Shown piece by piece: positions 1 through 46,022 of a DNA stretch of 46,022 bases. The notes beneath the pieces are model-generated. The model made no database searches. It saw only the letters and a program-made list of their open reading frames with translations, and was not told where the DNA came from. The stretch comes from Candidatus Delongbacteria bacterium (GTDB lineage: Bacteria > UBA4055): the NCBI GenBank assembly GCA_016937995.1, contig JAFGVM010000088.1, forward strand, positions 1 through 46,022, read 5' to 3'. Made by a program: the position numbers and the translations under genes. The number at the start of each line of letters is the position of its first letter. Position 1 is the stretch's first letter.

Positions 1-111
1 AGCCGAAGCATCGGGGGCTGAGCCGTCGTCGTTAATACCCACATTTTGGGCAAGCATAAGAGTTGCAGAGATTAAAATCACTGCTGTTATGATCGCTGTA
101 AACTTTTTCAT
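1..111 (-). CDS. 5' part of a secreted protein (continues beyond window start)
   Basis: Manual translation MKKFTAIITAVILISATLMLAQNVGINDDGSAPDASA; GGAGG RBS just upstream of the ATG; typical signal peptide. Confidence 0.85.
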   Translation of the reverse strand, partial: MKKFTAIITAVILISATLMLAQNVGINDDGSAPDASA

Positions 112-154
112 GATTCCTCCTACTGTTTTTTTGGTTAAATTTAATCAATGAATA

Positions 155-171
155 TGCAAAAGTTATGCCAA
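155..171 (-). promoter_or_regulatory. Candidate sigma-54 (-24/-12) promoter
   Basis: Minus strand TTGGCATAACTTTTGCA matches TGGCA-N6-TTGCW with exact spacing, about 45 nt upstream of the ATG at 111. Confidence 0.6.
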
Positions 172-368
172 TACAATTTTACAAATAAATCAAACATTTA
201 ATTTTCATATAAAATACTATTTTTATTACATTCCAAATATTTTTAGTATTGACTTCAAGTATGTTGGCAAATTATAAACAATATAGAAGCCTTTAAATAA
301 TCTATATGTTTCTTGAATAAAAGATATAAATTGATTAAATTCTTTTTTTGAAATAAAAAAACGAGATT

Positions 369-2507
369 ATGAAAACTCTATTAATAATTCCTCCATTTAC
401 ACAGCTGAACTCACCCTATGCATCCCTCCCATTTCTTAAGGGAACTTTAAATAATTTTTATAAAGAATCAGACCTTTTAGATCTCAGCATTGAAACTGCT
501 ACGAAGCTATTTTCTAAGGAAAGTTTATTAAACTTGGCTGTGAAACTCAAGGGCTCTAAGTTTAAAAATAATGAACTTGCTAAATTCTTTTTAAATAATA
601 AAGAGCGATATGTTGGTATCTTTGACGATGTTTTAGACTTTCTCAAAGATAAGAATGAAGCTTTATCAGAGATGATACTTTCTGGTAGCTACTTACCAAT
701 GGGAAAAACGGTTTCTTCTGCTTTAGATATTGATCAATTTGATATTCCTCCTGAGGATCATGCTAAATATTTAGCATCGCTTTTCATAGATGATATATTC
801 CTTTATTATAAGGAACTTTCACCTGGATATGAACTTTCAAAGTATCAGGAGAAGCTTGGAATAAATGCCGGTACTTTTGATAAAATATATGATTTTGTAA
901 AAAATTCTGAAGATATTATTACAGAAACAATGTATTCTATCTTAGATAAAATAACTTTGAACGATTATCAATTGGTTGGAATAAGTATCCCATTTCCTGG
1001 TAATCTTGTAGCAGGCTTAAAAACTGCCAAATATATAAAATCTAAATTTCCGAATATGAAGATAGTTCTTGGTGGTGGATACGTAAATACCGAGCTTAGA
1101 GAGCTTTCTGAACCAAGAATTTTTGAATTTGTTGACTTTATAACACTGGATGACGGTGAAAAACCGCTTTTATCGATCATTGATCTTCTTGAAAAGAATA
1201 TCACTGTAAATGAACTTTGTAGAACCTTCGTTCTTCAAAATGGAAAAGTAACTTTTATTGACAATAATGAAAATTCTGATATATCGTTCTTTGAGCTGGG
1301 TACACCAAGTTACCAAGGTTTAGCATTAGATAAATATTTCTCTTTAACAGAATCCATCAATCCTATGTACAAACTCTGGTCAGTCAGAAATATGAATAAA
1401 CTCCGGCTTGCACAAGGATGTTATTGGCATAAATGTAAATTCTGCGATACTTCTCTTCCCTACATAAAAAAATTTAAGATGGTCCCGGTCGATATACTTG
1501 TAGATCAGATCAGGAAAATGATCGAAGAGACTAAAGTAAATTCATTCCACTTTGTAGACGAAGCAATACCGCCTTCTTTAGCAATTGAACTGGCTATAAG
1601 GTTACTTCAAGAGCAAATAGAAATTGAATGGTGGGGAAATATCCGTCTTGATAAAGAGTTCACAGAGGATGTTTGCAAATTACTTAGACATTCGGGATGC
1701 ATAGCTGTAGTAGCCGGGCTTGAATCAGGCAGTGATCTTACTTTGAAAGCCATGAATAAAGGTATCGATCTTGAACAGGCAGTTAAAGTTTGTTACAACT
1801 TTTCAAGCAATGAAATACTGGTTCATACCTACCTGATCTATGGTTTTCCCGGAGAATCAGAGCAAGAGCTTATTAACTCTGCAGAATCTTTGAGACAAAT
1901 GTTCAAAGCAGGTATTGTGGATTCTGCTTACTGGCACAGGTTCTCTCTCACTTGTCACAGCGATGTATTCAGGCACAAAGATAATTATAACATCAAGGTT
2001 ATAAATAACAAGGTTAACCCGTTCGCAAATAATGAGATCGGTTATATTGATATTGCAAATAACCGCATCGACAATTATTCTTCAGGCTTAAAAAAAGCTA
2101 CATATAATTTCATGCTTTCTTCCTGCTTAGATTACGACATTAGATCATGGTTTGAATTCAAAACTCCGAATCCAACTTTAAAGACAAATACTATTGAAAA
2201 CATATTGAGCAACTATGGTATTGAAGTTTCTATAAAGAAAAGATTATTATGGCTTGGTGGAGAAGTTATCTTCAAAGATAGTATCTTAAGCGTTGAAGGC
2301 TTAAATGAACTTGTTGAATTTGAACTTCCAAATGAACTTGGAATTTGGCTGGAAACAATAATCAATAATTCATCCCTGAATAATAACAAATTCACTCTAT
2401 TAGATGCTGAAAAGAGATTTCCGAAAGATTTGGATATTTCTTTTATTGATATTTTGAATAATGAACTTTGGGAGGATATAAGTAATGCAGGATTGGTTTT
2501 GATATGA
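369..2507 (+). CDS. B12-binding-domain radical SAM protein
   Basis: CYWHKCKFC (CxxxCxxC); N-terminal LLIIPPF and VLGGGY..GE cobalamin-binding-like region. Confidence 0.85.
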   Translation: MKTLLIIPPFTQLNSPYASLPFLKGTLNNFYKESDLLDLSIETATKLFSKESLLNLAVKLKGSKFKNNELAKFFLNNKERYVGIFDDVLDFLKDKNEALSEMILSGSYLPMGKTVSSALDIDQFDIPPEDHAKYLASLFIDDIFLYYKELSPGYELSKYQEKLGINAGTFDKIYDFVKNSEDIITETMYSILDKITLNDYQLVGISIPFPGNLVAGLKTAKYIKSKFPNMKIVLGGGYVNTELRELSEPRIFEFVDFITLDDGEKPLLSIIDLLEKNITVNELCRTFVLQNGKVTFIDNNENSDISFFELGTPSYQGLALDKYFSLTESINPMYKLWSVRNMNKLRLAQGCYWHKCKFCDTSLPYIKKFKMVPVDILVDQIRKMIEETKVNSFHFVDEAIPPSLAIELAIRLLQEQIEIEWWGNIRLDKEFTEDVCKLLRHSGCIAVVAGLESGSDLTLKAMNKGIDLEQAVKVCYNFSSNEILVHTYLIYGFPGESEQELINSAESLRQMFKAGIVDSAYWHRFSLTCHSDVFRHKDNYNIKVINNKVNPFANNEIGYIDIANNRIDNYSSGLKKATYNFMLSSCLDYDIRSWFEFKTPNPTLKTNTIENILSNYGIEVSIKKRLLWLGGEVIFKDSILSVEGLNELVEFELPNELGIWLETIINNSSLNNNKFTLLDAEKRFPKDLDISFIDILNNELWEDISNAGLVLI

Positions 2508-2842
2508 TATTAACCTCTGGTATAATATTAGCGTTTTTTGTGATCTTACTTGATCTCAAGTTCATTTCACTCGGAGTAAAGCATATTGATCCTTTAAGAG
2601 ATTCGGAATTTATCCTAAAGTTCGCTTTACCAGCTGTAATATTTGAAATATCTTACATTATATGGGTATCTATCAACTTACCTAATGGTGTATTATTTGC
2701 GATACTGATATTATCAGTTTCAGGAATGATGCTTAAAAGCCTTAAATTTGAAGGTTATAAATTTTATTTGTATGTTCTGATTCCTCTTTCCGAAATTATT
2801 ATCATAGTTTACAGTATGATAATGTTTGTCATAAATGATTAA
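2504..2842 (+). CDS. Hypothetical membrane protein
   Basis: ATGA overlap with the upstream gene; about 4 hydrophobic segments. Confidence 0.7.
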   Translation: MILTSGIILAFFVILLDLKFISLGVKHIDPLRDSEFILKFALPAVIFEISYIIWVSINLPNGVLFAILILSVSGMMLKSLKFEGYKFYLYVLIPLSEIIIIVYSMIMFVIND

Positions 2843-2891
2843 CTTCAACACACATTTTACAAATTAAGCTATTTCACCTTTCAAATATTAG

Positions 2892-2920
2892 TTGACAATT
2901 TGTTTTTTTTATTATACTAT
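2892..2920 (+). promoter_or_regulatory. Sigma-70-like promoter for the PAS gene
   Basis: TTGACA-17 nt-TACTAT; GTTGACA/TGTCAAC inverted repeat spans it. Confidence 0.5.
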
Positions 2921-3060
2921 CATGTCAACGGGAGAACTCCATAGATTAAAATAAGATCAGTTTCGCGATCGCGGAAATGATTTAATGGAAAATTAAAAGC
3001 ATAAAATATTATGAATTCAAAGTGATTCTATTAAAACGTATTACTATGGGGGGTAATTCT

Positions 3061-3657
3061 TTGAAAAAAACGGGTAAGGATAAGTTCAATGATCTTATCG
3101 AATCATTGTCAGAAGGAATAAGTACTGTTGATGAAAATGAAAACATTACATATATAAACAGGTCAGGAAGTCAGTTACTTGGTGGAGAAGTTATTGAAAT
3201 TCTGGGAATGAATTTAGGTGATTTCATAACAAATGATCATTTAGACCTAGTTCAAAAAGGATCTTACTCTAAAAAAATAGCAGGCACTGAATATTATACA
3301 ATTGATATAACCGGTCTTGACAATGTTGACCGTACTTTATTGGTTAAAAGAACACCTGTTCTTGATGAGAATGGAAATTATAAAGGATCGCTGGGATTAT
3401 TTACTGATATCAGTGAAAAGATCAAAATCAAAGATGAACAAGATGATATGATAAAAAAATTAAAGCATAATGATTTATCTCTTAATATATCAAATTCTGA
3501 ATTTTTACCGATCTGTGCCTGCTGCAACAGAATCCGTGACGGTCATGATAAGTGGCACCCGGTTGCCGACTATCTGGCAAAACACACAGATTTACAATTT
3601 ACTCATTCCCTGTGTCCCGCTTGTAAAGAAGATTTTTATGGTATAAATAAAAAATAA
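3061..3657 (+). CDS. PAS-domain protein with C-terminal Cys/His (putative Zn-binding) domain
   Basis: PAS/PAC features (YINRSG..LLG; DENG..G..FTDIS); LPICACC..W..THSLCPAC tail; start uncertain (3022, 3046 or TTG 3061 after GGGGG). Confidence 0.8.
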   Translation: MKKTGKDKFNDLIESLSEGISTVDENENITYINRSGSQLLGGEVIEILGMNLGDFITNDHLDLVQKGSYSKKIAGTEYYTIDITGLDNVDRTLLVKRTPVLDENGNYKGSLGLFTDISEKIKIKDEQDDMIKKLKHNDLSLNISNSEFLPICACCNRIRDGHDKWHPVADYLAKHTDLQFTHSLCPACKEDFYGINKK

Positions 3658-3658
3658 A

Positions 3659-3686
3659 AAGGCTGAAATATTTCTACTTCAGCCTT
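3659..3686. terminator. Bidirectional intrinsic terminator
   Basis: AAGGCTGAA...TTCAGCCTT hairpin between convergent genes. Confidence 0.65.
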
Positions 3687-3708
3687 CTGTGTGTTGAGGA
3701 GTAATTTT

Positions 3709-5592
3709 CTACATACCTTCTAACATTTTTTTATACTTCACTTTATGTTTTTCAGGTATTTCTTTGTCATTGATCTTTATAACATCATCATCAATAAATA
3801 TCTTAAGTTCTTCATTATTTTTACTGATGATGCCATCTTTAACAAGTTCTTCCCTTATGTTATCTGTATCGATCTTTTCGATCAATTTTATTTTGCTAAG
3901 ATCAATATCTTTTTTAGCATGCTTTACAGCAAGTTTTAAAGCTTTTGCCCTTTCTTTTTGCTCAAGTTTTTGAGCTTTAGCCTCTGCTTTAGCAGCTTTT
4001 ACTTCAGCTTTTACCTTATATTCTTCAGACTTTAGTTTCTCAATTGCTTCCTTTACTTTTGCTTTAGTTTCAGCTTTCTGTTCATCAGTCAGATCTTTTT
4101 TATCTATCTCCTTCAAGGCTTCTTCCAGAGATTTAGCGATTTCGTCAAAATCAATATCAATGTCTATGTCTATATCCATGTCTATATCATCTAATTCGGA
4201 TAGCTCATCCAACTCAGATAGATCGGCAAAATCATCACCATTAATAAAGATCATTTTCTTGCCATTATTTTTTACAATATGCTTCTCTCCATCCTTATTT
4301 ATCCACACATTTTCATCTCCATCGGTTGTAACTGATATTGTTTTTGTACTATCTCCATCCTGTGTTACTAAAACCTCTACTCTTTTCTCAATTAAATCAC
4401 CAGTATTTTTTGTTTCAATTATTTTTTTTATGATCTTGCCATCATCAGTGGTTGTAATAAAGATCTGTTTATCCATATCCTCATTACCTGCATCTGTTAC
4501 ATATACATCCATTTTAACATCTTCCCCATCAGAGGATTTCTTTACGATAATTACATTAGCTTCTTCAGTTTTAACCTCATCTTTTGCACCGGCAAACAAC
4601 GAACAACCTGTGATAAATGTTAATGCTAATGTCATTACGATAATTGATGCTATGAAACCTGTATATGAATTCTTCATATCTTTCTCCTTTCCGATAATTC
4701 TTTTGATCCTGCTCAGAAGATCACCTTTGTTTATTGCTGCCATGATAGGTTTAGGTACATTCCCCTGCATTTTTTGCAGATTATAAAGTCCTTTAGCCAG
4801 GTTTGCACAATCTGAACAATGCTTAAGTGCAAGGTCATCACAGCAGTTCTCTCTTTCTGTTCTGATCTGTTTTGATATAAAATATATCGCGGGATTGAAA
4901 AAATAAATGATCTCAATAACTGACTGAATGAGATTGTGTAAAAAGTCATTTCTTATTATGTGAGCAAGTTCATGACTGATGATTGCTTCGATCTGATCAT
5001 TCGGTATCTTAGTTACCAGCCCTAACGGCAGTAAAATGACCGGTTTAAAATGCCCAATGACCACAGGAACTTTGATCAGTGCTGATTCAAAAATATCTAC
5101 TGATCTCTGCACTCCCATTTTTTCAGCTATGGATCTGAATCTATATAAAAGTACTTCGTCTATCTTTGTATATTCTTTTTTCTTGATAGTATTTGCGTAA
5201 TAGAGATCTAATCCGAACTTTATCAGGAATATCATCACACCTGTAAGCCAGAGTATAAATATCAATTCTGCATATTCTTCAATAATATAAAAATAACTAC
5301 CGACCCCGGAAGTACCTATCATATCAACATTAGCATCTGTCATAGATAATGTTGTTGCTTGACCTTTTGAAATACCAGTGATACTTGTATAAGGATTGGA
5401 AAAATAAATAAATGTTGATATTGATACCGTTAAAACAATAAATAATGATAAAAAAGATAATACATACTTTGACCTGCTCGTTAATTTCAATCCCGCAATT
5501 GAAATATATAATAAAATAGCTATAAGTGGTGCCTGCCACAGTGAATGTAAAAGAGTATTCACCATTGAAGTTATAATACTTTCTGTGTTCAT
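3709..5592 (-). CDS. BlaR1-like M56 metallopeptidase with extracytoplasmic C-terminal region
   Basis: HSLWQ, HELAH zinc motif and RENCCD; directly downstream of a BlaI-family gene. Confidence 0.9.
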   Translation of the reverse strand: MNTESIITSMVNTLLHSLWQAPLIAILLYISIAGLKLTSRSKYVLSFLSLFIVLTVSISTFIYFSNPYTSITGISKGQATTLSMTDANVDMIGTSGVGSYFYIIEEYAELIFILWLTGVMIFLIKFGLDLYYANTIKKKEYTKIDEVLLYRFRSIAEKMGVQRSVDIFESALIKVPVVIGHFKPVILLPLGLVTKIPNDQIEAIISHELAHIIRNDFLHNLIQSVIEIIYFFNPAIYFISKQIRTERENCCDDLALKHCSDCANLAKGLYNLQKMQGNVPKPIMAAINKGDLLSRIKRIIGKEKDMKNSYTGFIASIIVMTLALTFITGCSLFAGAKDEVKTEEANVIIVKKSSDGEDVKMDVYVTDAGNEDMDKQIFITTTDDGKIIKKIIETKNTGDLIEKRVEVLVTQDGDSTKTISVTTDGDENVWINKDGEKHIVKNNGKKMIFINGDDFADLSELDELSELDDIDMDIDIDIDIDFDEIAKSLEEALKEIDKKDLTDEQKAETKAKVKEAIEKLKSEEYKVKAEVKAAKAEAKAQKLEQKERAKALKLAVKHAKKDIDLSKIKLIEKIDTDNIREELVKDGIISKNNEELKIFIDDDVIKINDKEIPEKHKVKYKKMLEGM

Positions 5593-5645
5593 AATAATAC
5601 CTTCATATATAAATTCTGCCGTTCTTAATTATAAGTTAATAAATA

Positions 5646-6014
5646 TTAATTGCCTTTATCCATCTCATCCAAAAGTTCCCTTATCTGATCAAGCTCCTCC
5701 TTTGAGGCATCATGATTACCCAGTGCCTGCATTACAAGTTTCATTGCTGAACCGTTGTATGTTGATTCAATAAATTTATCCAATAGATCATTTTTCGTTT
5801 CTTCTTCTGTTACATCTGCTTTATAGACATGACTCCTTCCTAATGATTGTCTTGATATGAATTTTTTTTCGAACATTATCTGCATCGTTTTTAAAGTAGT
5901 AGTATATCCTGATTCTTTTACCTTGTTTATTTCTTCATTTACTTCTTTTACTGTCATTTCTCCGTTCTTCCAGAGTATCTGAAGTATTTCAAGTTCACCT
6001 GCTGATGGTTTCAT
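5646..6014 (-). CDS. BlaI/MecI/CopY-family repressor
   Basis: ELEILQILW..TVKEV..YTTTLKTMQIM..RSHVY; start taken at MKPS after AAGGGA. Confidence 0.9.
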   Translation of the reverse strand: MKPSAGELEILQILWKNGEMTVKEVNEEINKVKESGYTTTLKTMQIMFEKKFISRQSLGRSHVYKADVTEEETKNDLLDKFIESTYNGSAMKLVMQALGNHDASKEELDQIRELLDEMDKGN

Positions 6015-6062
6015 ATTACATTCCCTTTTTATATCCCTGATTAACATTTATACACCCCCAAT

Positions 6063-6136
6063 TACGAAATTGTTCGTAGTTGTAATTTAATACAATATAT
6101 TTTCTAATGCAAGAGTTTTTTACGAAATGTTTCGTA
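6063..6136 (-). promoter_or_regulatory. Two BlaI-type operators flanking a promoter
   Basis: TACGAA-N4-TTCGTA at 6063-6078 and 6121-6136; minus-strand TTGCAT-17 nt-TAAATT between them. Confidence 0.75.
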
Positions 6137-6202
6137 GATGGTGTAAAATGCATATTTATCGGAGTGAAATGTACTTCTAACTTCTATGCTCTGAACTATC
6201 TT

Positions 6203-6931
6203 TTAAAGTATCTGACTCTTTTGCTCTTCCTGTCTTTTTCTCAACCTTTTTACTATGCTCAAAGACCAGATTATCCCGAAAATAAAAACTATTAAAAAAG
6301 ATAATATAGCATAAACTTCGGACATCATTATCTCATGAATTCCGATGCTATCCTGTGTATTACTTAAGAACATTAGAGCAGTATCATATGATCCATGAAG
6401 GAATACAGCTATTATCAAACCTAAAACTATTGATACTTTATGTTTTTTATCAAATACGGATTGCCCAATGAAAAAGCCCATTATAGCTCCCCATGTAGCA
6501 TGAGCAGGTACAGCTGTCAAAGCTCTCATAATAGCTACACCCCATCCTCCCTGAATTACGTAAAGAATATTTTCAAGAGTGGCAAAACCTAATGATACAA
6601 CAACACCGTAAACTATTCCGTCCATAGGTTCATCAAATGCAGGATTCTTTATGCAGAACCATATTATTACAATAAATTTAAAGAACTCTTCAGGTATAGC
6701 AGCTGTAATGAATGCTGAATAAAGTGCTGAATTAAAAGGATCCTGGGTAAAAGGATTGATCGTCAAAAGTGGTAATGCAACTATAAGAACCGGTATAATT
6801 ATAAATATTCCGAGAAAAAAAGTTTTTGTTATAACTAAGCCGGGTTCAGGATAAAGATCTTTTTTATAAAAATACCATATTATTAAAACGGATGGTATTA
6901 CTGCACTAATCAACGATATTACATGTATCAT
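6203..6931 (-). CDS. prsW: PrsW-family intramembrane metalloprotease
   Basis: PEEFFK, DGIVYG..GFATLEN, conserved His residues; AGGAG before ATG 6931. Confidence 0.85.
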   Translation of the reverse strand: MIHVISLISAVIPSVLIIWYFYKKDLYPEPGLVITKTFFLGIFIIIPVLIVALPLLTINPFTQDPFNSALYSAFITAAIPEEFFKFIVIIWFCIKNPAFDEPMDGIVYGVVVSLGFATLENILYVIQGGWGVAIMRALTAVPAHATWGAIMGFFIGQSVFDKKHKVSIVLGLIIAVFLHGSYDTALMFLSNTQDSIGIHEIMMSEVYAILSFLIVFIFGIIWSLSIVKRLRKRQEEQKSQIL

Positions 6932-7042
6932 AAAAGCTCCTTTCACCTGATTTTATCCACTGATGATAGAATTTAAATAATTTAAACTAAAATTGTAATT
7001 CTTTTATTTTTTGTATAAATTCCAACAACCAATAATTTAAAT

Positions 7043-7690
7043 ATGAAGCAGAGTATGATACAAGACCTTATGCATAGTTACAATGAGATCAAAAATGAAA
7101 TTCAAATCCGGATCAAAGAATTTGAGTCAATATTATCCTCATACACCAATGATCAGATCTTTGCAGAACTTTGCTTCTGCCTATTTACACCTCAGTCAAA
7201 AGCCAAATCCTGCTGGAGATCAATTGAAACACTGGTTGAAAAGAATTTGTTGCTCCACGGAAATGCTTCTGAGATCAAAAAGAATATTACCGGAGTTCGT
7301 TTTCACAATAATAAAAGTAGATATCTAATTGAAGTAAGAGATCGATATTTGAACGGTGATTTGAAAGATCTTAAAAACTTTTTATTATCTATTAAACCAT
7401 TTGAACTGCGTGAATGGTTATTCATTAATGTAAAAGGATATGGAATTAAAGAAGCAAGTCATTTTTTGAGAAATATCGGTCTAGGAAAAGATCTTGCAAT
7501 TCTTGACAGACACATTTTAAAAAACTTGGTACTTTTTGGAGTGATCAAAGAAATACCAAAAACTCTGAACAAAAAAGTTTACTATGAAATTGAACATAAG
7601 ATGAAAGTATTTTCAAAAAAAATACAGATCCCTATGGATCATCTTGATATACTTTTCTGGTATAAAGAGGCCGGTGAAATATTTAAATAA
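7043..7690 (+). CDS. ogg: 8-oxoguanine N-glycosylase/DNA lyase (archaeal/Thermotoga type)
   Basis: ELCFCL..RFHNNK; HhH motif GYGIKEASHFLRN; AILDRHIL. Confidence 0.85.
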   Translation: MKQSMIQDLMHSYNEIKNEIQIRIKEFESILSSYTNDQIFAELCFCLFTPQSKAKSCWRSIETLVEKNLLLHGNASEIKKNITGVRFHNNKSRYLIEVRDRYLNGDLKDLKNFLLSIKPFELREWLFINVKGYGIKEASHFLRNIGLGKDLAILDRHILKNLVLFGVIKEIPKTLNKKVYYEIEHKMKVFSKKIQIPMDHLDILFWYKEAGEIFK

Positions 7691-7800
7691 GCAGGAAGTG
7701 CGATCAAACTTACAATCACAACAAATTAACAAACAACTTCATACTTCAAAATCAGCATTTCTGATAAAAATCATATTACATTATTGAAATTATTGTTAGA

Positions 7801-7815
7801 TTGTAACTATTACAT
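7801..7815 (+). promoter_or_regulatory. Candidate Per/Fur-type box
   Basis: TTGTAACTATTACAT (core palindrome TGTAA-CTA-TTACA) just upstream of the perR RBS. Confidence 0.45.
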
Positions 7816-7833
7816 TATAGTTAGGAGACTGAT

Positions 7834-8256
7834 ATGCAAAAATACGTGAAAGAGCTAAAGTATCATAAGCTCAAAATAACTCCTCAGAGACTTGACATAT
7901 TAAAGTTTCTTGATAATAATAGAGTGCATCCAAGTGCTGATGAAATTTATCAGGCAATTAAAATTGATTCTCCTGCACTGTCAAAAACAACAGTTTATAA
8001 CAATATCGATGTGATGGTCAAGAATAATATCATCAAATCATTCAGATTTATGGATTCAAATGAACTTAGATTCGATTATAAGACAACTGAACACTATCAC
8101 TTTATTTGCAGAGAATGTAAGAGTATTTATGATATTGATATTTCTCTTCCATATTTTGAAAAATTTAAAAATTACAAACATAAGGTTGAAGAATTCTATG
8201 GAGATTATAAGGGTGTTTGTGAAAATTGTTTGAAAAATAACTCTAAAAACAAGTAA
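7834..8256 (+). CDS. perR: Fur-family regulator, PerR-like
   Basis: TPQR, HPSADEIY, TVYN, HYHFICREC and CENC; heads an oxidative-stress cluster. Confidence 0.8.
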   Translation: MQKYVKELKYHKLKITPQRLDILKFLDNNRVHPSADEIYQAIKIDSPALSKTTVYNNIDVMVKNNIIKSFRFMDSNELRFDYKTTEHYHFICRECKSIYDIDISLPYFEKFKNYKHKVEEFYGDYKGVCENCLKNNSKNK

Positions 8257-8353
8257 TAATTAATTTTGAACTAGTGACTTTTTAAGATATATTTATGATT
8301 AAAGAAACACAAACACTAAATATTAACACTAAATAGAATAATAGGAGAACAAA

Positions 8354-8512
8354 ATGAAAAAGTATGTATGTACAGTTTGTGGTTATGTTTACGACCCTCA
8401 AGCAGGTGATCCTGACAGTGGGATTGCTCCCGGAACAGCTTTTGAAGATATTCCAGCTGACTGGGTATGTCCTATTTGCGGAGTAGGAAAAGATGATTTT
8501 GAGGAGGCATAG
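8354..8512 (+). CDS. Rubredoxin (52 aa; absent from ORF track)
   Basis: [60 protein letters not shown]. Confidence 0.97.
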
Positions 8513-8517
8513 AAATT

Positions 8518-9702
8518 ATGGCTGTTAGGAAAATAAATTCTGACGTGTTCTATGTGGGTGCAATTGACTGGGATAGAAAGATATTTGATGAATTGATCCC
8601 GTTACCTGATGGTACCTCTTACAATTCTTACATACTTAAAGGTAGCGAGAAAACAGCCTTAATTGATTCTGTAGATCCTGAGAAAGAAATGGAATTACTA
8701 GCAAATCTGCATGAACTCGGAATTGAAAAAATAGATTATATAGTTTCAAATCATGCCGAGCAGGATCATTCTGGTGCTATTCCGCTTATCCTGGAGCATT
8801 TTCCTGAAGCTGTTGTAGTGACCAATCAGAAATGTAAGGCTTTTGAAATAGATCATCTTTACATTCCGGATTCTAAATTCCATGTTATTCATGATGGTGA
8901 CACTTTATCTCTGGGTAATAAAACATTGAAGTTCATAATGACCCCATGGGTTCACTGGCCGGAAACAATGGTCACTTACTTGGAAGAGGATAACATATTG
9001 TTCAGCTGTGATTTTTTTGGTTCTCATTTTGCATCTTCCAAGCTGTTCGCGGAAGAAAACCCAAAAGTCATTGAAGGTGCTAAAAGATATTATGCAGAGA
9101 TAATGATGCCGTTTAGATCAACTATCAGAAAAAATATTGATATCCTTTCAAAGTATGATATAAAAATGATCGCACCCAGTCATGGACCGATCTGGAAATC
9201 TCCGAATACTATAATTGATGCCTATAAGGAATGGATCTCAGAGAAAGTGAAAAATGAAGTAGTGATACCATACGTTTCAATGCACGAAAGCACCAAAATC
9301 ATGGTTGAATACATGATAGATGAACTAATCAAAAAAGATATTATAGTTAAACCATACAATTTAACCAGGACCGATACAGGTGAGCTTGCTATGTCTCTAG
9401 TAGATACCGCAACAGTTATTATAGCAACACCTATGGTACTTGCGGGTGCACATCCCGCTGCTGTGTATGCTACATTTTTAATGAATGCACTCAGACCTAA
9501 AACCAAGTTTGTAGGTATCATTGGATCTTATGGATGGGGTGGCAAAATGGTTGACCAGCTTAAAGGTCTCCTTGCTAATTTAAAAGTGGATTATTTCGAT
9601 CCGGTCTTAGTTAAAGGAAGACCTGTGGAAGATGATTTTAAAGAGTTGGACAAGCTGATCGATCTAATTGTTGAAAAACATAAAACTTTGAATGAGGAAT
9701 AA
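8518..9702 (+). CDS. fprA: Flavodiiron protein (A-type flavoprotein)
   Basis: GTSYNSY, HAEQDH, HWPET, SCDFFG; C-terminal flavodoxin domain (GSYGW). Confidence 0.93.
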   Translation: MAVRKINSDVFYVGAIDWDRKIFDELIPLPDGTSYNSYILKGSEKTALIDSVDPEKEMELLANLHELGIEKIDYIVSNHAEQDHSGAIPLILEHFPEAVVVTNQKCKAFEIDHLYIPDSKFHVIHDGDTLSLGNKTLKFIMTPWVHWPETMVTYLEEDNILFSCDFFGSHFASSKLFAEENPKVIEGAKRYYAEIMMPFRSTIRKNIDILSKYDIKMIAPSHGPIWKSPNTIIDAYKEWISEKVKNEVVIPYVSMHESTKIMVEYMIDELIKKDIIVKPYNLTRTDTGELAMSLVDTATVIIATPMVLAGAHPAAVYATFLMNALRPKTKFVGIIGSYGWGGKMVDQLKGLLANLKVDYFDPVLVKGRPVEDDFKELDKLIDLIVEKHKTLNEE

Positions 9703-9706
9703 AATA

Positions 9707-10219
9707 ATGCTTAAGAAAAATATTGAAAAAATGATAGTGGACCAGGTAAATTTTGAGATTTACTCAGCATATATATATCTTGCTATGGCTGCATATTGTG
9801 ATGATAATGACTATCCCGGTTTCGCAAACTGGTTAAAAATACAATGGGAAGAAGAAATATTTCACGCTATGAAGATGTATAGTTATGTTGTTGAACGTGG
9901 TGGAAAAATAGTTCTTAATAAGATAGATGCTCCTCCTAAATCATGGAAATCATTAATAGCTGTTTTTGAACATGCTCTTGAGCACGAACAGTTAGTTACA
10001 GGCAGAATAAATAAGATCATGACCGCAGCGATAAAAGAAGACGATCATGCTACCCGTTCCTTTTTAAACTGGTTCGTTGATGAACAGGTGGAAGAAGAGG
10101 CAAATGTAGATGGTATAATCAAAAGACTTAAAATGCTTAATGGTTCAGGTCATGGATTGTTCATGTTTGATAAAGAACTTTCTACCAGAACATTTGTACC
10201 TCCGGTAAAGGGTGCTTAA
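9707..10219 (+). CDS. ftn: Non-heme ferritin
   Basis: E.YSAYIY, EE.FHAMK, FLNWFVDEQVEEE; start after GAGGA. Confidence 0.93.
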   Translation: MLKKNIEKMIVDQVNFEIYSAYIYLAMAAYCDDNDYPGFANWLKIQWEEEIFHAMKMYSYVVERGGKIVLNKIDAPPKSWKSLIAVFEHALEHEQLVTGRINKIMTAAIKEDDHATRSFLNWFVDEQVEEEANVDGIIKRLKMLNGSGHGLFMFDKELSTRTFVPPVKGA

Positions 10220-10689
10220 TGGAACTGGTTTATGGAAATAAGGCACCTGAGTTCTCACTTCCTGATAAAGACGGAAATATAGTAGAACTAAAAGAACTGA
10301 AGGGTAAATGGTTGATATTATATTTTTATCCAAAAGATAATACTTCAGGTTGAACAACAGAGGCAGTTGAGTTTTCAACTATGTTAAATAAATTTCATGA
10401 TGAGAATGCTGAAGTGATAGGAATAAGTAAAGATTCACAAAAAAGCCACATGAGTTTTTATGAAAAGCATAATTTAAAGATAATAATCTTAAGTGATCCT
10501 GAAAAAATCATACATAAGTTATATGGTTCTTGGGGACTAAAAAAATTGTACGGAAAGGAGTCAATGGGAACTATTCGTTCCACATTTATGATCGACCCTG
10601 ATGGCAAATTAGTTCATAGCTGGAAGAATGTCCGAATTAAGGGTCATGTTGAAGAAGTATATAAGAAATTGATAGAATTAAAGAAATAA
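10219..10689 (+). CDS. bcp: BCP/PrxQ peroxiredoxin, probable selenoprotein (Sec45)
   Basis: ATG overlaps the ferritin TAA; MELVYGNKAPEFSLPD...YFYPKDNTSG-TGA(10351-10353)-TTEA continues in frame into the 10381 ORF. Confidence 0.88.
10356..10385 (+). promoter_or_regulatory. Candidate bacterial SECIS element
   Basis: Stem AGTTGA (10365-10370), loop GTTT, TCAACT (10375-10380), plus lower AACA/TGTT pairing; loop G follows the UGA after a 17-nt spacer. Confidence 0.7.
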
Positions 10690-10700
10690 AGGAGTGAATC

Positions 10701-11081
10701 ATGGCTGAATTTCAAAAAATTTATAAGTGTGCAATGTGTGGAAATATTGTTGAAGTTGTACACCAGGGAGCTGGAGAGTTAGTGTGCTGCGGTCAACCAA
10801 TGAACAAAATGGAAGCCAATGCAGTTGATGCTGCTAATGAAAAACACGTACCGATAATCGAAAAGACCGAAAACGGGATTCTCGTAAAAGTGGGTGAAGT
10901 TGACCATCCAATGGCAGATGAACATTATATTGAATGGATAGAAGTGATCAATGGTTCGTACTCACAAAAAAAGTTTTTAAAACCAGGAGAAAAACCTCAG
11001 GCTGAATTTTATGTCCCTTTCAATGATAATCTGGTAGCAAGATCGTATTGTAATCTTCATGGATTATGGAAAAGTAAATAG
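10701..11081 (+). CDS. dfx: Desulfoferrodoxin / superoxide reductase
   Basis: CAMCGN..LVCCG, EKHVP, HPM..EHYIEW, YCNLHG. Confidence 0.95.
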   Translation: MAEFQKIYKCAMCGNIVEVVHQGAGELVCCGQPMNKMEANAVDAANEKHVPIIEKTENGILVKVGEVDHPMADEHYIEWIEVINGSYSQKKFLKPGEKPQAEFYVPFNDNLVARSYCNLHGLWKSK

Positions 11082-11092
11082 AGGAGCATAAA

Positions 11093-11266
11093 ATGTCTGC
11101 AAAGAAAGTATTGGAAGCGTTTAAAAATGCAGGAAAACCAATGAAACCCGGCGATATAGCTCAGGTTCTGGGCATGGACAGCAAAGAAGTTTCTAAGTAT
11201 ATAAAAGAGTTAAAAGAAAATGGTGAGTTAATATCTCCTAAGAGATGCTTTTACTCTCCAAAGTAA
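11093..11266 (+). CDS. Small winged-HTH protein (57 aa; absent from ORF track)
   Basis: MSAKKVLEAFKNAGKPMKPGDIAQVLGMDSKEVSKYIKELKENGELISPKRCFYSPK; GAGGAG RBS; fills the operon gap. Confidence 0.85.
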   Translation: MSAKKVLEAFKNAGKPMKPGDIAQVLGMDSKEVSKYIKELKENGELISPKRCFYSPK

Positions 11267-11284
11267 AAAAAAGGAGTTTTAATT

Positions 11285-11857
11285 ATGAGTATCAAAGGTA
11301 CTGAGACTGAAAAAAATTTATTGAAGGCATTTGCCGGTGAATCACAAGCCAGAATGAGATATGACTATTTCGCTAAACAGGCAAAGAAAGAAGGTCTTGA
11401 ACAAATTTCAGCTATATTTGCTGAAACATCATTGAATGAAAAAGAACACGCAAAAAGATTTTTTAAATTTCTTGAAGGTGGCGGAGTTGAGATCACTGCA
11501 ATGTATCCTGCAGGAAAGATCGGTACAACTTTGGAAAACCTTAAAGCATCTGCTGATGGTGAGAATGAAGAATGGACTGAGCTATATCCTGAATTTGCAA
11601 AAGTAGCTGAAGCAGAAGGGTTTAAAGATGTTGCTGTATGCTTTAGAAAAATTGCTGAAGTCGAAAAAGCTCACGAGAACAGATACAGAAAACTTTACAA
11701 GAACATAGAAGATGGCAAAGTTTTTGAAAAAGATGGAACTTGTACATGGAAATGTTTAAATTGCGGTTATCTTCATGAAGGTAAAAAAGCTCCTGAATTG
11801 TGTCCGGCATGTTTACATCCTCAAGCTTACTTTGAACTAAAAGACAATAATTACTAA
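11285..11857 (+). CDS. rbr: Rubrerythrin
   Basis: [19 protein letters not shown]-terminal CLNCG..CPAC. Confidence 0.95.
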
Positions 11858-11884
11858 TAAATTTTTAAATGATCAGAGGACAAA

Positions 11885-12337
11885 ATGAAAAAAGAAAAAT
11901 TCAATGAAATTATTGATTTCGCTGTTGATGCAGAAAAAGAAGCTGTAGCTTTTTACAGCGATCTTCAAACCAGAACAAAATTCAGTGCTATCAAAGAAAT
12001 GCTAAAAGAATTCGAGAATTTTGAGAGAGGACATATAGTTCAACTTGAAAATATCAGGAAAGAAGGCTTGGATAATCTTGTTGAAAAAGAAATTCATGAC
12101 CTTAATTTAAGCGATTACCTGGTCGAAGGAGAACCTTCAGATGATATGGACTTTGAAGACATCATTCTAATAGCCATGAAGAGAGAGGAAGCTGCAAAAA
12201 ATCTTTATCAGTCTTTCGCTGCTAAAATGGCAGGAACGGAAATTGAAAAACTTCTTTTGAGGCTTGCTGCAGACGAATCAGAACATAAGCTTAAGTTCGA
12301 AAAAATATACGATGATAAAGTTCTCAGAGATAACTAA
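11885..12337 (+). CDS. Ferritin-like/rubrerythrin-family protein without rubredoxin domain
   Basis: Duplicated A..E..A..Y...ExxH motifs. Confidence 0.8.
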   Translation: MKKEKFNEIIDFAVDAEKEAVAFYSDLQTRTKFSAIKEMLKEFENFERGHIVQLENIRKEGLDNLVEKEIHDLNLSDYLVEGEPSDDMDFEDIILIAMKREEAAKNLYQSFAAKMAGTEIEKLLLRLAADESEHKLKFEKIYDDKVLRDN

Positions 12338-12360
12338 ATATTTGATTTATGGAGTGATGT

Positions 12361-13335
12361 ATGGCAGATTTATCTTTAGAAGTGATGGGATTAAAACTTA
12401 AAAATCCTATTATAGTTGGATCCAGCAGCTTAACCAGTACTGTTGAGAGTATAAAAAAATTAGAGATGTCCGGTGCAGGCGCGGTAGTATTAAAATCTCT
12501 TTTCGAAGAACAGATCATGAATCAGGTATATGCTGATACTGTAAATTACACACATGCTGAAACTCTTGACTATGTTAAATATTTCGAAGAGAAGCACATT
12601 GTTGAGAAATATTTAAAGTTAATAAAAGACTCTAAAAATGAGATCGGGATACCGATAATAGCTAGTATTAACTGCAACAGTCACGGTAAATGGGTTGAGT
12701 TCGCTGAAGAAATACAGAATTCAGGAGCTGATGCTATAGAACTGAATTTATATAATCTTCCATCGGATCCAAAAATAAATCAACATAATTACATGGAAAC
12801 AGCTTCAAAGATCATCAATGATATCACAAAGCATATAAGTATACCATTTTCAATGAAGTTAAGCCCATATTCTGACAATTTGGCTTATGACCTTTTAAGA
12901 ATTTCACGAACTAAGATCTCAGGACTAGTACTTTTTAACAGATCCTTGAATCCGGATATTGATATTAAATCGGAATCTCTTATAAACGGACATCCATATT
13001 CTTCTCCGGGAGAGATCGTAAATACACTTAGATGGACAGCAATTTGTTCAGATTTTCTTGAAACTGATCTTATCGCAGCAACTGGTATTCATGACGGTGA
13101 AGGTATAATAAAACAAATCCTTGCCGGAGCTAAAGCAGTGCAGATGGTATCTTCATTGTACATTAATTCTCTATCCGCAATAAAAGAATCTTTGACAAAT
13201 CTGGAAAACTGGATGAATGAACACAAATATAATAAATTGTCAGATTTTAGAGGAAAATTAAAGAGATCAAATGTAAAAGATCCAAAATTCTATGATCGTG
13301 TTCAATTTATTCAAAGCATTCAAAATAATAAATAG
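12361..13335 (+). CDS. Dihydroorotate dehydrogenase-like FMN protein
   Basis: LKNPII, GAGAVVLKSLFEEQI, MKLSPY, LFNR, TGIHDG..AGA.AVQ. Confidence 0.85.
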   Translation: MADLSLEVMGLKLKNPIIVGSSSLTSTVESIKKLEMSGAGAVVLKSLFEEQIMNQVYADTVNYTHAETLDYVKYFEEKHIVEKYLKLIKDSKNEIGIPIIASINCNSHGKWVEFAEEIQNSGADAIELNLYNLPSDPKINQHNYMETASKIINDITKHISIPFSMKLSPYSDNLAYDLLRISRTKISGLVLFNRSLNPDIDIKSESLINGHPYSSPGEIVNTLRWTAICSDFLETDLIAATGIHDGEGIIKQILAGAKAVQMVSSLYINSLSAIKESLTNLENWMNEHKYNKLSDFRGKLKRSNVKDPKFYDRVQFIQSIQNNK

Positions 13336-13343
13336 AGGATTCT

Positions 13344-13856
13344 ATGGACCTTACAACTTTATTCAAAGTTACATATGGAATGTATATCGTAAGTTCAAAA
13401 AAAGGTGAAAAGATCAATGCTCAACTGTCTAACACGGTTGTACAGATATCACCGGATCCTGCTACAATGCTTATAAGTGTATCCAAAAATAATTTAACAC
13501 ATGAGTTTATAGAGGAAAGCGGTATCTTTACGATTTCTATAGTATCTAACAAATGTGAAATGAAGGATATTGGACACTTTGGATTCAGAACAGGAAGAGA
13601 CTTTGATAAATTCAAAAATAGTGAATATGTTCTTGGTAAGAACGGTGCTCCTTATATTAGAGAGAAGATGATCGGTTATGTTGAATGTGAGGTAATAAGA
13701 ACTATTGACAGTGATTCTCATACTATTTTTATCGGAATTGTTACCGATGCAGCAACACTCAATACTGATCTTGAACCCATGACATACGATTTCTATCGTA
13801 AAGAACTCCATGGCAAGTTATCGAAGAATGCGACGCATTATCAGGAAGAAAAATAA
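13344..13856 (+). CDS. Flavin reductase-like protein
   Basis: TYGMYIV, FGFRTGR..DKF, HTIFIG, PMTY. Confidence 0.85.
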   Translation: MDLTTLFKVTYGMYIVSSKKGEKINAQLSNTVVQISPDPATMLISVSKNNLTHEFIEESGIFTISIVSNKCEMKDIGHFGFRTGRDFDKFKNSEYVLGKNGAPYIREKMIGYVECEVIRTIDSDSHTIFIGIVTDAATLNTDLEPMTYDFYRKELHGKLSKNATHYQEEK

Positions 13857-13858
13857 GC

Positions 13859-13886
13859 AAAAAGGCGGTCATTTGACCGCCTTTTT
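13859..13886. terminator. Bidirectional intrinsic terminator
   Basis: AAAAAGGCGGTCA-TT-TGACCGCCTTTTT between convergent operons. Confidence 0.9.
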
Positions 13887-13905
13887 ACTATAGCTTATAT
13901 TTAAT

Positions 13906-14373
13906 TTATTCATTTGGTTCGATCTCTAATATCTCGATCAGTTCTTTAGGAGAGATCCTGTACGGAGATCCTTTTCCCTGGTAAAAACCGTGTTCTTCGA
14001 TCATATGTATATGAAAATCTGTGAAGTGAATTTCTTGCTTGATCTTTGTATTAATAACTCCAATATTGTTTTTTGAGATCAAACCTGGTTCACCAAAGGG
14101 ACAGGCAAGTTTTCCTCTAACACTCTCAACAATAACCTCAAAGTTATCACCAACACATACAGGTAAGCCCTCACCCTTTATACCTTCTTCTTTAAAGAAT
14201 TTCATTTTCTCTGCAATGATATCATGTGACAGACCTGATCTGCTAACTTCAGCATCATCCTCTATCAAAATGTCTATTAAATGTCTTTTGTCTTTACCTA
14301 GAAATCCCTCACCCGTAATAACTCCGGGCTTCATAGCTTCTTCTGCTTTTTTAAGTTGTGGTGACTGTTTCAT
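13906..14373 (-). CDS. Hypothetical protein at the end of the nqr-like operon
   Basis: GGAGG RBS, 8 nt after the nqrF stop; ACPF and H..IEEHGFYQG motifs. Confidence 0.8.
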   Translation of the reverse strand: MKQSPQLKKAEEAMKPGVITGEGFLGKDKRHLIDILIEDDAEVSRSGLSHDIIAEKMKFFKEEGIKGEGLPVCVGDNFEVIVESVRGKLACPFGEPGLISKNNIGVINTKIKQEIHFTDFHIHMIEEHGFYQGKGSPYRISPKELIEILEIEPNE

Positions 14374-14381
14374 AAAACCTC

Positions 14382-15494
14382 CTATCCAAAGCTATCATAA
14401 AATATTTTATTTTCCGGAATACCTAATTCCATCAATTTTTGCTTATACGAAATTATTACTCGTTCGCCTGCACAAAGATATGCTTCAGTATTCTCAGGTT
14501 TTTTTAAATATTTGGGTAATATTTCTGAAAGTCTACCGGTTTCTCCATTCCAATCTTTACTTTCTTCCGGTCTTGATATAATTGGAACGAACTTAAAGTC
14601 AGGTAATTTCTTCTCAAGTGATTTTAGTTCATCGACCAGGAAAAGATCATCCGTATTTTTAGCCCCAAAAAGGAAGGTTGCCTTCCTGTTTATTCCCCTT
14701 TCAAGCATATCCATCAAAATAGATTTTATAGGAGCCATACCTGATCCTACTGCCATGAATATCAGTTCAGAATCAGTATCAGTCAGATAAAAGTCTCCAT
14801 AAGGGCCATTCATTTTAATTATTTCTCCTTCCTGCATATGCTTGTGTACATAGGTTGTACATATTCCGTTCGAAACATACTTTATCTGGAGCTGGAATCT
14901 TTTATTTTCACTTGGAACAGATGAAATTGAATAGGCACGATAAACTGTTTCCTCACAGAGTTCGTATTCAGGTACTTCAAGCTGAACGAACTGACCTGCT
15001 TTAAATTCCATCTTGTCGTCACCCTGAAAAACAAATGTAATACATTTAATATCATGTGTCAGATCAACTATTTTATCAACTTTTACCTCATATTCTTTTA
15101 TTTCTAAAAGTTCATCCGGGACAGTTACTTTAAGATCATTTTTCATTTTCAACTGACAACATAGACGGATATTATCTTTCTGCTCTTCTTTTGTTATCCA
15201 GGAAAGCTCTGTGGGAAGATAATCTCCACCGCCTTCATCGATTTTCAGCTTACATAAACCGCATGACCCTCTTCCTCCACAGGCTGAAGGTATAAAGATC
15301 CCCTGCTCTTTCAAGGTGGTTAATACTGTATTTCCACCTTCAACTTCAAACTCTTTATCATTATTTACAATCAGTTTTTTTTTACCGTAATTTCCAATTG
15401 TTGCATCGGCGATCACCATCAGAATGGCGAGAACAGTGGAAATTCCGCAAACTACCAGAACACTATAAACAAGCTCTATCCATTGAAGATACAT
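14382..15494 (-). CDS. nqrF: NqrF-like subunit (TM anchor, 2Fe-2S, FAD/NAD domains)
   Basis: CGGRGSCGLC...C, RAYS, GPYG, GSGMAP. Confidence 0.85.
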   Translation of the reverse strand: MYLQWIELVYSVLVVCGISTVLAILMVIADATIGNYGKKKLIVNNDKEFEVEGGNTVLTTLKEQGIFIPSACGGRGSCGLCKLKIDEGGGDYLPTELSWITKEEQKDNIRLCCQLKMKNDLKVTVPDELLEIKEYEVKVDKIVDLTHDIKCITFVFQGDDKMEFKAGQFVQLEVPEYELCEETVYRAYSISSVPSENKRFQLQIKYVSNGICTTYVHKHMQEGEIIKMNGPYGDFYLTDTDSELIFMAVGSGMAPIKSILMDMLERGINRKATFLFGAKNTDDLFLVDELKSLEKKLPDFKFVPIISRPEESKDWNGETGRLSEILPKYLKKPENTEAYLCAGERVIISYKQKLMELGIPENKIFYDSFG

Positions 15495-15507
15495 TAAATA
15501 CTCCTAC

Positions 15508-15542
15508 CCACTTACCACTTTAAACTTATCACTTACCACTAA
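15508..15542. repeat. Degenerate heptamer tandem repeat (CACTTAY family)
   Basis: ccactta ccacttt aaactta tcactta ccactaa between nqrE and nqrF. Confidence 0.6.
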
Positions 15543-16132
15543 CTAAGTCCCATCATCCCAGTGAAACCCATAAATGCCATAGCCATAATACCAGCAATGA
15601 TCAAAGTTATACCCGCCCCTTCTAGACCTTTGGGTATCCTTGCATTCGCAAGTTTTTCTCTTATTCCTGCCATCGCAATAATTGCTATCATCCATCCTAC
15701 ACCGGAACCAAGGCCGAATGAAACTGATTGAGAAAAAGTATAATTTCTGATTATCATAAAAAGACTCACACCAAGTATAGCACAATTCACAGTTATCAGA
15801 GGAAGAAATATTCCTAAAGCTGTATAAAGGGTTTCGCTTACTCTTTCTATAACCATTTCAACAATCTGTACAAAGGCGGCAATTACAATGATAAAAACTA
15901 TGTACTTGAGATAATCCAGATCAAAAGGCTTGAGTAAAAAATTGTAGATCAGCCAGTTTAAAGCACTTGTGGCCGTCATAACAAAGATCACCGCAAAACC
16001 CAGACCGACCGCAGTTTTGACCTGCCTTGAAACCGCAAGAAATGAGCAGGTTCCAAGATACAGTGTGAGAAGTATATTGCTGGTAAAAATAGCGGCAAAA
16101 AATATCCCGAAAACACCTATTCCTTCACTCAT
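15539..16132 (-). CDS. nqrE: NqrE/RnfA-family subunit
   Basis: LGTCSFLAVS, IFLPLITVNCAILG. Confidence 0.88.
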   Translation of the reverse strand: MSEGIGVFGIFFAAIFTSNILLTLYLGTCSFLAVSRQVKTAVGLGFAVIFVMTATSALNWLIYNFLLKPFDLDYLKYIVFIIVIAAFVQIVEMVIERVSETLYTALGIFLPLITVNCAILGVSLFMIIRNYTFSQSVSFGLGSGVGWMIAIIAMAGIREKLANARIPKGLEGAGITLIIAGIMAMAFMGFTGMMGLS

Positions 16133-16740
16133 TTTACCTCCTCAGGATCTTTGATAATCACACCTTTCACTATCCAGATAAAGACAGCAAGCATAAAGAA
16201 AGCACCCGGAGCCATAACCATGATAGACCATTTAACCCACCAGGAACCTAAAACAGTAAATCCCCAAACCGTACCGGAACCCATCAGCTCTCTAAAGAAA
16301 GCTATAATGAGGAGTACATATGTATATCCTATTCCGGAACTCATTCCATCCACAAATGAAATGAACGGTTTGTTGTTTAAAGCAAACGCTTCTGCTCTGC
16401 CCATTATAATACAATTAGTTATGATCAGCCCGACATATGGACCAAGTTGTCTTGATACATCCGGAAGATAGGCTTTTAAAACAATGTCAACAAGAATAAC
16501 ATATGAAGCTATTATCATTGTTGTTACCATCATTCTGATCCTTGTAGGGATCTGTTTTCTTAAAATAGAAACTGTCACATTTGAAAGAGCAGTAACAAAA
16601 ACAAGCCCGATGCTCATCACCACTGTATTTTTTAAAACATTTGTAACAGCAAGTGTAGAACAAATGCCCAGGATCTGAACAAATACAGGATTATCTCTCC
16701 CCAGATTTGCTAATGTGATCTTATTTATTTTATTATTCAT
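16129..16740 (-). CDS. nqrD: NqrD/RnfE-family subunit
   Basis: LGICSTLAVT, LIITNCIIMGRAEAF. Confidence 0.88.
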   Translation of the reverse strand: MNNKINKITLANLGRDNPVFVQILGICSTLAVTNVLKNTVVMSIGLVFVTALSNVTVSILRKQIPTRIRMMVTTMIIASYVILVDIVLKAYLPDVSRQLGPYVGLIITNCIIMGRAEAFALNNKPFISFVDGMSSGIGYTYVLLIIAFFRELMGSGTVWGFTVLGSWWVKWSIMVMAPGAFFMLAVFIWIVKGVIIKDPEEVK

Positions 16741-17341
16741 TATTCACTCTCTTCCATTCTGCATTGTTAATTGCTGTAACTTTATTAACTATATCTTTTA
16801 TTGCTTTTGTGGTCACAGTAGCACCGGTAATAGCATCGAACTGACTCTCAGTATCGTTCTCACCTTCAGGTACATATGTAAACGGACCTTTTTTTCCCCT
16901 GAACTGTTCCCTGAACCAGTCTTCAGCAATTCTTGCTCCCAGACCCGGTGTTTCACTCTGTTTTATGAAATCAATGCCTGTCATTTTACCGGTTTTAGAA
17001 TCAAAACCGACATGAGCTCTGATGACTCCCCACAGACCTGCTCCGTCAATCGTGTATATAACAATTGAACTGTTTTTAAATCTGTATTCAGGAATTGAAT
17101 TTATTCCCGCAGTTTCAGTAACATTTTCACTGAAAAATATATCAAGATCTTCATCACTATTTGGAATTTGCATATCAGCAGTGTATAAGACGGATCTTTT
17201 CAGAAACAGTTTCTCATTTCTTGTAACTCTGGATTTTGTATACAAATGAACAAATGAAAGCAAAACTACAAAAACAAAGGTGATCGAGAACATGAAAACA
17301 ACCATTTTGATCCTTGCAGCTGTTTTATTTTTCTTTGCCAT
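16733..17341 (-). CDS. nqrC: NqrC/RnfG-family FMN-binding subunit
   Basis: GAGLWG, ETPGLG, DAITGAT flavinylation motif. Confidence 0.85.
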   Translation of the reverse strand: MAKKNKTAARIKMVVFMFSITFVFVVLLSFVHLYTKSRVTRNEKLFLKRSVLYTADMQIPNSDEDLDIFFSENVTETAGINSIPEYRFKNSSIVIYTIDGAGLWGVIRAHVGFDSKTGKMTGIDFIKQSETPGLGARIAEDWFREQFRGKKGPFTYVPEGENDTESQFDAITGATVTTKAIKDIVNKVTAINNAEWKRVNNE

Positions 17342-17349
17342 AAAATCTC

Positions 17350-18309
17350 CTATGTGGCCTTCATTTGTTTAGCTTTCTTTCTTTGTTTCCACTCTTTTAC
17401 CCCCGTATCCATAAGTGGTGCGAACATGTTTGCCAGCAGGATCGCAAACATCATACCTTCCGGCCAGACAGAAAATGTTCTTATAACCGAGGTCATGACG
17501 CCAATAAATATACCGTATATCATTTTTGCAGTTTCTTCTTTTGGTGCTGAAACAGGATCAGTAGCCATAAAAAAGAGTCCTAAAATAAATCCGCCCGAAA
17601 GAATAGAGGTCAAAAGATCAATATTACCAGTTATTCCAAAGCTCCCGAGAATACCCTGAATTACCAGCATTCCGATCAGTGTCCAGATGACTATAGTTTT
17701 ACTCGCGATCTTTTGTTTCAATAGATAAAGTCCGCCGACAGCAAGTAAAATTGCTGAGGTCTCTCCGATGGAACCGGGAATATTTCCCAAAAAAGCGTTT
17801 AAGTAAAAAACCTTGTCAATATTCTCCCCTGTTGAAAGAACAGTAGCAGAAGTAATGGCATCGGGAGTGTATTTTACAAGTCCTCCCAACCAACCTATTG
17901 CAGGTTTTGCCCAGTTACCTGTCATATAAGAAGCAAATGTAACATATATGAAAGCTCTTCCCACCAGTGCGGGATTAAATATATTTTTTCCAAAACCGCC
18001 AAAGACCATTTTTCCGAAAATAACAGAAAAAACGATCCCGACCACAGCCATCCAGTATGGAAGAGTTGGCGGAATTATCATGACAAACAGAAAGTTTGTA
18101 ACAAATACAGAAGAGGATACAGGTTCGCTATAGTGTCTGGCAAAAAAATACTCCGCTAAAAAACCAAAAATGTTAACTACAATAAACATTATAAAAGCTC
18201 TCCAGCCGAAAAAATAAACAGACGCAATTAAAGCCGGAGTTAATGCCCACATTACTTTTTTCATTGGAAGTAGCCATCTTACAACTGGATTTTTCTTTTT
18301 ATCAGTCAT
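17350..18309 (-). CDS. nqrB: NqrB/RnfD-family subunit
   Basis: FGGFGKNIFNPAL, DAITSAT, GSIGETS, FMATDPVSAP; start 18309 or 18318. Confidence 0.85.
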   Translation of the reverse strand: MTDKKKNPVVRWLLPMKKVMWALTPALIASVYFFGWRAFIMFIVVNIFGFLAEYFFARHYSEPVSSSVFVTNFLFVMIIPPTLPYWMAVVGIVFSVIFGKMVFGGFGKNIFNPALVGRAFIYVTFASYMTGNWAKPAIGWLGGLVKYTPDAITSATVLSTGENIDKVFYLNAFLGNIPGSIGETSAILLAVGGLYLLKQKIASKTIVIWTLIGMLVIQGILGSFGITGNIDLLTSILSGGFILGLFFMATDPVSAPKEETAKMIYGIFIGVMTSVIRTFSVWPEGMMFAILLANMFAPLMDTGVKEWKQRKKAKQMKAT

Positions 18310-18321
18310 TTTTCTCACTCA

Positions 18322-18561
18322 TTAAGTAGTTTCAATAACATTTTGATCTATCAGGCAGGCTTCATGTCCAAGTTTATCAACCATTTTGATTATTTCATTT
18401 AAAATTTTTCCGTCTCCTTCATATTGAACAGTGATCTCTTTTTTTGCAATGTCAACAAAAACATCAGAAACACCGGGCAATTTCCTTCCCGCGTGCTCAA
18501 TTGCATAGGTACAGGCACCGCAATATGAACCTTTAATAGATAGTCTCGCTTTTTTTTTCAT
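18322..18561 (-). CDS. Heavy-metal-associated (HMA/CopZ-like) domain protein
   Basis: IKGSYCGAC...LPGV..V.V....I.V.Y...LGH. Confidence 0.8.
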   Translation of the reverse strand: MKKKARLSIKGSYCGACTYAIEHAGRKLPGVSDVFVDIAKKEITVQYEGDGKILNEIIKMVDKLGHEACLIDQNVIETT

Positions 18562-18756
18562 ATGCCCAGATGATGTTTGTTAAGATCACCTACAATATTA
18601 CATAAATTGAAGATCAGTTTCAACTTTAATAATTTATATTTTTAGAATCAAACAATTTACATCGACAATTGACAAGTATGAAATATCAAGACCATAGAAT
18701 CGGATATCTTCACAAAAAAGTCTATTAAAGCTGATTATTTTATTTATATTACCTGA

Positions 18757-19365
18757 ATGAGAAACTATAAGAAAGATGAAAATAAATTCTGTCCGTTATG
18801 CAGATTGTATAAAGACATTTGTATCTGCTCAGAAATTAAAAAATTCAACCTTGATACAAGAATTTCCATATTAATGCATAACAAAGAAAAGAGAAAAGTC
18901 TCAAACACTGCAAAAATAGCTTATTTAACACTTAACAACTGCAATTTGGTAACCAAAGGCGAGAAAGATGTCAATACTGATATAAACAGCATTATATCCT
19001 CACAACACATAAATATTGTACTGTATCCCGATGCTTCAAAAGAGTTGAACAGAGAACTTCTGCAGAATTTTGATAAACCTGTTAATCTGATAGTGCTGGA
19101 TGGAAATTATAACCAGGCGGGAAAGATGTTCCGTTCAGATATTGCTTTGCAAAAAGCAATTAAAGTCAGACTTCCATTAGGGCAGATCAGAAAAGATCAA
19201 CTCCGGTCACCCGTTCATCCTGAACAGGTATCAACAATAGAAGCTGTCATTAATGCTTTAGAGATAATTGGAGATACTGAAGCAAATGAACATATGGAAT
19301 ATTTATTCGGTGAACTGACATTACGTCTTAAAAAAAGGGTCAATAGTAATTTAAAATTTACTTAG
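18757..19365 (+). CDS. DTW-domain protein (tRNA acp3U transferase family)
   Basis: CxxC..CxC, H.KE....NTA, LYP, LIVLDG, LR...STIEA. Confidence 0.8.
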   Translation: MRNYKKDENKFCPLCRLYKDICICSEIKKFNLDTRISILMHNKEKRKVSNTAKIAYLTLNNCNLVTKGEKDVNTDINSIISSQHINIVLYPDASKELNRELLQNFDKPVNLIVLDGNYNQAGKMFRSDIALQKAIKVRLPLGQIRKDQLRSPVHPEQVSTIEAVINALEIIGDTEANEHMEYLFGELTLRLKKRVNSNLKFT

Positions 19366-21916
19366 CTACTAATGTTCCTAGCTTACAATATCCTTCCTCA
19401 GTGTTTCTTGCGATCCTGATTATTATAGGTTCATATTTTTCAGATTCAAGGAACAGTCTGTAACTACCCGGTTTTAGTCCATATGCATAAAAATATCCTG
19501 CTTTGTTAGTAAAGATAGTTGTATAATCCTCATCATATTTTCCATACGGTACCAATTCAGCCACAGCATTAGCTATTGGTCTATTTTCCTGATCCACTAA
19601 TTGACCTTTGGCAAAAATATATGCCTTACCTTCAATATCTATTAAAAATCCACTTTTGTAAGTAGGTAATAGTATGTGTCCGTCCGAATTAACTTCATAT
19701 CCCATTGGAAGGTCTGGAAGTTCAACATTAAATTCCTGGACCCTGTACGGAAGTAAGTTAGTAAAAATAGCTGGACCAAAACGATCGGATGAGTATTGGT
19801 AATTACCATCACGGGTTCTATTGATCCCTACCTTATAATCTTTGATCACTTTGTTCGGTTTTATTAATGCAAAGCTATTATTAACAAGTTTTCCCCAGCC
19901 GAAATGGCCTCCTACGAAAACTATACCTGTTCCACCTCTCAGATTTACTGTATTATTCCTAATTCCATCATCGGATTCATTGAAATCATAATTGAGAGAT
20001 AAATTTCCACGGTTACCGGAATATGAGGTTGTGTTTGAAACTGATACAGGAGAATACTCAGATCTATTAGTAGAAAGACTGTTCATCAAGCTACCATCAG
20101 GTGCCTGATAATCCCAATTAACTCTTCCAGAATTATATTTACTGTCATATACCGTATTGAATACATGGTTAATAGGTGGATTATAGGTCAGGTTAAGGCT
20201 TGCTCTCCATGGATCAAGTGATGAATTACCGTCTCTGTTTGTTATCGTACAGGATACCCTCATGCTTGATGACATTCTCTTAGCTATTGAAAATGAATAC
20301 GTATAGGTATCCGGCTGGGTCTCTCTTCCAATTCCGTATGAAGCACTTAGAGAAGTATTTATTGTCTCAGTAATATTCTGCGATACCGACCCTGAGATGA
20401 TATATGAGACTAGGTTTCGAGGTGTAAGTTCATTCAGATTTGCATAGTTTTCACCTAAAAACTCTATCGTACCTCTCCATTGTCTGTGAAACGGATTTTG
20501 ATGATAATTGTTATTGAAATAATTATAAGACAGTCTTGTAGCAACACCGGTTGAAATTGAATCAGTACCGCTTAATGCCAGATCAACATCAAAATTCCCG
20601 AACACTGTACCAAAATTACTGCCTAAACCGAACATGTACTGATCCATCTTTGCTTGTGAATATGCTGAAAGTGTAATATTATTTGTTAAACCTCTACGAT
20701 AGAACATAGATACTATCGGTTCGTCACTGTAATTTATCTTACCGTCATATACTTGGCTCGTAACTCCCACATTAAACGAATACTGATCAAGATCTTTCTT
20801 CAATTGAAGATTGTTAAAATATGAATTTAGGTCGATCACTTCTTCATCACCGATATCGTTCCTGATAATAACCTTGATATTGGTCACACCGTGATTAAAT
20901 GCCGCCTGCTTTAAATTAAAAGGACCGGGATTAACGTTCATCTTCTCCATTAACACATCGTTGGCATATATTTCAATTGTAGAAGGTCTTAGGATCACAA
21001 CCCCGTTCATTGTTTCAGGCTGAGTAGTCTTATAGGGTTGTAAATTAAAATCTTTTGTAAAGGCTACTCCAGCCATTGAAGGAGAAGTTTGATACCCAAT
21101 TATCGGAATGTTAAGATCACCTAAATAATATCTGAACATATACTCAGGTTGATCATATACCAATCTTGTCATTCTTCTCTGAATGTCACCGTTATCTGAA
21201 TACTCACCCAAACCTTCCAGAACCACTTTGTAGATATTTATCGCACCATCAAAATTCAATGAGAACGGATTGCTGCTGAAGTCATTTTCCTCATAAGAAG
21301 TGAATTTTAATAACTGTGATGCCCTGAGATTTAAAAATCCGCTATAATTACTCGGTGATAAGGCAAAGTCAATACTGCTTGGTGCATTGTTATAACCTAA
21401 TTCTGAAGTGTTGGGTTTGATATATTCTGGAGGTACACTGATCTCAAATCGCAACATCTGTTCATCATAATCAGTATAGATATTATTCTCCTCTAAAAAA
21501 GCAAGATTTATGGTACTTAAATTCAAAGTAGCACCGACAAGCCATTCCATTAAGGGTTTATTTATAACTTTTGCAAGATGTTTGTACAATGTAGTTTTTC
21601 TTACGTGTATCTGATCAGCACCTTTCTTCAGGAATACTTCTATCTTACCTACTCTTTTACCGTTTATTATGTATGGTACAAGCAACTTGTAAGGTTTAAC
21701 CTGTTTATAACCGAACACCTCGTAAAAAAGATCATCGTAATTAGTATTATTAATATCTGGTTCATCCAGTGCAATCGGTTCCTGTGAAGCTAAAAGCTCA
21801 TAATCTGAATCTATATCAGCCATTGCTAAAAGATCGAACTCCTTCTGAAGATCAGAATATAACATCCCGGTCAATAACAATACAAGTATGATCAATATTT
21901 CACTTTTAAATTTCAA
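19358..21916 (-). CDS. Fimbrial outer-membrane usher
   Basis: TTG start; YYLGD, PSTIEIYAN..PGPFNL, YRRGLTNNITL, C-terminal FTNKAG; follows the chaperone gene. Confidence 0.85.
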   Translation of the reverse strand: MKFKSEILIILVLLLTGMLYSDLQKEFDLLAMADIDSDYELLASQEPIALDEPDINNTNYDDLFYEVFGYKQVKPYKLLVPYIINGKRVGKIEVFLKKGADQIHVRKTTLYKHLAKVINKPLMEWLVGATLNLSTINLAFLEENNIYTDYDEQMLRFEISVPPEYIKPNTSELGYNNAPSSIDFALSPSNYSGFLNLRASQLLKFTSYEENDFSSNPFSLNFDGAINIYKVVLEGLGEYSDNGDIQRRMTRLVYDQPEYMFRYYLGDLNIPIIGYQTSPSMAGVAFTKDFNLQPYKTTQPETMNGVVILRPSTIEIYANDVLMEKMNVNPGPFNLKQAAFNHGVTNIKVIIRNDIGDEEVIDLNSYFNNLQLKKDLDQYSFNVGVTSQVYDGKINYSDEPIVSMFYRRGLTNNITLSAYSQAKMDQYMFGLGSNFGTVFGNFDVDLALSGTDSISTGVATRLSYNYFNNNYHQNPFHRQWRGTIEFLGENYANLNELTPRNLVSYIISGSVSQNITETINTSLSASYGIGRETQPDTYTYSFSIAKRMSSSMRVSCTITNRDGNSSLDPWRASLNLTYNPPINHVFNTVYDSKYNSGRVNWDYQAPDGSLMNSLSTNRSEYSPVSVSNTTSYSGNRGNLSLNYDFNESDDGIRNNTVNLRGGTGIVFVGGHFGWGKLVNNSFALIKPNKVIKDYKVGINRTRDGNYQYSSDRFGPAIFTNLLPYRVQEFNVELPDLPMGYEVNSDGHILLPTYKSGFLIDIEGKAYIFAKGQLVDQENRPIANAVAELVPYGKYDEDYTTIFTNKAGYFYAYGLKPGSYRLFLESEKYEPIIIRIARNTEEGYCKLGTLVAK

Positions 21917-21918
21917 GG

Positions 21919-22671
21919 TTACTCTTTAATTAGTTCAACATTTATCTGACCCAATGGTATCTGTTCAGGCCATAGGATTCTGAATCTTCTTTTACTTTTT
22001 GCTAATATAGATGAAGCCATAGCAGGAACTTCATTCATGGTCAAAATCAACGGCTTAAGATTACCACTATCTTCCTTTCTTGCACCCTGTCTAATCAGGA
22101 ATGAAGCACTTGTCAATTTCCCGTGAAGATTGCCATTGTTTATACAAACTATTTCCAGTTCCTGTTCTCCTTTATCGCTTAAAGGAGCACCTATTGACTC
22201 AATTACAATATCTGGACTGGCATTAATAGGTTTTACATATAATCTTCCTGCATAATTCATAAGAACATTTATGCTTGCAGAAAAACTGACGTCATTATTT
22301 TTCTTCTTTGGAAGTTCGATCTCTTTACAAAAGATTGTGTAACTCAGCTCATTTTCAATATCCTGTTTACCAACATAACGGACCTGTATCGATCTTTCCT
22401 CATTCTTTTTTAATATGAACTGAGCAGGATAGATCACGAAATCGTCATGCACTTCCTCGCCCTGAACAGGATTTCCATCAATATCCTTTGTCAACTTTAA
22501 TATGCTTATATCAATAGGGATCGGTCTGTCCTCCTGATTGGATATAGTATATAAGTAACTCGATGAATTTCCATTTGTAGTTAAAGTAACTACAGAAGGG
22601 CCAAAAGTATATGCGTTCAATATCAAGGTGAGTAGAGTTATATATAAAATCGTAATTTTCTTATTAATCAT
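21919..22671 (-). CDS. Fimbrial periplasmic chaperone (PapD/CsuC-like)
   Basis: Signal peptide; YPAQFIL..ERSIQVRY, ELSY..E, N.GN.H. Confidence 0.85.
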   Translation of the reverse strand: MINKKITILYITLLTLILNAYTFGPSVVTLTTNGNSSSYLYTISNQEDRPIPIDISILKLTKDIDGNPVQGEEVHDDFVIYPAQFILKKNEERSIQVRYVGKQDIENELSYTIFCKEIELPKKKNNDVSFSASINVLMNYAGRLYVKPINASPDIVIESIGAPLSDKGEQELEIVCINNGNLHGKLTSASFLIRQGARKEDSGNLKPLILTMNEVPAMASSILAKSKRRFRILWPEQIPLGQINVELIKE

Positions 22672-22689
22672 TTTCAAATCCTGAAAGTT

Positions 22690-23220
22690 TTAATCGTTTG
22701 ATGCTAAAACCAGAGTTAATTGATCTGTGTAATTACCAGCTAACTTACCGACTGTTGCAGCATCCGCAATGGTCATTCTGAGATCAAAATTCAATTTATT
22801 AGTTCTTTGAGTGGTTGTACCTGTTGTTGTAATTAAGGCTGTATTTGCATTGAATACCAAAGTTGTATTGTATGGTGGAACCAATGTTAATCCTGCAGCA
22901 AGAGTTCCAGAGTTATAATTCGCTTCAAGATTGTAATCAATTGTTGTATTATTGATCTCATGTTGTAATCTCGGTTGTGTAGATGTCCCGTTTGCAGAAG
23001 TTATAAATAAAGTCCATCCGTTAAGACTTCTGTCCTTGATCTCAATTCCTGAAACTACATTGACAGTTGTGCAACCGACACCACTGCTTATGGAAATTGG
23101 AATACCTGTTGCGAGATTACTCGGATATGAATCGACAGTTACGGCTGTTCCCTGAGAAAATGCATTTAATACAAAGAGAAATATGACGGTTGTTAAAATA
23201 TGTTTTGTTTTATGTAGCAT
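22690..23220 (-). CDS. Putative minor pilin
   Basis: Signal peptide; paralog of the upstream gene; C-terminus GKLAGNYTDQLTLVLASND. Confidence 0.75.
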   Translation of the reverse strand: MLHKTKHILTTVIFLFVLNAFSQGTAVTVDSYPSNLATGIPISISSGVGCTTVNVVSGIEIKDRSLNGWTLFITSANGTSTQPRLQHEINNTTIDYNLEANYNSGTLAAGLTLVPPYNTTLVFNANTALITTTGTTTQRTNKLNFDLRMTIADAATVGKLAGNYTDQLTLVLASND

Positions 23221-23253
23221 GTTAATTTACTAGTTTCTCTCTTTTTAAATTTA

Positions 23254-23283
23254 TGGCGGGATCAATTTTATTTGATCCCACCA
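23254..23283 (-). terminator. Stem-loop after the major pilin gene
   Basis: TGGTGGGATCAA-ATAAAA-TTGATCCCGCCA on the minus strand; only a weak U tract. Confidence 0.6.
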
Positions 23284-23317
23284 ATTTGCTTAGTAACTTT
23301 TCAACATATGAAAAGTA

Positions 23318-23851
23318 TTAGTCATTTGATGCAAGTGTAAATGCAATTGTATCAACGTAATCACCGGCTAATTTACCTGCAGTTTCAGCTGCGGTAACAT
23401 CCATATTCAAATCGAAGCTGTAAGCAGCTGTACCTGTTGTTGCAGTTCCTGTTGCGGTTATAGCAGCAGCACCTAATGTTAAAGGTGTTGTAGCGTTCAA
23501 TGTAAGACCTGTACCTAAAGTACCACCAACGTTAGCCATTGTAAGAGTGTAGGCCATTGTAGCACCGTTTGTTGCATTTGTAAGAACTCCGGTACCTGCA
23601 ACAATATCCAAAGTCCAACCTGCGATACTGTTGTCATCAATTGTGATTCCTGTTACAACATCAACATCCAAAGCGTTTCCTGCTACTACCGGAGCAGGTG
23701 TTCCTGTTGTTGTGTTAGTCGGGTAAGCACCTACTGTTAAAGCAGTAGTTAAAGCGATATTAGCCGCGATCTCACCGTTGCTGATCAATGCTGCGTTTGA
23801 AACGCTTGCTGCCAGTAAAACACCCAGAAGCACTGTCATCATTTTTTTCAT
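23318..23851 (-). CDS. Putative major pilin (SCPU/Csu-like C-terminus)
   Basis: Strong GGGGAG RBS; signal peptide; Ala/Thr/Gly-rich; C-terminus GKLAGDYVDTIAFTLASND. Confidence 0.78.
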   Translation of the reverse strand: MKKMMTVLLGVLLAASVSNAALISNGEIAANIALTTALTVGAYPTNTTTGTPAPVVAGNALDVDVVTGITIDDNSIAGWTLDIVAGTGVLTNATNGATMAYTLTMANVGGTLGTGLTLNATTPLTLGAAAITATGTATTGTAAYSFDLNMDVTAAETAGKLAGDYVDTIAFTLASND

Positions 23852-24085
23852 GTTTTCTCCCCTTTTGGTTTGATTAGGATTTTTTCATCTTATCTTTTTT
23901 AAACTCATTTGCAATTATTTCGCATTTATATTTAAGTAATCTAGTGTCGCTTTGCTAATAAGTCAGTGATATAAATCACATTAACATAATAAGTTTCTAC
24001 ATACCATAACATTGTATTATGTATAGCATGACTCAGTAAAATAATACATTTCTCAGAAAAATTCTATAAAAAAATGTTTCCCGTT

Positions 24086-25078
24086 TTATAAAATACCCGA
24101 AATCGATATTTTTCCTATAGCTTTACCGGACTGTAACAATTGGTGTGACCTGTTCAATATTTCTACGGATATGACATCCTGAGTTGATGATAAAGTCGAC
24201 TTGATCCTGCCTTTGTCCAACAATTTGGATATCCTGTTAAGAATAATACCCTGTTCTCCAATATCTTCTGTAGTGAACATTGATCTTGTGAACATGAACT
24301 CCCACACAAATGTGACACTTTTTTTCTTGAGAATATCCAGATCATGGTCTTTTTCTGTTGAAACCAAACTGCATATTTTTCCCTGAGGTTTAATGATTTC
24401 TGACATTGTTTTAAAATAGTGATCAGTGCTGTTCAGACAAAGAATATAATCAAAATTATCGATTTTCAGCTGTTCCATTTCCGCTTTTAGATCTTTTCTG
24501 TGATCTAAAACACCGTCGGCTCCCATAGACTTACACCAGTTTTTCGATTCTTCTCTTGATGCTGTGGTTATTACTTTAAGACCAGCAACTTTTTTTGCCA
24601 GCTGAATTGCTATTGAACCTACTCCTCCCGCTCCACCTATGATCAAAATTCTTTTACCTTTGTCTTTTTCAGGATCAATATTCATTCTGTCAAATAAAGC
24701 TTCCCAGGCAGCTATAGAAGTTAAAGGCATTGCTGCGGATTCTTCATAACTTAGATTTTCAGGTTTAATTCCGGTTATCCTTTCATCAACGATCTGATGA
24801 GACGCATATGAACCGTCTCTGTTTATATCTCCGGCATAAAATACTTTATCACCAACCTTATAATTCTTAACTTCATCTCCAATAGCTTCTACTATTCCTG
24901 CCGCATCCCACCCCAGGATCTTAGATGAATTTGTTCCTTCAAGTATCTTTCTTACTTTAGTGTCAATAGGATTCACTGAAATTGCTTTTATCCTGACCAA
25001 AAGATCTCTTCCTGAAGGTGAAGGTGTTTCTTTTTCAATAACCTGAAATTCATTACCATTATAAATCACTGCTTTCAT
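24086..25078 (-). CDS. MDR-family (zinc-type ADH-like) oxidoreductase
   Basis: SVNPIDTK, LGWDAAG, GGAGGVGS, WEFMFTRS. Confidence 0.9.
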   Translation of the reverse strand: MKAVIYNGNEFQVIEKETPSPSGRDLLVRIKAISVNPIDTKVRKILEGTNSSKILGWDAAGIVEAIGDEVKNYKVGDKVFYAGDINRDGSYASHQIVDERITGIKPENLSYEESAAMPLTSIAAWEALFDRMNIDPEKDKGKRILIIGGAGGVGSIAIQLAKKVAGLKVITTASREESKNWCKSMGADGVLDHRKDLKAEMEQLKIDNFDYILCLNSTDHYFKTMSEIIKPQGKICSLVSTEKDHDLDILKKKSVTFVWEFMFTRSMFTTEDIGEQGIILNRISKLLDKGRIKSTLSSTQDVISVEILNRSHQLLQSGKAIGKISISGIL

Positions 25079-25187
25079 ATTTATCCCTGCATATTTTGTT
25101 TTGAATCAGTATAATTTATACTATTTGAACGTCAGTTACAATATCAAAAAAATTGCATTATTTCAATTTGAATGTTAATATTCCTGA

Positions 25188-27026
25188 ATGGATCAAATAT
25201 CACAAATAAAACTTGAGCTTCTCTCACCTGCAAAAAATCTCAGATCAGGTAAACTTGCCATCCTTTCAGGTGCCGATGCAGTTTATATAGGAGGACCTGA
25301 ACTTTCAGCTAGATCAGCAGCAGGTAATTCATGGGAAGACATAGAAGAACTGATCAAATTTGCACATCAGTATTATTCAAAGGTCTACGTAGCTCTCAAC
25401 ACGATCTTTTATAATGAGGAAACAGAGATCATAAAAGGATCTATCGAAAAAGCATATTCTATAGGAGCAGATGCATTGATAATCCAGGATACGGGAATAC
25501 TTGAAATGCACCTACCCCCAATTCCTGTACATGCTTCGACACAGTGTAATAATTCAGATCCTGAACATATCCGATTTCTCAGAGACACTGGTTTTTCAAG
25601 GGTTATACTGGCCAGAGAACTGGAGATTGATCAGATCGAAAAGATCAGTAAAAAGGTTCCTGGAATAGAAATGGAAGCATTTGTTCATGGAGCATTGTGT
25701 GTTTCATTTTCCGGAAGATGCTATTTTTCTCAGTATTTATCAGGCAGAAGTGCCAACAGAGGAAAGTGTATGCAGGTATGCCGTCTTCCATTTGATCTTG
25801 AAGATTCAAGTGGTAAAGTACTGGCAAAAAGCAAATACTTACTATCTTTGAAAGATATGAATTTATCAGGTAATCTGGATCAAATGATCAATGCCGGTGT
25901 TACTTCATTCAAGATAGAAGGGCGATTAAAAGATGAGGCATATGTGGGAAATGTAACTGCTGCATACAGCAATGAGATAGACAGAATAATTGAAAACAGT
26001 AACGGAAAGTATACACGTGCATCATCAGGTAAAGTTCAATTGAAGTATGAACCCGACTTAAATAAAACTTTTAACAGAGGATTTACAAAATATTTTTTCA
26101 ACGGCCGTAAAGAAGAAGTTATCTCTCCGGATTATCAGAAATCGCTGGGAGAATTTATCGGTAAGATCAAAAATATTTCCTATGACTATTTTACACTCGA
26201 TAGAGTTCATGACCTAAAAAACGGAGAAGGGATATGCTGGTTCAACAAAAATAATAAGCTTACCGGAGTTAATATAAATAAAGTTGAAGTTGAACGCATT
26301 TATCCCAATAAGACTATTCCGGATTCTGAAGGTATAGAAATTTATCGTAACGAGAATCCGTCTTTTGAGAAAGCAGTTATCAATGGAACTGAGAGAAGAA
26401 TTGGTCTTTCCTTCAAAGTTCAGGAGAAAAACGGGGTTTTTAAAATAACTGCTACTGATGAGGATAATAATCAAGCAGAAATAGAATTTAACCATGTTAA
26501 GATCATAGCGAATAAACCTGAAGGTTTATTTGAGAATTGGAAAAAACAGTTCTCTAAACTCGGGGACAGCATTTTTTATTTTGATAAAATTGAGCTTGAT
26601 CCCGAAAATAAATACTTTATCCCTTTGTCAGTTCTCAATGAAAAAAGAAGAGAGATAATTTCGGCTGTCTTAAAAGTAAGAATAGGTAGTTTTCCAGTAT
26701 CAATTGCTGGACAGAAGATCTCCGGAATAAAATATCCTGAAAAAATACTCGATAGTTCGTTCAATATATCAAACGAATATGCTGAGAGATTTTATAAAAA
26801 ACATGGTGCGGAAATAAATGAGTTTGCTGCTGAGATTTCTGATAATCATAGTATTAAAAGAGTGATGACCACAAAGCATTGTATGAAGCATTGGTTAGGG
26901 AATTGTCCAGTGGATACTAAGAAAATAAACAGCTTTTCAGAACCTCTATATCTTGTATTAAAAGAGAAAAAATTCAGGCTTGAGTTTAATTGTAAAGACT
27001 GTATTATGGAAATATATTCTGAATAA
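25188..27026 (+). CDS. rlhA: U32-family protein, RlhA-like 23S rRNA hydroxylase
   Basis: LELLSPA, GADAVYIG, HASTQ, HGALCVSFSGRC..NRGKCMQVCR, KIEGR; long C-terminal extension. Confidence 0.75.
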   Translation: MDQISQIKLELLSPAKNLRSGKLAILSGADAVYIGGPELSARSAAGNSWEDIEELIKFAHQYYSKVYVALNTIFYNEETEIIKGSIEKAYSIGADALIIQDTGILEMHLPPIPVHASTQCNNSDPEHIRFLRDTGFSRVILARELEIDQIEKISKKVPGIEMEAFVHGALCVSFSGRCYFSQYLSGRSANRGKCMQVCRLPFDLEDSSGKVLAKSKYLLSLKDMNLSGNLDQMINAGVTSFKIEGRLKDEAYVGNVTAAYSNEIDRIIENSNGKYTRASSGKVQLKYEPDLNKTFNRGFTKYFFNGRKEEVISPDYQKSLGEFIGKIKNISYDYFTLDRVHDLKNGEGICWFNKNNKLTGVNINKVEVERIYPNKTIPDSEGIEIYRNENPSFEKAVINGTERRIGLSFKVQEKNGVFKITATDEDNNQAEIEFNHVKIIANKPEGLFENWKKQFSKLGDSIFYFDKIELDPENKYFIPLSVLNEKRREIISAVLKVRIGSFPVSIAGQKISGIKYPEKILDSSFNISNEYAERFYKKHGAEINEFAAEISDNHSIKRVMTTKHCMKHWLGNCPVDTKKINSFSEPLYLVLKEKKFRLEFNCKDCIMEIYSE

Positions 27027-27039
27027 AGTTTATTCTTTT

Positions 27040-28404
27040 TTATTTCCCAACTACGATAGTCTTCTTATTTACAAATTCTTTAATCCCTAATTCTGAAAGT
27101 TCTCTTCCCGCACCGGATTTTTTCGTTCCACCGAAAGGTAGTCTCGGATCAGATTTAACAAAGTCATTTATAGCTACAGTTCCTGCCTGGATCCGTTTCG
27201 CTAATCTCTCTGCTCTTTCAATATTCTCTGTAAAAATTGCAGCACCAAGTCCGTATTCAGTATTATTAGCTATTCTTACAGCTTCATCTTCTGTTTGAAC
27301 TACAATTATTGGTGCGATCGGTCCGAAAACTTCTTCATTTATAACTTTCATATCTTCAGTTGTATTAGAAACTACACATGGAGAAAAGAAATATCCTTTT
27401 TCAGGTCTTTCCTGCTGCCTAGATATTTTTCCACCTTTTTTCACAGTATCTTCGAGTTGTACCTGAAGCTCTTTAACGAATTCAGGTCTAGCAAGAGGTG
27501 CAATATCAGTACTTTCATCAAGTGGATCACCGATCTTAAGCTTATTCATTCCTGAAATAAATTTTTCACTGAATTCTTTTGCTATAGAATCCATCACGAT
27601 GAATCTTTTAGCAGCAATACAGCTTTGACCACTGTTGAGCGTTCTTGAGAGTACTGCTGCTTTAACAGCTTTATCGATATCAGCATCTTCGAGAACAATG
27701 AACGGATCTGAACCACCAAGTTCTAAGACCATTGGTTTTATCCTCTTACCTGCTATTTCTCCGACCTTTTCTCCGGCATTATTACTACCTGTCAATGAAA
27801 CTGCATCTACAAGATCTTCATCAATTATTCTCATTGCAGTTTTTGAATCTACAAGTAGTGTCGTGAACACTCCGTCAAAATATCCTGCTTCAGAAAATAT
27901 TTCCTCAATTGCTAAAGCACATTGCGGAACATTTGAAGCATGTTTTAAAATACAAACATTTCCGGCTGTAATTGAAGGAACTGCCTGTCTGAACACCTGC
28001 CAGAAAGGAAAATTCCAAGGCATTATTTCAAATACGATTCCTAAAGGTTCGAACGATATATAACTCTTCTGATTCTGAGTTTCAATATGCTCATCTTTTA
28101 GAAATTTCTCAGCATTATCAGCATAATAATCACAAAGCCATGCACATTTTTCAACTGATGCAGTAGATGATCTTATTATCATACCCATTTCTTTTGTAAT
28201 GGTCTCAGCATATTTTTTTTTATTCACTCTGAGAACAGTTGCAAGATTCCTAAGCAATCTCACTCTGACCTTGATATCTGTACCTTTCCATGCATAAAAA
28301 GTGTTTCTTGCTTCATTTATCTTTTCTAATGTTTCATCCCATTTCAGAAGATCATATTCGGCCATTACTTCTTCTGTATACGGATTTATTGACTTGATTT
28401 TCAT
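27040..28404 (-). CDS. NAD(P)-dependent succinate-semialdehyde dehydrogenase family
   Basis: MPWNFP, LTGS, LELGGSDP, GQSC, EEVFGP. Confidence 0.9.
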   Translation of the reverse strand: MKIKSINPYTEEVMAEYDLLKWDETLEKINEARNTFYAWKGTDIKVRVRLLRNLATVLRVNKKKYAETITKEMGMIIRSSTASVEKCAWLCDYYADNAEKFLKDEHIETQNQKSYISFEPLGIVFEIMPWNFPFWQVFRQAVPSITAGNVCILKHASNVPQCALAIEEIFSEAGYFDGVFTTLLVDSKTAMRIIDEDLVDAVSLTGSNNAGEKVGEIAGKRIKPMVLELGGSDPFIVLEDADIDKAVKAAVLSRTLNSGQSCIAAKRFIVMDSIAKEFSEKFISGMNKLKIGDPLDESTDIAPLARPEFVKELQVQLEDTVKKGGKISRQQERPEKGYFFSPCVVSNTTEDMKVINEEVFGPIAPIIVVQTEDEAVRIANNTEYGLGAAIFTENIERAERLAKRIQAGTVAINDFVKSDPRLPFGGTKKSGAGRELSELGIKEFVNKKTIVVGK

Positions 28405-28431
28405 ATTAATACACCTGATTGTCTAACAATT

Positions 28432-29001
28432 TTATTTACTGAAAAAATTTATTGGTGTAGTACTGATCCTTTCATATCTCACTATTTCGTCTTTTAGCTT
28501 TCTGATCTTAAAAATGATAATGTTTATTGCCTCCCAAAGAAAAACCCAACCACCAATGTTAAATCCTTCAATGATGATCTTATAAAAATAATTTGTCTCT
28601 ACTGTTGATGAAAGAAAGAAGGAGGTAAATAAAGAAAAAACTGAGATTAAAATGAATATACCGACTTCTTTACGAAGTTTTTTGATCTGTTTCATTACAA
28701 AAAGCATCATAAAATCATAATAATTTTTTATACCTGTCCTGATCCTTTTTTCCTTCTCAATATCTTCATACTTTTCAGGAATATGAAAATGCAGCTCAAC
28801 TTTACAGTTTAACGGAAGATATTCAAAAGAATCATCCATATAGCTTATAAAATCCTGATCAAGATCTCTTTTTTTTATAGGTGAAGGATCAAGTTCATTA
28901 AATATGTCCGTGTAGGATTTTAGCTTAACTTCAACTATGTACGAATTCGTTTCCTGATTGAATTTATATAAGTCTTTTAATATCTTCTTTTCATTTTTCA
29001 C
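28432..29001 (-). CDS. Hypothetical membrane protein
   Basis: GTG start overlapping the upstream gene; DPSP..RDL and GWVFLWEA; two TM segments. Confidence 0.75.
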   Translation of the reverse strand: MKNEKKILKDLYKFNQETNSYIVEVKLKSYTDIFNELDPSPIKKRDLDQDFISYMDDSFEYLPLNCKVELHFHIPEKYEDIEKEKRIRTGIKNYYDFMMLFVMKQIKKLRKEVGIFILISVFSLFTSFFLSSTVETNYFYKIIIEGFNIGGWVFLWEAINIIIFKIRKLKDEIVRYERISTTPINFFSK

Positions 29002-29410
29002 TTTTCTCTTCCTTTACCATTTTTTCATACTCTGCAGCACATGGTTCCCAAAGTTCTATCTGATTACCTTCAATATCCATTATCTGTGCAAATTTACCGT
29101 AATCATAAACTTTAATATCATGAATGATCTTTACACCTTCTGCTTTCAGTTCTTTCATCAGGGCTGTCAGATCGTTCACCCTGTAATTTATCATAAAATC
29201 TTTCTCACCGGGAGAAAAATAATCAGTTTTATCAGAGAAAGGACTCCACTGAAGAAAGGTCTTTTCATCAGGATTCTCATCGTCTCTTGAAACAAAATTG
29301 GTACCATATTCATCAGTTTGCAAGCCCAAATGTTTATTATACCATTTTTTAACCTTATCAGGATCTTTGCATTTGAAGAATATTCCACCAATACCTTTAA
29401 CTTTTTTCAT
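28991..29410 (-). CDS. VOC/glyoxalase-family protein
   Basis: GIGGIFFK..WY..HLG, MINYRV, YGKF..D.EGN.IELWEP. Confidence 0.9.
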   Translation of the reverse strand: MKKVKGIGGIFFKCKDPDKVKKWYNKHLGLQTDEYGTNFVSRDDENPDEKTFLQWSPFSDKTDYFSPGEKDFMINYRVNDLTALMKELKAEGVKIIHDIKVYDYGKFAQIMDIEGNQIELWEPCAAEYEKMVKEEKSEK

Positions 29411-29419
29411 AAAATCTCC

Positions 29420-29752
29420 TTAGTGACCAAGTTTTACAACTTCTACACTCTCACCGTGTTTTAATGCCGGACATTCTTTGGCTAAGCTCTGTGCTTCTTC
29501 ATCATTTTCAGCTTCGATCATATAAAAACCTGAAAGTTGCTTATCTGTATAAACGAACGGATCCTGCTTTACTTCATCACCTTTTAAAAGAACTGAATGG
29601 TATGAACAACCATCACCGTAGAGCATTTTGGCTTTTTTATCTAATTCATCAGCATAGTCAATATAATCAGCAATTATAGCTTTCTGCTCTTCTTCACTAC
29701 GACCAACAAATGATGACTGATCTCCACGCATTAACAATAAATATCTGCTCAT
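29420..29752 (-). CDS. YciI (DGPFAETKE-like) family protein
   Basis: YLLL..., DPFVYTDKQLSGFYMIEA...A..LA..CP. Confidence 0.75.
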   Translation of the reverse strand: MSRYLLLMRGDQSSFVGRSEEEQKAIIADYIDYADELDKKAKMLYGDGCSYHSVLLKGDEVKQDPFVYTDKQLSGFYMIEAENDEEAQSLAKECPALKHGESVEVVKLGH

Positions 29753-29754
29753 CT

Positions 29755-30261
29755 TTATATCCTCTGTTTCATTTTATATCTCAATTTATTCTTAATTTCT
29801 CCCTGAAATATAAATCCTGCTTTCTCCAGAACTTTTATCGAACCTGAATTCATCTTGTCAACTATACCCCAAATTGAATTTAATTTCAACTCTTTTAATG
29901 ACCATTCTGTCATTGCCTGAACAGCCTCAGTAGCAAATCCTTTTCCCTGATGCTTATCTTCAATAGCATAACCGATCTCAACAATACAATCATAAGGGCT
30001 CAAACCTACATGTCCTATGAGCTCATTATTATCTTTAATCACAATTCCAAGAACAAAAGGGGTTTTATTTGGAGCTGGTATCTCATGATACTGCAGCATA
30101 AGATATTCAACTACCTGCTTCGCTTCTTCCTTGCTTGCATATACCTGATCTGGAATAAATTCCTTCATACCATCTTCCAGACTCATTAGATATACCTTAT
30201 GAACATCTTCGCTGGTAAATTTGCGGAGTATTAGTCTTGGTGTTGTAATTGGGTAGTTCAT
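29755..30261 (-). CDS. GNAT acetyltransferase (RimJ/RimL type)
   Basis: TPRLILR, EIGY..QGKGFATEA, N.GS.KVLEKAGF. Confidence 0.9.
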   Translation of the reverse strand: MNYPITTPRLILRKFTSEDVHKVYLMSLEDGMKEFIPDQVYASKEEAKQVVEYLMLQYHEIPAPNKTPFVLGIVIKDNNELIGHVGLSPYDCIVEIGYAIEDKHQGKGFATEAVQAMTEWSLKELKLNSIWGIVDKMNSGSIKVLEKAGFIFQGEIKNKLRYKMKQRI

Positions 30262-31967
30262 TTCCTTCTACACTCTTCAACAAGTTCTTCAATATTTTCT
30301 TTAGATGTAAAATCGGTAGGATTATCAAAAGAATCAAGCATTCCTTTTTCATCAGAAGTAAGAAATTCCTGCCTGCTAAGTTTCCATTTCATCAATCGCA
30401 TTATGATTGTATAAGGAAATTTCAATTTCTTAAAATCGAAACCTCCTCTAAGGTAAAATATTTTTATCGATTTTAACTGATCGTAAGTAAAATTCTTTCT
30501 TTTGATGTTATCAAGATCCTCCGGTTTACCTGTGGAAGCTCCTGTAGCAAAGACAATTATTTTTTTATCATCAAGTTTATGCATGTTGTTCGTTATAAAC
30601 TTAACACCGTTTATACCTGAAACATATAAACCGCCACCGTAAATTATAGTTCTGTACTTGGATAGATCATTTATTGATACCTGGGAATACTCTTTTAGGT
30701 CAGCTGTCAGCTCTTCGGATATCCATTCGGCATACTTTTTTACAAAACCGGACTTTGATCTGTATATCACTATTGTATTGATTTCCTTATCGAACCTGTT
30801 ACACTCAAATTTATTTTTATTTTTTTGCCTGAATCTATCAATCGTACAATCAAGTTTGTCTGTAAGATCTTTATATTTTTTGCAGTTCAGACAAATATCA
30901 GGAGTTTTAACAGATTCGATCTCTTTTACTAAAGCTTTATTTCGAATAAGACCTTCTTTCCATTCATCCAGCAGATCATCTATTTTTTGACCGAAGTAAT
31001 TCTCCTCATATTCCAGCCATGAACCCTCTTTAACTTCTTCCAAAGGAAAAAATAATCGTTTTAATTTTTCATATTCGAATTTATCCTCAAGAAAAAATGC
31101 GAAAGAAAGAGCTAAAGTATGTATATTAACTTCAGCTTCAGAAAATAACTTATTCCATTTTTCTTTCAAGTCAGAGAAATGAAAAACTCCTTTAACCGCT
31201 ATTTCACGAGCATAAAAATCAGCTGCCTTTCTTTTATCGTCACCCTCTTTATTGAATTTATCCTGAATAAGCTGTGCATATCCTTCAAGTAAAAGTTTAA
31301 AGGAATTCATTGTCAGATCATTCCCGAATTTTGTATTCTTAATGATCTCAGAATTCACCAGATGGAATGTTTCATGTACAATATTAGATACAATCAGCAA
31401 TGTATCATTTTTTTTCATATCTTTCACAGGTAAAAACATTTCAAATAGATCTCTGTTGTAAGAAGTTGGACCTATATGGTCCATTAATACAACTCTGATA
31501 ACAGGCGGTAATAGACCCTTCCATTCTTTAGCTATGAACCTGTCTATTTTATTAGTCTGTTCAAAGATCAAATTAGCTATCTCTTCCAAATTCATATCAT
31601 ATTTGATAGAAATATATTTACTTTGAAGAACTTTTCCCGAATCCTGATATTTATCGAAATCTTTATAAATAAAATAGTTTTTTGTATTTTTTACGAATTT
31701 CAGTTGTTTTATGACATTTGGAATATCGTTCAGGTGCATATAATGGAGTATTAATCCACCTTCATTCTTTCCCAGCTTTTCACATATTTCGCAATATTCT
31801 GATAAGGTTGGCTCGAATCTTCCCAACATTTGATAACAATCATTAAGTATAAAATATTCCTGACCCTGCTTTTCGAGTTGAGCAACGATCTTCTTCTCCA
31901 TTTTCTTGTAATTCTTAAAGAAGTTCCTGTTCCACTCTTCCATTTTTTCTAGATATTTATCTTTCAT
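30258..31967 (-). CDS. Multidomain protein: HExxH peptidase-like + Cys-rich module + flavodoxin
   Basis: HETFH..EGYA; CLNC..C..C; TIVIYRSKSGFVKKYAEWI..IYGGGLY..FYLRGG. Confidence 0.75.
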   Translation of the reverse strand: MKDKYLEKMEEWNRNFFKNYKKMEKKIVAQLEKQGQEYFILNDCYQMLGRFEPTLSEYCEICEKLGKNEGGLILHYMHLNDIPNVIKQLKFVKNTKNYFIYKDFDKYQDSGKVLQSKYISIKYDMNLEEIANLIFEQTNKIDRFIAKEWKGLLPPVIRVVLMDHIGPTSYNRDLFEMFLPVKDMKKNDTLLIVSNIVHETFHLVNSEIIKNTKFGNDLTMNSFKLLLEGYAQLIQDKFNKEGDDKRKAADFYAREIAVKGVFHFSDLKEKWNKLFSEAEVNIHTLALSFAFFLEDKFEYEKLKRLFFPLEEVKEGSWLEYEENYFGQKIDDLLDEWKEGLIRNKALVKEIESVKTPDICLNCKKYKDLTDKLDCTIDRFRQKNKNKFECNRFDKEINTIVIYRSKSGFVKKYAEWISEELTADLKEYSQVSINDLSKYRTIIYGGGLYVSGINGVKFITNNMHKLDDKKIIVFATGASTGKPEDLDNIKRKNFTYDQLKSIKIFYLRGGFDFKKLKFPYTIIMRLMKWKLSRQEFLTSDEKGMLDSFDNPTDFTSKENIEELVEECRRK

Positions 31968-32139
31968 ATATGACCTTCGTTAGATATTCTAACAATAATT
32001 ACTATACTAACAATAATTGCATTTATTTGCAAATTAATAAAATTAAAAAGAGAATGATAAAGATCGACTCATATATATGAAATTTAAACCTGTGTAGTAG
32101 GCTATGAGGCTTTTCCCAACGAAATTCGAAATATTCTTG

Positions 32140-32505
32140 TTACCTAATATTTTCTACGAACTGAACTTTGAACCCATCCGGATCGAGTACATAAAGAAAC
32201 TGAATATGCGGATTCGGTTTGAACGGTCCTTCGTGTACAGGAATATTGTTCTCCTCCAGGTTTTCTTTGATCTTATCCAGACTTCCACAGTCAAAACCAA
32301 GAGAAATATTCTCAACAGAAACAGTATTCCCGGATTTATTATCACTAATAAGTTCAACCTGAGTCTCCCCTTCTCCGAGAAAAACGATCTCCATATCAGG
32401 ATTAGGCTTCATTCTTCTTACGATCGAAAGGCCAACGATCTTCTGATAGAATTTCAACGATTTTTTCATATCTCTAACATGCAATGTTGTCCAACAGAAT
32501 TTCAT
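32140..32505 (-). CDS. VOC/lactoylglutathione lyase-like protein
   Basis: TLHVRDM..S..FY..VGL, VELI, DPDG..VQF. Confidence 0.88.
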   Translation of the reverse strand: MKFCWTTLHVRDMKKSLKFYQKIVGLSIVRRMKPNPDMEIVFLGEGETQVELISDNKSGNTVSVENISLGFDCGSLDKIKENLEENNIPVHEGPFKPNPHIQFLYVLDPDGFKVQFVENIR

Positions 32506-32538
32506 ATGTATCTCCGAAATATTTTAATAATAATTCCT

Positions 32539-32811
32539 TTAATATACTTCCTTGTGCGTTCCAATAGATATTGGTATAATCTTATCATCTTCAATTATAA
32601 AATCTATTGTGATCCTGTATGTTATATTTATGGAAACAGAATAAGTTTCTGGTTGTTTATTTTCCAGTTTATGCAGTCTTAATGAAGGGTGATATGGATT
32701 TATTTCAAGAAGTTTGAAGGTTTTTGTATACTGTCTAACAATTTTCGGATGCTTTTTCAGAAATTTCTCAGATTTTTTCAGATACGGTTTTGTATAAATG
32801 ATTTCAGCCAC
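32539..32811 (-). CDS. Type II toxin, RelE/ParE superfamily (YafQ-like)
   Basis: NPYHPSLRLHKL, YRI, IGTHKEVY; GTG start overlaps the antitoxin end. Confidence 0.88.
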   Translation of the reverse strand: MAEIIYTKPYLKKSEKFLKKHPKIVRQYTKTFKLLEINPYHPSLRLHKLENKQPETYSVSINITYRITIDFIIEDDKIIPISIGTHKEVY

Positions 32812-33061
32812 GGGTAATTCTCTTTACATGTTCTTCTACTGATTCTTTTATATAATCACCATCCTCAATTGCTTTTCGGGACTCTTTTATGGCTGCATCA
32901 AGTTCGTATTCCCGTAATTCGTTATACCTTTCAACTGAAATAACAATATATTTTGCTTTTCCTCTGACTGTTATGACAGCTTCACCATACTCGGAAGTTT
33001 CTTCTTCTATTAGAGAAACCCCTTTTGTCTTTAAATCATTTGCAGTAATATATTTATGCAT
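32804..33061 (-). CDS. Type II antitoxin, Phd/YefM family
   Basis: ITANDLKTKG, VITVRGKAKY; upstream of the toxin; GAGG RBS. Confidence 0.88.
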   Translation of the reverse strand: MHKYITANDLKTKGVSLIEEETSEYGEAVITVRGKAKYIVISVERYNELREYELDAAIKESRKAIEDGDYIKESVEEHVKRITRG

Positions 33062-33071
33062 AAACACCTCG

Positions 33072-33114
33072 TAATCGTTTTATTAAAAGTACGATTAATA
33101 GTGCGATTTGTCAA
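33072..33114 (-). promoter_or_regulatory. TA promoter with overlapping operator
   Basis: TTGACA-17 nt-TACTTT; inverted repeat TAATCGT-N12-ACGATTA over the -10 element. Confidence 0.7.
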
Positions 33115-33166
33115 GTGTTGAAATTTTACATTTTCTGTTTTATTTTAAAATTGACTGTATTCGATC

Positions 33167-33421
33167 TTATTGGGTTATTCCATACATTTCTTTTTTTATG
33201 ATAAGCATATGTATTTGGTCTCTACTGCTTAAAGGAAATCGAATTTGATAATCTAAAAACATTGAATATTTATCATCTTCCAATTTATAAGCCATGTTTT
33301 TCATTATTAGAAAATTCCCTGAAATAATACCTGATAATGTACACTCATTAACAAATGATTTAGTAATTGCATGAGTAGATGTTTTATATATCTCTTTCGG
33401 TTTAAGCTCATAATAATCTTC
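33167..33421 (-). pseudogene. Possible 3' remnant of a truncated gene
   Basis: 84 stop-free codons (EDYYELKPKEIY...KEMYGITQ) with no 5' start, overlapping the tail of the ORF6N gene in another frame. Confidence 0.35.
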
Positions 33422-34302
33422 TTACCAAAAACCAAGGCGAGCATCTTTAATGCATCAATCTCAAACTTAGAAAAACCAAATAATTTCTTCCCAAGATCTT
33501 TCAGCGAAGCCCCAAAATGATATACAATTTCATCATCAATTATAATAAACCTATCATGCGATTTCTTAAATACTTTAATTTCAATTGCAAAAAACTCCTT
33601 TTCAAATTTATCTATATCCAGTTTAAGCTGTTTTGAGATTGATTTCGTTAATATCTTGACTTTCACATTCTTGTTTTTCTTAGTCAAATGTGTTAAAACA
33701 GTATCATCAATATAGTTATCTATTATAACAATGGAACTTTTAGCACTTCTAAAAAGATCTGATACAAATTTATAGGCTTTAAATATTTGCCCTTCAAAGA
33801 ATATACCTTGCTTTGGAATGTTATCGTTACTCTCTAGAGCAGAGAAGACTTTATCGAACTTTTGATCGGTTTCTAATTTATAATGCTCCAAGCGACTGAT
33901 TCTATTGAACACTTCTGAATTAATAATTGAATAGCTCCTCATCTCTATAAAAGTTTTAATGATGATTATACTGATCCTAATTGCAGTTTCACTTCTCAAT
34001 ACAGCAGACAACATAGCTATTCCTTCCTGAGTAAATACATAAGGAAGGTATTTTCGATGTTTACCCCTTGTGTTCTCTAAGGTGACAAATTGGCACCTTA
34101 AAGATTCGTACTCACTTTCAGTTATTTGAAAACCGAATTCTTTAGGGAATCTTTCGATATTTCTTTTAACTACTCGATTAAGATATTTAACTTCAACCCC
34201 ATATAGTTCTGCTAAATCACTATCAGGCATTACCTGCTGACCACGAATTGTAAATATTTTCTCTTTTACTGATATTCCTTCAAATTTCTCTATTTCTTTC
34301 AT
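33307..34302 (-). CDS. ORF6N-domain DNA-binding protein with C-terminal PLD-like domain
   Basis: IRGQQVM.D.DLAELYGVE..VKRN.ERFP..FTQEGIAMLS; IIDNY..SHDRFIIID..GASLKDLG. Confidence 0.85.
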   Translation of the reverse strand: MKEIEKFEGISVKEKIFTIRGQQVMPDSDLAELYGVEVKYLNRVVKRNIERFPKEFGFQITESEYESLRCQFVTLENTRGKHRKYLPYVFTQEGIAMLSAVLRSETAIRISIIIIKTFIEMRSYSIINSEVFNRISRLEHYKLETDQKFDKVFSALESNDNIPKQGIFFEGQIFKAYKFVSDLFRSAKSSIVIIDNYIDDTVLTHLTKKNKNVKVKILTKSISKQLKLDIDKFEKEFFAIEIKVFKKSHDRFIIIDDEIVYHFGASLKDLGKKLFGFSKFEIDALKMLALVFGKKIIMSLNRKRYIKHLLMQLLNHLLMSVHYQVLFQGIF

Positions 34303-34336
34303 TTTTGCTTCCTATTATTATATTTTAACACCAAGC

Positions 34337-34362
34337 GGGAAGGCATGGAAGCCTTCCCCTAC
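34337..34362 (-). repeat. GTAG-type REP-like palindrome
   Basis: Minus strand GTAG-GGGAAGGC-TTCCAT-GCCTTCCC. Confidence 0.7.
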
Positions 34363-34441
34363 GGTTCTTGGTGTTTCTTCTATATTGTTGGAATATAAAC
34401 ATAGCACTAGGTCAAATAGTGACCTTTTGCTATTAATTAAT

Positions 34442-34469
34442 AAAAAAGGGACGATAAATAATCGTCCCC
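34442..34469 (-). terminator. Intrinsic terminator of the mbx operon
   Basis: Minus strand GGGACGAT-TATTT-ATCGTCCC-TTTTTT. Confidence 0.75.
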
Positions 34470-34482
34470 AAATAAAATCCTG

Positions 34483-34607
34483 TAAAGGTTTAAATGTAAA
34501 GAAGTTCAAGGAAGAATATCTTTCTTTCAATAAGGAGCTTAGTTTACCTAAGTGACTTTGAAGAAAAATGTATTCTAACGCAGAAATTCAAAGCATTTAA
34601 CCTTTAA
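34483..34607. repeat. Long imperfect hairpin element, copy 1
   Basis: Core AAGGAGCTTAG-N5-CTAAGTGACTT shared with 38333-38453; nested paired arms. Confidence 0.7.
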
Positions 34608-36363
34608 ATTGTTTGTCGATGAAATACGCTGCCTTCTTTCCTGCAGCTATAGCTCTTATCGCATCATCTGGTCCAGTCTCACAATCTCCACCAGCATAGA
34701 TAGTATCCTGATTTGACTTAAGCGTATCAGTATTAACTTCAAACGTACCCCATCTTGTGAGCTTAATATCAAGATCTTTCATGATCTCAGGTTCAACCTT
34801 TTGACCAACAGCCATAATACAAGTATCAGCTATGATAGTATACTCAGAACCTTTAACAGGCTCAGGTCTTCTTCTACCACTCTTATCCGGCTCACCAAGT
34901 TCCATCTTAATACATTCAATAGCCAAGCGACCGTCTTTCTTCTCTATCTTAACAGGTGAAGTCAGTATCTGAATATCAACACCTTCTTCTTTAGCTTCAA
35001 TGATCTCGATCTCATCAGCAGGCATTTCTTTCTCAGTTCTTCTATACACAACCTTAACATCACTGCCAAGTCTAACAGATGAACGGCAACAATCCATAGC
35101 AGTATTACCACCACCAACGACAACAACATCTTTACCAAGATCAGGTCTCTCTCCCTTACCTATCTTCTCAAGGAATCCAACACCTGAAAGAACACCTTCA
35201 GTATCCAATCCTTCAATAGGCATTTCTGTACCAAGCTGAGCTCCGATACAAACAAATACAGCATCATTCTCTTTATGAATATCTTCAAGCATGATATCTT
35301 TACCAACTTTGGTGTTGTACTTAACCTCAACATCCTGCCTGATTATATAATCAATTTCTCTCTGAAGAACATCAGCTGGAAGCCTGTAATCAGGGATACC
35401 CCATTTAAGCATTCCACCAAGCTTATCATGCATTTCATAGATAACAGCATCATGACCTAAAGTTCTTAAATAATATGCAGCAGTAAGTCCTGCAGGACCT
35501 CCACCGATTATACCTACCTTCTTACCTGAAGCAGGTTTCGGTTTAAGATCGATTATCTCATCTTTTCTATCGTAAGTCTTGTCTCCGATATATCTCTTCA
35601 GCCATCTGATAGCAATAGGTTTACCTTCATGACCAACTGCACAAACAGTCTCACATTTTGCTGTACAGATCCTGCCACAGGCTTCAACCATTGGATTAGT
35701 CTGGAACATGATCCTGAGACCTTCGTCAAGCTTTCCATCTCTAATAGCTTTAATATATTGTGGTATATCCATATGTGTAGGACATGCTTGAACACAGATA
35801 CCGCAGTCTAAGCAACGGTTGGCTTCAATTATAGCTTGCTCATCTGTATAACCATCTTGAAATTCATCAAAAGTATTTTTTCTTTCATCGGCTTCCTGCT
35901 CCGGCATTTTCTCTCTTTCTCCGTTTACAAGCCAGGATTCATCTCCCCTTTTGTAACCTTTCTCAGATTCATTTGCCCAAGGTAATTCATCAATACCCGG
36001 AACGAATCTATAAACTTCAGGATCCTCGGAAAGCCAAGTGTAATCATTAGACATTCCAAGGGATGTAGTAGGACAGATATCCACACATAGAGCACACCAG
36101 CAGCATCTACCGTAATCGATCAAAGGCTTAAGACCGCTATTTCCCTTTGTAGCAACAAGTTCAGCTACTTCTACCATATCAATAGCTTCATTCTGGCAAA
36201 TTTCCTCGCAGGAACCGCAACCGATACATTTTTCAATATCGTTGGTATGAAAACCTCTGTAAAGATCAGCTGCTTTTCTGTTCACAGGATCCTTAATTGT
36301 ATATGGTTTCTCAAATGCTCTTTTCCAAGCATAGAATGGTGATATAATATCTTTTAAACTCAT
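34597..36363 (-). CDS. MbxN/NuoI-like 2x[4Fe-4S] domain fused to GltD-like FAD/NADPH oxidoreductase
   Basis: CIGCGSCEEIC, CCWCALCVDICP; CLDCGIC..CP, CGRIC..CE..C; GGGPAG; GGGNTAMD. Confidence 0.88.
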   Translation of the reverse strand: MSLKDIISPFYAWKRAFEKPYTIKDPVNRKAADLYRGFHTNDIEKCIGCGSCEEICQNEAIDMVEVAELVATKGNSGLKPLIDYGRCCWCALCVDICPTTSLGMSNDYTWLSEDPEVYRFVPGIDELPWANESEKGYKRGDESWLVNGEREKMPEQEADERKNTFDEFQDGYTDEQAIIEANRCLDCGICVQACPTHMDIPQYIKAIRDGKLDEGLRIMFQTNPMVEACGRICTAKCETVCAVGHEGKPIAIRWLKRYIGDKTYDRKDEIIDLKPKPASGKKVGIIGGGPAGLTAAYYLRTLGHDAVIYEMHDKLGGMLKWGIPDYRLPADVLQREIDYIIRQDVEVKYNTKVGKDIMLEDIHKENDAVFVCIGAQLGTEMPIEGLDTEGVLSGVGFLEKIGKGERPDLGKDVVVVGGGNTAMDCCRSSVRLGSDVKVVYRRTEKEMPADEIEIIEAKEEGVDIQILTSPVKIEKKDGRLAIECIKMELGEPDKSGRRRPEPVKGSEYTIIADTCIMAVGQKVEPEIMKDLDIKLTRWGTFEVNTDTLKSNQDTIYAGGDCETGPDDAIRAIAAGKKAAYFIDKQFKG

Positions 36364-36381
36364 TTTAATCCTCTTTTATAA

Positions 36382-36447
36382 AATTAGAAGTAAGAAATTA
36401 GAAGTCAGAGGTTTAGCTGACCACTAACCACTAATCACTGACCACTA
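36382..36447. repeat. Heptamer tandem repeats (TTAGAAG-type and CCACTAA-type)
   Basis: aattagaagtaagaaattagaagtcagaggttt followed by ccactaa ccactaa tcactga ccacta. Confidence 0.65.
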
Positions 36448-37590
36448 TCTCTCTATCTCCGGTGGACATGTCTGTAATGACACCATTAATCCGAATATGT
36501 CGGCATTGGTAACACCTTCTGCCATCTTCTCCAGTAAAGCCATTGCGTGAGTATAACTTGCACCACGCACATGAACTCTTCTAGGATATTCACTACCATC
36601 TGAGACCATGTAATATCCATATTCCCCTCTACCTGACTCAGCTTTAACATAAGTTTCACCTGCTGGAACTTTCCAATGAAGTATATCAGGTATCTTAGTT
36701 CGAACTGAACCTGTTCTTGGCATTTTCGCTAATATCTGTCTAATAAGGTCAACTGAAAGAAGAACTTCCTTCTTTCTTAGAACAGTTCTTTCATAAACAT
36801 CACCTACAGTGCCTGTAGTTGGCTCGAAATCCAACTGATCGTAGATCAGATATGGATGATCCTTTCTTACATCATATTTTACACCTGAAGCTCTTGCAGT
36901 TGTACCTGTAACACCAAAAGGTTTGATCCATTCTTTTGGAAGAACTCCAAGACCAACCGCTCTTGATTTAAATACATAATTGTTAAACATTACTTTATCA
37001 ATATCATACATCAACTTTTCAGTCTTGACCAGCACCTTTTCCAGTCTGTCCTCAAAACCTGCAGGAGGTTCATGCCTTACTCCACCTGGTAACATATACA
37101 TGTGATATATTCTTCCACCTGTTAGTTCTTCGAAAAGATCAAGTATAAGATCTCTGTGTGCAACAGACCATTGCCCTATAGTGCCAAGTCCGAAAGAACC
37201 TGCCTGGCCACCTATACCCATTATTGTAGCACCTAATCTTGCCATTTCAAGGTTCAAAGCTCTTAACCACTTAGCTCTCTCAGGTATCTCTATACCTGCA
37301 AGATCTTCAGCTGCAGTAGCAAAAAGATATTCGTTAGTATCAGGCTCTGGAACACAGATCCTGCATACGATCGGAAAACATTTGATGTACTTTCTTCTTT
37401 CCATCAGTTTCTCAAAACCTCTATGAAGATAACCGACGTGTGTATTAAGTTGCATTATCTCGTCACCTTCAAGCAATATCTCAAGAGCCATATTACCTGT
37501 TACTCCCGGATGCTGAGGTCCCTGCCATATCTTGACGTACTTTCCGGACTTAAGGTCCAGATCTTTAGTATCATTCCAAATTGGTCGCAT
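36445..37590 (-). CDS. MbxL/NuoD-like subunit (no complete NiFe motifs)
   Basis: GPQHP, GYLHRGFEK, CRIC, C-terminus QTCPPEIER. Confidence 0.88.
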   Translation of the reverse strand: MRPIWNDTKDLDLKSGKYVKIWQGPQHPGVTGNMALEILLEGDEIMQLNTHVGYLHRGFEKLMERRKYIKCFPIVCRICVPEPDTNEYLFATAAEDLAGIEIPERAKWLRALNLEMARLGATIMGIGGQAGSFGLGTIGQWSVAHRDLILDLFEELTGGRIYHMYMLPGGVRHEPPAGFEDRLEKVLVKTEKLMYDIDKVMFNNYVFKSRAVGLGVLPKEWIKPFGVTGTTARASGVKYDVRKDHPYLIYDQLDFEPTTGTVGDVYERTVLRKKEVLLSVDLIRQILAKMPRTGSVRTKIPDILHWKVPAGETYVKAESGRGEYGYYMVSDGSEYPRRVHVRGASYTHAMALLEKMAEGVTNADIFGLMVSLQTCPPEIER

Positions 37591-37625
37591 AATATCTTCT
37601 TATGTTGATTTATATTATTTTTATT

Positions 37626-37663
37626 TGTCATTGCGAGGATTTTCATAAAATCCGTGGCAATCT
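37626..37663 (+). repeat. GTCA/CGTC-type REP-like palindrome
   Basis: TGTCATTGCGAGGATTTT-CAT-AAAATCCGTGGCAATCT. Confidence 0.7.
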
Positions 37664-37679
37664 TATTTTATGGTTTTAC

Positions 37680-37703
37680 GGGTGAATAATGATTCACCCC
37701 TGC
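37680..37703 (-). repeat. GTAG-like REP palindrome
   Basis: Minus strand GCAG-GGGTGAAT-CATT-ATTCACCC. Confidence 0.6.
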
Positions 37704-37709
37704 AATCCA

Positions 37710-38285
37710 TTATTTTGAATTATCACGAAATACTTTCGTGATGCTCTTCTTTACTTCTTCTTCTACAGGATACATCTTCTCTGCCATTTGTTCCGTTGGA
37801 TCCTTCTTGGTTCTTCCTTCTCTAGGGAAGTAAGTTTCTTCAGAGTATTTCTTAGTATCGAAATCTTTTCTCATCGGAGGAATAGTATCCCAGCCTTCGA
37901 GTACGAATGGATCATCAACTCTTGGACATCCCGGAAAATCTATCCCGAACATTTCTTTCAATTCCCTTTCATAGACCCTTGCAGCAGCCCATAGCTCATT
38001 GATACTGGTCATTGTAGGGTTTTCTCTGTCGATATATACTCTGATACAGGCATCATTATTCAGGTCATAGTTACGGAGCAAATATGTCAATTGGAACTTG
38101 CCGTCTTCTATGTAATCTACACATGATATCATTGTCAGCTGATCATACTTCTCAAATTCCTTCAAATACAAGATTACACCTTCAATATCGATCTTCTCTG
38201 CTGTAAAGAATACCTGATTCGATTTATGCTCGTTGATGTCTTTGATATTGAATTTTGAAGCCAGTCTTTCGATCATATCTTTCAT
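37710..38285 (-). CDS. MbxK/NuoC-like subunit
   Basis: ISCVDY, YERELKEMFGIDF.G, PMRKDF. Confidence 0.9.
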   Translation of the reverse strand: MKDMIERLASKFNIKDINEHKSNQVFFTAEKIDIEGVILYLKEFEKYDQLTMISCVDYIEDGKFQLTYLLRNYDLNNDACIRVYIDRENPTMTSINELWAAARVYERELKEMFGIDFPGCPRVDDPFVLEGWDTIPPMRKDFDTKKYSEETYFPREGRTKKDPTEQMAEKMYPVEEEVKKSITKVFRDNSK

Positions 38286-38332
38286 TTTTTATACCTAATT
38301 TAATTAATTTCTATATTTTAACTGCAACTGTA

Positions 38333-38453
38333 GAAAGTGCATTAAATAAAGGAGTTCAAGAAAGAGTTGTTTATTTCGAAAAGGAGCTTAGATTAACTAA
38401 GTGACTTAAGAAAAAACGACTCTGACGCCGAAATCCGAAATTTAATGTGCTTT
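38333..38453. repeat. Long imperfect hairpin element, copy 2
   Basis: GGAGTTCAAG..AAGGAGCTTAG-ATTAA-CTAAGTGACTT..GACGCCGAAATCC with outer arms AAAGTGCATTAAAT/ATTTAATGTGCTTT. Confidence 0.7.
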
Positions 38454-39078
38454 ACCAGTTGTAGTCAGGCATATTCCAGTCTTTGATCACCTTCTTCTGA
38501 TTCTCCTTATACCACTGAAAATCCCTTGCATACTTATTCGCACCTTCAGCTCTTCCCTCTTTGATGATCTCCTTCATTTTTTTAAAACCTGCTATGAGAG
38601 ATTCCGGTCTAGGCATACAACCTGCTACATACACATCAACCGGTAAATACTGATCAAGTCTGTTGATAGTGTTATAACTGTCAAAGTACATACCACCGTT
38701 GATAGTACAGCTTCCAAGTCCCATTACGAATTTCGGGTTCTGCATCTGCTCATAAGACCTTACTATTCTCTTCAAAGTCTTGACCGAAGCATATCCGCTT
38801 ATTATAAATAAACTGGATTGTCTCGGGGTCGGTCTCGGAGCCATTCCAAATCTTGAAATATCATATCGTGCAGTGTATAAAGGTCTCATTTCTATAGCTC
38901 CACAACCTGTACCAAAAGCCAGCACCCACATAGAATTAGCCTGAGCCCAGTTATAGAATTTTTGAACTATTTTATTGTTTATAGGCGCAACTTCCTTTGG
39001 TAAAGCTTCACAGAAAAATTCATTCTGTAATTCCTTTGCTTTATCGTCCGGTTTACTGTCCTGACCTATTGTAATCAT
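38452..39078 (-). CDS. MbxJ/NuoB-like Fe-S subunit
   Basis: GTGCGAIE, TPRQ, YEQMQNPK, GSC..GG, VDVYVAGCMPRPE. Confidence 0.9.
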   Translation of the reverse strand: MITIGQDSKPDDKAKELQNEFFCEALPKEVAPINNKIVQKFYNWAQANSMWVLAFGTGCGAIEMRPLYTARYDISRFGMAPRPTPRQSSLFIISGYASVKTLKRIVRSYEQMQNPKFVMGLGSCTINGGMYFDSYNTINRLDQYLPVDVYVAGCMPRPESLIAGFKKMKEIIKEGRAEGANKYARDFQWYKENQKKVIKDWNMPDYNW

Positions 39079-39098
39079 TATATATCTCCAGTTTTAAT

Positions 39099-39129
39099 TT
39101 AGAAATTAGAAGTTAGAAGTCAGAGGTTT
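39099..39129. repeat. Heptamer tandem repeat (TTAGAAG-type)
   Basis: ttagaaa ttagaag ttagaag tcagagg ttt; same ending as the 36382 block. Confidence 0.65.
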
Positions 39130-39151
39130 GTTTTCTAATTCTCCATTGTTC

Positions 39152-40066
39152 TTAGAATGAATACATTAACACTGCTATTATACCGATTATCGTTGGTATC
39201 TTTAAGAAATATCTTACTGAATTTTCCAGAGTGAACCTTGGATTAACAACACCCATCAACACTGTTGTCATATAAAGTAGGAAAGTCTTTATTACCATCT
39301 CAGGTATACTTGTAGCTCCACCGAAGAACAGGTTCATGAATAATACCAGTTTAGCAGATGCGAAAAATGCTCTGTTCGCCTGCATATATCCAAGAAATGT
39401 TGATTGAAATTCGGTCGGAGGACCGATAGGGATCTCCTGTGGTGCAATATGAAGATCGAACGGAGAGTGCATCATCATACCTAAGAATGCTAACATCCCC
39501 GCTATAGTAGCGACCGGATTCGTTATCATTGTCCAGTTCATAAATCCACCTTGCTGGGCAGCAACTATCTCAGTAATTGAAAGTGTCTGATATTGAGCAG
39601 CAAGTGCTATGATAGCCAATGCAAATGGAACTTCAGATACTGTTACCTGTGCCAGTCCTCTCATAATACCCATTGGTGAGTATGGATGTCCACTTTCCGC
39701 AGCTCCGAGAGCCATACCCAGCTGTCCGAAGAATATGAAGTAAACAACTAACAGCAGGTCACCCGAGAAACTGAAATTCTGTAGCCATACAGATCCGAAT
39801 ACTGCAGGAATAAATAAGTATAAGCCAACACCACCTACAAGTCTGAAGACTGGGCCTAAGTAGAACATGATACCATGAGATATTGCCGTTCTCATTGAAA
39901 ATACTTTAACCAGGTTGATATAAGGCTGCCATACAGGTGGTCCGAATCTACCGTGAGCTCTTGCAACTATTTTCATCACTAGACCTCTTAAAACCATCCC
40001 GTAGTTGAAGATGAGTAGTAGTGACAGAATTGCGTAAATTATTCTTTGTATAGTAAAATTTTCCAT
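39152..40066 (-). CDS. MbxM/NuoH-like membrane subunit
   Basis: R.GPP.WQP, G.MR...Q..SE, PFD..A..EI..GP.TE. Confidence 0.88.
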   Translation of the reverse strand: MENFTIQRIIYAILSLLLIFNYGMVLRGLVMKIVARAHGRFGPPVWQPYINLVKVFSMRTAISHGIMFYLGPVFRLVGGVGLYLFIPAVFGSVWLQNFSFSGDLLLVVYFIFFGQLGMALGAAESGHPYSPMGIMRGLAQVTVSEVPFALAIIALAAQYQTLSITEIVAAQQGGFMNWTMITNPVATIAGMLAFLGMMMHSPFDLHIAPQEIPIGPPTEFQSTFLGYMQANRAFFASAKLVLFMNLFFGGATSIPEMVIKTFLLYMTTVLMGVVNPRFTLENSVRYFLKIPTIIGIIAVLMYSF

Positions 40067-43000
40067 TATTTAACTCCTACAGTAATAAAGAACAATATCA
40101 GTCCATACATCAATATCCAGAATGCATAAGTTTGACCATTACCGGTATAGATCTTTCTTAAAGAATCTCCAATCGTATGTGCTGAATTTGACACATTCTT
40201 CCAGAAAGTTTTCACTCTCGGGTTCACTAAGAAACCTAAAGCTCTGTAGTATGGTTTATAAAATTGATACGCAAAGTGTGTTAACTCCGGTGTTTCGGGT
40301 CTTTCTCCTGCAAATACTATATTGAATTGTTTTACTTTCTGAACTTTTGGAGCTTTTATCAATAGCAAAACTGTAAGACCAATGAAGAGTACCATTACGA
40401 TATTCATTACTACAAATCCGTTCCAGTATCCAAGAGAACTAAACGCAGTATCACCTACCCATGATAAGCTTTCTCCAAAAATTGGTTTTACCGCAAAAGT
40501 TATCATGTCGAGTAACAATTTCGGTTTCATTGAGAATGCCATTATAATTATTATGAATATATACTGAGGTATTATGAACCATACAGGTGCTTCTTTAACG
40601 TCTTTGAACTCAGTCTTTGCCTGTCCAAGGAAAATGGTGTGTATCAATCTGAAACAGTAAAGGAAAGCAACTGTCGATGCAAAGAAAGCAACACCTGTCT
40701 GAAGATACCAGCCTTTTTCTATCAATGCTTCATAAAGTAACCATTTTGCTCCGAAACCGGTCAATGGTGGGACTCCGGATATTGCTATGATTCCGAACAT
40801 CACTGCTGTGTAAGATAATGGCATTTTTTTGATAAGACCACCCATCTTATACATTTTTGAAGTACCTGTTCTGTAAATAACACCTGCTATTGCTAAGAAA
40901 AGAATTCCTTTTATAAGCATGTGATTTACAACCTGATACATTCCAGCCGTCCATCCAAGTCCTGACATAGTTGCCATTGCAAGAATTATATATCCAACCT
41001 GCCCCATACTGGAATAAGCTAAAAGCTTTTTAGCATCCTCCTGGAATATTGCTATCATTGTACCACTTATTGCAGTAATAGCACCTATCCATCCAAGAAC
41101 ATAAGCAATATCTATCTTACCTATCTTTGGAATTCCCATAATAAGGATCAATATCACAAAACCAAATATTCCTGCTTTTGACAATATTGAGGACAAAAAT
41201 GCAGTTGTATCATCCTCTGCTTTTTTATAAGCACTCCCGATCCATGTATGTAATCCTATACCAGCTATTTTCACTAGAAACCCAATCGATATTAAGATAA
41301 AAACAATACTTTTATTTTCTTCAATTGCTCCGAGCAAAGAAATCGGTAAGACTATTTTATGATGCATTTCAGAAAAAGCATAACCGAATCCTATCAATAT
41401 TAGGAATGCTCCGCCAAGAGAGAAAATTACATATCTTAAAGCTGCTTTCTGAGCTTTTTTTCCTCTCATAATAAGGAAATACGATGATACAGTCATAATT
41501 TCCCATGCAAAGAAGAATTGCAGTGTGTTCTTTGCTTCAACCATTGCAACAAGCGAACCTATCATAAGCATAAGTAACGGAAAGAAACCAACTCTTTTTC
41601 CTTTGCTATGCATTGTTGCTATAATTAAGAAAAATGACCCTCCAAGGAATATAGTATTGAAAAACAAATTAAACCCCGCCTGATCTGGCAAGAAATAATA
41701 AGCATAAACTGCTATACCTGACATACTTATGAATCCTTTGATCTTAGCAGGTAAGAATGGAAGATAAAACAATGCCAGACCAACTGTGAAAGGAAGGTAA
41801 TAAATTGGAGCTATTGCTTCATTTGTCCATGAATAATAAACAGCTATGGTCAATAAAAGTGAAGTAACAAGAAATACTGCCAGATTCTTAGAAACTGTCA
41901 TATCAAATTTAACTTCTTCAGTGTCTTCACCTTTAAGTGCATATCCTAACCATCTGAGCATATATACTGCTTCTATCAGGGAACCGGCAAGTAAGAACCA
42001 TATCCATGTAAAATTCTTGGTAGCACCCCAAAAAAGTACTAAATTCCATTTTCCCCAGAATCCAGGAAAAGGAGGTAGACCAATCAGAGCCAATACAAGA
42101 ATTATAAAAGGTATAAGAATGATCTTATTATTCTTGATCATACCCCAATTTTTATATTTTTCACTCTTTACTATACCTGCGATCCAGAACAATCCGGCTT
42201 TTGCAAAGAAATGATTTATAAATAACGGTATAAGTACGAGCATAAATATCTCATCTGCTGCACCGGTTCGATATCCCCAGGCACCTACTGAAAGAATTAA
42301 TCCCATCTGAGCAACTGAAGAATATCCTAATATCCTTCTTGGATTTTTTTGCTTAAGACCCATCAGATTTGAAACAAAGAATGTTAACATTCCGATCACT
42401 GCTGTCATTGACAACAGATCTTTATTCATCATCGGGAAAGTTTTATATATAGCAAAGAAGACACCTCCGGTACCGATGGCAGCTACAAGACCAGTAAGTC
42501 CTGGAGCAACACCTTCATAAGCATCAATTGCCCATCCGTTTGAAGGAAATTGTTTCATCTCTATTATCAATGAAAATAATACTAAGAAAAGACCGATCGT
42601 TAGTATCTTTATATTTGCAACTGCAGGAATAATTTTGACCATTTCGTCAATATTTAATGTCCCTGTCACTGAATAAAGCATTATAATCCCAAGCAGCAGG
42701 AAAACTGAAGCTATACCACCAGCTATCATATATTTAAAACCTGCGGATAAAGATTTTAATTTCAGATCCATACCTATCAGTGAATAAGTTGCGATTGAAG
42801 TAATTTCAAGGAAAACAAATAAATTAAAAATATCTCTGGTCATTACTAAACCGTTCAGTCCAAGCACCATTAACAAAAACAGTACGAACGAACGGGTTCC
42901 TGTTTCGGCCATTTGCCTGAACATATATATCGCACCGAAAAGTGCCATAAAATTTATACTGCCTGTAAAAATTGCTTCAAACATTCCCATTTGAAGATTA

Positions 43001-43215
43001 ATTGAAATTGGAGGTTTAAAACCTGCAGTAAATATCATTACTGATACTTGATCACCGATCAAAAAACCAGTCAACCATTGATAACTTATTGCACACACCG
43101 AAATCAAAGCTGCAAAGAATATTGCTCCGGTCAGTTTTGTTCCACCTTTGCTGAAAGAAGGCAATAGAAAACCTACTCCGAGTAAAATTGCTACTATATA
43201 TATTGGATTTACCAT
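40066..43215 (-). CDS. Double MrpD/MbxH-like antiporter-module protein
   Basis: Two proton-antiporter domains: FVFLEI..YSSVAQMG..GLPPFPGFWGKW and FAWEIM..YSSMGQVG..GVPPLTGFGAKW. Confidence 0.88.
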   Translation of the reverse strand: MVNPIYIVAILLGVGFLLPSFSKGGTKLTGAIFFAALISVCAISYQWLTGFLIGDQVSVMIFTAGFKPPISINLQMGMFEAIFTGSINFMALFGAIYMFRQMAETGTRSFVLFLLMVLGLNGLVMTRDIFNLFVFLEITSIATYSLIGMDLKLKSLSAGFKYMIAGGIASVFLLLGIIMLYSVTGTLNIDEMVKIIPAVANIKILTIGLFLVLFSLIIEMKQFPSNGWAIDAYEGVAPGLTGLVAAIGTGGVFFAIYKTFPMMNKDLLSMTAVIGMLTFFVSNLMGLKQKNPRRILGYSSVAQMGLILSVGAWGYRTGAADEIFMLVLIPLFINHFFAKAGLFWIAGIVKSEKYKNWGMIKNNKIILIPFIILVLALIGLPPFPGFWGKWNLVLFWGATKNFTWIWFLLAGSLIEAVYMLRWLGYALKGEDTEEVKFDMTVSKNLAVFLVTSLLLTIAVYYSWTNEAIAPIYYLPFTVGLALFYLPFLPAKIKGFISMSGIAVYAYYFLPDQAGFNLFFNTIFLGGSFFLIIATMHSKGKRVGFFPLLMLMIGSLVAMVEAKNTLQFFFAWEIMTVSSYFLIMRGKKAQKAALRYVIFSLGGAFLILIGFGYAFSEMHHKIVLPISLLGAIEENKSIVFILISIGFLVKIAGIGLHTWIGSAYKKAEDDTTAFLSSILSKAGIFGFVILILIMGIPKIGKIDIAYVLGWIGAITAISGTMIAIFQEDAKKLLAYSSMGQVGYIILAMATMSGLGWTAGMYQVVNHMLIKGILFLAIAGVIYRTGTSKMYKMGGLIKKMPLSYTAVMFGIIAISGVPPLTGFGAKWLLYEALIEKGWYLQTGVAFFASTVAFLYCFRLIHTIFLGQAKTEFKDVKEAPVWFIIPQYIFIIIIMAFSMKPKLLLDMITFAVKPIFGESLSWVGDTAFSSLGYWNGFVVMNIVMVLFIGLTVLLLIKAPKVQKVKQFNIVFAGERPETPELTHFAYQFYKPYYRALGFLVNPRVKTFWKNVSNSAHTIGDSLRKIYTGNGQTYAFWILMYGLILFFITVGVK

Positions 43216-43250
43216 TTTAATTCCTTGTAATCGTTAATTGGATTTACCAT
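43209..43250 (-). other. 13-codon chimeric mini-ORF from a 35-nt junction duplication
   Basis: MVNPINDYKELKW*, overlapping the mnhC end and the mnhD start. Confidence 0.7.
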
Positions 43251-43606
43251 TTTAGTTCCTTGTAATCATTAATTGACAATGATCTCTTCTGTTGATATAA
43301 TCTTATTACAAAGGTCAGCATCAATGCATTCACTGCCACTCCGATAACGATCGCAGTTAATACTAATGCCTGGGGTACCGGATCAACTATTAAAGAAGAT
43401 ACTTTACTAAGCTCTACTGCTGAATCCAGGATCGGAGCTGTTCTGCCTTCAATAAATCCGAAAGATACCATAACAAGCTGAACACCGGTCTCCACTATTG
43501 CTAAACCAAGAATTATTTTGATCATATTCTTCTGTGTCAACATACCCCAGAATCCTATAATTATAAGGGCAAATCCTATTATATGAACTATCGTGGTTAT
43601 ATTCAT
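43244..43606 (-). CDS. mnhC: MnhC/MbxG subunit
   Basis: DPVPQALVLTAIVIG. Confidence 0.92.
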   Translation of the reverse strand: MNITTIVHIIGFALIIIGFWGMLTQKNMIKIILGLAIVETGVQLVMVSFGFIEGRTAPILDSAVELSKVSSLIVDPVPQALVLTAIVIGVAVNALMLTFVIRLYQQKRSLSINDYKELKW

Positions 43607-44307
43607 TCTAAGTCTCCCTTCATATTGTCTAATATACTCGCTAATTCAGTGCCTACTTTCAATCCAATCAATGTATAAATAACAGGTATTGCTCCTGCAC
43701 TTAAAATACTGCCAAAAGTACCAAGAGATAATATTCTGTTATCCAGAAAATTATCTGCTCCGATCATAACGAGACCTAATATCCCGATAAGAACATAAGC
43801 AAATCCTGATAATGATTCTAACCAGCCGAATACATTATGATTGATCTTATAAGATGTGTCTGCAAGAAATAGAAGCATTATTGCAGAAGCTATTACTGCA
43901 CCACCCTGAAAACCTCCACCGGGAGTTAAATGTCCATTTAAAAATATATATATTCCAAAAATAATTATCATTGGAGCAAGCAGTGTAGATCCTGTAAGTA
44001 AAATTTCACTGGATTCTCTTTTCTTTTTACCCGGATCAATTTTCTTCTTCTTTCTTCTTAACAGAACGGCAATTCCTGTAGCTGCTATGAATAATACTGC
44101 AACCTCACCAAGTGTATCTAATCCTCTATATGTTACTATTATAGCCGTTACAATATTCTGAGCTCCAAGTTCCTGATTCCCGCTTCTTTCGGCATATTCT
44201 TTTCCTACTCCTTTTAAAGCAGTAGCTTCTTCAATATTGTTCACTATAATAAAAAATACAAAAACAAACCCCAGTAATAATATAGCTGAGAAAATTCTTT
44301 TAATCAT
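43603..44307 (-). CDS. mnhB: MnhB/MbxE-F subunit
   Basis: NIVTAI..YRGLDTLGE, GHLTPGGGFQGG; start taken at MIKR. Confidence 0.9.
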   Translation of the reverse strand: MIKRIFSAILLLGFVFVFFIIVNNIEEATALKGVGKEYAERSGNQELGAQNIVTAIIVTYRGLDTLGEVAVLFIAATGIAVLLRRKKKKIDPGKKKRESSEILLTGSTLLAPMIIIFGIYIFLNGHLTPGGGFQGGAVIASAIMLLFLADTSYKINHNVFGWLESLSGFAYVLIGILGLVMIGADNFLDNRILSLGTFGSILSAGAIPVIYTLIGLKVGTELASILDNMKGDLE

Positions 44308-44557
44308 TTTCTTCCTCCACATCTTTTGTTTTGTGAAGTGCATATAAAAATACCAAAGTAGATAATCCTGCACCTATAGCAGCTTCTGTCATTGCAACAT
44401 CAGGTGCCTGCATCAGTAGATACAATATACTTGCGAATAAACTGACTACTCCTACTGCGATGATCGAAGATATCAGATCCTTCACATGCATTGCTAATAC
44501 AGCCGCAATGATCATTGCTAAACCCATCAGTATGAAAATGCCCTGTTGTAATTCCAT
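44300..44557 (-). CDS. MbxD/DUF4040-like subunit
   Basis: APDVAMTEAAIG. Confidence 0.9.
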   Translation of the reverse strand: MELQQGIFILMGLAMIIAAVLAMHVKDLISSIIAVGVVSLFASILYLLMQAPDVAMTEAAIGAGLSTLVFLYALHKTKDVEEEND

Positions 44558-44598
44558 TAGTCTACCTCCAGTATGAAGATACCTTGTGCTAATTCCAT
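44557..44598 (-). other. 13-codon chimeric mini-ORF from a 41-nt junction duplication
   Basis: MELAQGIFILEVD*, with TAATG overlaps at both ends. Confidence 0.7.
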
Positions 44599-44978
44599 TA
44601 GTCTACCTCCACTTCAGTATTCTCATTTAGCTTGTCAGTCACCACTACGTCGATATTTTCTTTCTCTTTCAGCTTATCAGTTACAGAACCTTTCGTTAGA
44701 GGAATTCCTTTGAAGTGTGCTGCTCTTGCTAAAGCATGACTTGAAATAGGATTTGTTAAAGCTATGAACATTATTATTACCAGTATCTGACCGATCCATT
44801 CATAGTGACAGATGCCTATTCCTAATAATGTTAAAATTGTTCCTAAAGTCGTTGCTTTTGTTCCTGCCTGCATTCTGTTATAAAGATCCGGCATTCTAAA
44901 TACTCCCAAAGCTCCAAGAAATAAGAATATTGAACCGATTAATGTTATTATTGATCCTAAAATTCTGTACCATTCCAT
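44598..44978 (-). CDS. mnhG: MnhG/MbxC subunit
   Basis: RMPDLYNRMQA.TKATTLG, TNPISSHALARA. Confidence 0.92.
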   Translation of the reverse strand: MEWYRILGSIITLIGSIFLFLGALGVFRMPDLYNRMQAGTKATTLGTILTLLGIGICHYEWIGQILVIIMFIALTNPISSHALARAAHFKGIPLTKGSVTDKLKEKENIDVVVTDKLNENTEVEVD

Positions 44979-44979
44979 T

Positions 44980-45249
44980 TTACAGCCCTCCTTCTAAATG
45001 ACGGGCTACTGCAACTACACCAATGAAACTCAAGATCGCATAGACCATTCCTACATCCAAAAATATTATTCTGGATGACATACAGGCAATTAGTACTATA
45101 AGTGATATAGAAATGACAGTAAATGTATCTAACGCAACAACTCTGTCAGCCATACTTGGACCTTTTATAAGTCGTAATGTTGCCAATATTATCCCTGCCG
45201 ATACAAAATAGGTGGATACTTGGAACAATATCTCAGGTAAATTAGTCAA
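44980..45249 (-). CDS. mnhF: MnhF/MbxB subunit
   Basis: TTG start; GPSMADRVVALD. Confidence 0.92.
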   Translation of the reverse strand: MTNLPEILFQVSTYFVSAGIILATLRLIKGPSMADRVVALDTFTVISISLIVLIACMSSRIIFLDVGMVYAILSFIGVVAVARHLEGGL

Positions 45250-45730
45250 AGATCACCTCCAAATATTTTTCAAAACTTGCTACGATTTTCTCTGTTGCAG
45301 CCTTTTCATCTTTATTCGTTACATCTATCCAGTGTATATATAATGTATCTCCGTCTATATCCACTGTTAAAGTGCCGGGAGTCAATGTTATTGAATTTGC
45401 CAATACCATTCTACCCATTGCTGTTTTCAATTTTGTTTTCACTGTAACAATTCCGGGATTTATACGGATAACAGGTTTTATTACTCTTAAGGCTACATCC
45501 AAATTGGCTTTAATGATCTCAATGAATAAATAAAATATATACCAGATGGAATAAATTATTTTTTTAGGGTTAAGTATTGGTGATCTGAGATAATTTCTAA
45601 AAACAACACTTACAATTAATGAGAAACCAAACATAATCATAATATTATTCAGATCTTTTGTCCCTGTCCAAATAAAATAAAACAGTGTGAAGGCGATCGT
45701 TGAAAACAGTATTTTTAAAGTTTTATCCAT
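45242..45730 (-). CDS. mnhE: MnhE/MbxA subunit
   Basis: KANLDVA, LANSITLTPGTLTVD. Confidence 0.92.
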   Translation of the reverse strand: MDKTLKILFSTIAFTLFYFIWTGTKDLNNIMIMFGFSLIVSVVFRNYLRSPILNPKKIIYSIWYIFYLFIEIIKANLDVALRVIKPVIRINPGIVTVKTKLKTAMGRMVLANSITLTPGTLTVDIDGDTLYIHWIDVTNKDEKAATEKIVASFEKYLEVIFD

Positions 45731-45767
45731 ATATATCCTCTTATCGTTATTATTTTCATTTTCTATT

Positions 45768-45896
45768 TGTCATCCTGATCCCGATCAATCGGGACAGGAT
45801 CTATCTTTTAATTCGCTTTTACTCTCTGTCATGCTGAACTTGTTTCAGTATCTATCTTTTAATTCACTTTAGACCCTGAAATAAATTCAGGGTGAC
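45768..45896. repeat. Cluster of three GTCA-type REP-like palindromes
   Basis: TGTCATCCTG..CAGGATCT (45768-45802), TGTCATGCTGAA..TTCAGTATCT (45827-45853), inverted AGACCCTGAA..TTCAGGGTGAC (45871-45896). Confidence 0.75.
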
Positions 45897-45897
45897 G

Positions 45898-46022
45898 CAC
45901 TTATCACTTATCACTTACCACTTATCACTTACCACTTATCACTTACCACTTATCACTTACCACTTATCACTTATCACTTATCACTTATCACTTATCACTT
46001 ATCACTTATCACTTATCACTTA
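45898..46022. repeat. Heptamer tandem array (CACTTAY)n, about 18 units, runs off the window
   Basis: Directly visible CACTTAT/CACTTAC repeats. Confidence 0.97.

Follow-up and report, generated by a model that had tools for sequence, protein, structure and literature searches.

An nqrBCDEF operon with a conserved sixth gene and no nqrA: a candidate ion-pumping NADH:rubredoxin oxidoreductase of the Nqr/Rnf family

The window analysed here, a 46,022-nucleotide contig of a Candidatus Delongbacteria bacterium, carries an nqrBCDEF operon followed directly by the gene of a soluble 155-residue protein, X155. Our best reading, which we hold with somewhat better than even confidence, is that NqrBCDEF plus X155 forms a distinct branch of the Nqr/Rnf family working as an ion-pumping membrane NADH:rubredoxin oxidoreductase. 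Judged from sequence, rubredoxin would be the electron acceptor of the complex, which would pump either Na+ or H+. The suspicion of a non-canonical electron exit, raised when the window was first annotated, is supported.

The initial annotation described a compact hma-nqrB-C-D-E-F-hypothetical operon with a divergent gene and a terminator at its ends, and this layout holds. Seven tightly spaced ORFs (HMA-nqrB-C-D-E-F-X155) run on the minus strand from position 18561 to 13906, with gaps of 3 nt (HMA/B), 8 nt (B/C), 44 nt (E/F) and 8 nt (F/X155) and overlaps of 8 nt (C/D) and 4 nt (D/E). A terminator-like hairpin of 15 pairs with a T-run (13856..13889, minus strand), located 3' of X155, closes the operon and separates it from a convergent oxidative-stress operon, while a DTW-domain gene recognised by Pfam search (18757..19365, plus strand) diverges from the other end.

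To describe the conservation of the subunits, we use 80 related loci, the best-scoring of at least 548 relatives and mostly from Spirochaetota (the best 80 loci). The order B-C-D-E-F is complete in 69 of the best 80, the other 11 being interrupted by a contig end, and the cofactor ligands are kept across them. The NqrF-like NADH-oxidising subunit (370 aa; 14382..15494, minus strand) consists of an N-terminal helix, a [2Fe-2S] ferredoxin domain (Fer2), an FAD domain (FAD_binding_6) and an NAD domain (NAD_binding_1); it scores 256.4 bits with nqrF TIGR01941, below the cut-off of 295, and its Cys72, Cys78, Cys81 and Cys113 are invariant wherever covered in the best 80 loci. NqrD (203 aa; 16129..16740, minus strand) reaches 240.1 bits with model NF006777, above the cut-off of 235, against 175 bits with rnfE. 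NqrE (197 aa; 15539..16132, minus strand) reaches 241.9 bits with nqrE TIGR01940, below the cut-off of 247.55, against 224.5 bits with rnfA. The cysteines for the intramembrane [2Fe-2S] cluster are present in every covered locus of the best 80: Cys27 (73/73) and Cys110 (74/74) in D, Cys29 and Cys117 (76/76 each) in E. The NqrC/RnfG-like FMN-binding subunit (202 aa; 16733..17341, minus strand; PF04205, FMN_bind, E 4.3e-18) scores 75.8 bits with rnfG and 74.4 bits with nqrC, neither reaching its cut-off. Its flavinylation motif is TGAT, and at the position of its Thr175 a T is found in 60 covered loci of the best 80 and an S in another 12.

The NqrB-like subunit (17350..18318, minus strand; PF03116, E 5.5e-87) is, as first noted from an estimate of about 320 residues, RnfD-sized: it has 322 residues, of which 32-312 align with residues 125-405 of V. 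cholerae NqrB, leaving about 90 N-terminal NqrB residues absent. It passes the cut-off of rnfD TIGR01946 (235.6 bits) and stays below those of the NqrB models (218-242 bits, with alignments starting at about model position 108), while among solved chains V. cholerae NqrB (178 bits) is nearer than RnfD (131-139 bits). The FMN-carrying Thr159 (DAITSAT) is present; across the best 80 loci, 65 have T at this position, 2 have S and 2 do not cover it, and the counterparts of D346 and D397 in V. cholerae are for the most part retained.

The earlier label of an "Rnf/Nqr intermediate" is not precise enough for these results. Three subunits (D, E and F) have Nqr-type scores and B is nearer to NqrB; in a B+D+E tree rooted on a clade of four Rnf operons (100*), the X155 type is not placed between Rnf and Nqr but is the sister group of a clade that unites canonical NQR with an NqrA-like/RnfC-like form. 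In other words, the X155 clade is not nested in canonical NQR and its NqrA-like forms.

The description of an Nqr-type complex that has NqrF as its NADH module and lacks both NqrA and RnfC is supported: neither gene is adjacent, and an NqrA profile search of the 97%-complete genome (G000) gave no match above cut-off, the best (24.7 bits) being the rnfC gene. Nor did NqrA exceed the cut-off in any of five further X155 genomes from other lineages (0/5). We consider the subunit set, the conserved cofactor ligands and the absence of NqrA to be established. A genome check for apbE found the ApbE flavin transferase encoded. The initial annotation had named two findings that would speak against it, nqrA or rnfC elsewhere in the genome and accessory genes not conserved with such operons. 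The genome's only rnfC does lie elsewhere, on another contig, but within its own complete rnfCDGEAB operon, and X155, though not the HMA gene, is strictly conserved.

A rival explanation would be an NADH:quinone (menaquinone) reductase with X155 as a structural cap replacing NqrA and quinone reduced in NqrB. The Nqr-type scores of D, E and F and the proximity of B to V. cholerae NqrB would fit such an enzyme, and quinone reduction could survive the loss of NqrA, given that the relevant part of a 2025 review describes NqrA as free of cofactors and electrons as passing straight from the riboflavin of NqrB to quinone (PMC12174285). However, the 97%-complete genome reveals no quinone prenyltransferase of the MenA/UbiA type, its only UbiA-family gene being of the GGGP type (MenA E 0.005), and cytochrome bd was not found in it. 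Because of these two features, and because B is devoid of the first 90 or so residues of NqrB, quinone is unlikely as the acceptor. A quinone reductase would also leave the adjacency and fusions of X155 with rubredoxin unaccounted for, and we rate it as very improbable.

Both accessory proteins, the HMA protein and the "Cys/His-bearing" 155-residue protein, had been put forward as possible partners, and only the latter kept this standing. The HMA protein (CopZ-like, CxxC, 79 aa; 18322..18561, minus strand; PF00403, E 4.6e-10) is encoded by the operon's first gene, and all its matches to NCBIfam CopZ/MerP-type models fall under their cut-offs. Its gene adjoins B in two of the best 80 loci (L014, L027) and lies about 3 kb away in another (L037); it is a lineage-specific addition outside the conserved module. 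X155 (13906..14373, minus strand), in contrast, directly follows nqrF in 80/80 of the best loci, where every other flanking gene family is limited to 12 loci at most. Its family counts 1919 representatives at E<=1e-3. Among 301 sampled Spirochaetota genomes, 42 carry X155 and 41 of these also have a window-like nqrF; by coordinates, the two genes are adjacent in 36 carriers, split by contig ends in 5 and, in 1, X155 stands beside nqrF fragments. X155 is single-copy in the genome studied here, and an X155-less type of locus was seen in L097. The strict nqrF-X155 linkage is thereby established, and X155 is a conserved sixth gene of the NqrBCDEF module. Such linkage suggests that the protein would be a bound subunit of the complex, and we propose for it the role of a cytoplasmic exit or rubredoxin-docking subunit.

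The protein itself is less informative. X155 has zero matches in Pfam and NCBIfam, and no homology to NqrA is detectable (hhalign probability 0.12). Its AF2 model (pLDDT 93.3) matched no fold in the PDB (Foldseek best E 0.25; VIA best Z 2.8). Arg30, His123 and His128 are invariant in the best 80 loci, so that the histidines of the earlier "Cys/His-bearing" description stand; the cysteine does not, since Cys91, the only cysteine that occurs frequently, is replaced by Ser in 30 of those 80. The alignment of these loci reveals no recognisable cofactor motif and no conserved Cys, which counts against our reading and would suit a maturation, assembly or regulatory factor with a role like that of NqrM or ApbE, the acceptor lying elsewhere, for example outside the cytoplasm via the FMN of NqrC. 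The structure searches, which yielded no functional clue, are compatible with such a factor, and there is a precedent in the one-way outward electron flow proposed, in the sections concerned, for partial NQR/RNF-like systems (PMC8238504). Against it, a full B with its FMN threonine is kept, which argues for a cytoplasmic return path, and the flanks of the best 80 loci hold no conserved extracytoplasmic partner gene. A fusion to rubredoxin would be unexpected for an assembly factor, as would the sole rubredoxin gene of a genome following X155 in 15 genomes (see below). We consider this explanation unlikely.

The evidence for rubredoxin comes from gene neighbourhoods and fusions. Of the best 80 loci, 26 have a rubredoxin gene on the downstream side of X155 and none (0/80) has one on the upstream side, over 507 kb of downstream and 232 kb of upstream sequence; 10 of these loci place it at most 1 kb from X155 and in the same orientation. 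The available flank of the other 54 shows none, which speaks against our reading, though 10 of the 80 extend less than 1 kb beyond X155. Fifteen of the 42 Spirochaetota carriers have their one and only rubredoxin match no more than 1 kb beyond the 3' end of X155, in the same orientation. Rubredoxin is present in 203 of the 301 Spirochaetota genomes, namely in 42/42 with X155 and 161/259 without it (Fisher p 1.4e-8, uncorrected for kinship); this co-occurrence is weak evidence because rubredoxin is common in anaerobes and related genomes are not independent. Furthermore, X155::rubredoxin fusions form one cluster of three members, each on its own contig (P0151), and recur in a second lineage (P0156). 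The fused gene lies directly 3' of nqrF in 3/3 informative metagenome loci, one of which (L117) reads flavodiiron protein-B-C-(insert)-D-E-F-X155::Rd, the fused protein being encoded by a single ORF of 210 aa. The linkage of X155 and rubredoxin genes, fusions included, is therefore also established.

X155 has other fusion partners, namely rubrerythrin (P0122), nitroreductase (P0163) and AhpC/TSA (P0171), each in a single-member cluster, and an aldo-keto reductase domain. The nitroreductase, aldo-keto reductase and AhpC fusions hint at a broader partner range or a non-specific neighbourhood; most non-rubredoxin fusions are singletons and could be gene-calling errors. Together with the rubrerythrin (21/80), ferritin (15/80), superoxide reductase (SOR; 13/80) and flavodiiron protein (11/80) genes that recur in the flanks of the best 80 loci, they would accommodate a general NADH-driven reductase hub, in which X155 docks several redox partners (rubredoxin, rubrerythrin, nitroreductase, peroxiredoxin) or one other than rubredoxin and pumping may be absent. 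Nevertheless, rubredoxin is the most frequent such neighbour in these loci, with the same-strand proximity noted above, and only its fusion was seen in at least two lineages and verified within an operon. Moreover, three of the other neighbours, rubrerythrin, SOR and the flavodiiron proteins, are enzymes that rubredoxin serves. To this hub we give a low probability.

In the window, the nqr operon converges on an oxidative-stress island (7834..13856, plus strand; Pfam assignments) that encodes a Fur/PerR-family regulator, rubredoxin, a flavodiiron-like protein, ferritin, PrxQ, desulfoferrodoxin (superoxide reductase), a small HTH protein, rubrerythrin, a rubrerythrin-like protein, a DHOD-like protein and a flavin reductase. 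The rubredoxin (52 aa; 8354..8512, plus strand; PF00301, E 1e-25) is the sole PF00301 match in the genome. It lies 5.4 kb from the nqr operon in a separate, convergent operon, which counts against an NADH:rubredoxin oxidoreductase. The PrxQ gene of the island contains an in-frame TGA, shown as read through.

Mechanistically, NADH would deliver a hydride to the FAD of NqrF, from which single electrons would pass through the [2Fe-2S] cluster of NqrF and the intramembrane [2Fe-2S] cluster of NqrD/E to the covalent FMN of NqrC, and then to the covalent FMN, and presumably also the riboflavin, of the short NqrB. X155 would sit at the cytoplasmic face, in the place held by NqrA or RnfC in relatives, forming or shaping the site where electrons exit and reduce the one-electron carrier rubredoxin. 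In turn, reduced rubredoxin would supply the superoxide reductase, rubrerythrin and flavodiiron protein of the adjoining island. Translocation of Na+ or H+ is probably coupled: the potential span from NADH (about -320 mV) to rubredoxins (about -60 to +40 mV) is like that from NADH to menaquinone.

The complex shares with Na+-NQR the gene order B-C-D-E-F, NqrF with its NADH/FAD/[2Fe-2S] module, the four-Cys NqrD/E, NqrC and NqrB with a flavinylated Thr, the dependence on ApbE and a B subunit whose nearest solved chain is V. cholerae NqrB. It differs in having no NqrA, a B shorter at its N-terminus, a predicted extra sixth subunit of a different, unmatched fold and, in place of quinone, rubredoxin as the likely acceptor. 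With Rnf (RnfCDGEAB, ferredoxin:NAD+ oxidoreductase), which coexists in the same genome as a genuine operon, it has in common a homologous membrane core and the length of B, but it has neither RnfB nor RnfC and its input module is NqrF. The reaction proposed here is that of soluble NROR, an FAD-dependent pyridine nucleotide-disulfide oxidoreductase that passes electrons from NADH to rubredoxin and thereby supplies SOR, rubrerythrin and flavodiiron proteins. In sequence and architecture, however, NROR is unrelated: it is a lone soluble flavoprotein that conserves no energy, whereas the genes here predict a six-subunit membrane complex of an ion-pump family.

NqrBCDEF without NqrA is already published. 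Operons of this kind beside a separate Rnf, their acceptor stated as unknown, are described in Pseudothermotoga thermarum, P. lettingae, Clostridium ultunense, Alkaliphilus metalliredigens and Ca. Izimaplasma, and the passages concerned mention no sixth gene and no rubredoxin link (PMC4148951, PMC5924567, PMC6256511). Our literature search found neither X155 nor a link of rubredoxin to nqr in print. Two-subunit NQR/RNF-like systems, in which an NqrB/RnfD domain fused to an NAD-binding domain is paired with an FMN-binding protein (Meheust et al. 2021, PMC8238504, in the part concerned), likewise derive in part from Nqr/Rnf, take their electrons from NAD(P)H and contain a flavinylated subunit. 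As described in the corresponding section of PMC11334425, they have no NqrD/E, no separate NqrF and no flavinylation Thr in the B-like domain; the operon here encodes D, E and F and keeps the Thr of B. If an ion-pumping NADH:rubredoxin oxidoreductase is indeed encoded here, detoxification of O2 and peroxide in this anaerobe might also conserve energy.

Seven close-packed ORFs, all on the minus strand of the window, make up the operon: an HMA protein (18561..18322, 79 aa), B of the NqrB/RnfD family (18318..17350, 322 aa), the FMN_bind protein C (17341..16733, 202 aa), the Rnf-Nqr family membrane proteins D (16740..16129) and E (16132..15539), an NqrF-type F (15494..14382, 370 aa) with Fer2, FAD_binding_6 and NAD_binding_1 domains, and X155 (14373..13906, 155 aa), which has no Pfam or NCBIfam match. 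On one side of the operon stands a divergent DTW-domain gene (18757..19365), and on the other a terminator-like hairpin of 15 pairs (13889..13856) closes it. ORFs, family scores and hairpin agree with the initial annotation, which had described the seven genes, their neighbours and the terminator correctly; what it had observed was confirmed, and its interpretation was partly supported. At 19358-22677 on the minus strand of the same window, a PapD_N chaperone-like gene adjoins one for an 852-aa protein whose C-terminal domain is CarboxypepD_reg-like; this is a chaperone-usher-like pilus cluster, unusual for such organisms.

Against the family models, D exceeds the NqrD equivalog cut-off (240.1 bits vs 235), E falls just under that of nqrE (241.9 vs 247.55) and F under that of the TIGR01941 (nqrF) equivalog (256 vs 295), while B passes the rnfD subfamily cut-off and lies under the NqrB cut-offs, its alignment to the NqrB model starting at about position 108. 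Among solved structures, the closest to B is V. cholerae NqrB (178 bits, residues 32-312 of B on 125-405 of the chain), RnfD chains being more distant (131-139 bits); since B aligns to this nearest relative only from residue 125, it can be described as an NqrB minus approximately the first 90 residues.

The likeness to Na+-NQR (NqrABCDEF) lies in an NqrF with [2Fe-2S], FAD and NADH domains, a D/E pair with four cysteines and the covalent-FMN threonines of B and C. The differences are that Na+-NQR encodes NqrA in its operon, whereas the X155 operon does not, and that its NqrB is of about 400 aa with an N-terminal stretch (397-404 aa in six fetched canonical sequences, where cleanly called), whereas B of the window has 322 aa and lacks that stretch. 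Across the related loci, the FMN-carrying Thr159 of NqrB is Thr in 65 and Ser in 2, and Thr175 of NqrC is Thr in 60 and Ser in 12. The cysteines of NqrD (Cys27 73/73, Cys110 74/74), NqrE (Cys29 and Cys117, 76/76 each) and NqrF (Cys72, Cys78, Cys81 and Cys113) are invariant in all covered loci. Judged by these ligands, the Nqr core appears to be intact. Residues aligned with D346 and D397 of V. cholerae NqrB, which we take to have a role in Na+ uptake, are mostly kept.

The proposal of an Nqr-like complex without NqrA or RnfC was borne out by profile search of the whole genome (2.75 Mb, 99 contigs, 96.95% complete). No nqrA adjoins the window operon, and the best TIGR01936 score in the genome, 24.7 bits where the cut-off is 321, belongs to the rnfC gene of contig C9. 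Rnf-Nqr membrane gene pairs occur exactly twice, in the window operon and at the C9 locus, which is a full rnfCDGEAB operon (RnfC 536.7 bits, RnfD 341.7 bits, RnfB over cut-off, with G, E and A homologues between the RnfC/RnfD and RnfB genes). Neither RnfC nor RnfB is encoded in the window operon, and in the genome both are found on contig C9 only. Looking for the two genes elsewhere, as the initial annotation had advised, hence gave a split result: nqrA was not found in this genome, and rnfC is present but within a complete Rnf operon. With the only rnfC placed there and no nqrA over cut-off, the Nqr-like operon has no NqrA or RnfC of its own. Five more X155 genomes, taken from other lineages, likewise lack an NqrA over cut-off. 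A search for apbE, also suggested at the outset, found one ApbE flavin transferase; that for NqrM (PF04400) had no match in the genome, a null without weight, as its control likewise matched no genome.

The operon carries no Rnf-defining RnfC (FMN/NADH, 2x[4Fe-4S]) with RnfB polyferredoxin. It also differs from the NQR/RNF-like systems of Meheust et al., for which the relevant passages give a two-subunit architecture unlike NqrBCDEF-X155 (PMC8238504, PMC11334425). In those systems B is fused to an NAD-binding domain and D/E are missing, whereas here B and F are separate and both D and E are present.

We conclude with high confidence that X155 is the conserved sixth gene of a distinct, NqrA-less complex of the Nqr family. 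Among the matches listed, 100 proteins of Delongbacteria, Spirochaetes, Lentisphaerae and unnamed metagenomes share 37-82% identity with X155. A profile search returned 1919 representatives at E<=1e-3 (979 at <=1e-10), and a scan that took a single genome for each species at least 548 relatives, of which the best 80 loci were kept; these come mostly from Spirochaetota, and the labels Delongbacteria, Sumerlaeota, Victivallales, 'Bacillota' and Mcinerneyibacterium occur once each. In 80/80 loci the gene immediately upstream of X155, and on its strand, is an nqrF homologue, so that the 155-aa accessory gene is conserved with such operons. The whole B-C-D-E-F-X155 order is seen in 69 loci, the remaining 11 ending at a contig edge, and other flanking gene families each occur in at most 12 of the 80.

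The HMA protein, which the initial annotation had considered as another partner, did not hold up in this role: its gene adjoins B in two of the 80 loci only (L014 and L027) and, in a third (L037), is found some 3 kb upstream. We therefore rejected it as a general partner, and the HMA gene is a lineage-specific addition.

The same linkage is seen across whole genomes. Of 301 Spirochaetota genomes sampled, 42 carry X155, 44 have a window-like NqrF (E<=1e-59) and 41 have both; by the listed coordinates the two genes adjoin on one contig in 36 of these and are separated by contig ends in 5. The 42nd X155 genome (G302) has a diverged X155 next to nqr genes detected only in pieces. In this X155-type operon (L101:7505-12025), B, E and F are each split into several tblastn pieces and X155 has 27% identity; the copy may be decaying. 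Three genomes have the NqrF without X155: G094, in which a contig end truncates the gene; G139, with a second operon type whose first gene is NqrA-like and has an RnfC-type Fe-S domain; and G164, with BCDEF alone and a B of 444 aa. The G164 operon (L097:7484-11839) has neither NqrA nor X155 and is flanked by unrelated genes of the opposite strand. Elsewhere, nine of the ten genomes in the GTDB phylum of locus L082 have a window-like NqrF. X155 is patchy in the small phylum of the window (4/16 genomes), and the genome of the window has one copy.

To place these operons, B, D and E were concatenated (714 columns, 31 operons) and analysed by a quick IQ-TREE run with SH-aLRT as the only measure of support. 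The rows comprised the window and 15 further X155-type operons, four of the second type, L097, six canonical nqrABCDEF operons, all of one phylum (that of the Victivallales genome), and four Rnf operons as outgroup. The NqrF-bearing operons form one clade (support 100), in which canonical NQR groups with the second type (95) and the X155 type with L097 (98), the latter a long branch beside the X155 type, which thus falls outside the canonical NQR clade. As the two groups are sisters, the X155 type does not lie between Rnf and Nqr. The idea of an Rnf/Nqr intermediate was accordingly not borne out, and in this Rnf-rooted tree the X155 type appears as a sister branch of NQR.

The second type was observed at four Spirochaetota loci: L098:2885-8474 (G065), L100:2449-7958 (G132), L102:1216-6727 (G125) and L099:1569-6929 (G167). 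Its first gene encodes 465-504 aa (the L099 copy is cut by a contig end) and is followed by B (362 aa)-C-D-E-F. The first protein aligns along the full extent of the NqrA model NF003761 (170-202 bits, below cut-off) and retains a C-terminal RnfC-type 2x[4Fe-4S] domain, and it may represent a living intermediate from RnfC to NqrA. On the 3' side, L098 and L100 have an unrelated 151-aa gene and a histidine kinase, with a response regulator also in L098; L102 has ORFs of 123, 471 and 130 aa, the first of which was scanned and had no match. The 151-aa gene after nqrF was considered as a distant X155 and rejected (hhalign probability 0.12).

X155 itself is a soluble protein of about 150 aa. AlphaFold2 modelled it with high confidence (22-row alignment, pLDDT 93.3, pTM 0.87), and no match to the model came from Foldseek against the PDB (best E 0.25) or from a wide VIA-align search of 48,161 chains (best Z 2.8), nulls that do not prove the predicted fold to be new. 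Arg30, His123 and His128 are invariant in the 80 loci, and an HGF(Y/F)xGxG motif is conserved in both family alignments (A1, A4). Cys91, the only frequent cysteine, is Ser in 30 of the 80 loci, which makes an Fe-S or Cys-ligated metal site in X155 unlikely. For 22 members, Pfam at E<=1 gave nothing beyond scattered chance-level matches. PF25535 is touched by one distant member (23.6 bits, cut-off 27) and occurs in 13% of the members of an Atlas cluster resembling X155; we regard X155 as a probably undescribed family with a weakly indicated relation to Pfam DUF7919. A remnant of NqrA was also considered, and no such relation was detectable (hhalign of A4 against the NqrA / NqrA-like alignment, probability 0.12).

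X155-like stretches are also found in long proteins, all five free of Pfam domains: one, C-terminal, in P0245 (416 aa), two in P0240 (468 aa, with a hydrophobic, signal-like N-terminus), three each in P0101 (885 aa) and P0134 (2506 aa) and four in P0223 (945 aa). The fold would then have uses beyond Nqr complexes as well. A role in assembly or regulation, with electrons leaving elsewhere, could account for a conserved small protein unlikely to hold an Fe-S site; given the genes and domains that X155 is found with, we consider it improbable. The complex prediction of B, F and X155 (46-row alignment each; score 0.00, run without controls) bears neither way on binding.

Those associations point to rubredoxin. 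A rubredoxin gene is present in the flank downstream of X155 in 26/80 loci and upstream in 0/80, the flanks examined amounting to 507 kb downstream vs 232 kb upstream, with at least 1 kb downstream in 70 of the 80 loci; in 10 loci it lies within 1 kb on the same strand. Other recurrent flank genes (n=80) encode rubrerythrin (21), ferritin (15), Fur/PerR-family regulators (15), desulfoferrodoxin (13) and flavodiiron protein (11), and 35 loci have at least one rubredoxin-system gene. In 15 of the 42 Spirochaetota X155 genomes, several of them also behind the 80-locus count, the single rubredoxin match of the genome follows X155 within 1 kb and shares its strand. A rubredoxin-domain match is present in all 42 X155 genomes vs 161 of 259 without X155 (Fisher one-sided p 1.4e-8, kinship ignored), which is weak evidence, as rubredoxin is common and kinship uncorrected.

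More directly, X155::rubredoxin fusions occur in two lineages (P0151 and P0156, among the best 150 of 1919 representatives), the P0151 cluster having three members, each on a separate contig. A metagenome scan with P0151 gave four loci; the X155 part is present in three and directly follows nqrF in 3/3, and in the fourth (L119) only the rubredoxin part matched. The order in L117 is flavodiiron protein-B-C-(nucleotidyltransferase + 134-aa insert)-D-E-F-X155::Rd, the fusion being one 210-aa ORF with both rubredoxin CxxC pairs. The insert between nqrC and nqrD (L117:4561-5609), an NTP_transf_2 nucleotidyltransferase gene and the 134-aa ORF in an otherwise intact operon, looks like a small mobile or toxin-antitoxin-like element. 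Single-member fusions join X155 to rubrerythrin (P0122), nitroreductase (P0163), AhpC/TSA (P0171) and an aldo-keto reductase fragment (P0216). This variety would suit a broader reductase hub, or a partner other than rubredoxin; with rubredoxin the fusion partner in two lineages, we hold that reading to be unlikely as well.

In the window, the operon converges, over a shared terminator, on a plus-strand oxidative-stress island (7043-13856) encoding 8-oxoguanine glycosylase (Ogg), a Fur/PerR-family regulator, rubredoxin, a flavodiiron-like protein, ferritin, PrxQ, desulfoferrodoxin, a small HTH protein, rubrerythrin, a rubrerythrin-like protein, a DHOD-like flavoprotein and a flavin reductase. 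No rubredoxin other than that of the island was found in the genome. Six lines of evidence thus point the same way, to a link between X155 and rubredoxin. As a separate observation, the PrxQ/BCP-type peroxiredoxin gene (10219-10689, plus strand) has an in-frame TGA (10351-10353) at the position of the peroxidatic Cys (FYPKDNTSG-TGA-TTE). Read with TGA as U it gives a full 156 aa (153.9 bits), ORF lists showing only a 102-aa fragment, and a SelB over cut-off (334 bits) is encoded in the genome; the protein is likely a selenocysteine peroxiredoxin.

An intact Nqr core might instead reduce quinone, with X155 a mere cap. In the 96.95%-complete genome, the single UbiA-family gene is best matched as GGGP-type (MenA only E 0.005), no MenA-type prenyltransferase was found, and neither was cytochrome bd, negatives that fall short of proving absence. 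From this gene content quinone is unlikely as the acceptor here, and we give the quinone-reductase reading little credence. Directly upstream of the UbiA-family gene lies an RseC-like gene (SoxR-reducing system, weak match; G000:C56:122952-124215, L095:1026-2289).

We somewhat favour a membrane NADH:rubredoxin oxidoreductase that pumps ions and has X155 as its exit. Mechanistically, NADH would reduce FAD in NqrF, and single electrons would pass from the NqrF [2Fe-2S] to the NqrD/E [2Fe-2S], to FMN on NqrC and to FMN in NqrB, with a riboflavin presumed in NqrB also on the path. The electrons would leave to rubredoxin on the cytoplasmic face, where X155, bound to the complex, would stand in for NqrA/RnfC; rubredoxin in turn would serve superoxide reductase, rubrerythrin and flavodiiron protein. 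NADH lies at about -320 mV and rubredoxin at about -60 to +40 mV, a span that resembles the one from NADH to menaquinone, and ion pumping would therefore be feasible.

NqrA-less nqrBCDEF was recorded in genome papers of 2014 and 2018, whose pertinent passages state the acceptor as unknown (PMC4148951, PMC5924567); for C. ultunense, P. lettingae and A. metalliredigens it is said to 'still need to be uncovered' (PMC5924567). The form is also noted in Ca. Izimaplasma (PMC6256511, genome passages). The portions consulted of a 2025 RNF/NQR review (PMC12174285) and a 2014 evolution paper (PMC4014512) do not describe it, and a search of open-access papers and bioRxiv, main texts only, found nothing relevant on an Nqr-rubredoxin link or a sixth gene.

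Taken globally, these results identify X155 as a new conserved, putative subunit for NqrA-less Nqr complexes, name rubredoxin as a concrete, testable candidate acceptor for a question left open in print, and place a sister branch beside NQR in the account of its origin from RNF. More tentatively, we envisage a third Rnf/Nqr branch in strict anaerobes of several phyla, a Na+- or H+-pumping NADH:rubredoxin oxidoreductase whose X155 exit would have a fold unlike solved structures and with which the reduction of O2, superoxide and peroxide would conserve energy rather than be a pure cost; in that case the NqrA-like subunit of the second type, with its RnfC-type [4Fe-4S] clusters, would represent the step from RnfC to NqrA on the sister branch. 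Should the complex pump ions, there would be a membrane-bound, energy-conserving counterpart to the soluble NADH:rubredoxin oxidoreductase, and oxygen and ROS detoxification would be coupled to energy conservation in fermenters of the Spirochaetota, Delongbacteria, Mcinerneyibacteriota and relatives of Sumerlaeota and Victivallales.

Follow-up and report, generated by a model that had tools for sequence, protein, structure and literature searches.

Tandem duplications of two stop/start junctions form 13-codon ORFs predicted to relay translational coupling in an Mrp/Mbx-type operon

Two stop/start junctions of an Mrp/Mbx-type (Mrp antiporter-like, complex-I-related) operon are tandemly duplicated in a 46,022-nt stretch of DNA from a Delongbacteria-like genome (we refer to the whole of this stretch as the window), and each duplication creates a 13-codon mini-ORF composed of the start of the downstream gene and the end of the upstream gene. 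We think it probable, with some reservation, that two translational-coupling junctions have genuinely been duplicated in tandem and in place, and that the mini-ORFs relay coupling from one gene to the next as tolerated scars of the events that produced them. Specifically, the duplications lie at the mrpG/DUF4040 junction (J2) and at the mnhC/mrpD junction (J1), that is, at the two borders of the DUF4040-mnhB-mnhC block (Table 1).

Table 1. Features of the Mrp/Mbx-type operon and of its duplicated junctions, in order of transcription (positions are those of the window).
Feature	Position	Strand	Remarks
mrpE-like, first gene of the operon	45242..45730	-	Pfam MNHE, E=2.8e-40; 8-nt overlap with mrpF
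mrpF-like	44980..45249	-	Pfam MrpF_PhaF, E=8.9e-17
mrpG-like, 126 aa	44598..44978	-	Pfam PhaG_MnhG_YufB, E=7.2e-26
Older in-frame 42-nt tandem duplication, mrpG tail	44598..44681	-	TDKLKEKENIDVVV / TDKLNENTEVEVD
J2 junction duplication, 2 x 41 nt	44528..44609	-	5 mismatches, 88% identity; copies 44569-44609 then 44528-44568
Mini-ORF 2, 13 codons plus stop, 42 nt	44557..44598	-	MELAQGIFILEVD, then stop; TAATG with both the mrpG stop and the DUF4040 start
MbhD/DUF4040 gene, 85 aa	44300..44557	-	Pfam MbhD, E=1.5e-21
MbhE+MnhB-type gene, 234 aa	43603..44307	-	Pfam MnhB and MbhE
mnhC / NuoK-like, 120 aa	43244..43606	-	Pfam Oxidored_q2, E=3.1e-23; ATGA overlap with MnhB
J1 junction duplication, 2 x 35 nt	43202..43271	-	2 mismatches, 94% identity; copies 43202-43236 / 43237-43271
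Mini-ORF 1, 13 codons plus stop, 42 nt	43209..43250	-	MVNPINDYKELKW, then stop; ATGGTAA with both the mnhC stop and the mrpD-like start
Fused double MrpD/NuoN-like antiporter subunit, 1049 aa	40066..43215	-	Pfam Proton_antipo_M, E=1.7e-89
NuoH-like gene	39152..40066	-	Pfam NADHdh, E=1.4e-38; overlaps the preceding gene by 1 nt

The operon lies on the minus strand and runs mrpE-F-G, DUF4040/MbhD, MnhB, MnhC and a fused MrpD-like gene, followed by NuoH/B/C/D/I-GltD, an order shared by most of 80 related loci. Its assignment to the Mrp/Mbx type is supported by Pfam, in which each of the 12 operon proteins scanned scores above cutoff, and by NCBIfam matches; the mrpG-like product scores 131.7 bits against NF009314 (cutoff 102), and in the MrpD-like protein Proton_antipo_M covers two stretches, with NCBIfam matches in both halves. 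We corrected the start of the MnhB-type gene to the ATG at 44307, giving an overlap of 8 nt with the DUF4040 stop and a product of the same length as a protein that matches it at 100% (P0001, 234 aa). With the mini-ORFs counted, the genes between mrpE and nuoH follow one another in a continuous chain (spacings -8, +1, -1, -1, -8, -4, -7, -7, -1), and a spacing of -8, -7, -4 or -1 is found at 346 of 509 junctions in the 80 related loci, in which starts were set heuristically. The mrpG tail itself contains an older in-frame repeat, with 24 of 36 positions matching at a shift of 42 as opposed to 9-19 at other shifts; MrpG is 125-126 aa long both in the window and in the three relatives nearest to it, and 113-114 aa in the other relatives fetched.

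Each copy of J2 contains a GGAGGT Shine-Dalgarno (SD) motif, TAATG and 10 DUF4040-type codons, and each copy of J1 contains an SD-like AAGGA, ATGGTAA, eight mnhC-tail codons and five mrpD-head codons. Tandem duplication at both borders of the block, with chimeric 13-codon ORFs and stop/start overlap retained on either side of each, was what the first-pass annotation had described, and all of this was borne out, with 5 mismatches in 41 positions at J2 and 2 in 35 at J1. Translation of mini-ORF 2 gives the first 10 codons of DUF4040/MbhD (whose real protein begins MELQQGIFIL) joined to the last three of MrpG (which ends EVEVD), and that of mini-ORF 1 gives the first five codons of the MrpD-like gene (MVNPIYIV at the real start) joined to the last eight of MnhC (which ends NDYKELKW). 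The overlaps are TAATG for mini-ORF 2, whose ATG has one base in common with the mrpG TAA stop (44600-44598), and ATGGTAA for mini-ORF 1, so that both sides of both mini-ORFs have the stop/start arrangement of termination-reinitiation coupled pairs. The distance from SD motif to ATG is 7 nt in both copies of J2 (GGAGGT) and 6 nt in both copies of J1 (AAGGA); the SD motifs of the downstream starts sit within the upstream ORFs. Because the two periods, 41 and 35 nt, both equal 2 mod 3, the stop of each mini-ORF is in register and coincides with the duplicated stop codon, in overlap with the true start.

This arrangement suggests how translation would proceed. A ribosome ending mrpG (or mnhC) would reinitiate immediately on the mini-ORF, translate its 13 codons and terminate directly over the real start, for which a separate copy of the SD motif is present; coupling would in this way be carried across a gap of 35-41 nt that would otherwise be untranslated. 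Duplications of other lengths would leave ribosomes out of frame over the true start and would be expected to be lost, although the frame condition by itself, at 1 in 3 per event, is weak evidence. The duplications probably originated by replication slippage or by unequal recombination at short microhomology (CAAT, which is found at the borders of the J1 units, and TG at J2). Judged from sequence, the mini-ORFs are probably translated and probably relay coupling; the likeliest reading is that they are scars that have been tolerated, and not regulators built for the purpose, with peptides that have no role of their own.

Such duplications are rare in the DNA that we surveyed. Among 35 rows returned by Tandem Repeats Finder for the whole window, no array other than J1 and J2 has a period above 18, and the search for further stop/start duplications that the first-pass annotation had proposed for the genome, carried out on the 46-kb window, revealed no long-period tandem repeat beyond these two. 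The conserved cores of J1 and J2 each occur exactly twice in the window when up to 3 mismatches are allowed (two or more matches were obtained in 0 of 100 shuffles), and the unit of J1 is unrelated to that of J2. A dispersed repeat or mobile element was rejected because the cores are present only as two local copies each in the window. No comparable duplication was detected by Tandem Repeats Finder at the J1 or J2 junctions in the 80 related loci (823 kb). The window gave no match to an Rfam family at gathering scores, and a pattern scan found no terminator at either J1 or J2. An internal promoter or terminator as the reason for the spacers was also rejected, the pattern scan having given consensus-level matches only; one perfect sigma-70-like site adjoins J1 on the antisense strand.

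The locus most closely related to the window, L001, comes from a different species and an independent assembly, and its mrpG/DUF4040 junction contains a 13-codon ORF (MKLEQRAFTVGVD, then stop) with a period of 41 nt and TAATG on both sides. When compared with a duplicate of its own flanks, this ORF, picked out by the analysis of spacings in the 80 loci, agrees at 31 of 41 positions, a value reached in 0 of 5000 shuffles (mean 16.3, maximum 25), and we therefore read it as an older, decayed copy of those flanks. At L001, where MrpG is 114 aa long, the mnhC/mrpD junction is single-copy. The presence of a decayed duplicate in L001 argues that the duplication at the mrpG/DUF4040 junction, at least, is natural and long-lived and is not an assembly error.

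The observations on L001 also bear on the possibility that the mini-ORFs are adaptive tuners, retained by selection for their control of ribosome flux into DUF4040-MnhB-MnhC and the MrpD-like gene, and thereby of subunit ratios. Despite 10-12 substitutions, the L001 mini-ORF still has its start, its open frame, its stop and an SD-like GGGGGT; each of the three mini-ORFs comprises 13 codons; and ORFs placed as relays recur after mrpG in unrelated lineages. All of this counts in favour of tuners. In simulations, however, 12-17% of copies remained an intact relay after 10-12 random substitutions, so that the intact frame of L001, taken by itself, falls short of significance and gives a mild hint of selection; the peptide is not conserved, the window and L001 mini-ORFs having 7 of 13 residues in common, and the loci L002, L003 and L004 are single-copy at both junctions. 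In these three loci the mrpG/DUF4040 spacing is -1 and ATGGTAA is present in a single copy (the mnhC/mrpD spacing is -7 in L003 and L004, and the mrpD-like gene of L002 was missed by the ORF scan); they contain no long-period repeat. Elsewhere in the operon family, relay ORFs of 15 codons (shared by L012 and L015, which form one clade), 17 codons (L013, which is separate) and 9 codons (L029) are found. These gammaproteobacterial ORFs show no trace of duplication (p=0.93, 0.53, 0.29 and 0.74), and a duplication origin for them was rejected for want of signal. Chance open frames are common in GC-rich DNA, which weakens the gammaproteobacterial relay ORFs as support.

The copies within the window differ from one another in a manner that looks allelic. 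Of seven inter-copy differences at J1 and J2, five affect third positions and are synonymous when read in the frame of the real gene, and two fall within one codon. The flank-side copies have the states of the real genes of L001, and it is the block-side copies that differ. Among codons for conserved amino acids, 5 of 15 differ between copies, a proportion similar to the 0.35-0.46 seen between operon orthologues of the window and L001 (mrpE alone, 0.30). Neither Ala nor Glu was found at DUF4040 residue 4 in any of the 15 real relatives fetched (of 120 listed), so that the Ala4 of the mini-ORF corresponds to no real allele known. The window's mini-ORFs are altered in one codon only, as against 10-12 positions in that of L001. 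Duplication in place followed by neutral drift alone fits the window's copies poorly (binomial probability approximately 0.002-0.1, depending on polarisation), and part of the difference now seen between copies is probably owed to recombination of diverged alleles. Furthermore, the occurrence of two events within 1.4 kb, compared with none at the corresponding junctions in 823 kb of related loci, suggests a common cause, and since plain slippage does not supply one this argues for something shared by the two events; a pairwise origin is nevertheless unnecessary, given that L001 has the mrpG/DUF4040 duplication without the mnhC/mrpD one.

One candidate for a common cause, put forward in the first-pass annotation, is replacement of the DUF4040-MnhB-MnhC block in place by a diverged allele, either through offset-microhomology joints or through recombination ending inside pre-existing duplications, which we regard as rather unlikely. 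In keeping with such a replacement, the copies differ as alleles would, to an extent matching the divergence of window and L001 orthologues, and L001-type states are found in the flank-side and not in the block-side copies, although a chimeric assembly or later recombination would leave the same allele-like remnants at the joints. The duplications bracket exactly three genes, with nothing similar elsewhere in the window or the 80 loci, and mosaic history is known in the group, residues 201 to the end of the L001 MrpD-like protein lying outside the Delongbacteria clade. The block phylogeny, however, proved not to be discordant with that of the flanks: F+G (support 64), DUF4040+B+C (93) and MrpD residues 1-200 (77) all pair the window with L001 as sisters, in trees made with a quick method and no mixture model from 9 of the 80 loci, whose members are distant (dS about 0.75-1.4). 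The sole clear discordance concerns the MrpD-like gene of L001, not that of the window.

Comparisons of divergence likewise show no sign of a replaced block. Relative to L001, 64 of 176 codons differ in F+G, and the corresponding count for the block is 145 of 343 (p=0.22); synonymous-codon differences show no step between flank and block (p=0.92 against L002 and 0.70 against L003); Nei-Gojobori dS is saturated over this range (0.75-1.4). Ratios of informative sites vary inside the block and not at its borders. The window's nearest relatives at the protein level are 84-98% identical to it, and in one of them, on a 44,217-nt contig, identity to the window is 95% for MrpG and 86% for MnhB, in proportion to the 89% and 71% of L001. 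Thus sliding identity, the MrpD identity profile, partitioned trees, dS, informative sites and synonymous codons gave no sign of a block-specific history, a swap between very close alleles being undetectable with relatives as distant as those available. L001 has one duplication only, and it would be rare for a pair of illegitimate joints to keep the frame in both cases. Allele-like copies are accordingly the part of the proposal that stood; the trees and the synonymous divergence show no separate history for the block, and the single duplication of L001 speaks against the rest.

It is less probable still that the duplications are artefacts of a two-strain chimera, in which a 1.3-kb variant segment was joined with untrimmed overlaps of 41 and 35 nt. 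The sequence is metagenome-assembled, the window's own protein is found on the single 46,022-nt contig, the copies differ as strains or alleles do, and both joints flank one short segment. An artefact would not, however, be copied in the independent assembly of L001, in which the same junction has the same joint and 41-nt period in a far more decayed state. Retention of frame at both joints would have a chance of about 1 in 9, and equal lengths of 13 codons are less likely still. To our knowledge, graph-based assemblers do not leave unequal and imperfect overlaps, which we count against this explanation.

The layout of the relays resembles known systems in part. Bicistronic design (BCD) cassettes are engineered, with a leader ORF that has an SD and a second SD in the leader's 3' end. 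The duplicated junctions have the same elements, a leader SD, a second SD in the 3' end of the leader and a leader stop over the next start (TAATG at J2). Whereas a BCD is engineered and heads its transcript, the leaders here are natural, born of duplication and themselves coupled upstream, and J1 uses ATGGTAA (-7); the resemblance is functional only. The suggestion in the first-pass annotation that the mini-ORFs are natural bicistronic spacers thus holds for the architecture, including an own SD, a second SD and stop/start overlap. The further step, that selection retains them as tuners of subunit ratios, has this layout in its favour and appears the least probable of the explanations considered here. 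BCD expression cassettes are treated in a review that cites Sun et al. 2021 (PMC12548453).

According to that review, short ORFs can supply a coupled gene with ribosomes, and mycobacterial MIRU repeats insert bringing a coupled ORF with them (PMC12548453, citing Supply et al. 1997). MIRUs are similar in being short repeats at an operon junction with an internal ORF coupled to its neighbour, and in barely disturbing expression. They differ in being a dispersed, apparently mobile mycobacterial family with a sequence of its own, whereas the repeats described here are local copies of gene ends in a Delongbacteria-like genome; the 46-kb window has the intercistronic repeat with a coupled ORF, and neither a dispersed family nor a flank-independent sequence. 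In E. coli, iraD is an example of coupling to a short upstream ORF, which lies in its leader (PMC5574718). Translation of a short ORF governs initiation just downstream in that case also, yet iraD-type ORFs are regulatory and located in 5' leaders, and those described here are internal to an operon and derived from neighbouring genes. The -1 or -7 overlap, the SD and the setting in an operon for one complex are those of ordinary termination-reinitiation coupling (ATGA, TAATG and similar), which involves one reinitiation, whereas an extra 13-codon cistron would call for two in succession. A 38-nt spacer lowers reinitiation by 80-90% or abolishes it in E. coli, 22-23 nt abolish it in Haloferax, and subunits of one membrane complex are a class enriched in stop/start overlaps (PMC10666635). 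Junction duplications derived from the operon itself are described in none of the titles and abstracts that literature searches on translational coupling and intercistronic ORFs listed, a result that argues only weakly for their absence.

Coupled, ratio-controlled synthesis of the subunits of a complex is believed to depend on stop/start overlaps, and gaps of 20-40 nt abolish coupling experimentally; the duplications described here show how nature may fill such a gap with a short, in-frame, translated ORF. For the curation of genomes, they indicate that a junction present in two diverged copies on a metagenome-assembled contig need not be put down to faulty assembly. More tentatively, junction duplication may be a recurrent, selection-filtered route of insertion into coupled operons, with relay ORFs that persist, recur and may reset subunit ratios. 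If so, only insertions that form a relay, overlapping both the prior stop and the next start, would survive, and relay ORFs would persist across speciation (the window and L001) and recur independently (L012/L015, L013 and L029). They would then be natural counterparts of bicistronic designs and a source of micro-genes made from the ends of neighbouring genes. If selection does keep relay ORFs, this would provide a simple, testable rule for the insertions that coupled operons tolerate, and would define a group of very small ORFs that gene-calling programs always leave out.

The mrpG/DUF4040 junction (J2) and the mnhC/mrpD junction (J1) of the Mrp/Mbx-type operon, which occupies the final 7 kb of the window on the minus strand, are each duplicated in tandem, J2 as 41 nt x 2 with 5 mismatches and J1 as 35 nt x 2 with 2 mismatches. 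No other array in the window has a period above 18, and we found no further copies of the J2 and J1 cores within it (two matches occurred in 0/100 shuffles). Each duplicated unit contains a Shine-Dalgarno (SD) motif and an overlapping stop and start, together with the beginning of the gene downstream and the end of the gene upstream. Mini-ORF 2, in J2, translates to MELAQGIFILEVD before its stop and is flanked on both sides by a TAATG overlap; mini-ORF 1, in J1, translates to MVNPINDYKELKW before its stop and is flanked on both sides by an ATGGTAA overlap. The first-pass annotation had described two diverged junction duplications, each with a 13-codon mini-ORF and overlaps on both sides, and we confirm that description. 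Both periods are 2 mod 3, the exact condition under which the extra start reads into the frame of the upstream gene and stops atop the true start. With the mini-ORFs included, the spacings from mrpE to nuoH are -8, +1, -1, -1, -8, -4, -7, -7 and -1, forming a chain without a break.

Features of the operon, its surroundings and related loci (window coordinates unless a locus is named)
Feature	Coordinates	Strand	Remark
mrpE	45730-45242	minus	
mrpF	45249-44980	minus	
mrpG	44978-44598	minus	
42-nt duplication, mrpG tail	44598-44681	minus	
J2 duplication	44528-44609		
Mini-ORF 2	44598-44557	minus	13 codons
MbhD/DUF4040	44557-44300	minus	
MbhE+MnhB-type gene	44307-43603	minus	
mnhC	43606-43244	minus	
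Sigma-70-type consensus	43273-43301	plus	
J1 duplication	43202-43271		
Mini-ORF 1	43250-43209	minus	13 codons
Fused double MrpD-like gene	43215-40066	minus	1049 aa
NuoH-, NuoB-, NuoC-, NuoD-like genes and NuoI-GltD fusion	after MrpD-like gene	minus	
Soluble-arm half (nuoH/B/C/D/I-gltD)	36364-39151		
NuoI-GltD fusion	34597-36363	minus	588 aa
ORF6N-domain gene	33307-34302	minus	
Heptamer array CACTTAT	45898-46022		x17.9
Shorter heptamer arrays	15508-15540, 36381-36447, 39099-39128		
L001 MrpD-like gene	L001 5847-8990		
Gammaproteobacterial relay ORF	L012 5957-6004		15 codons
Gammaproteobacterial relay ORF	L015 5957-6004		15 codons
Gammaproteobacterial relay ORF	L013 5951-6004		17 codons
Gammaproteobacterial relay ORF	L029 5570-5599		9 codons

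Protein relatives of the window carry the label Candidatus Delongbacteria, and because the window proteins all lie on one 46,022-nt contig we take the sequence to be metagenome-assembled. The operon contains two gene fusions, one joining a NuoI-like 2x[4Fe-4S] domain to a GltD/NfnB-like NAD(P)H flavoprotein, the other a double MrpD/NuoN-like antiporter subunit that is common to most related loci. The membrane-subunit half is a continuous overlap chain, whereas the soluble-arm half has untranslated spacers of ~73-166 nt. One intergenic heptamer array, of CACTTAT, extends to the contig end and is cut off there; others, likewise intergenic but shorter, are of CCACTTA, AAATTAG/ACCACTA and TTAGAAG, and two arrays lie between genes in the nuo-like half. 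Directly downstream of the operon is an ORF6N-domain gene with a weak PLD-like match that looks phage- or defence-related. A perfect sigma-70-type consensus (TTGACA, 17 nt, TATAAT, with TG), antisense to the operon, abuts J1; we estimate that a window would be expected to contain ~0.1 sites of this kind.

The mrpG tail holds an in-frame 42-nt tandem duplication of its own (TDKLKEKENIDVVV / TDKLNENTEVEVD; 24/36 matches at shift 42), which is older, and with it there are three duplications of ~40 nt within 1.5 kb. MrpG has 125-126 aa in the window and in the three relatives closest to it, 113-114 aa in the other relatives fetched and 114 aa in L001. A close MrpG relative of 125 aa (P0124) has the C-terminus ...NESTGRMD as against ...NENTEVEVD, which suggests a possible further rearrangement at the mrpG junction.

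Related loci came from one genome-collection scan, with an alignment of 27 of at least 120 MnhB relatives as query, which yielded 80 loci (823 kb). Spacings of -8, -7, -4 or -1 are found at 346/509 of their operon junctions (gene starts set heuristically), indicating that tight coupling is the rule in these operons; at the corresponding junctions of the 80 loci, Tandem Repeats Finder detected no repeat of long period. L001, the closest locus, is from a different Delongbacteria species (protein identity to the window: F 92%, G 89%, DUF4040 96%, C 93%). Here 40 nt separate the mrpG stop from the DUF4040 start, and this gap holds a 13-codon ORF, MKLEQRAFTVGVD and a stop, with TAATG on both sides. 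Compared with a duplicate of L001's own flanks the ORF has 31/41 matches (shuffles: mean 16.3, maximum 25, at least 31 in 0/5000), and the L001 and window duplications have an identical 41-nt period and an identical joint. The mrpG/DUF4040 duplication is thus natural, and in L001 old; no error made in assembling the window would recreate it. Alignment with related operons, as the first-pass annotation had advised, thus gave a decayed counterpart of J2 in L001, but the mnhC/mrpD junction of L001 and both junctions of the related loci L002-L004 are single-copy.

Experiments cited in an excerpt of PMC10666635 indicate that a 38-nt spacer in E. coli reduces reinitiation by 80-90% or abolishes it, and that a 22-23-nt spacer in Haloferax abolishes it. 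Given this sensitivity, an untranslated 35-41-nt gap would break the coupling of DUF4040 to mrpG and that of mrpD to mnhC. As the anatomy of the junction would have it, a ribosome finishing mrpG would meet an ATG that shares a base with the stop and has GGAGGT ahead of it, would then read the 13 codons of mini-ORF 2, and would end at the second TAATG with a second GGAGGT ahead, the gap thereby being translated. On balance, the mini-ORFs are probably frame-selected relay ORFs made by junction duplication.

Across both junctions, 5/7 differences between copies are synonymous third-position changes in the frame of the real gene, and the other 2/7 lie in one codon (mini-ORF GCA, real CAA). Among codons for conserved amino acids 5/15 differ between copies, matching the orthologue codon difference between window and L001 in the operon (0.35-0.46; mrpE alone 0.30). 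The flank-side copies agree with the real genes of L001 (CAA GGT ATC; AAC…TTA), and the copies adjoining the DUF4040-MnhB-MnhC block have CAG GGC (as in L002), ATT, AAT and CTA; the difference between copies looks allelic. A simple duplication in place with neutral drift afterwards is a poor fit (probability ~0.002-0.1, varying with the polarisation assumed for the changes, by our own binomial arithmetic). This poor fit, together with two events 1.3 kb apart where the 823 kb of related loci have none at the equivalent junctions, favours a degree of allelic exchange or else a contig chimeric between strains. In mini-ORF 2 of the window and in the L001 mini-ORF alike, codon 4 begins with G (window GCA, L001 GAA), and A or E at residue 4 occurs in 0/15 real DUF4040 relatives fetched; this hints that the window and L001 mini-ORFs may descend from one event, in which case the window copy is oddly well preserved.

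The first-pass annotation had proposed that the block was replaced in place by a related allele, and the allele-like copies and paired events do speak for exchange, but direct tests gave no clear sign of a separate history for the block. In each of three trees, of F+G, of DUF4040+B+C and of MrpD residues 1-200, the window is sister to L001, so that block and flanks are not in conflict; synonymous-codon differences have no significant step at the joints (p=0.22, 0.92, 0.70); informative sites vary inside MnhB, not at the joints; and the divergence of MrpG and MnhB is proportional against a relative on a 44,217-nt contig. We consider a block swap unlikely. The only clear discordance is in L001's MrpD-like gene, which over residues 1-200 matches the window no less well than its counterparts in L003 and L004, and from residue 201 to its end falls outside the Delongbacteria clade. 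This indicates a putative recombination breakpoint inside that gene and shows that these operons are mosaic, but is no evidence of a swap of the block in the window. The same allele-like copies and neighbouring events would also suit a contig that is a strain chimera from assembly, a reading less likely still, given L001's duplication. An adaptive tuning role for the mini-ORFs, raised earlier as bicistronic spacers, is speculative and very improbable.

For the favoured reading, as relay ORFs, evidence of retention by selection is suggestive only. L001's copy has 10-12 substitutions, yet its start, frame, stop and SD-like GGGGGT motif are intact, and only 12-17% of simulated copies stay an intact relay like it. 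The peptide is not conserved (7/13 residues common to window and L001). Relay ORFs also occur in gammaproteobacterial loci: the sister loci L012 and L015 have a 44-nt insert after mrpG in common (32/48 positions match in the ORF; 126/150 and 139/150 in the flanks), L013, which belongs to another lineage, carries one of 50 nt at the same place, and L029 has an ORF at DUF4040/mrpG. All four ORFs touch the stop before them and the start after them. The overlaps have the form ATGA or GTGA in the first three loci, and in L029 the ORF stop is followed directly by the ATG of the next gene. No duplication signature was detected in these four, and open frames are easy to get in GC-rich DNA.

The duplicated junctions have the same design as a bicistronic expression cassette. 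They also resemble mycobacterial interspersed repetitive units (MIRUs), which, according to part of a review (PMC12548453), insert at starts and carry a coupled internal ORF; the units here, however, copy the junction itself, whereas the MIRU is a dispersed element. The mini-ORF relay would be a variant of the known coupling through short ORFs and of MIRU-like relays.
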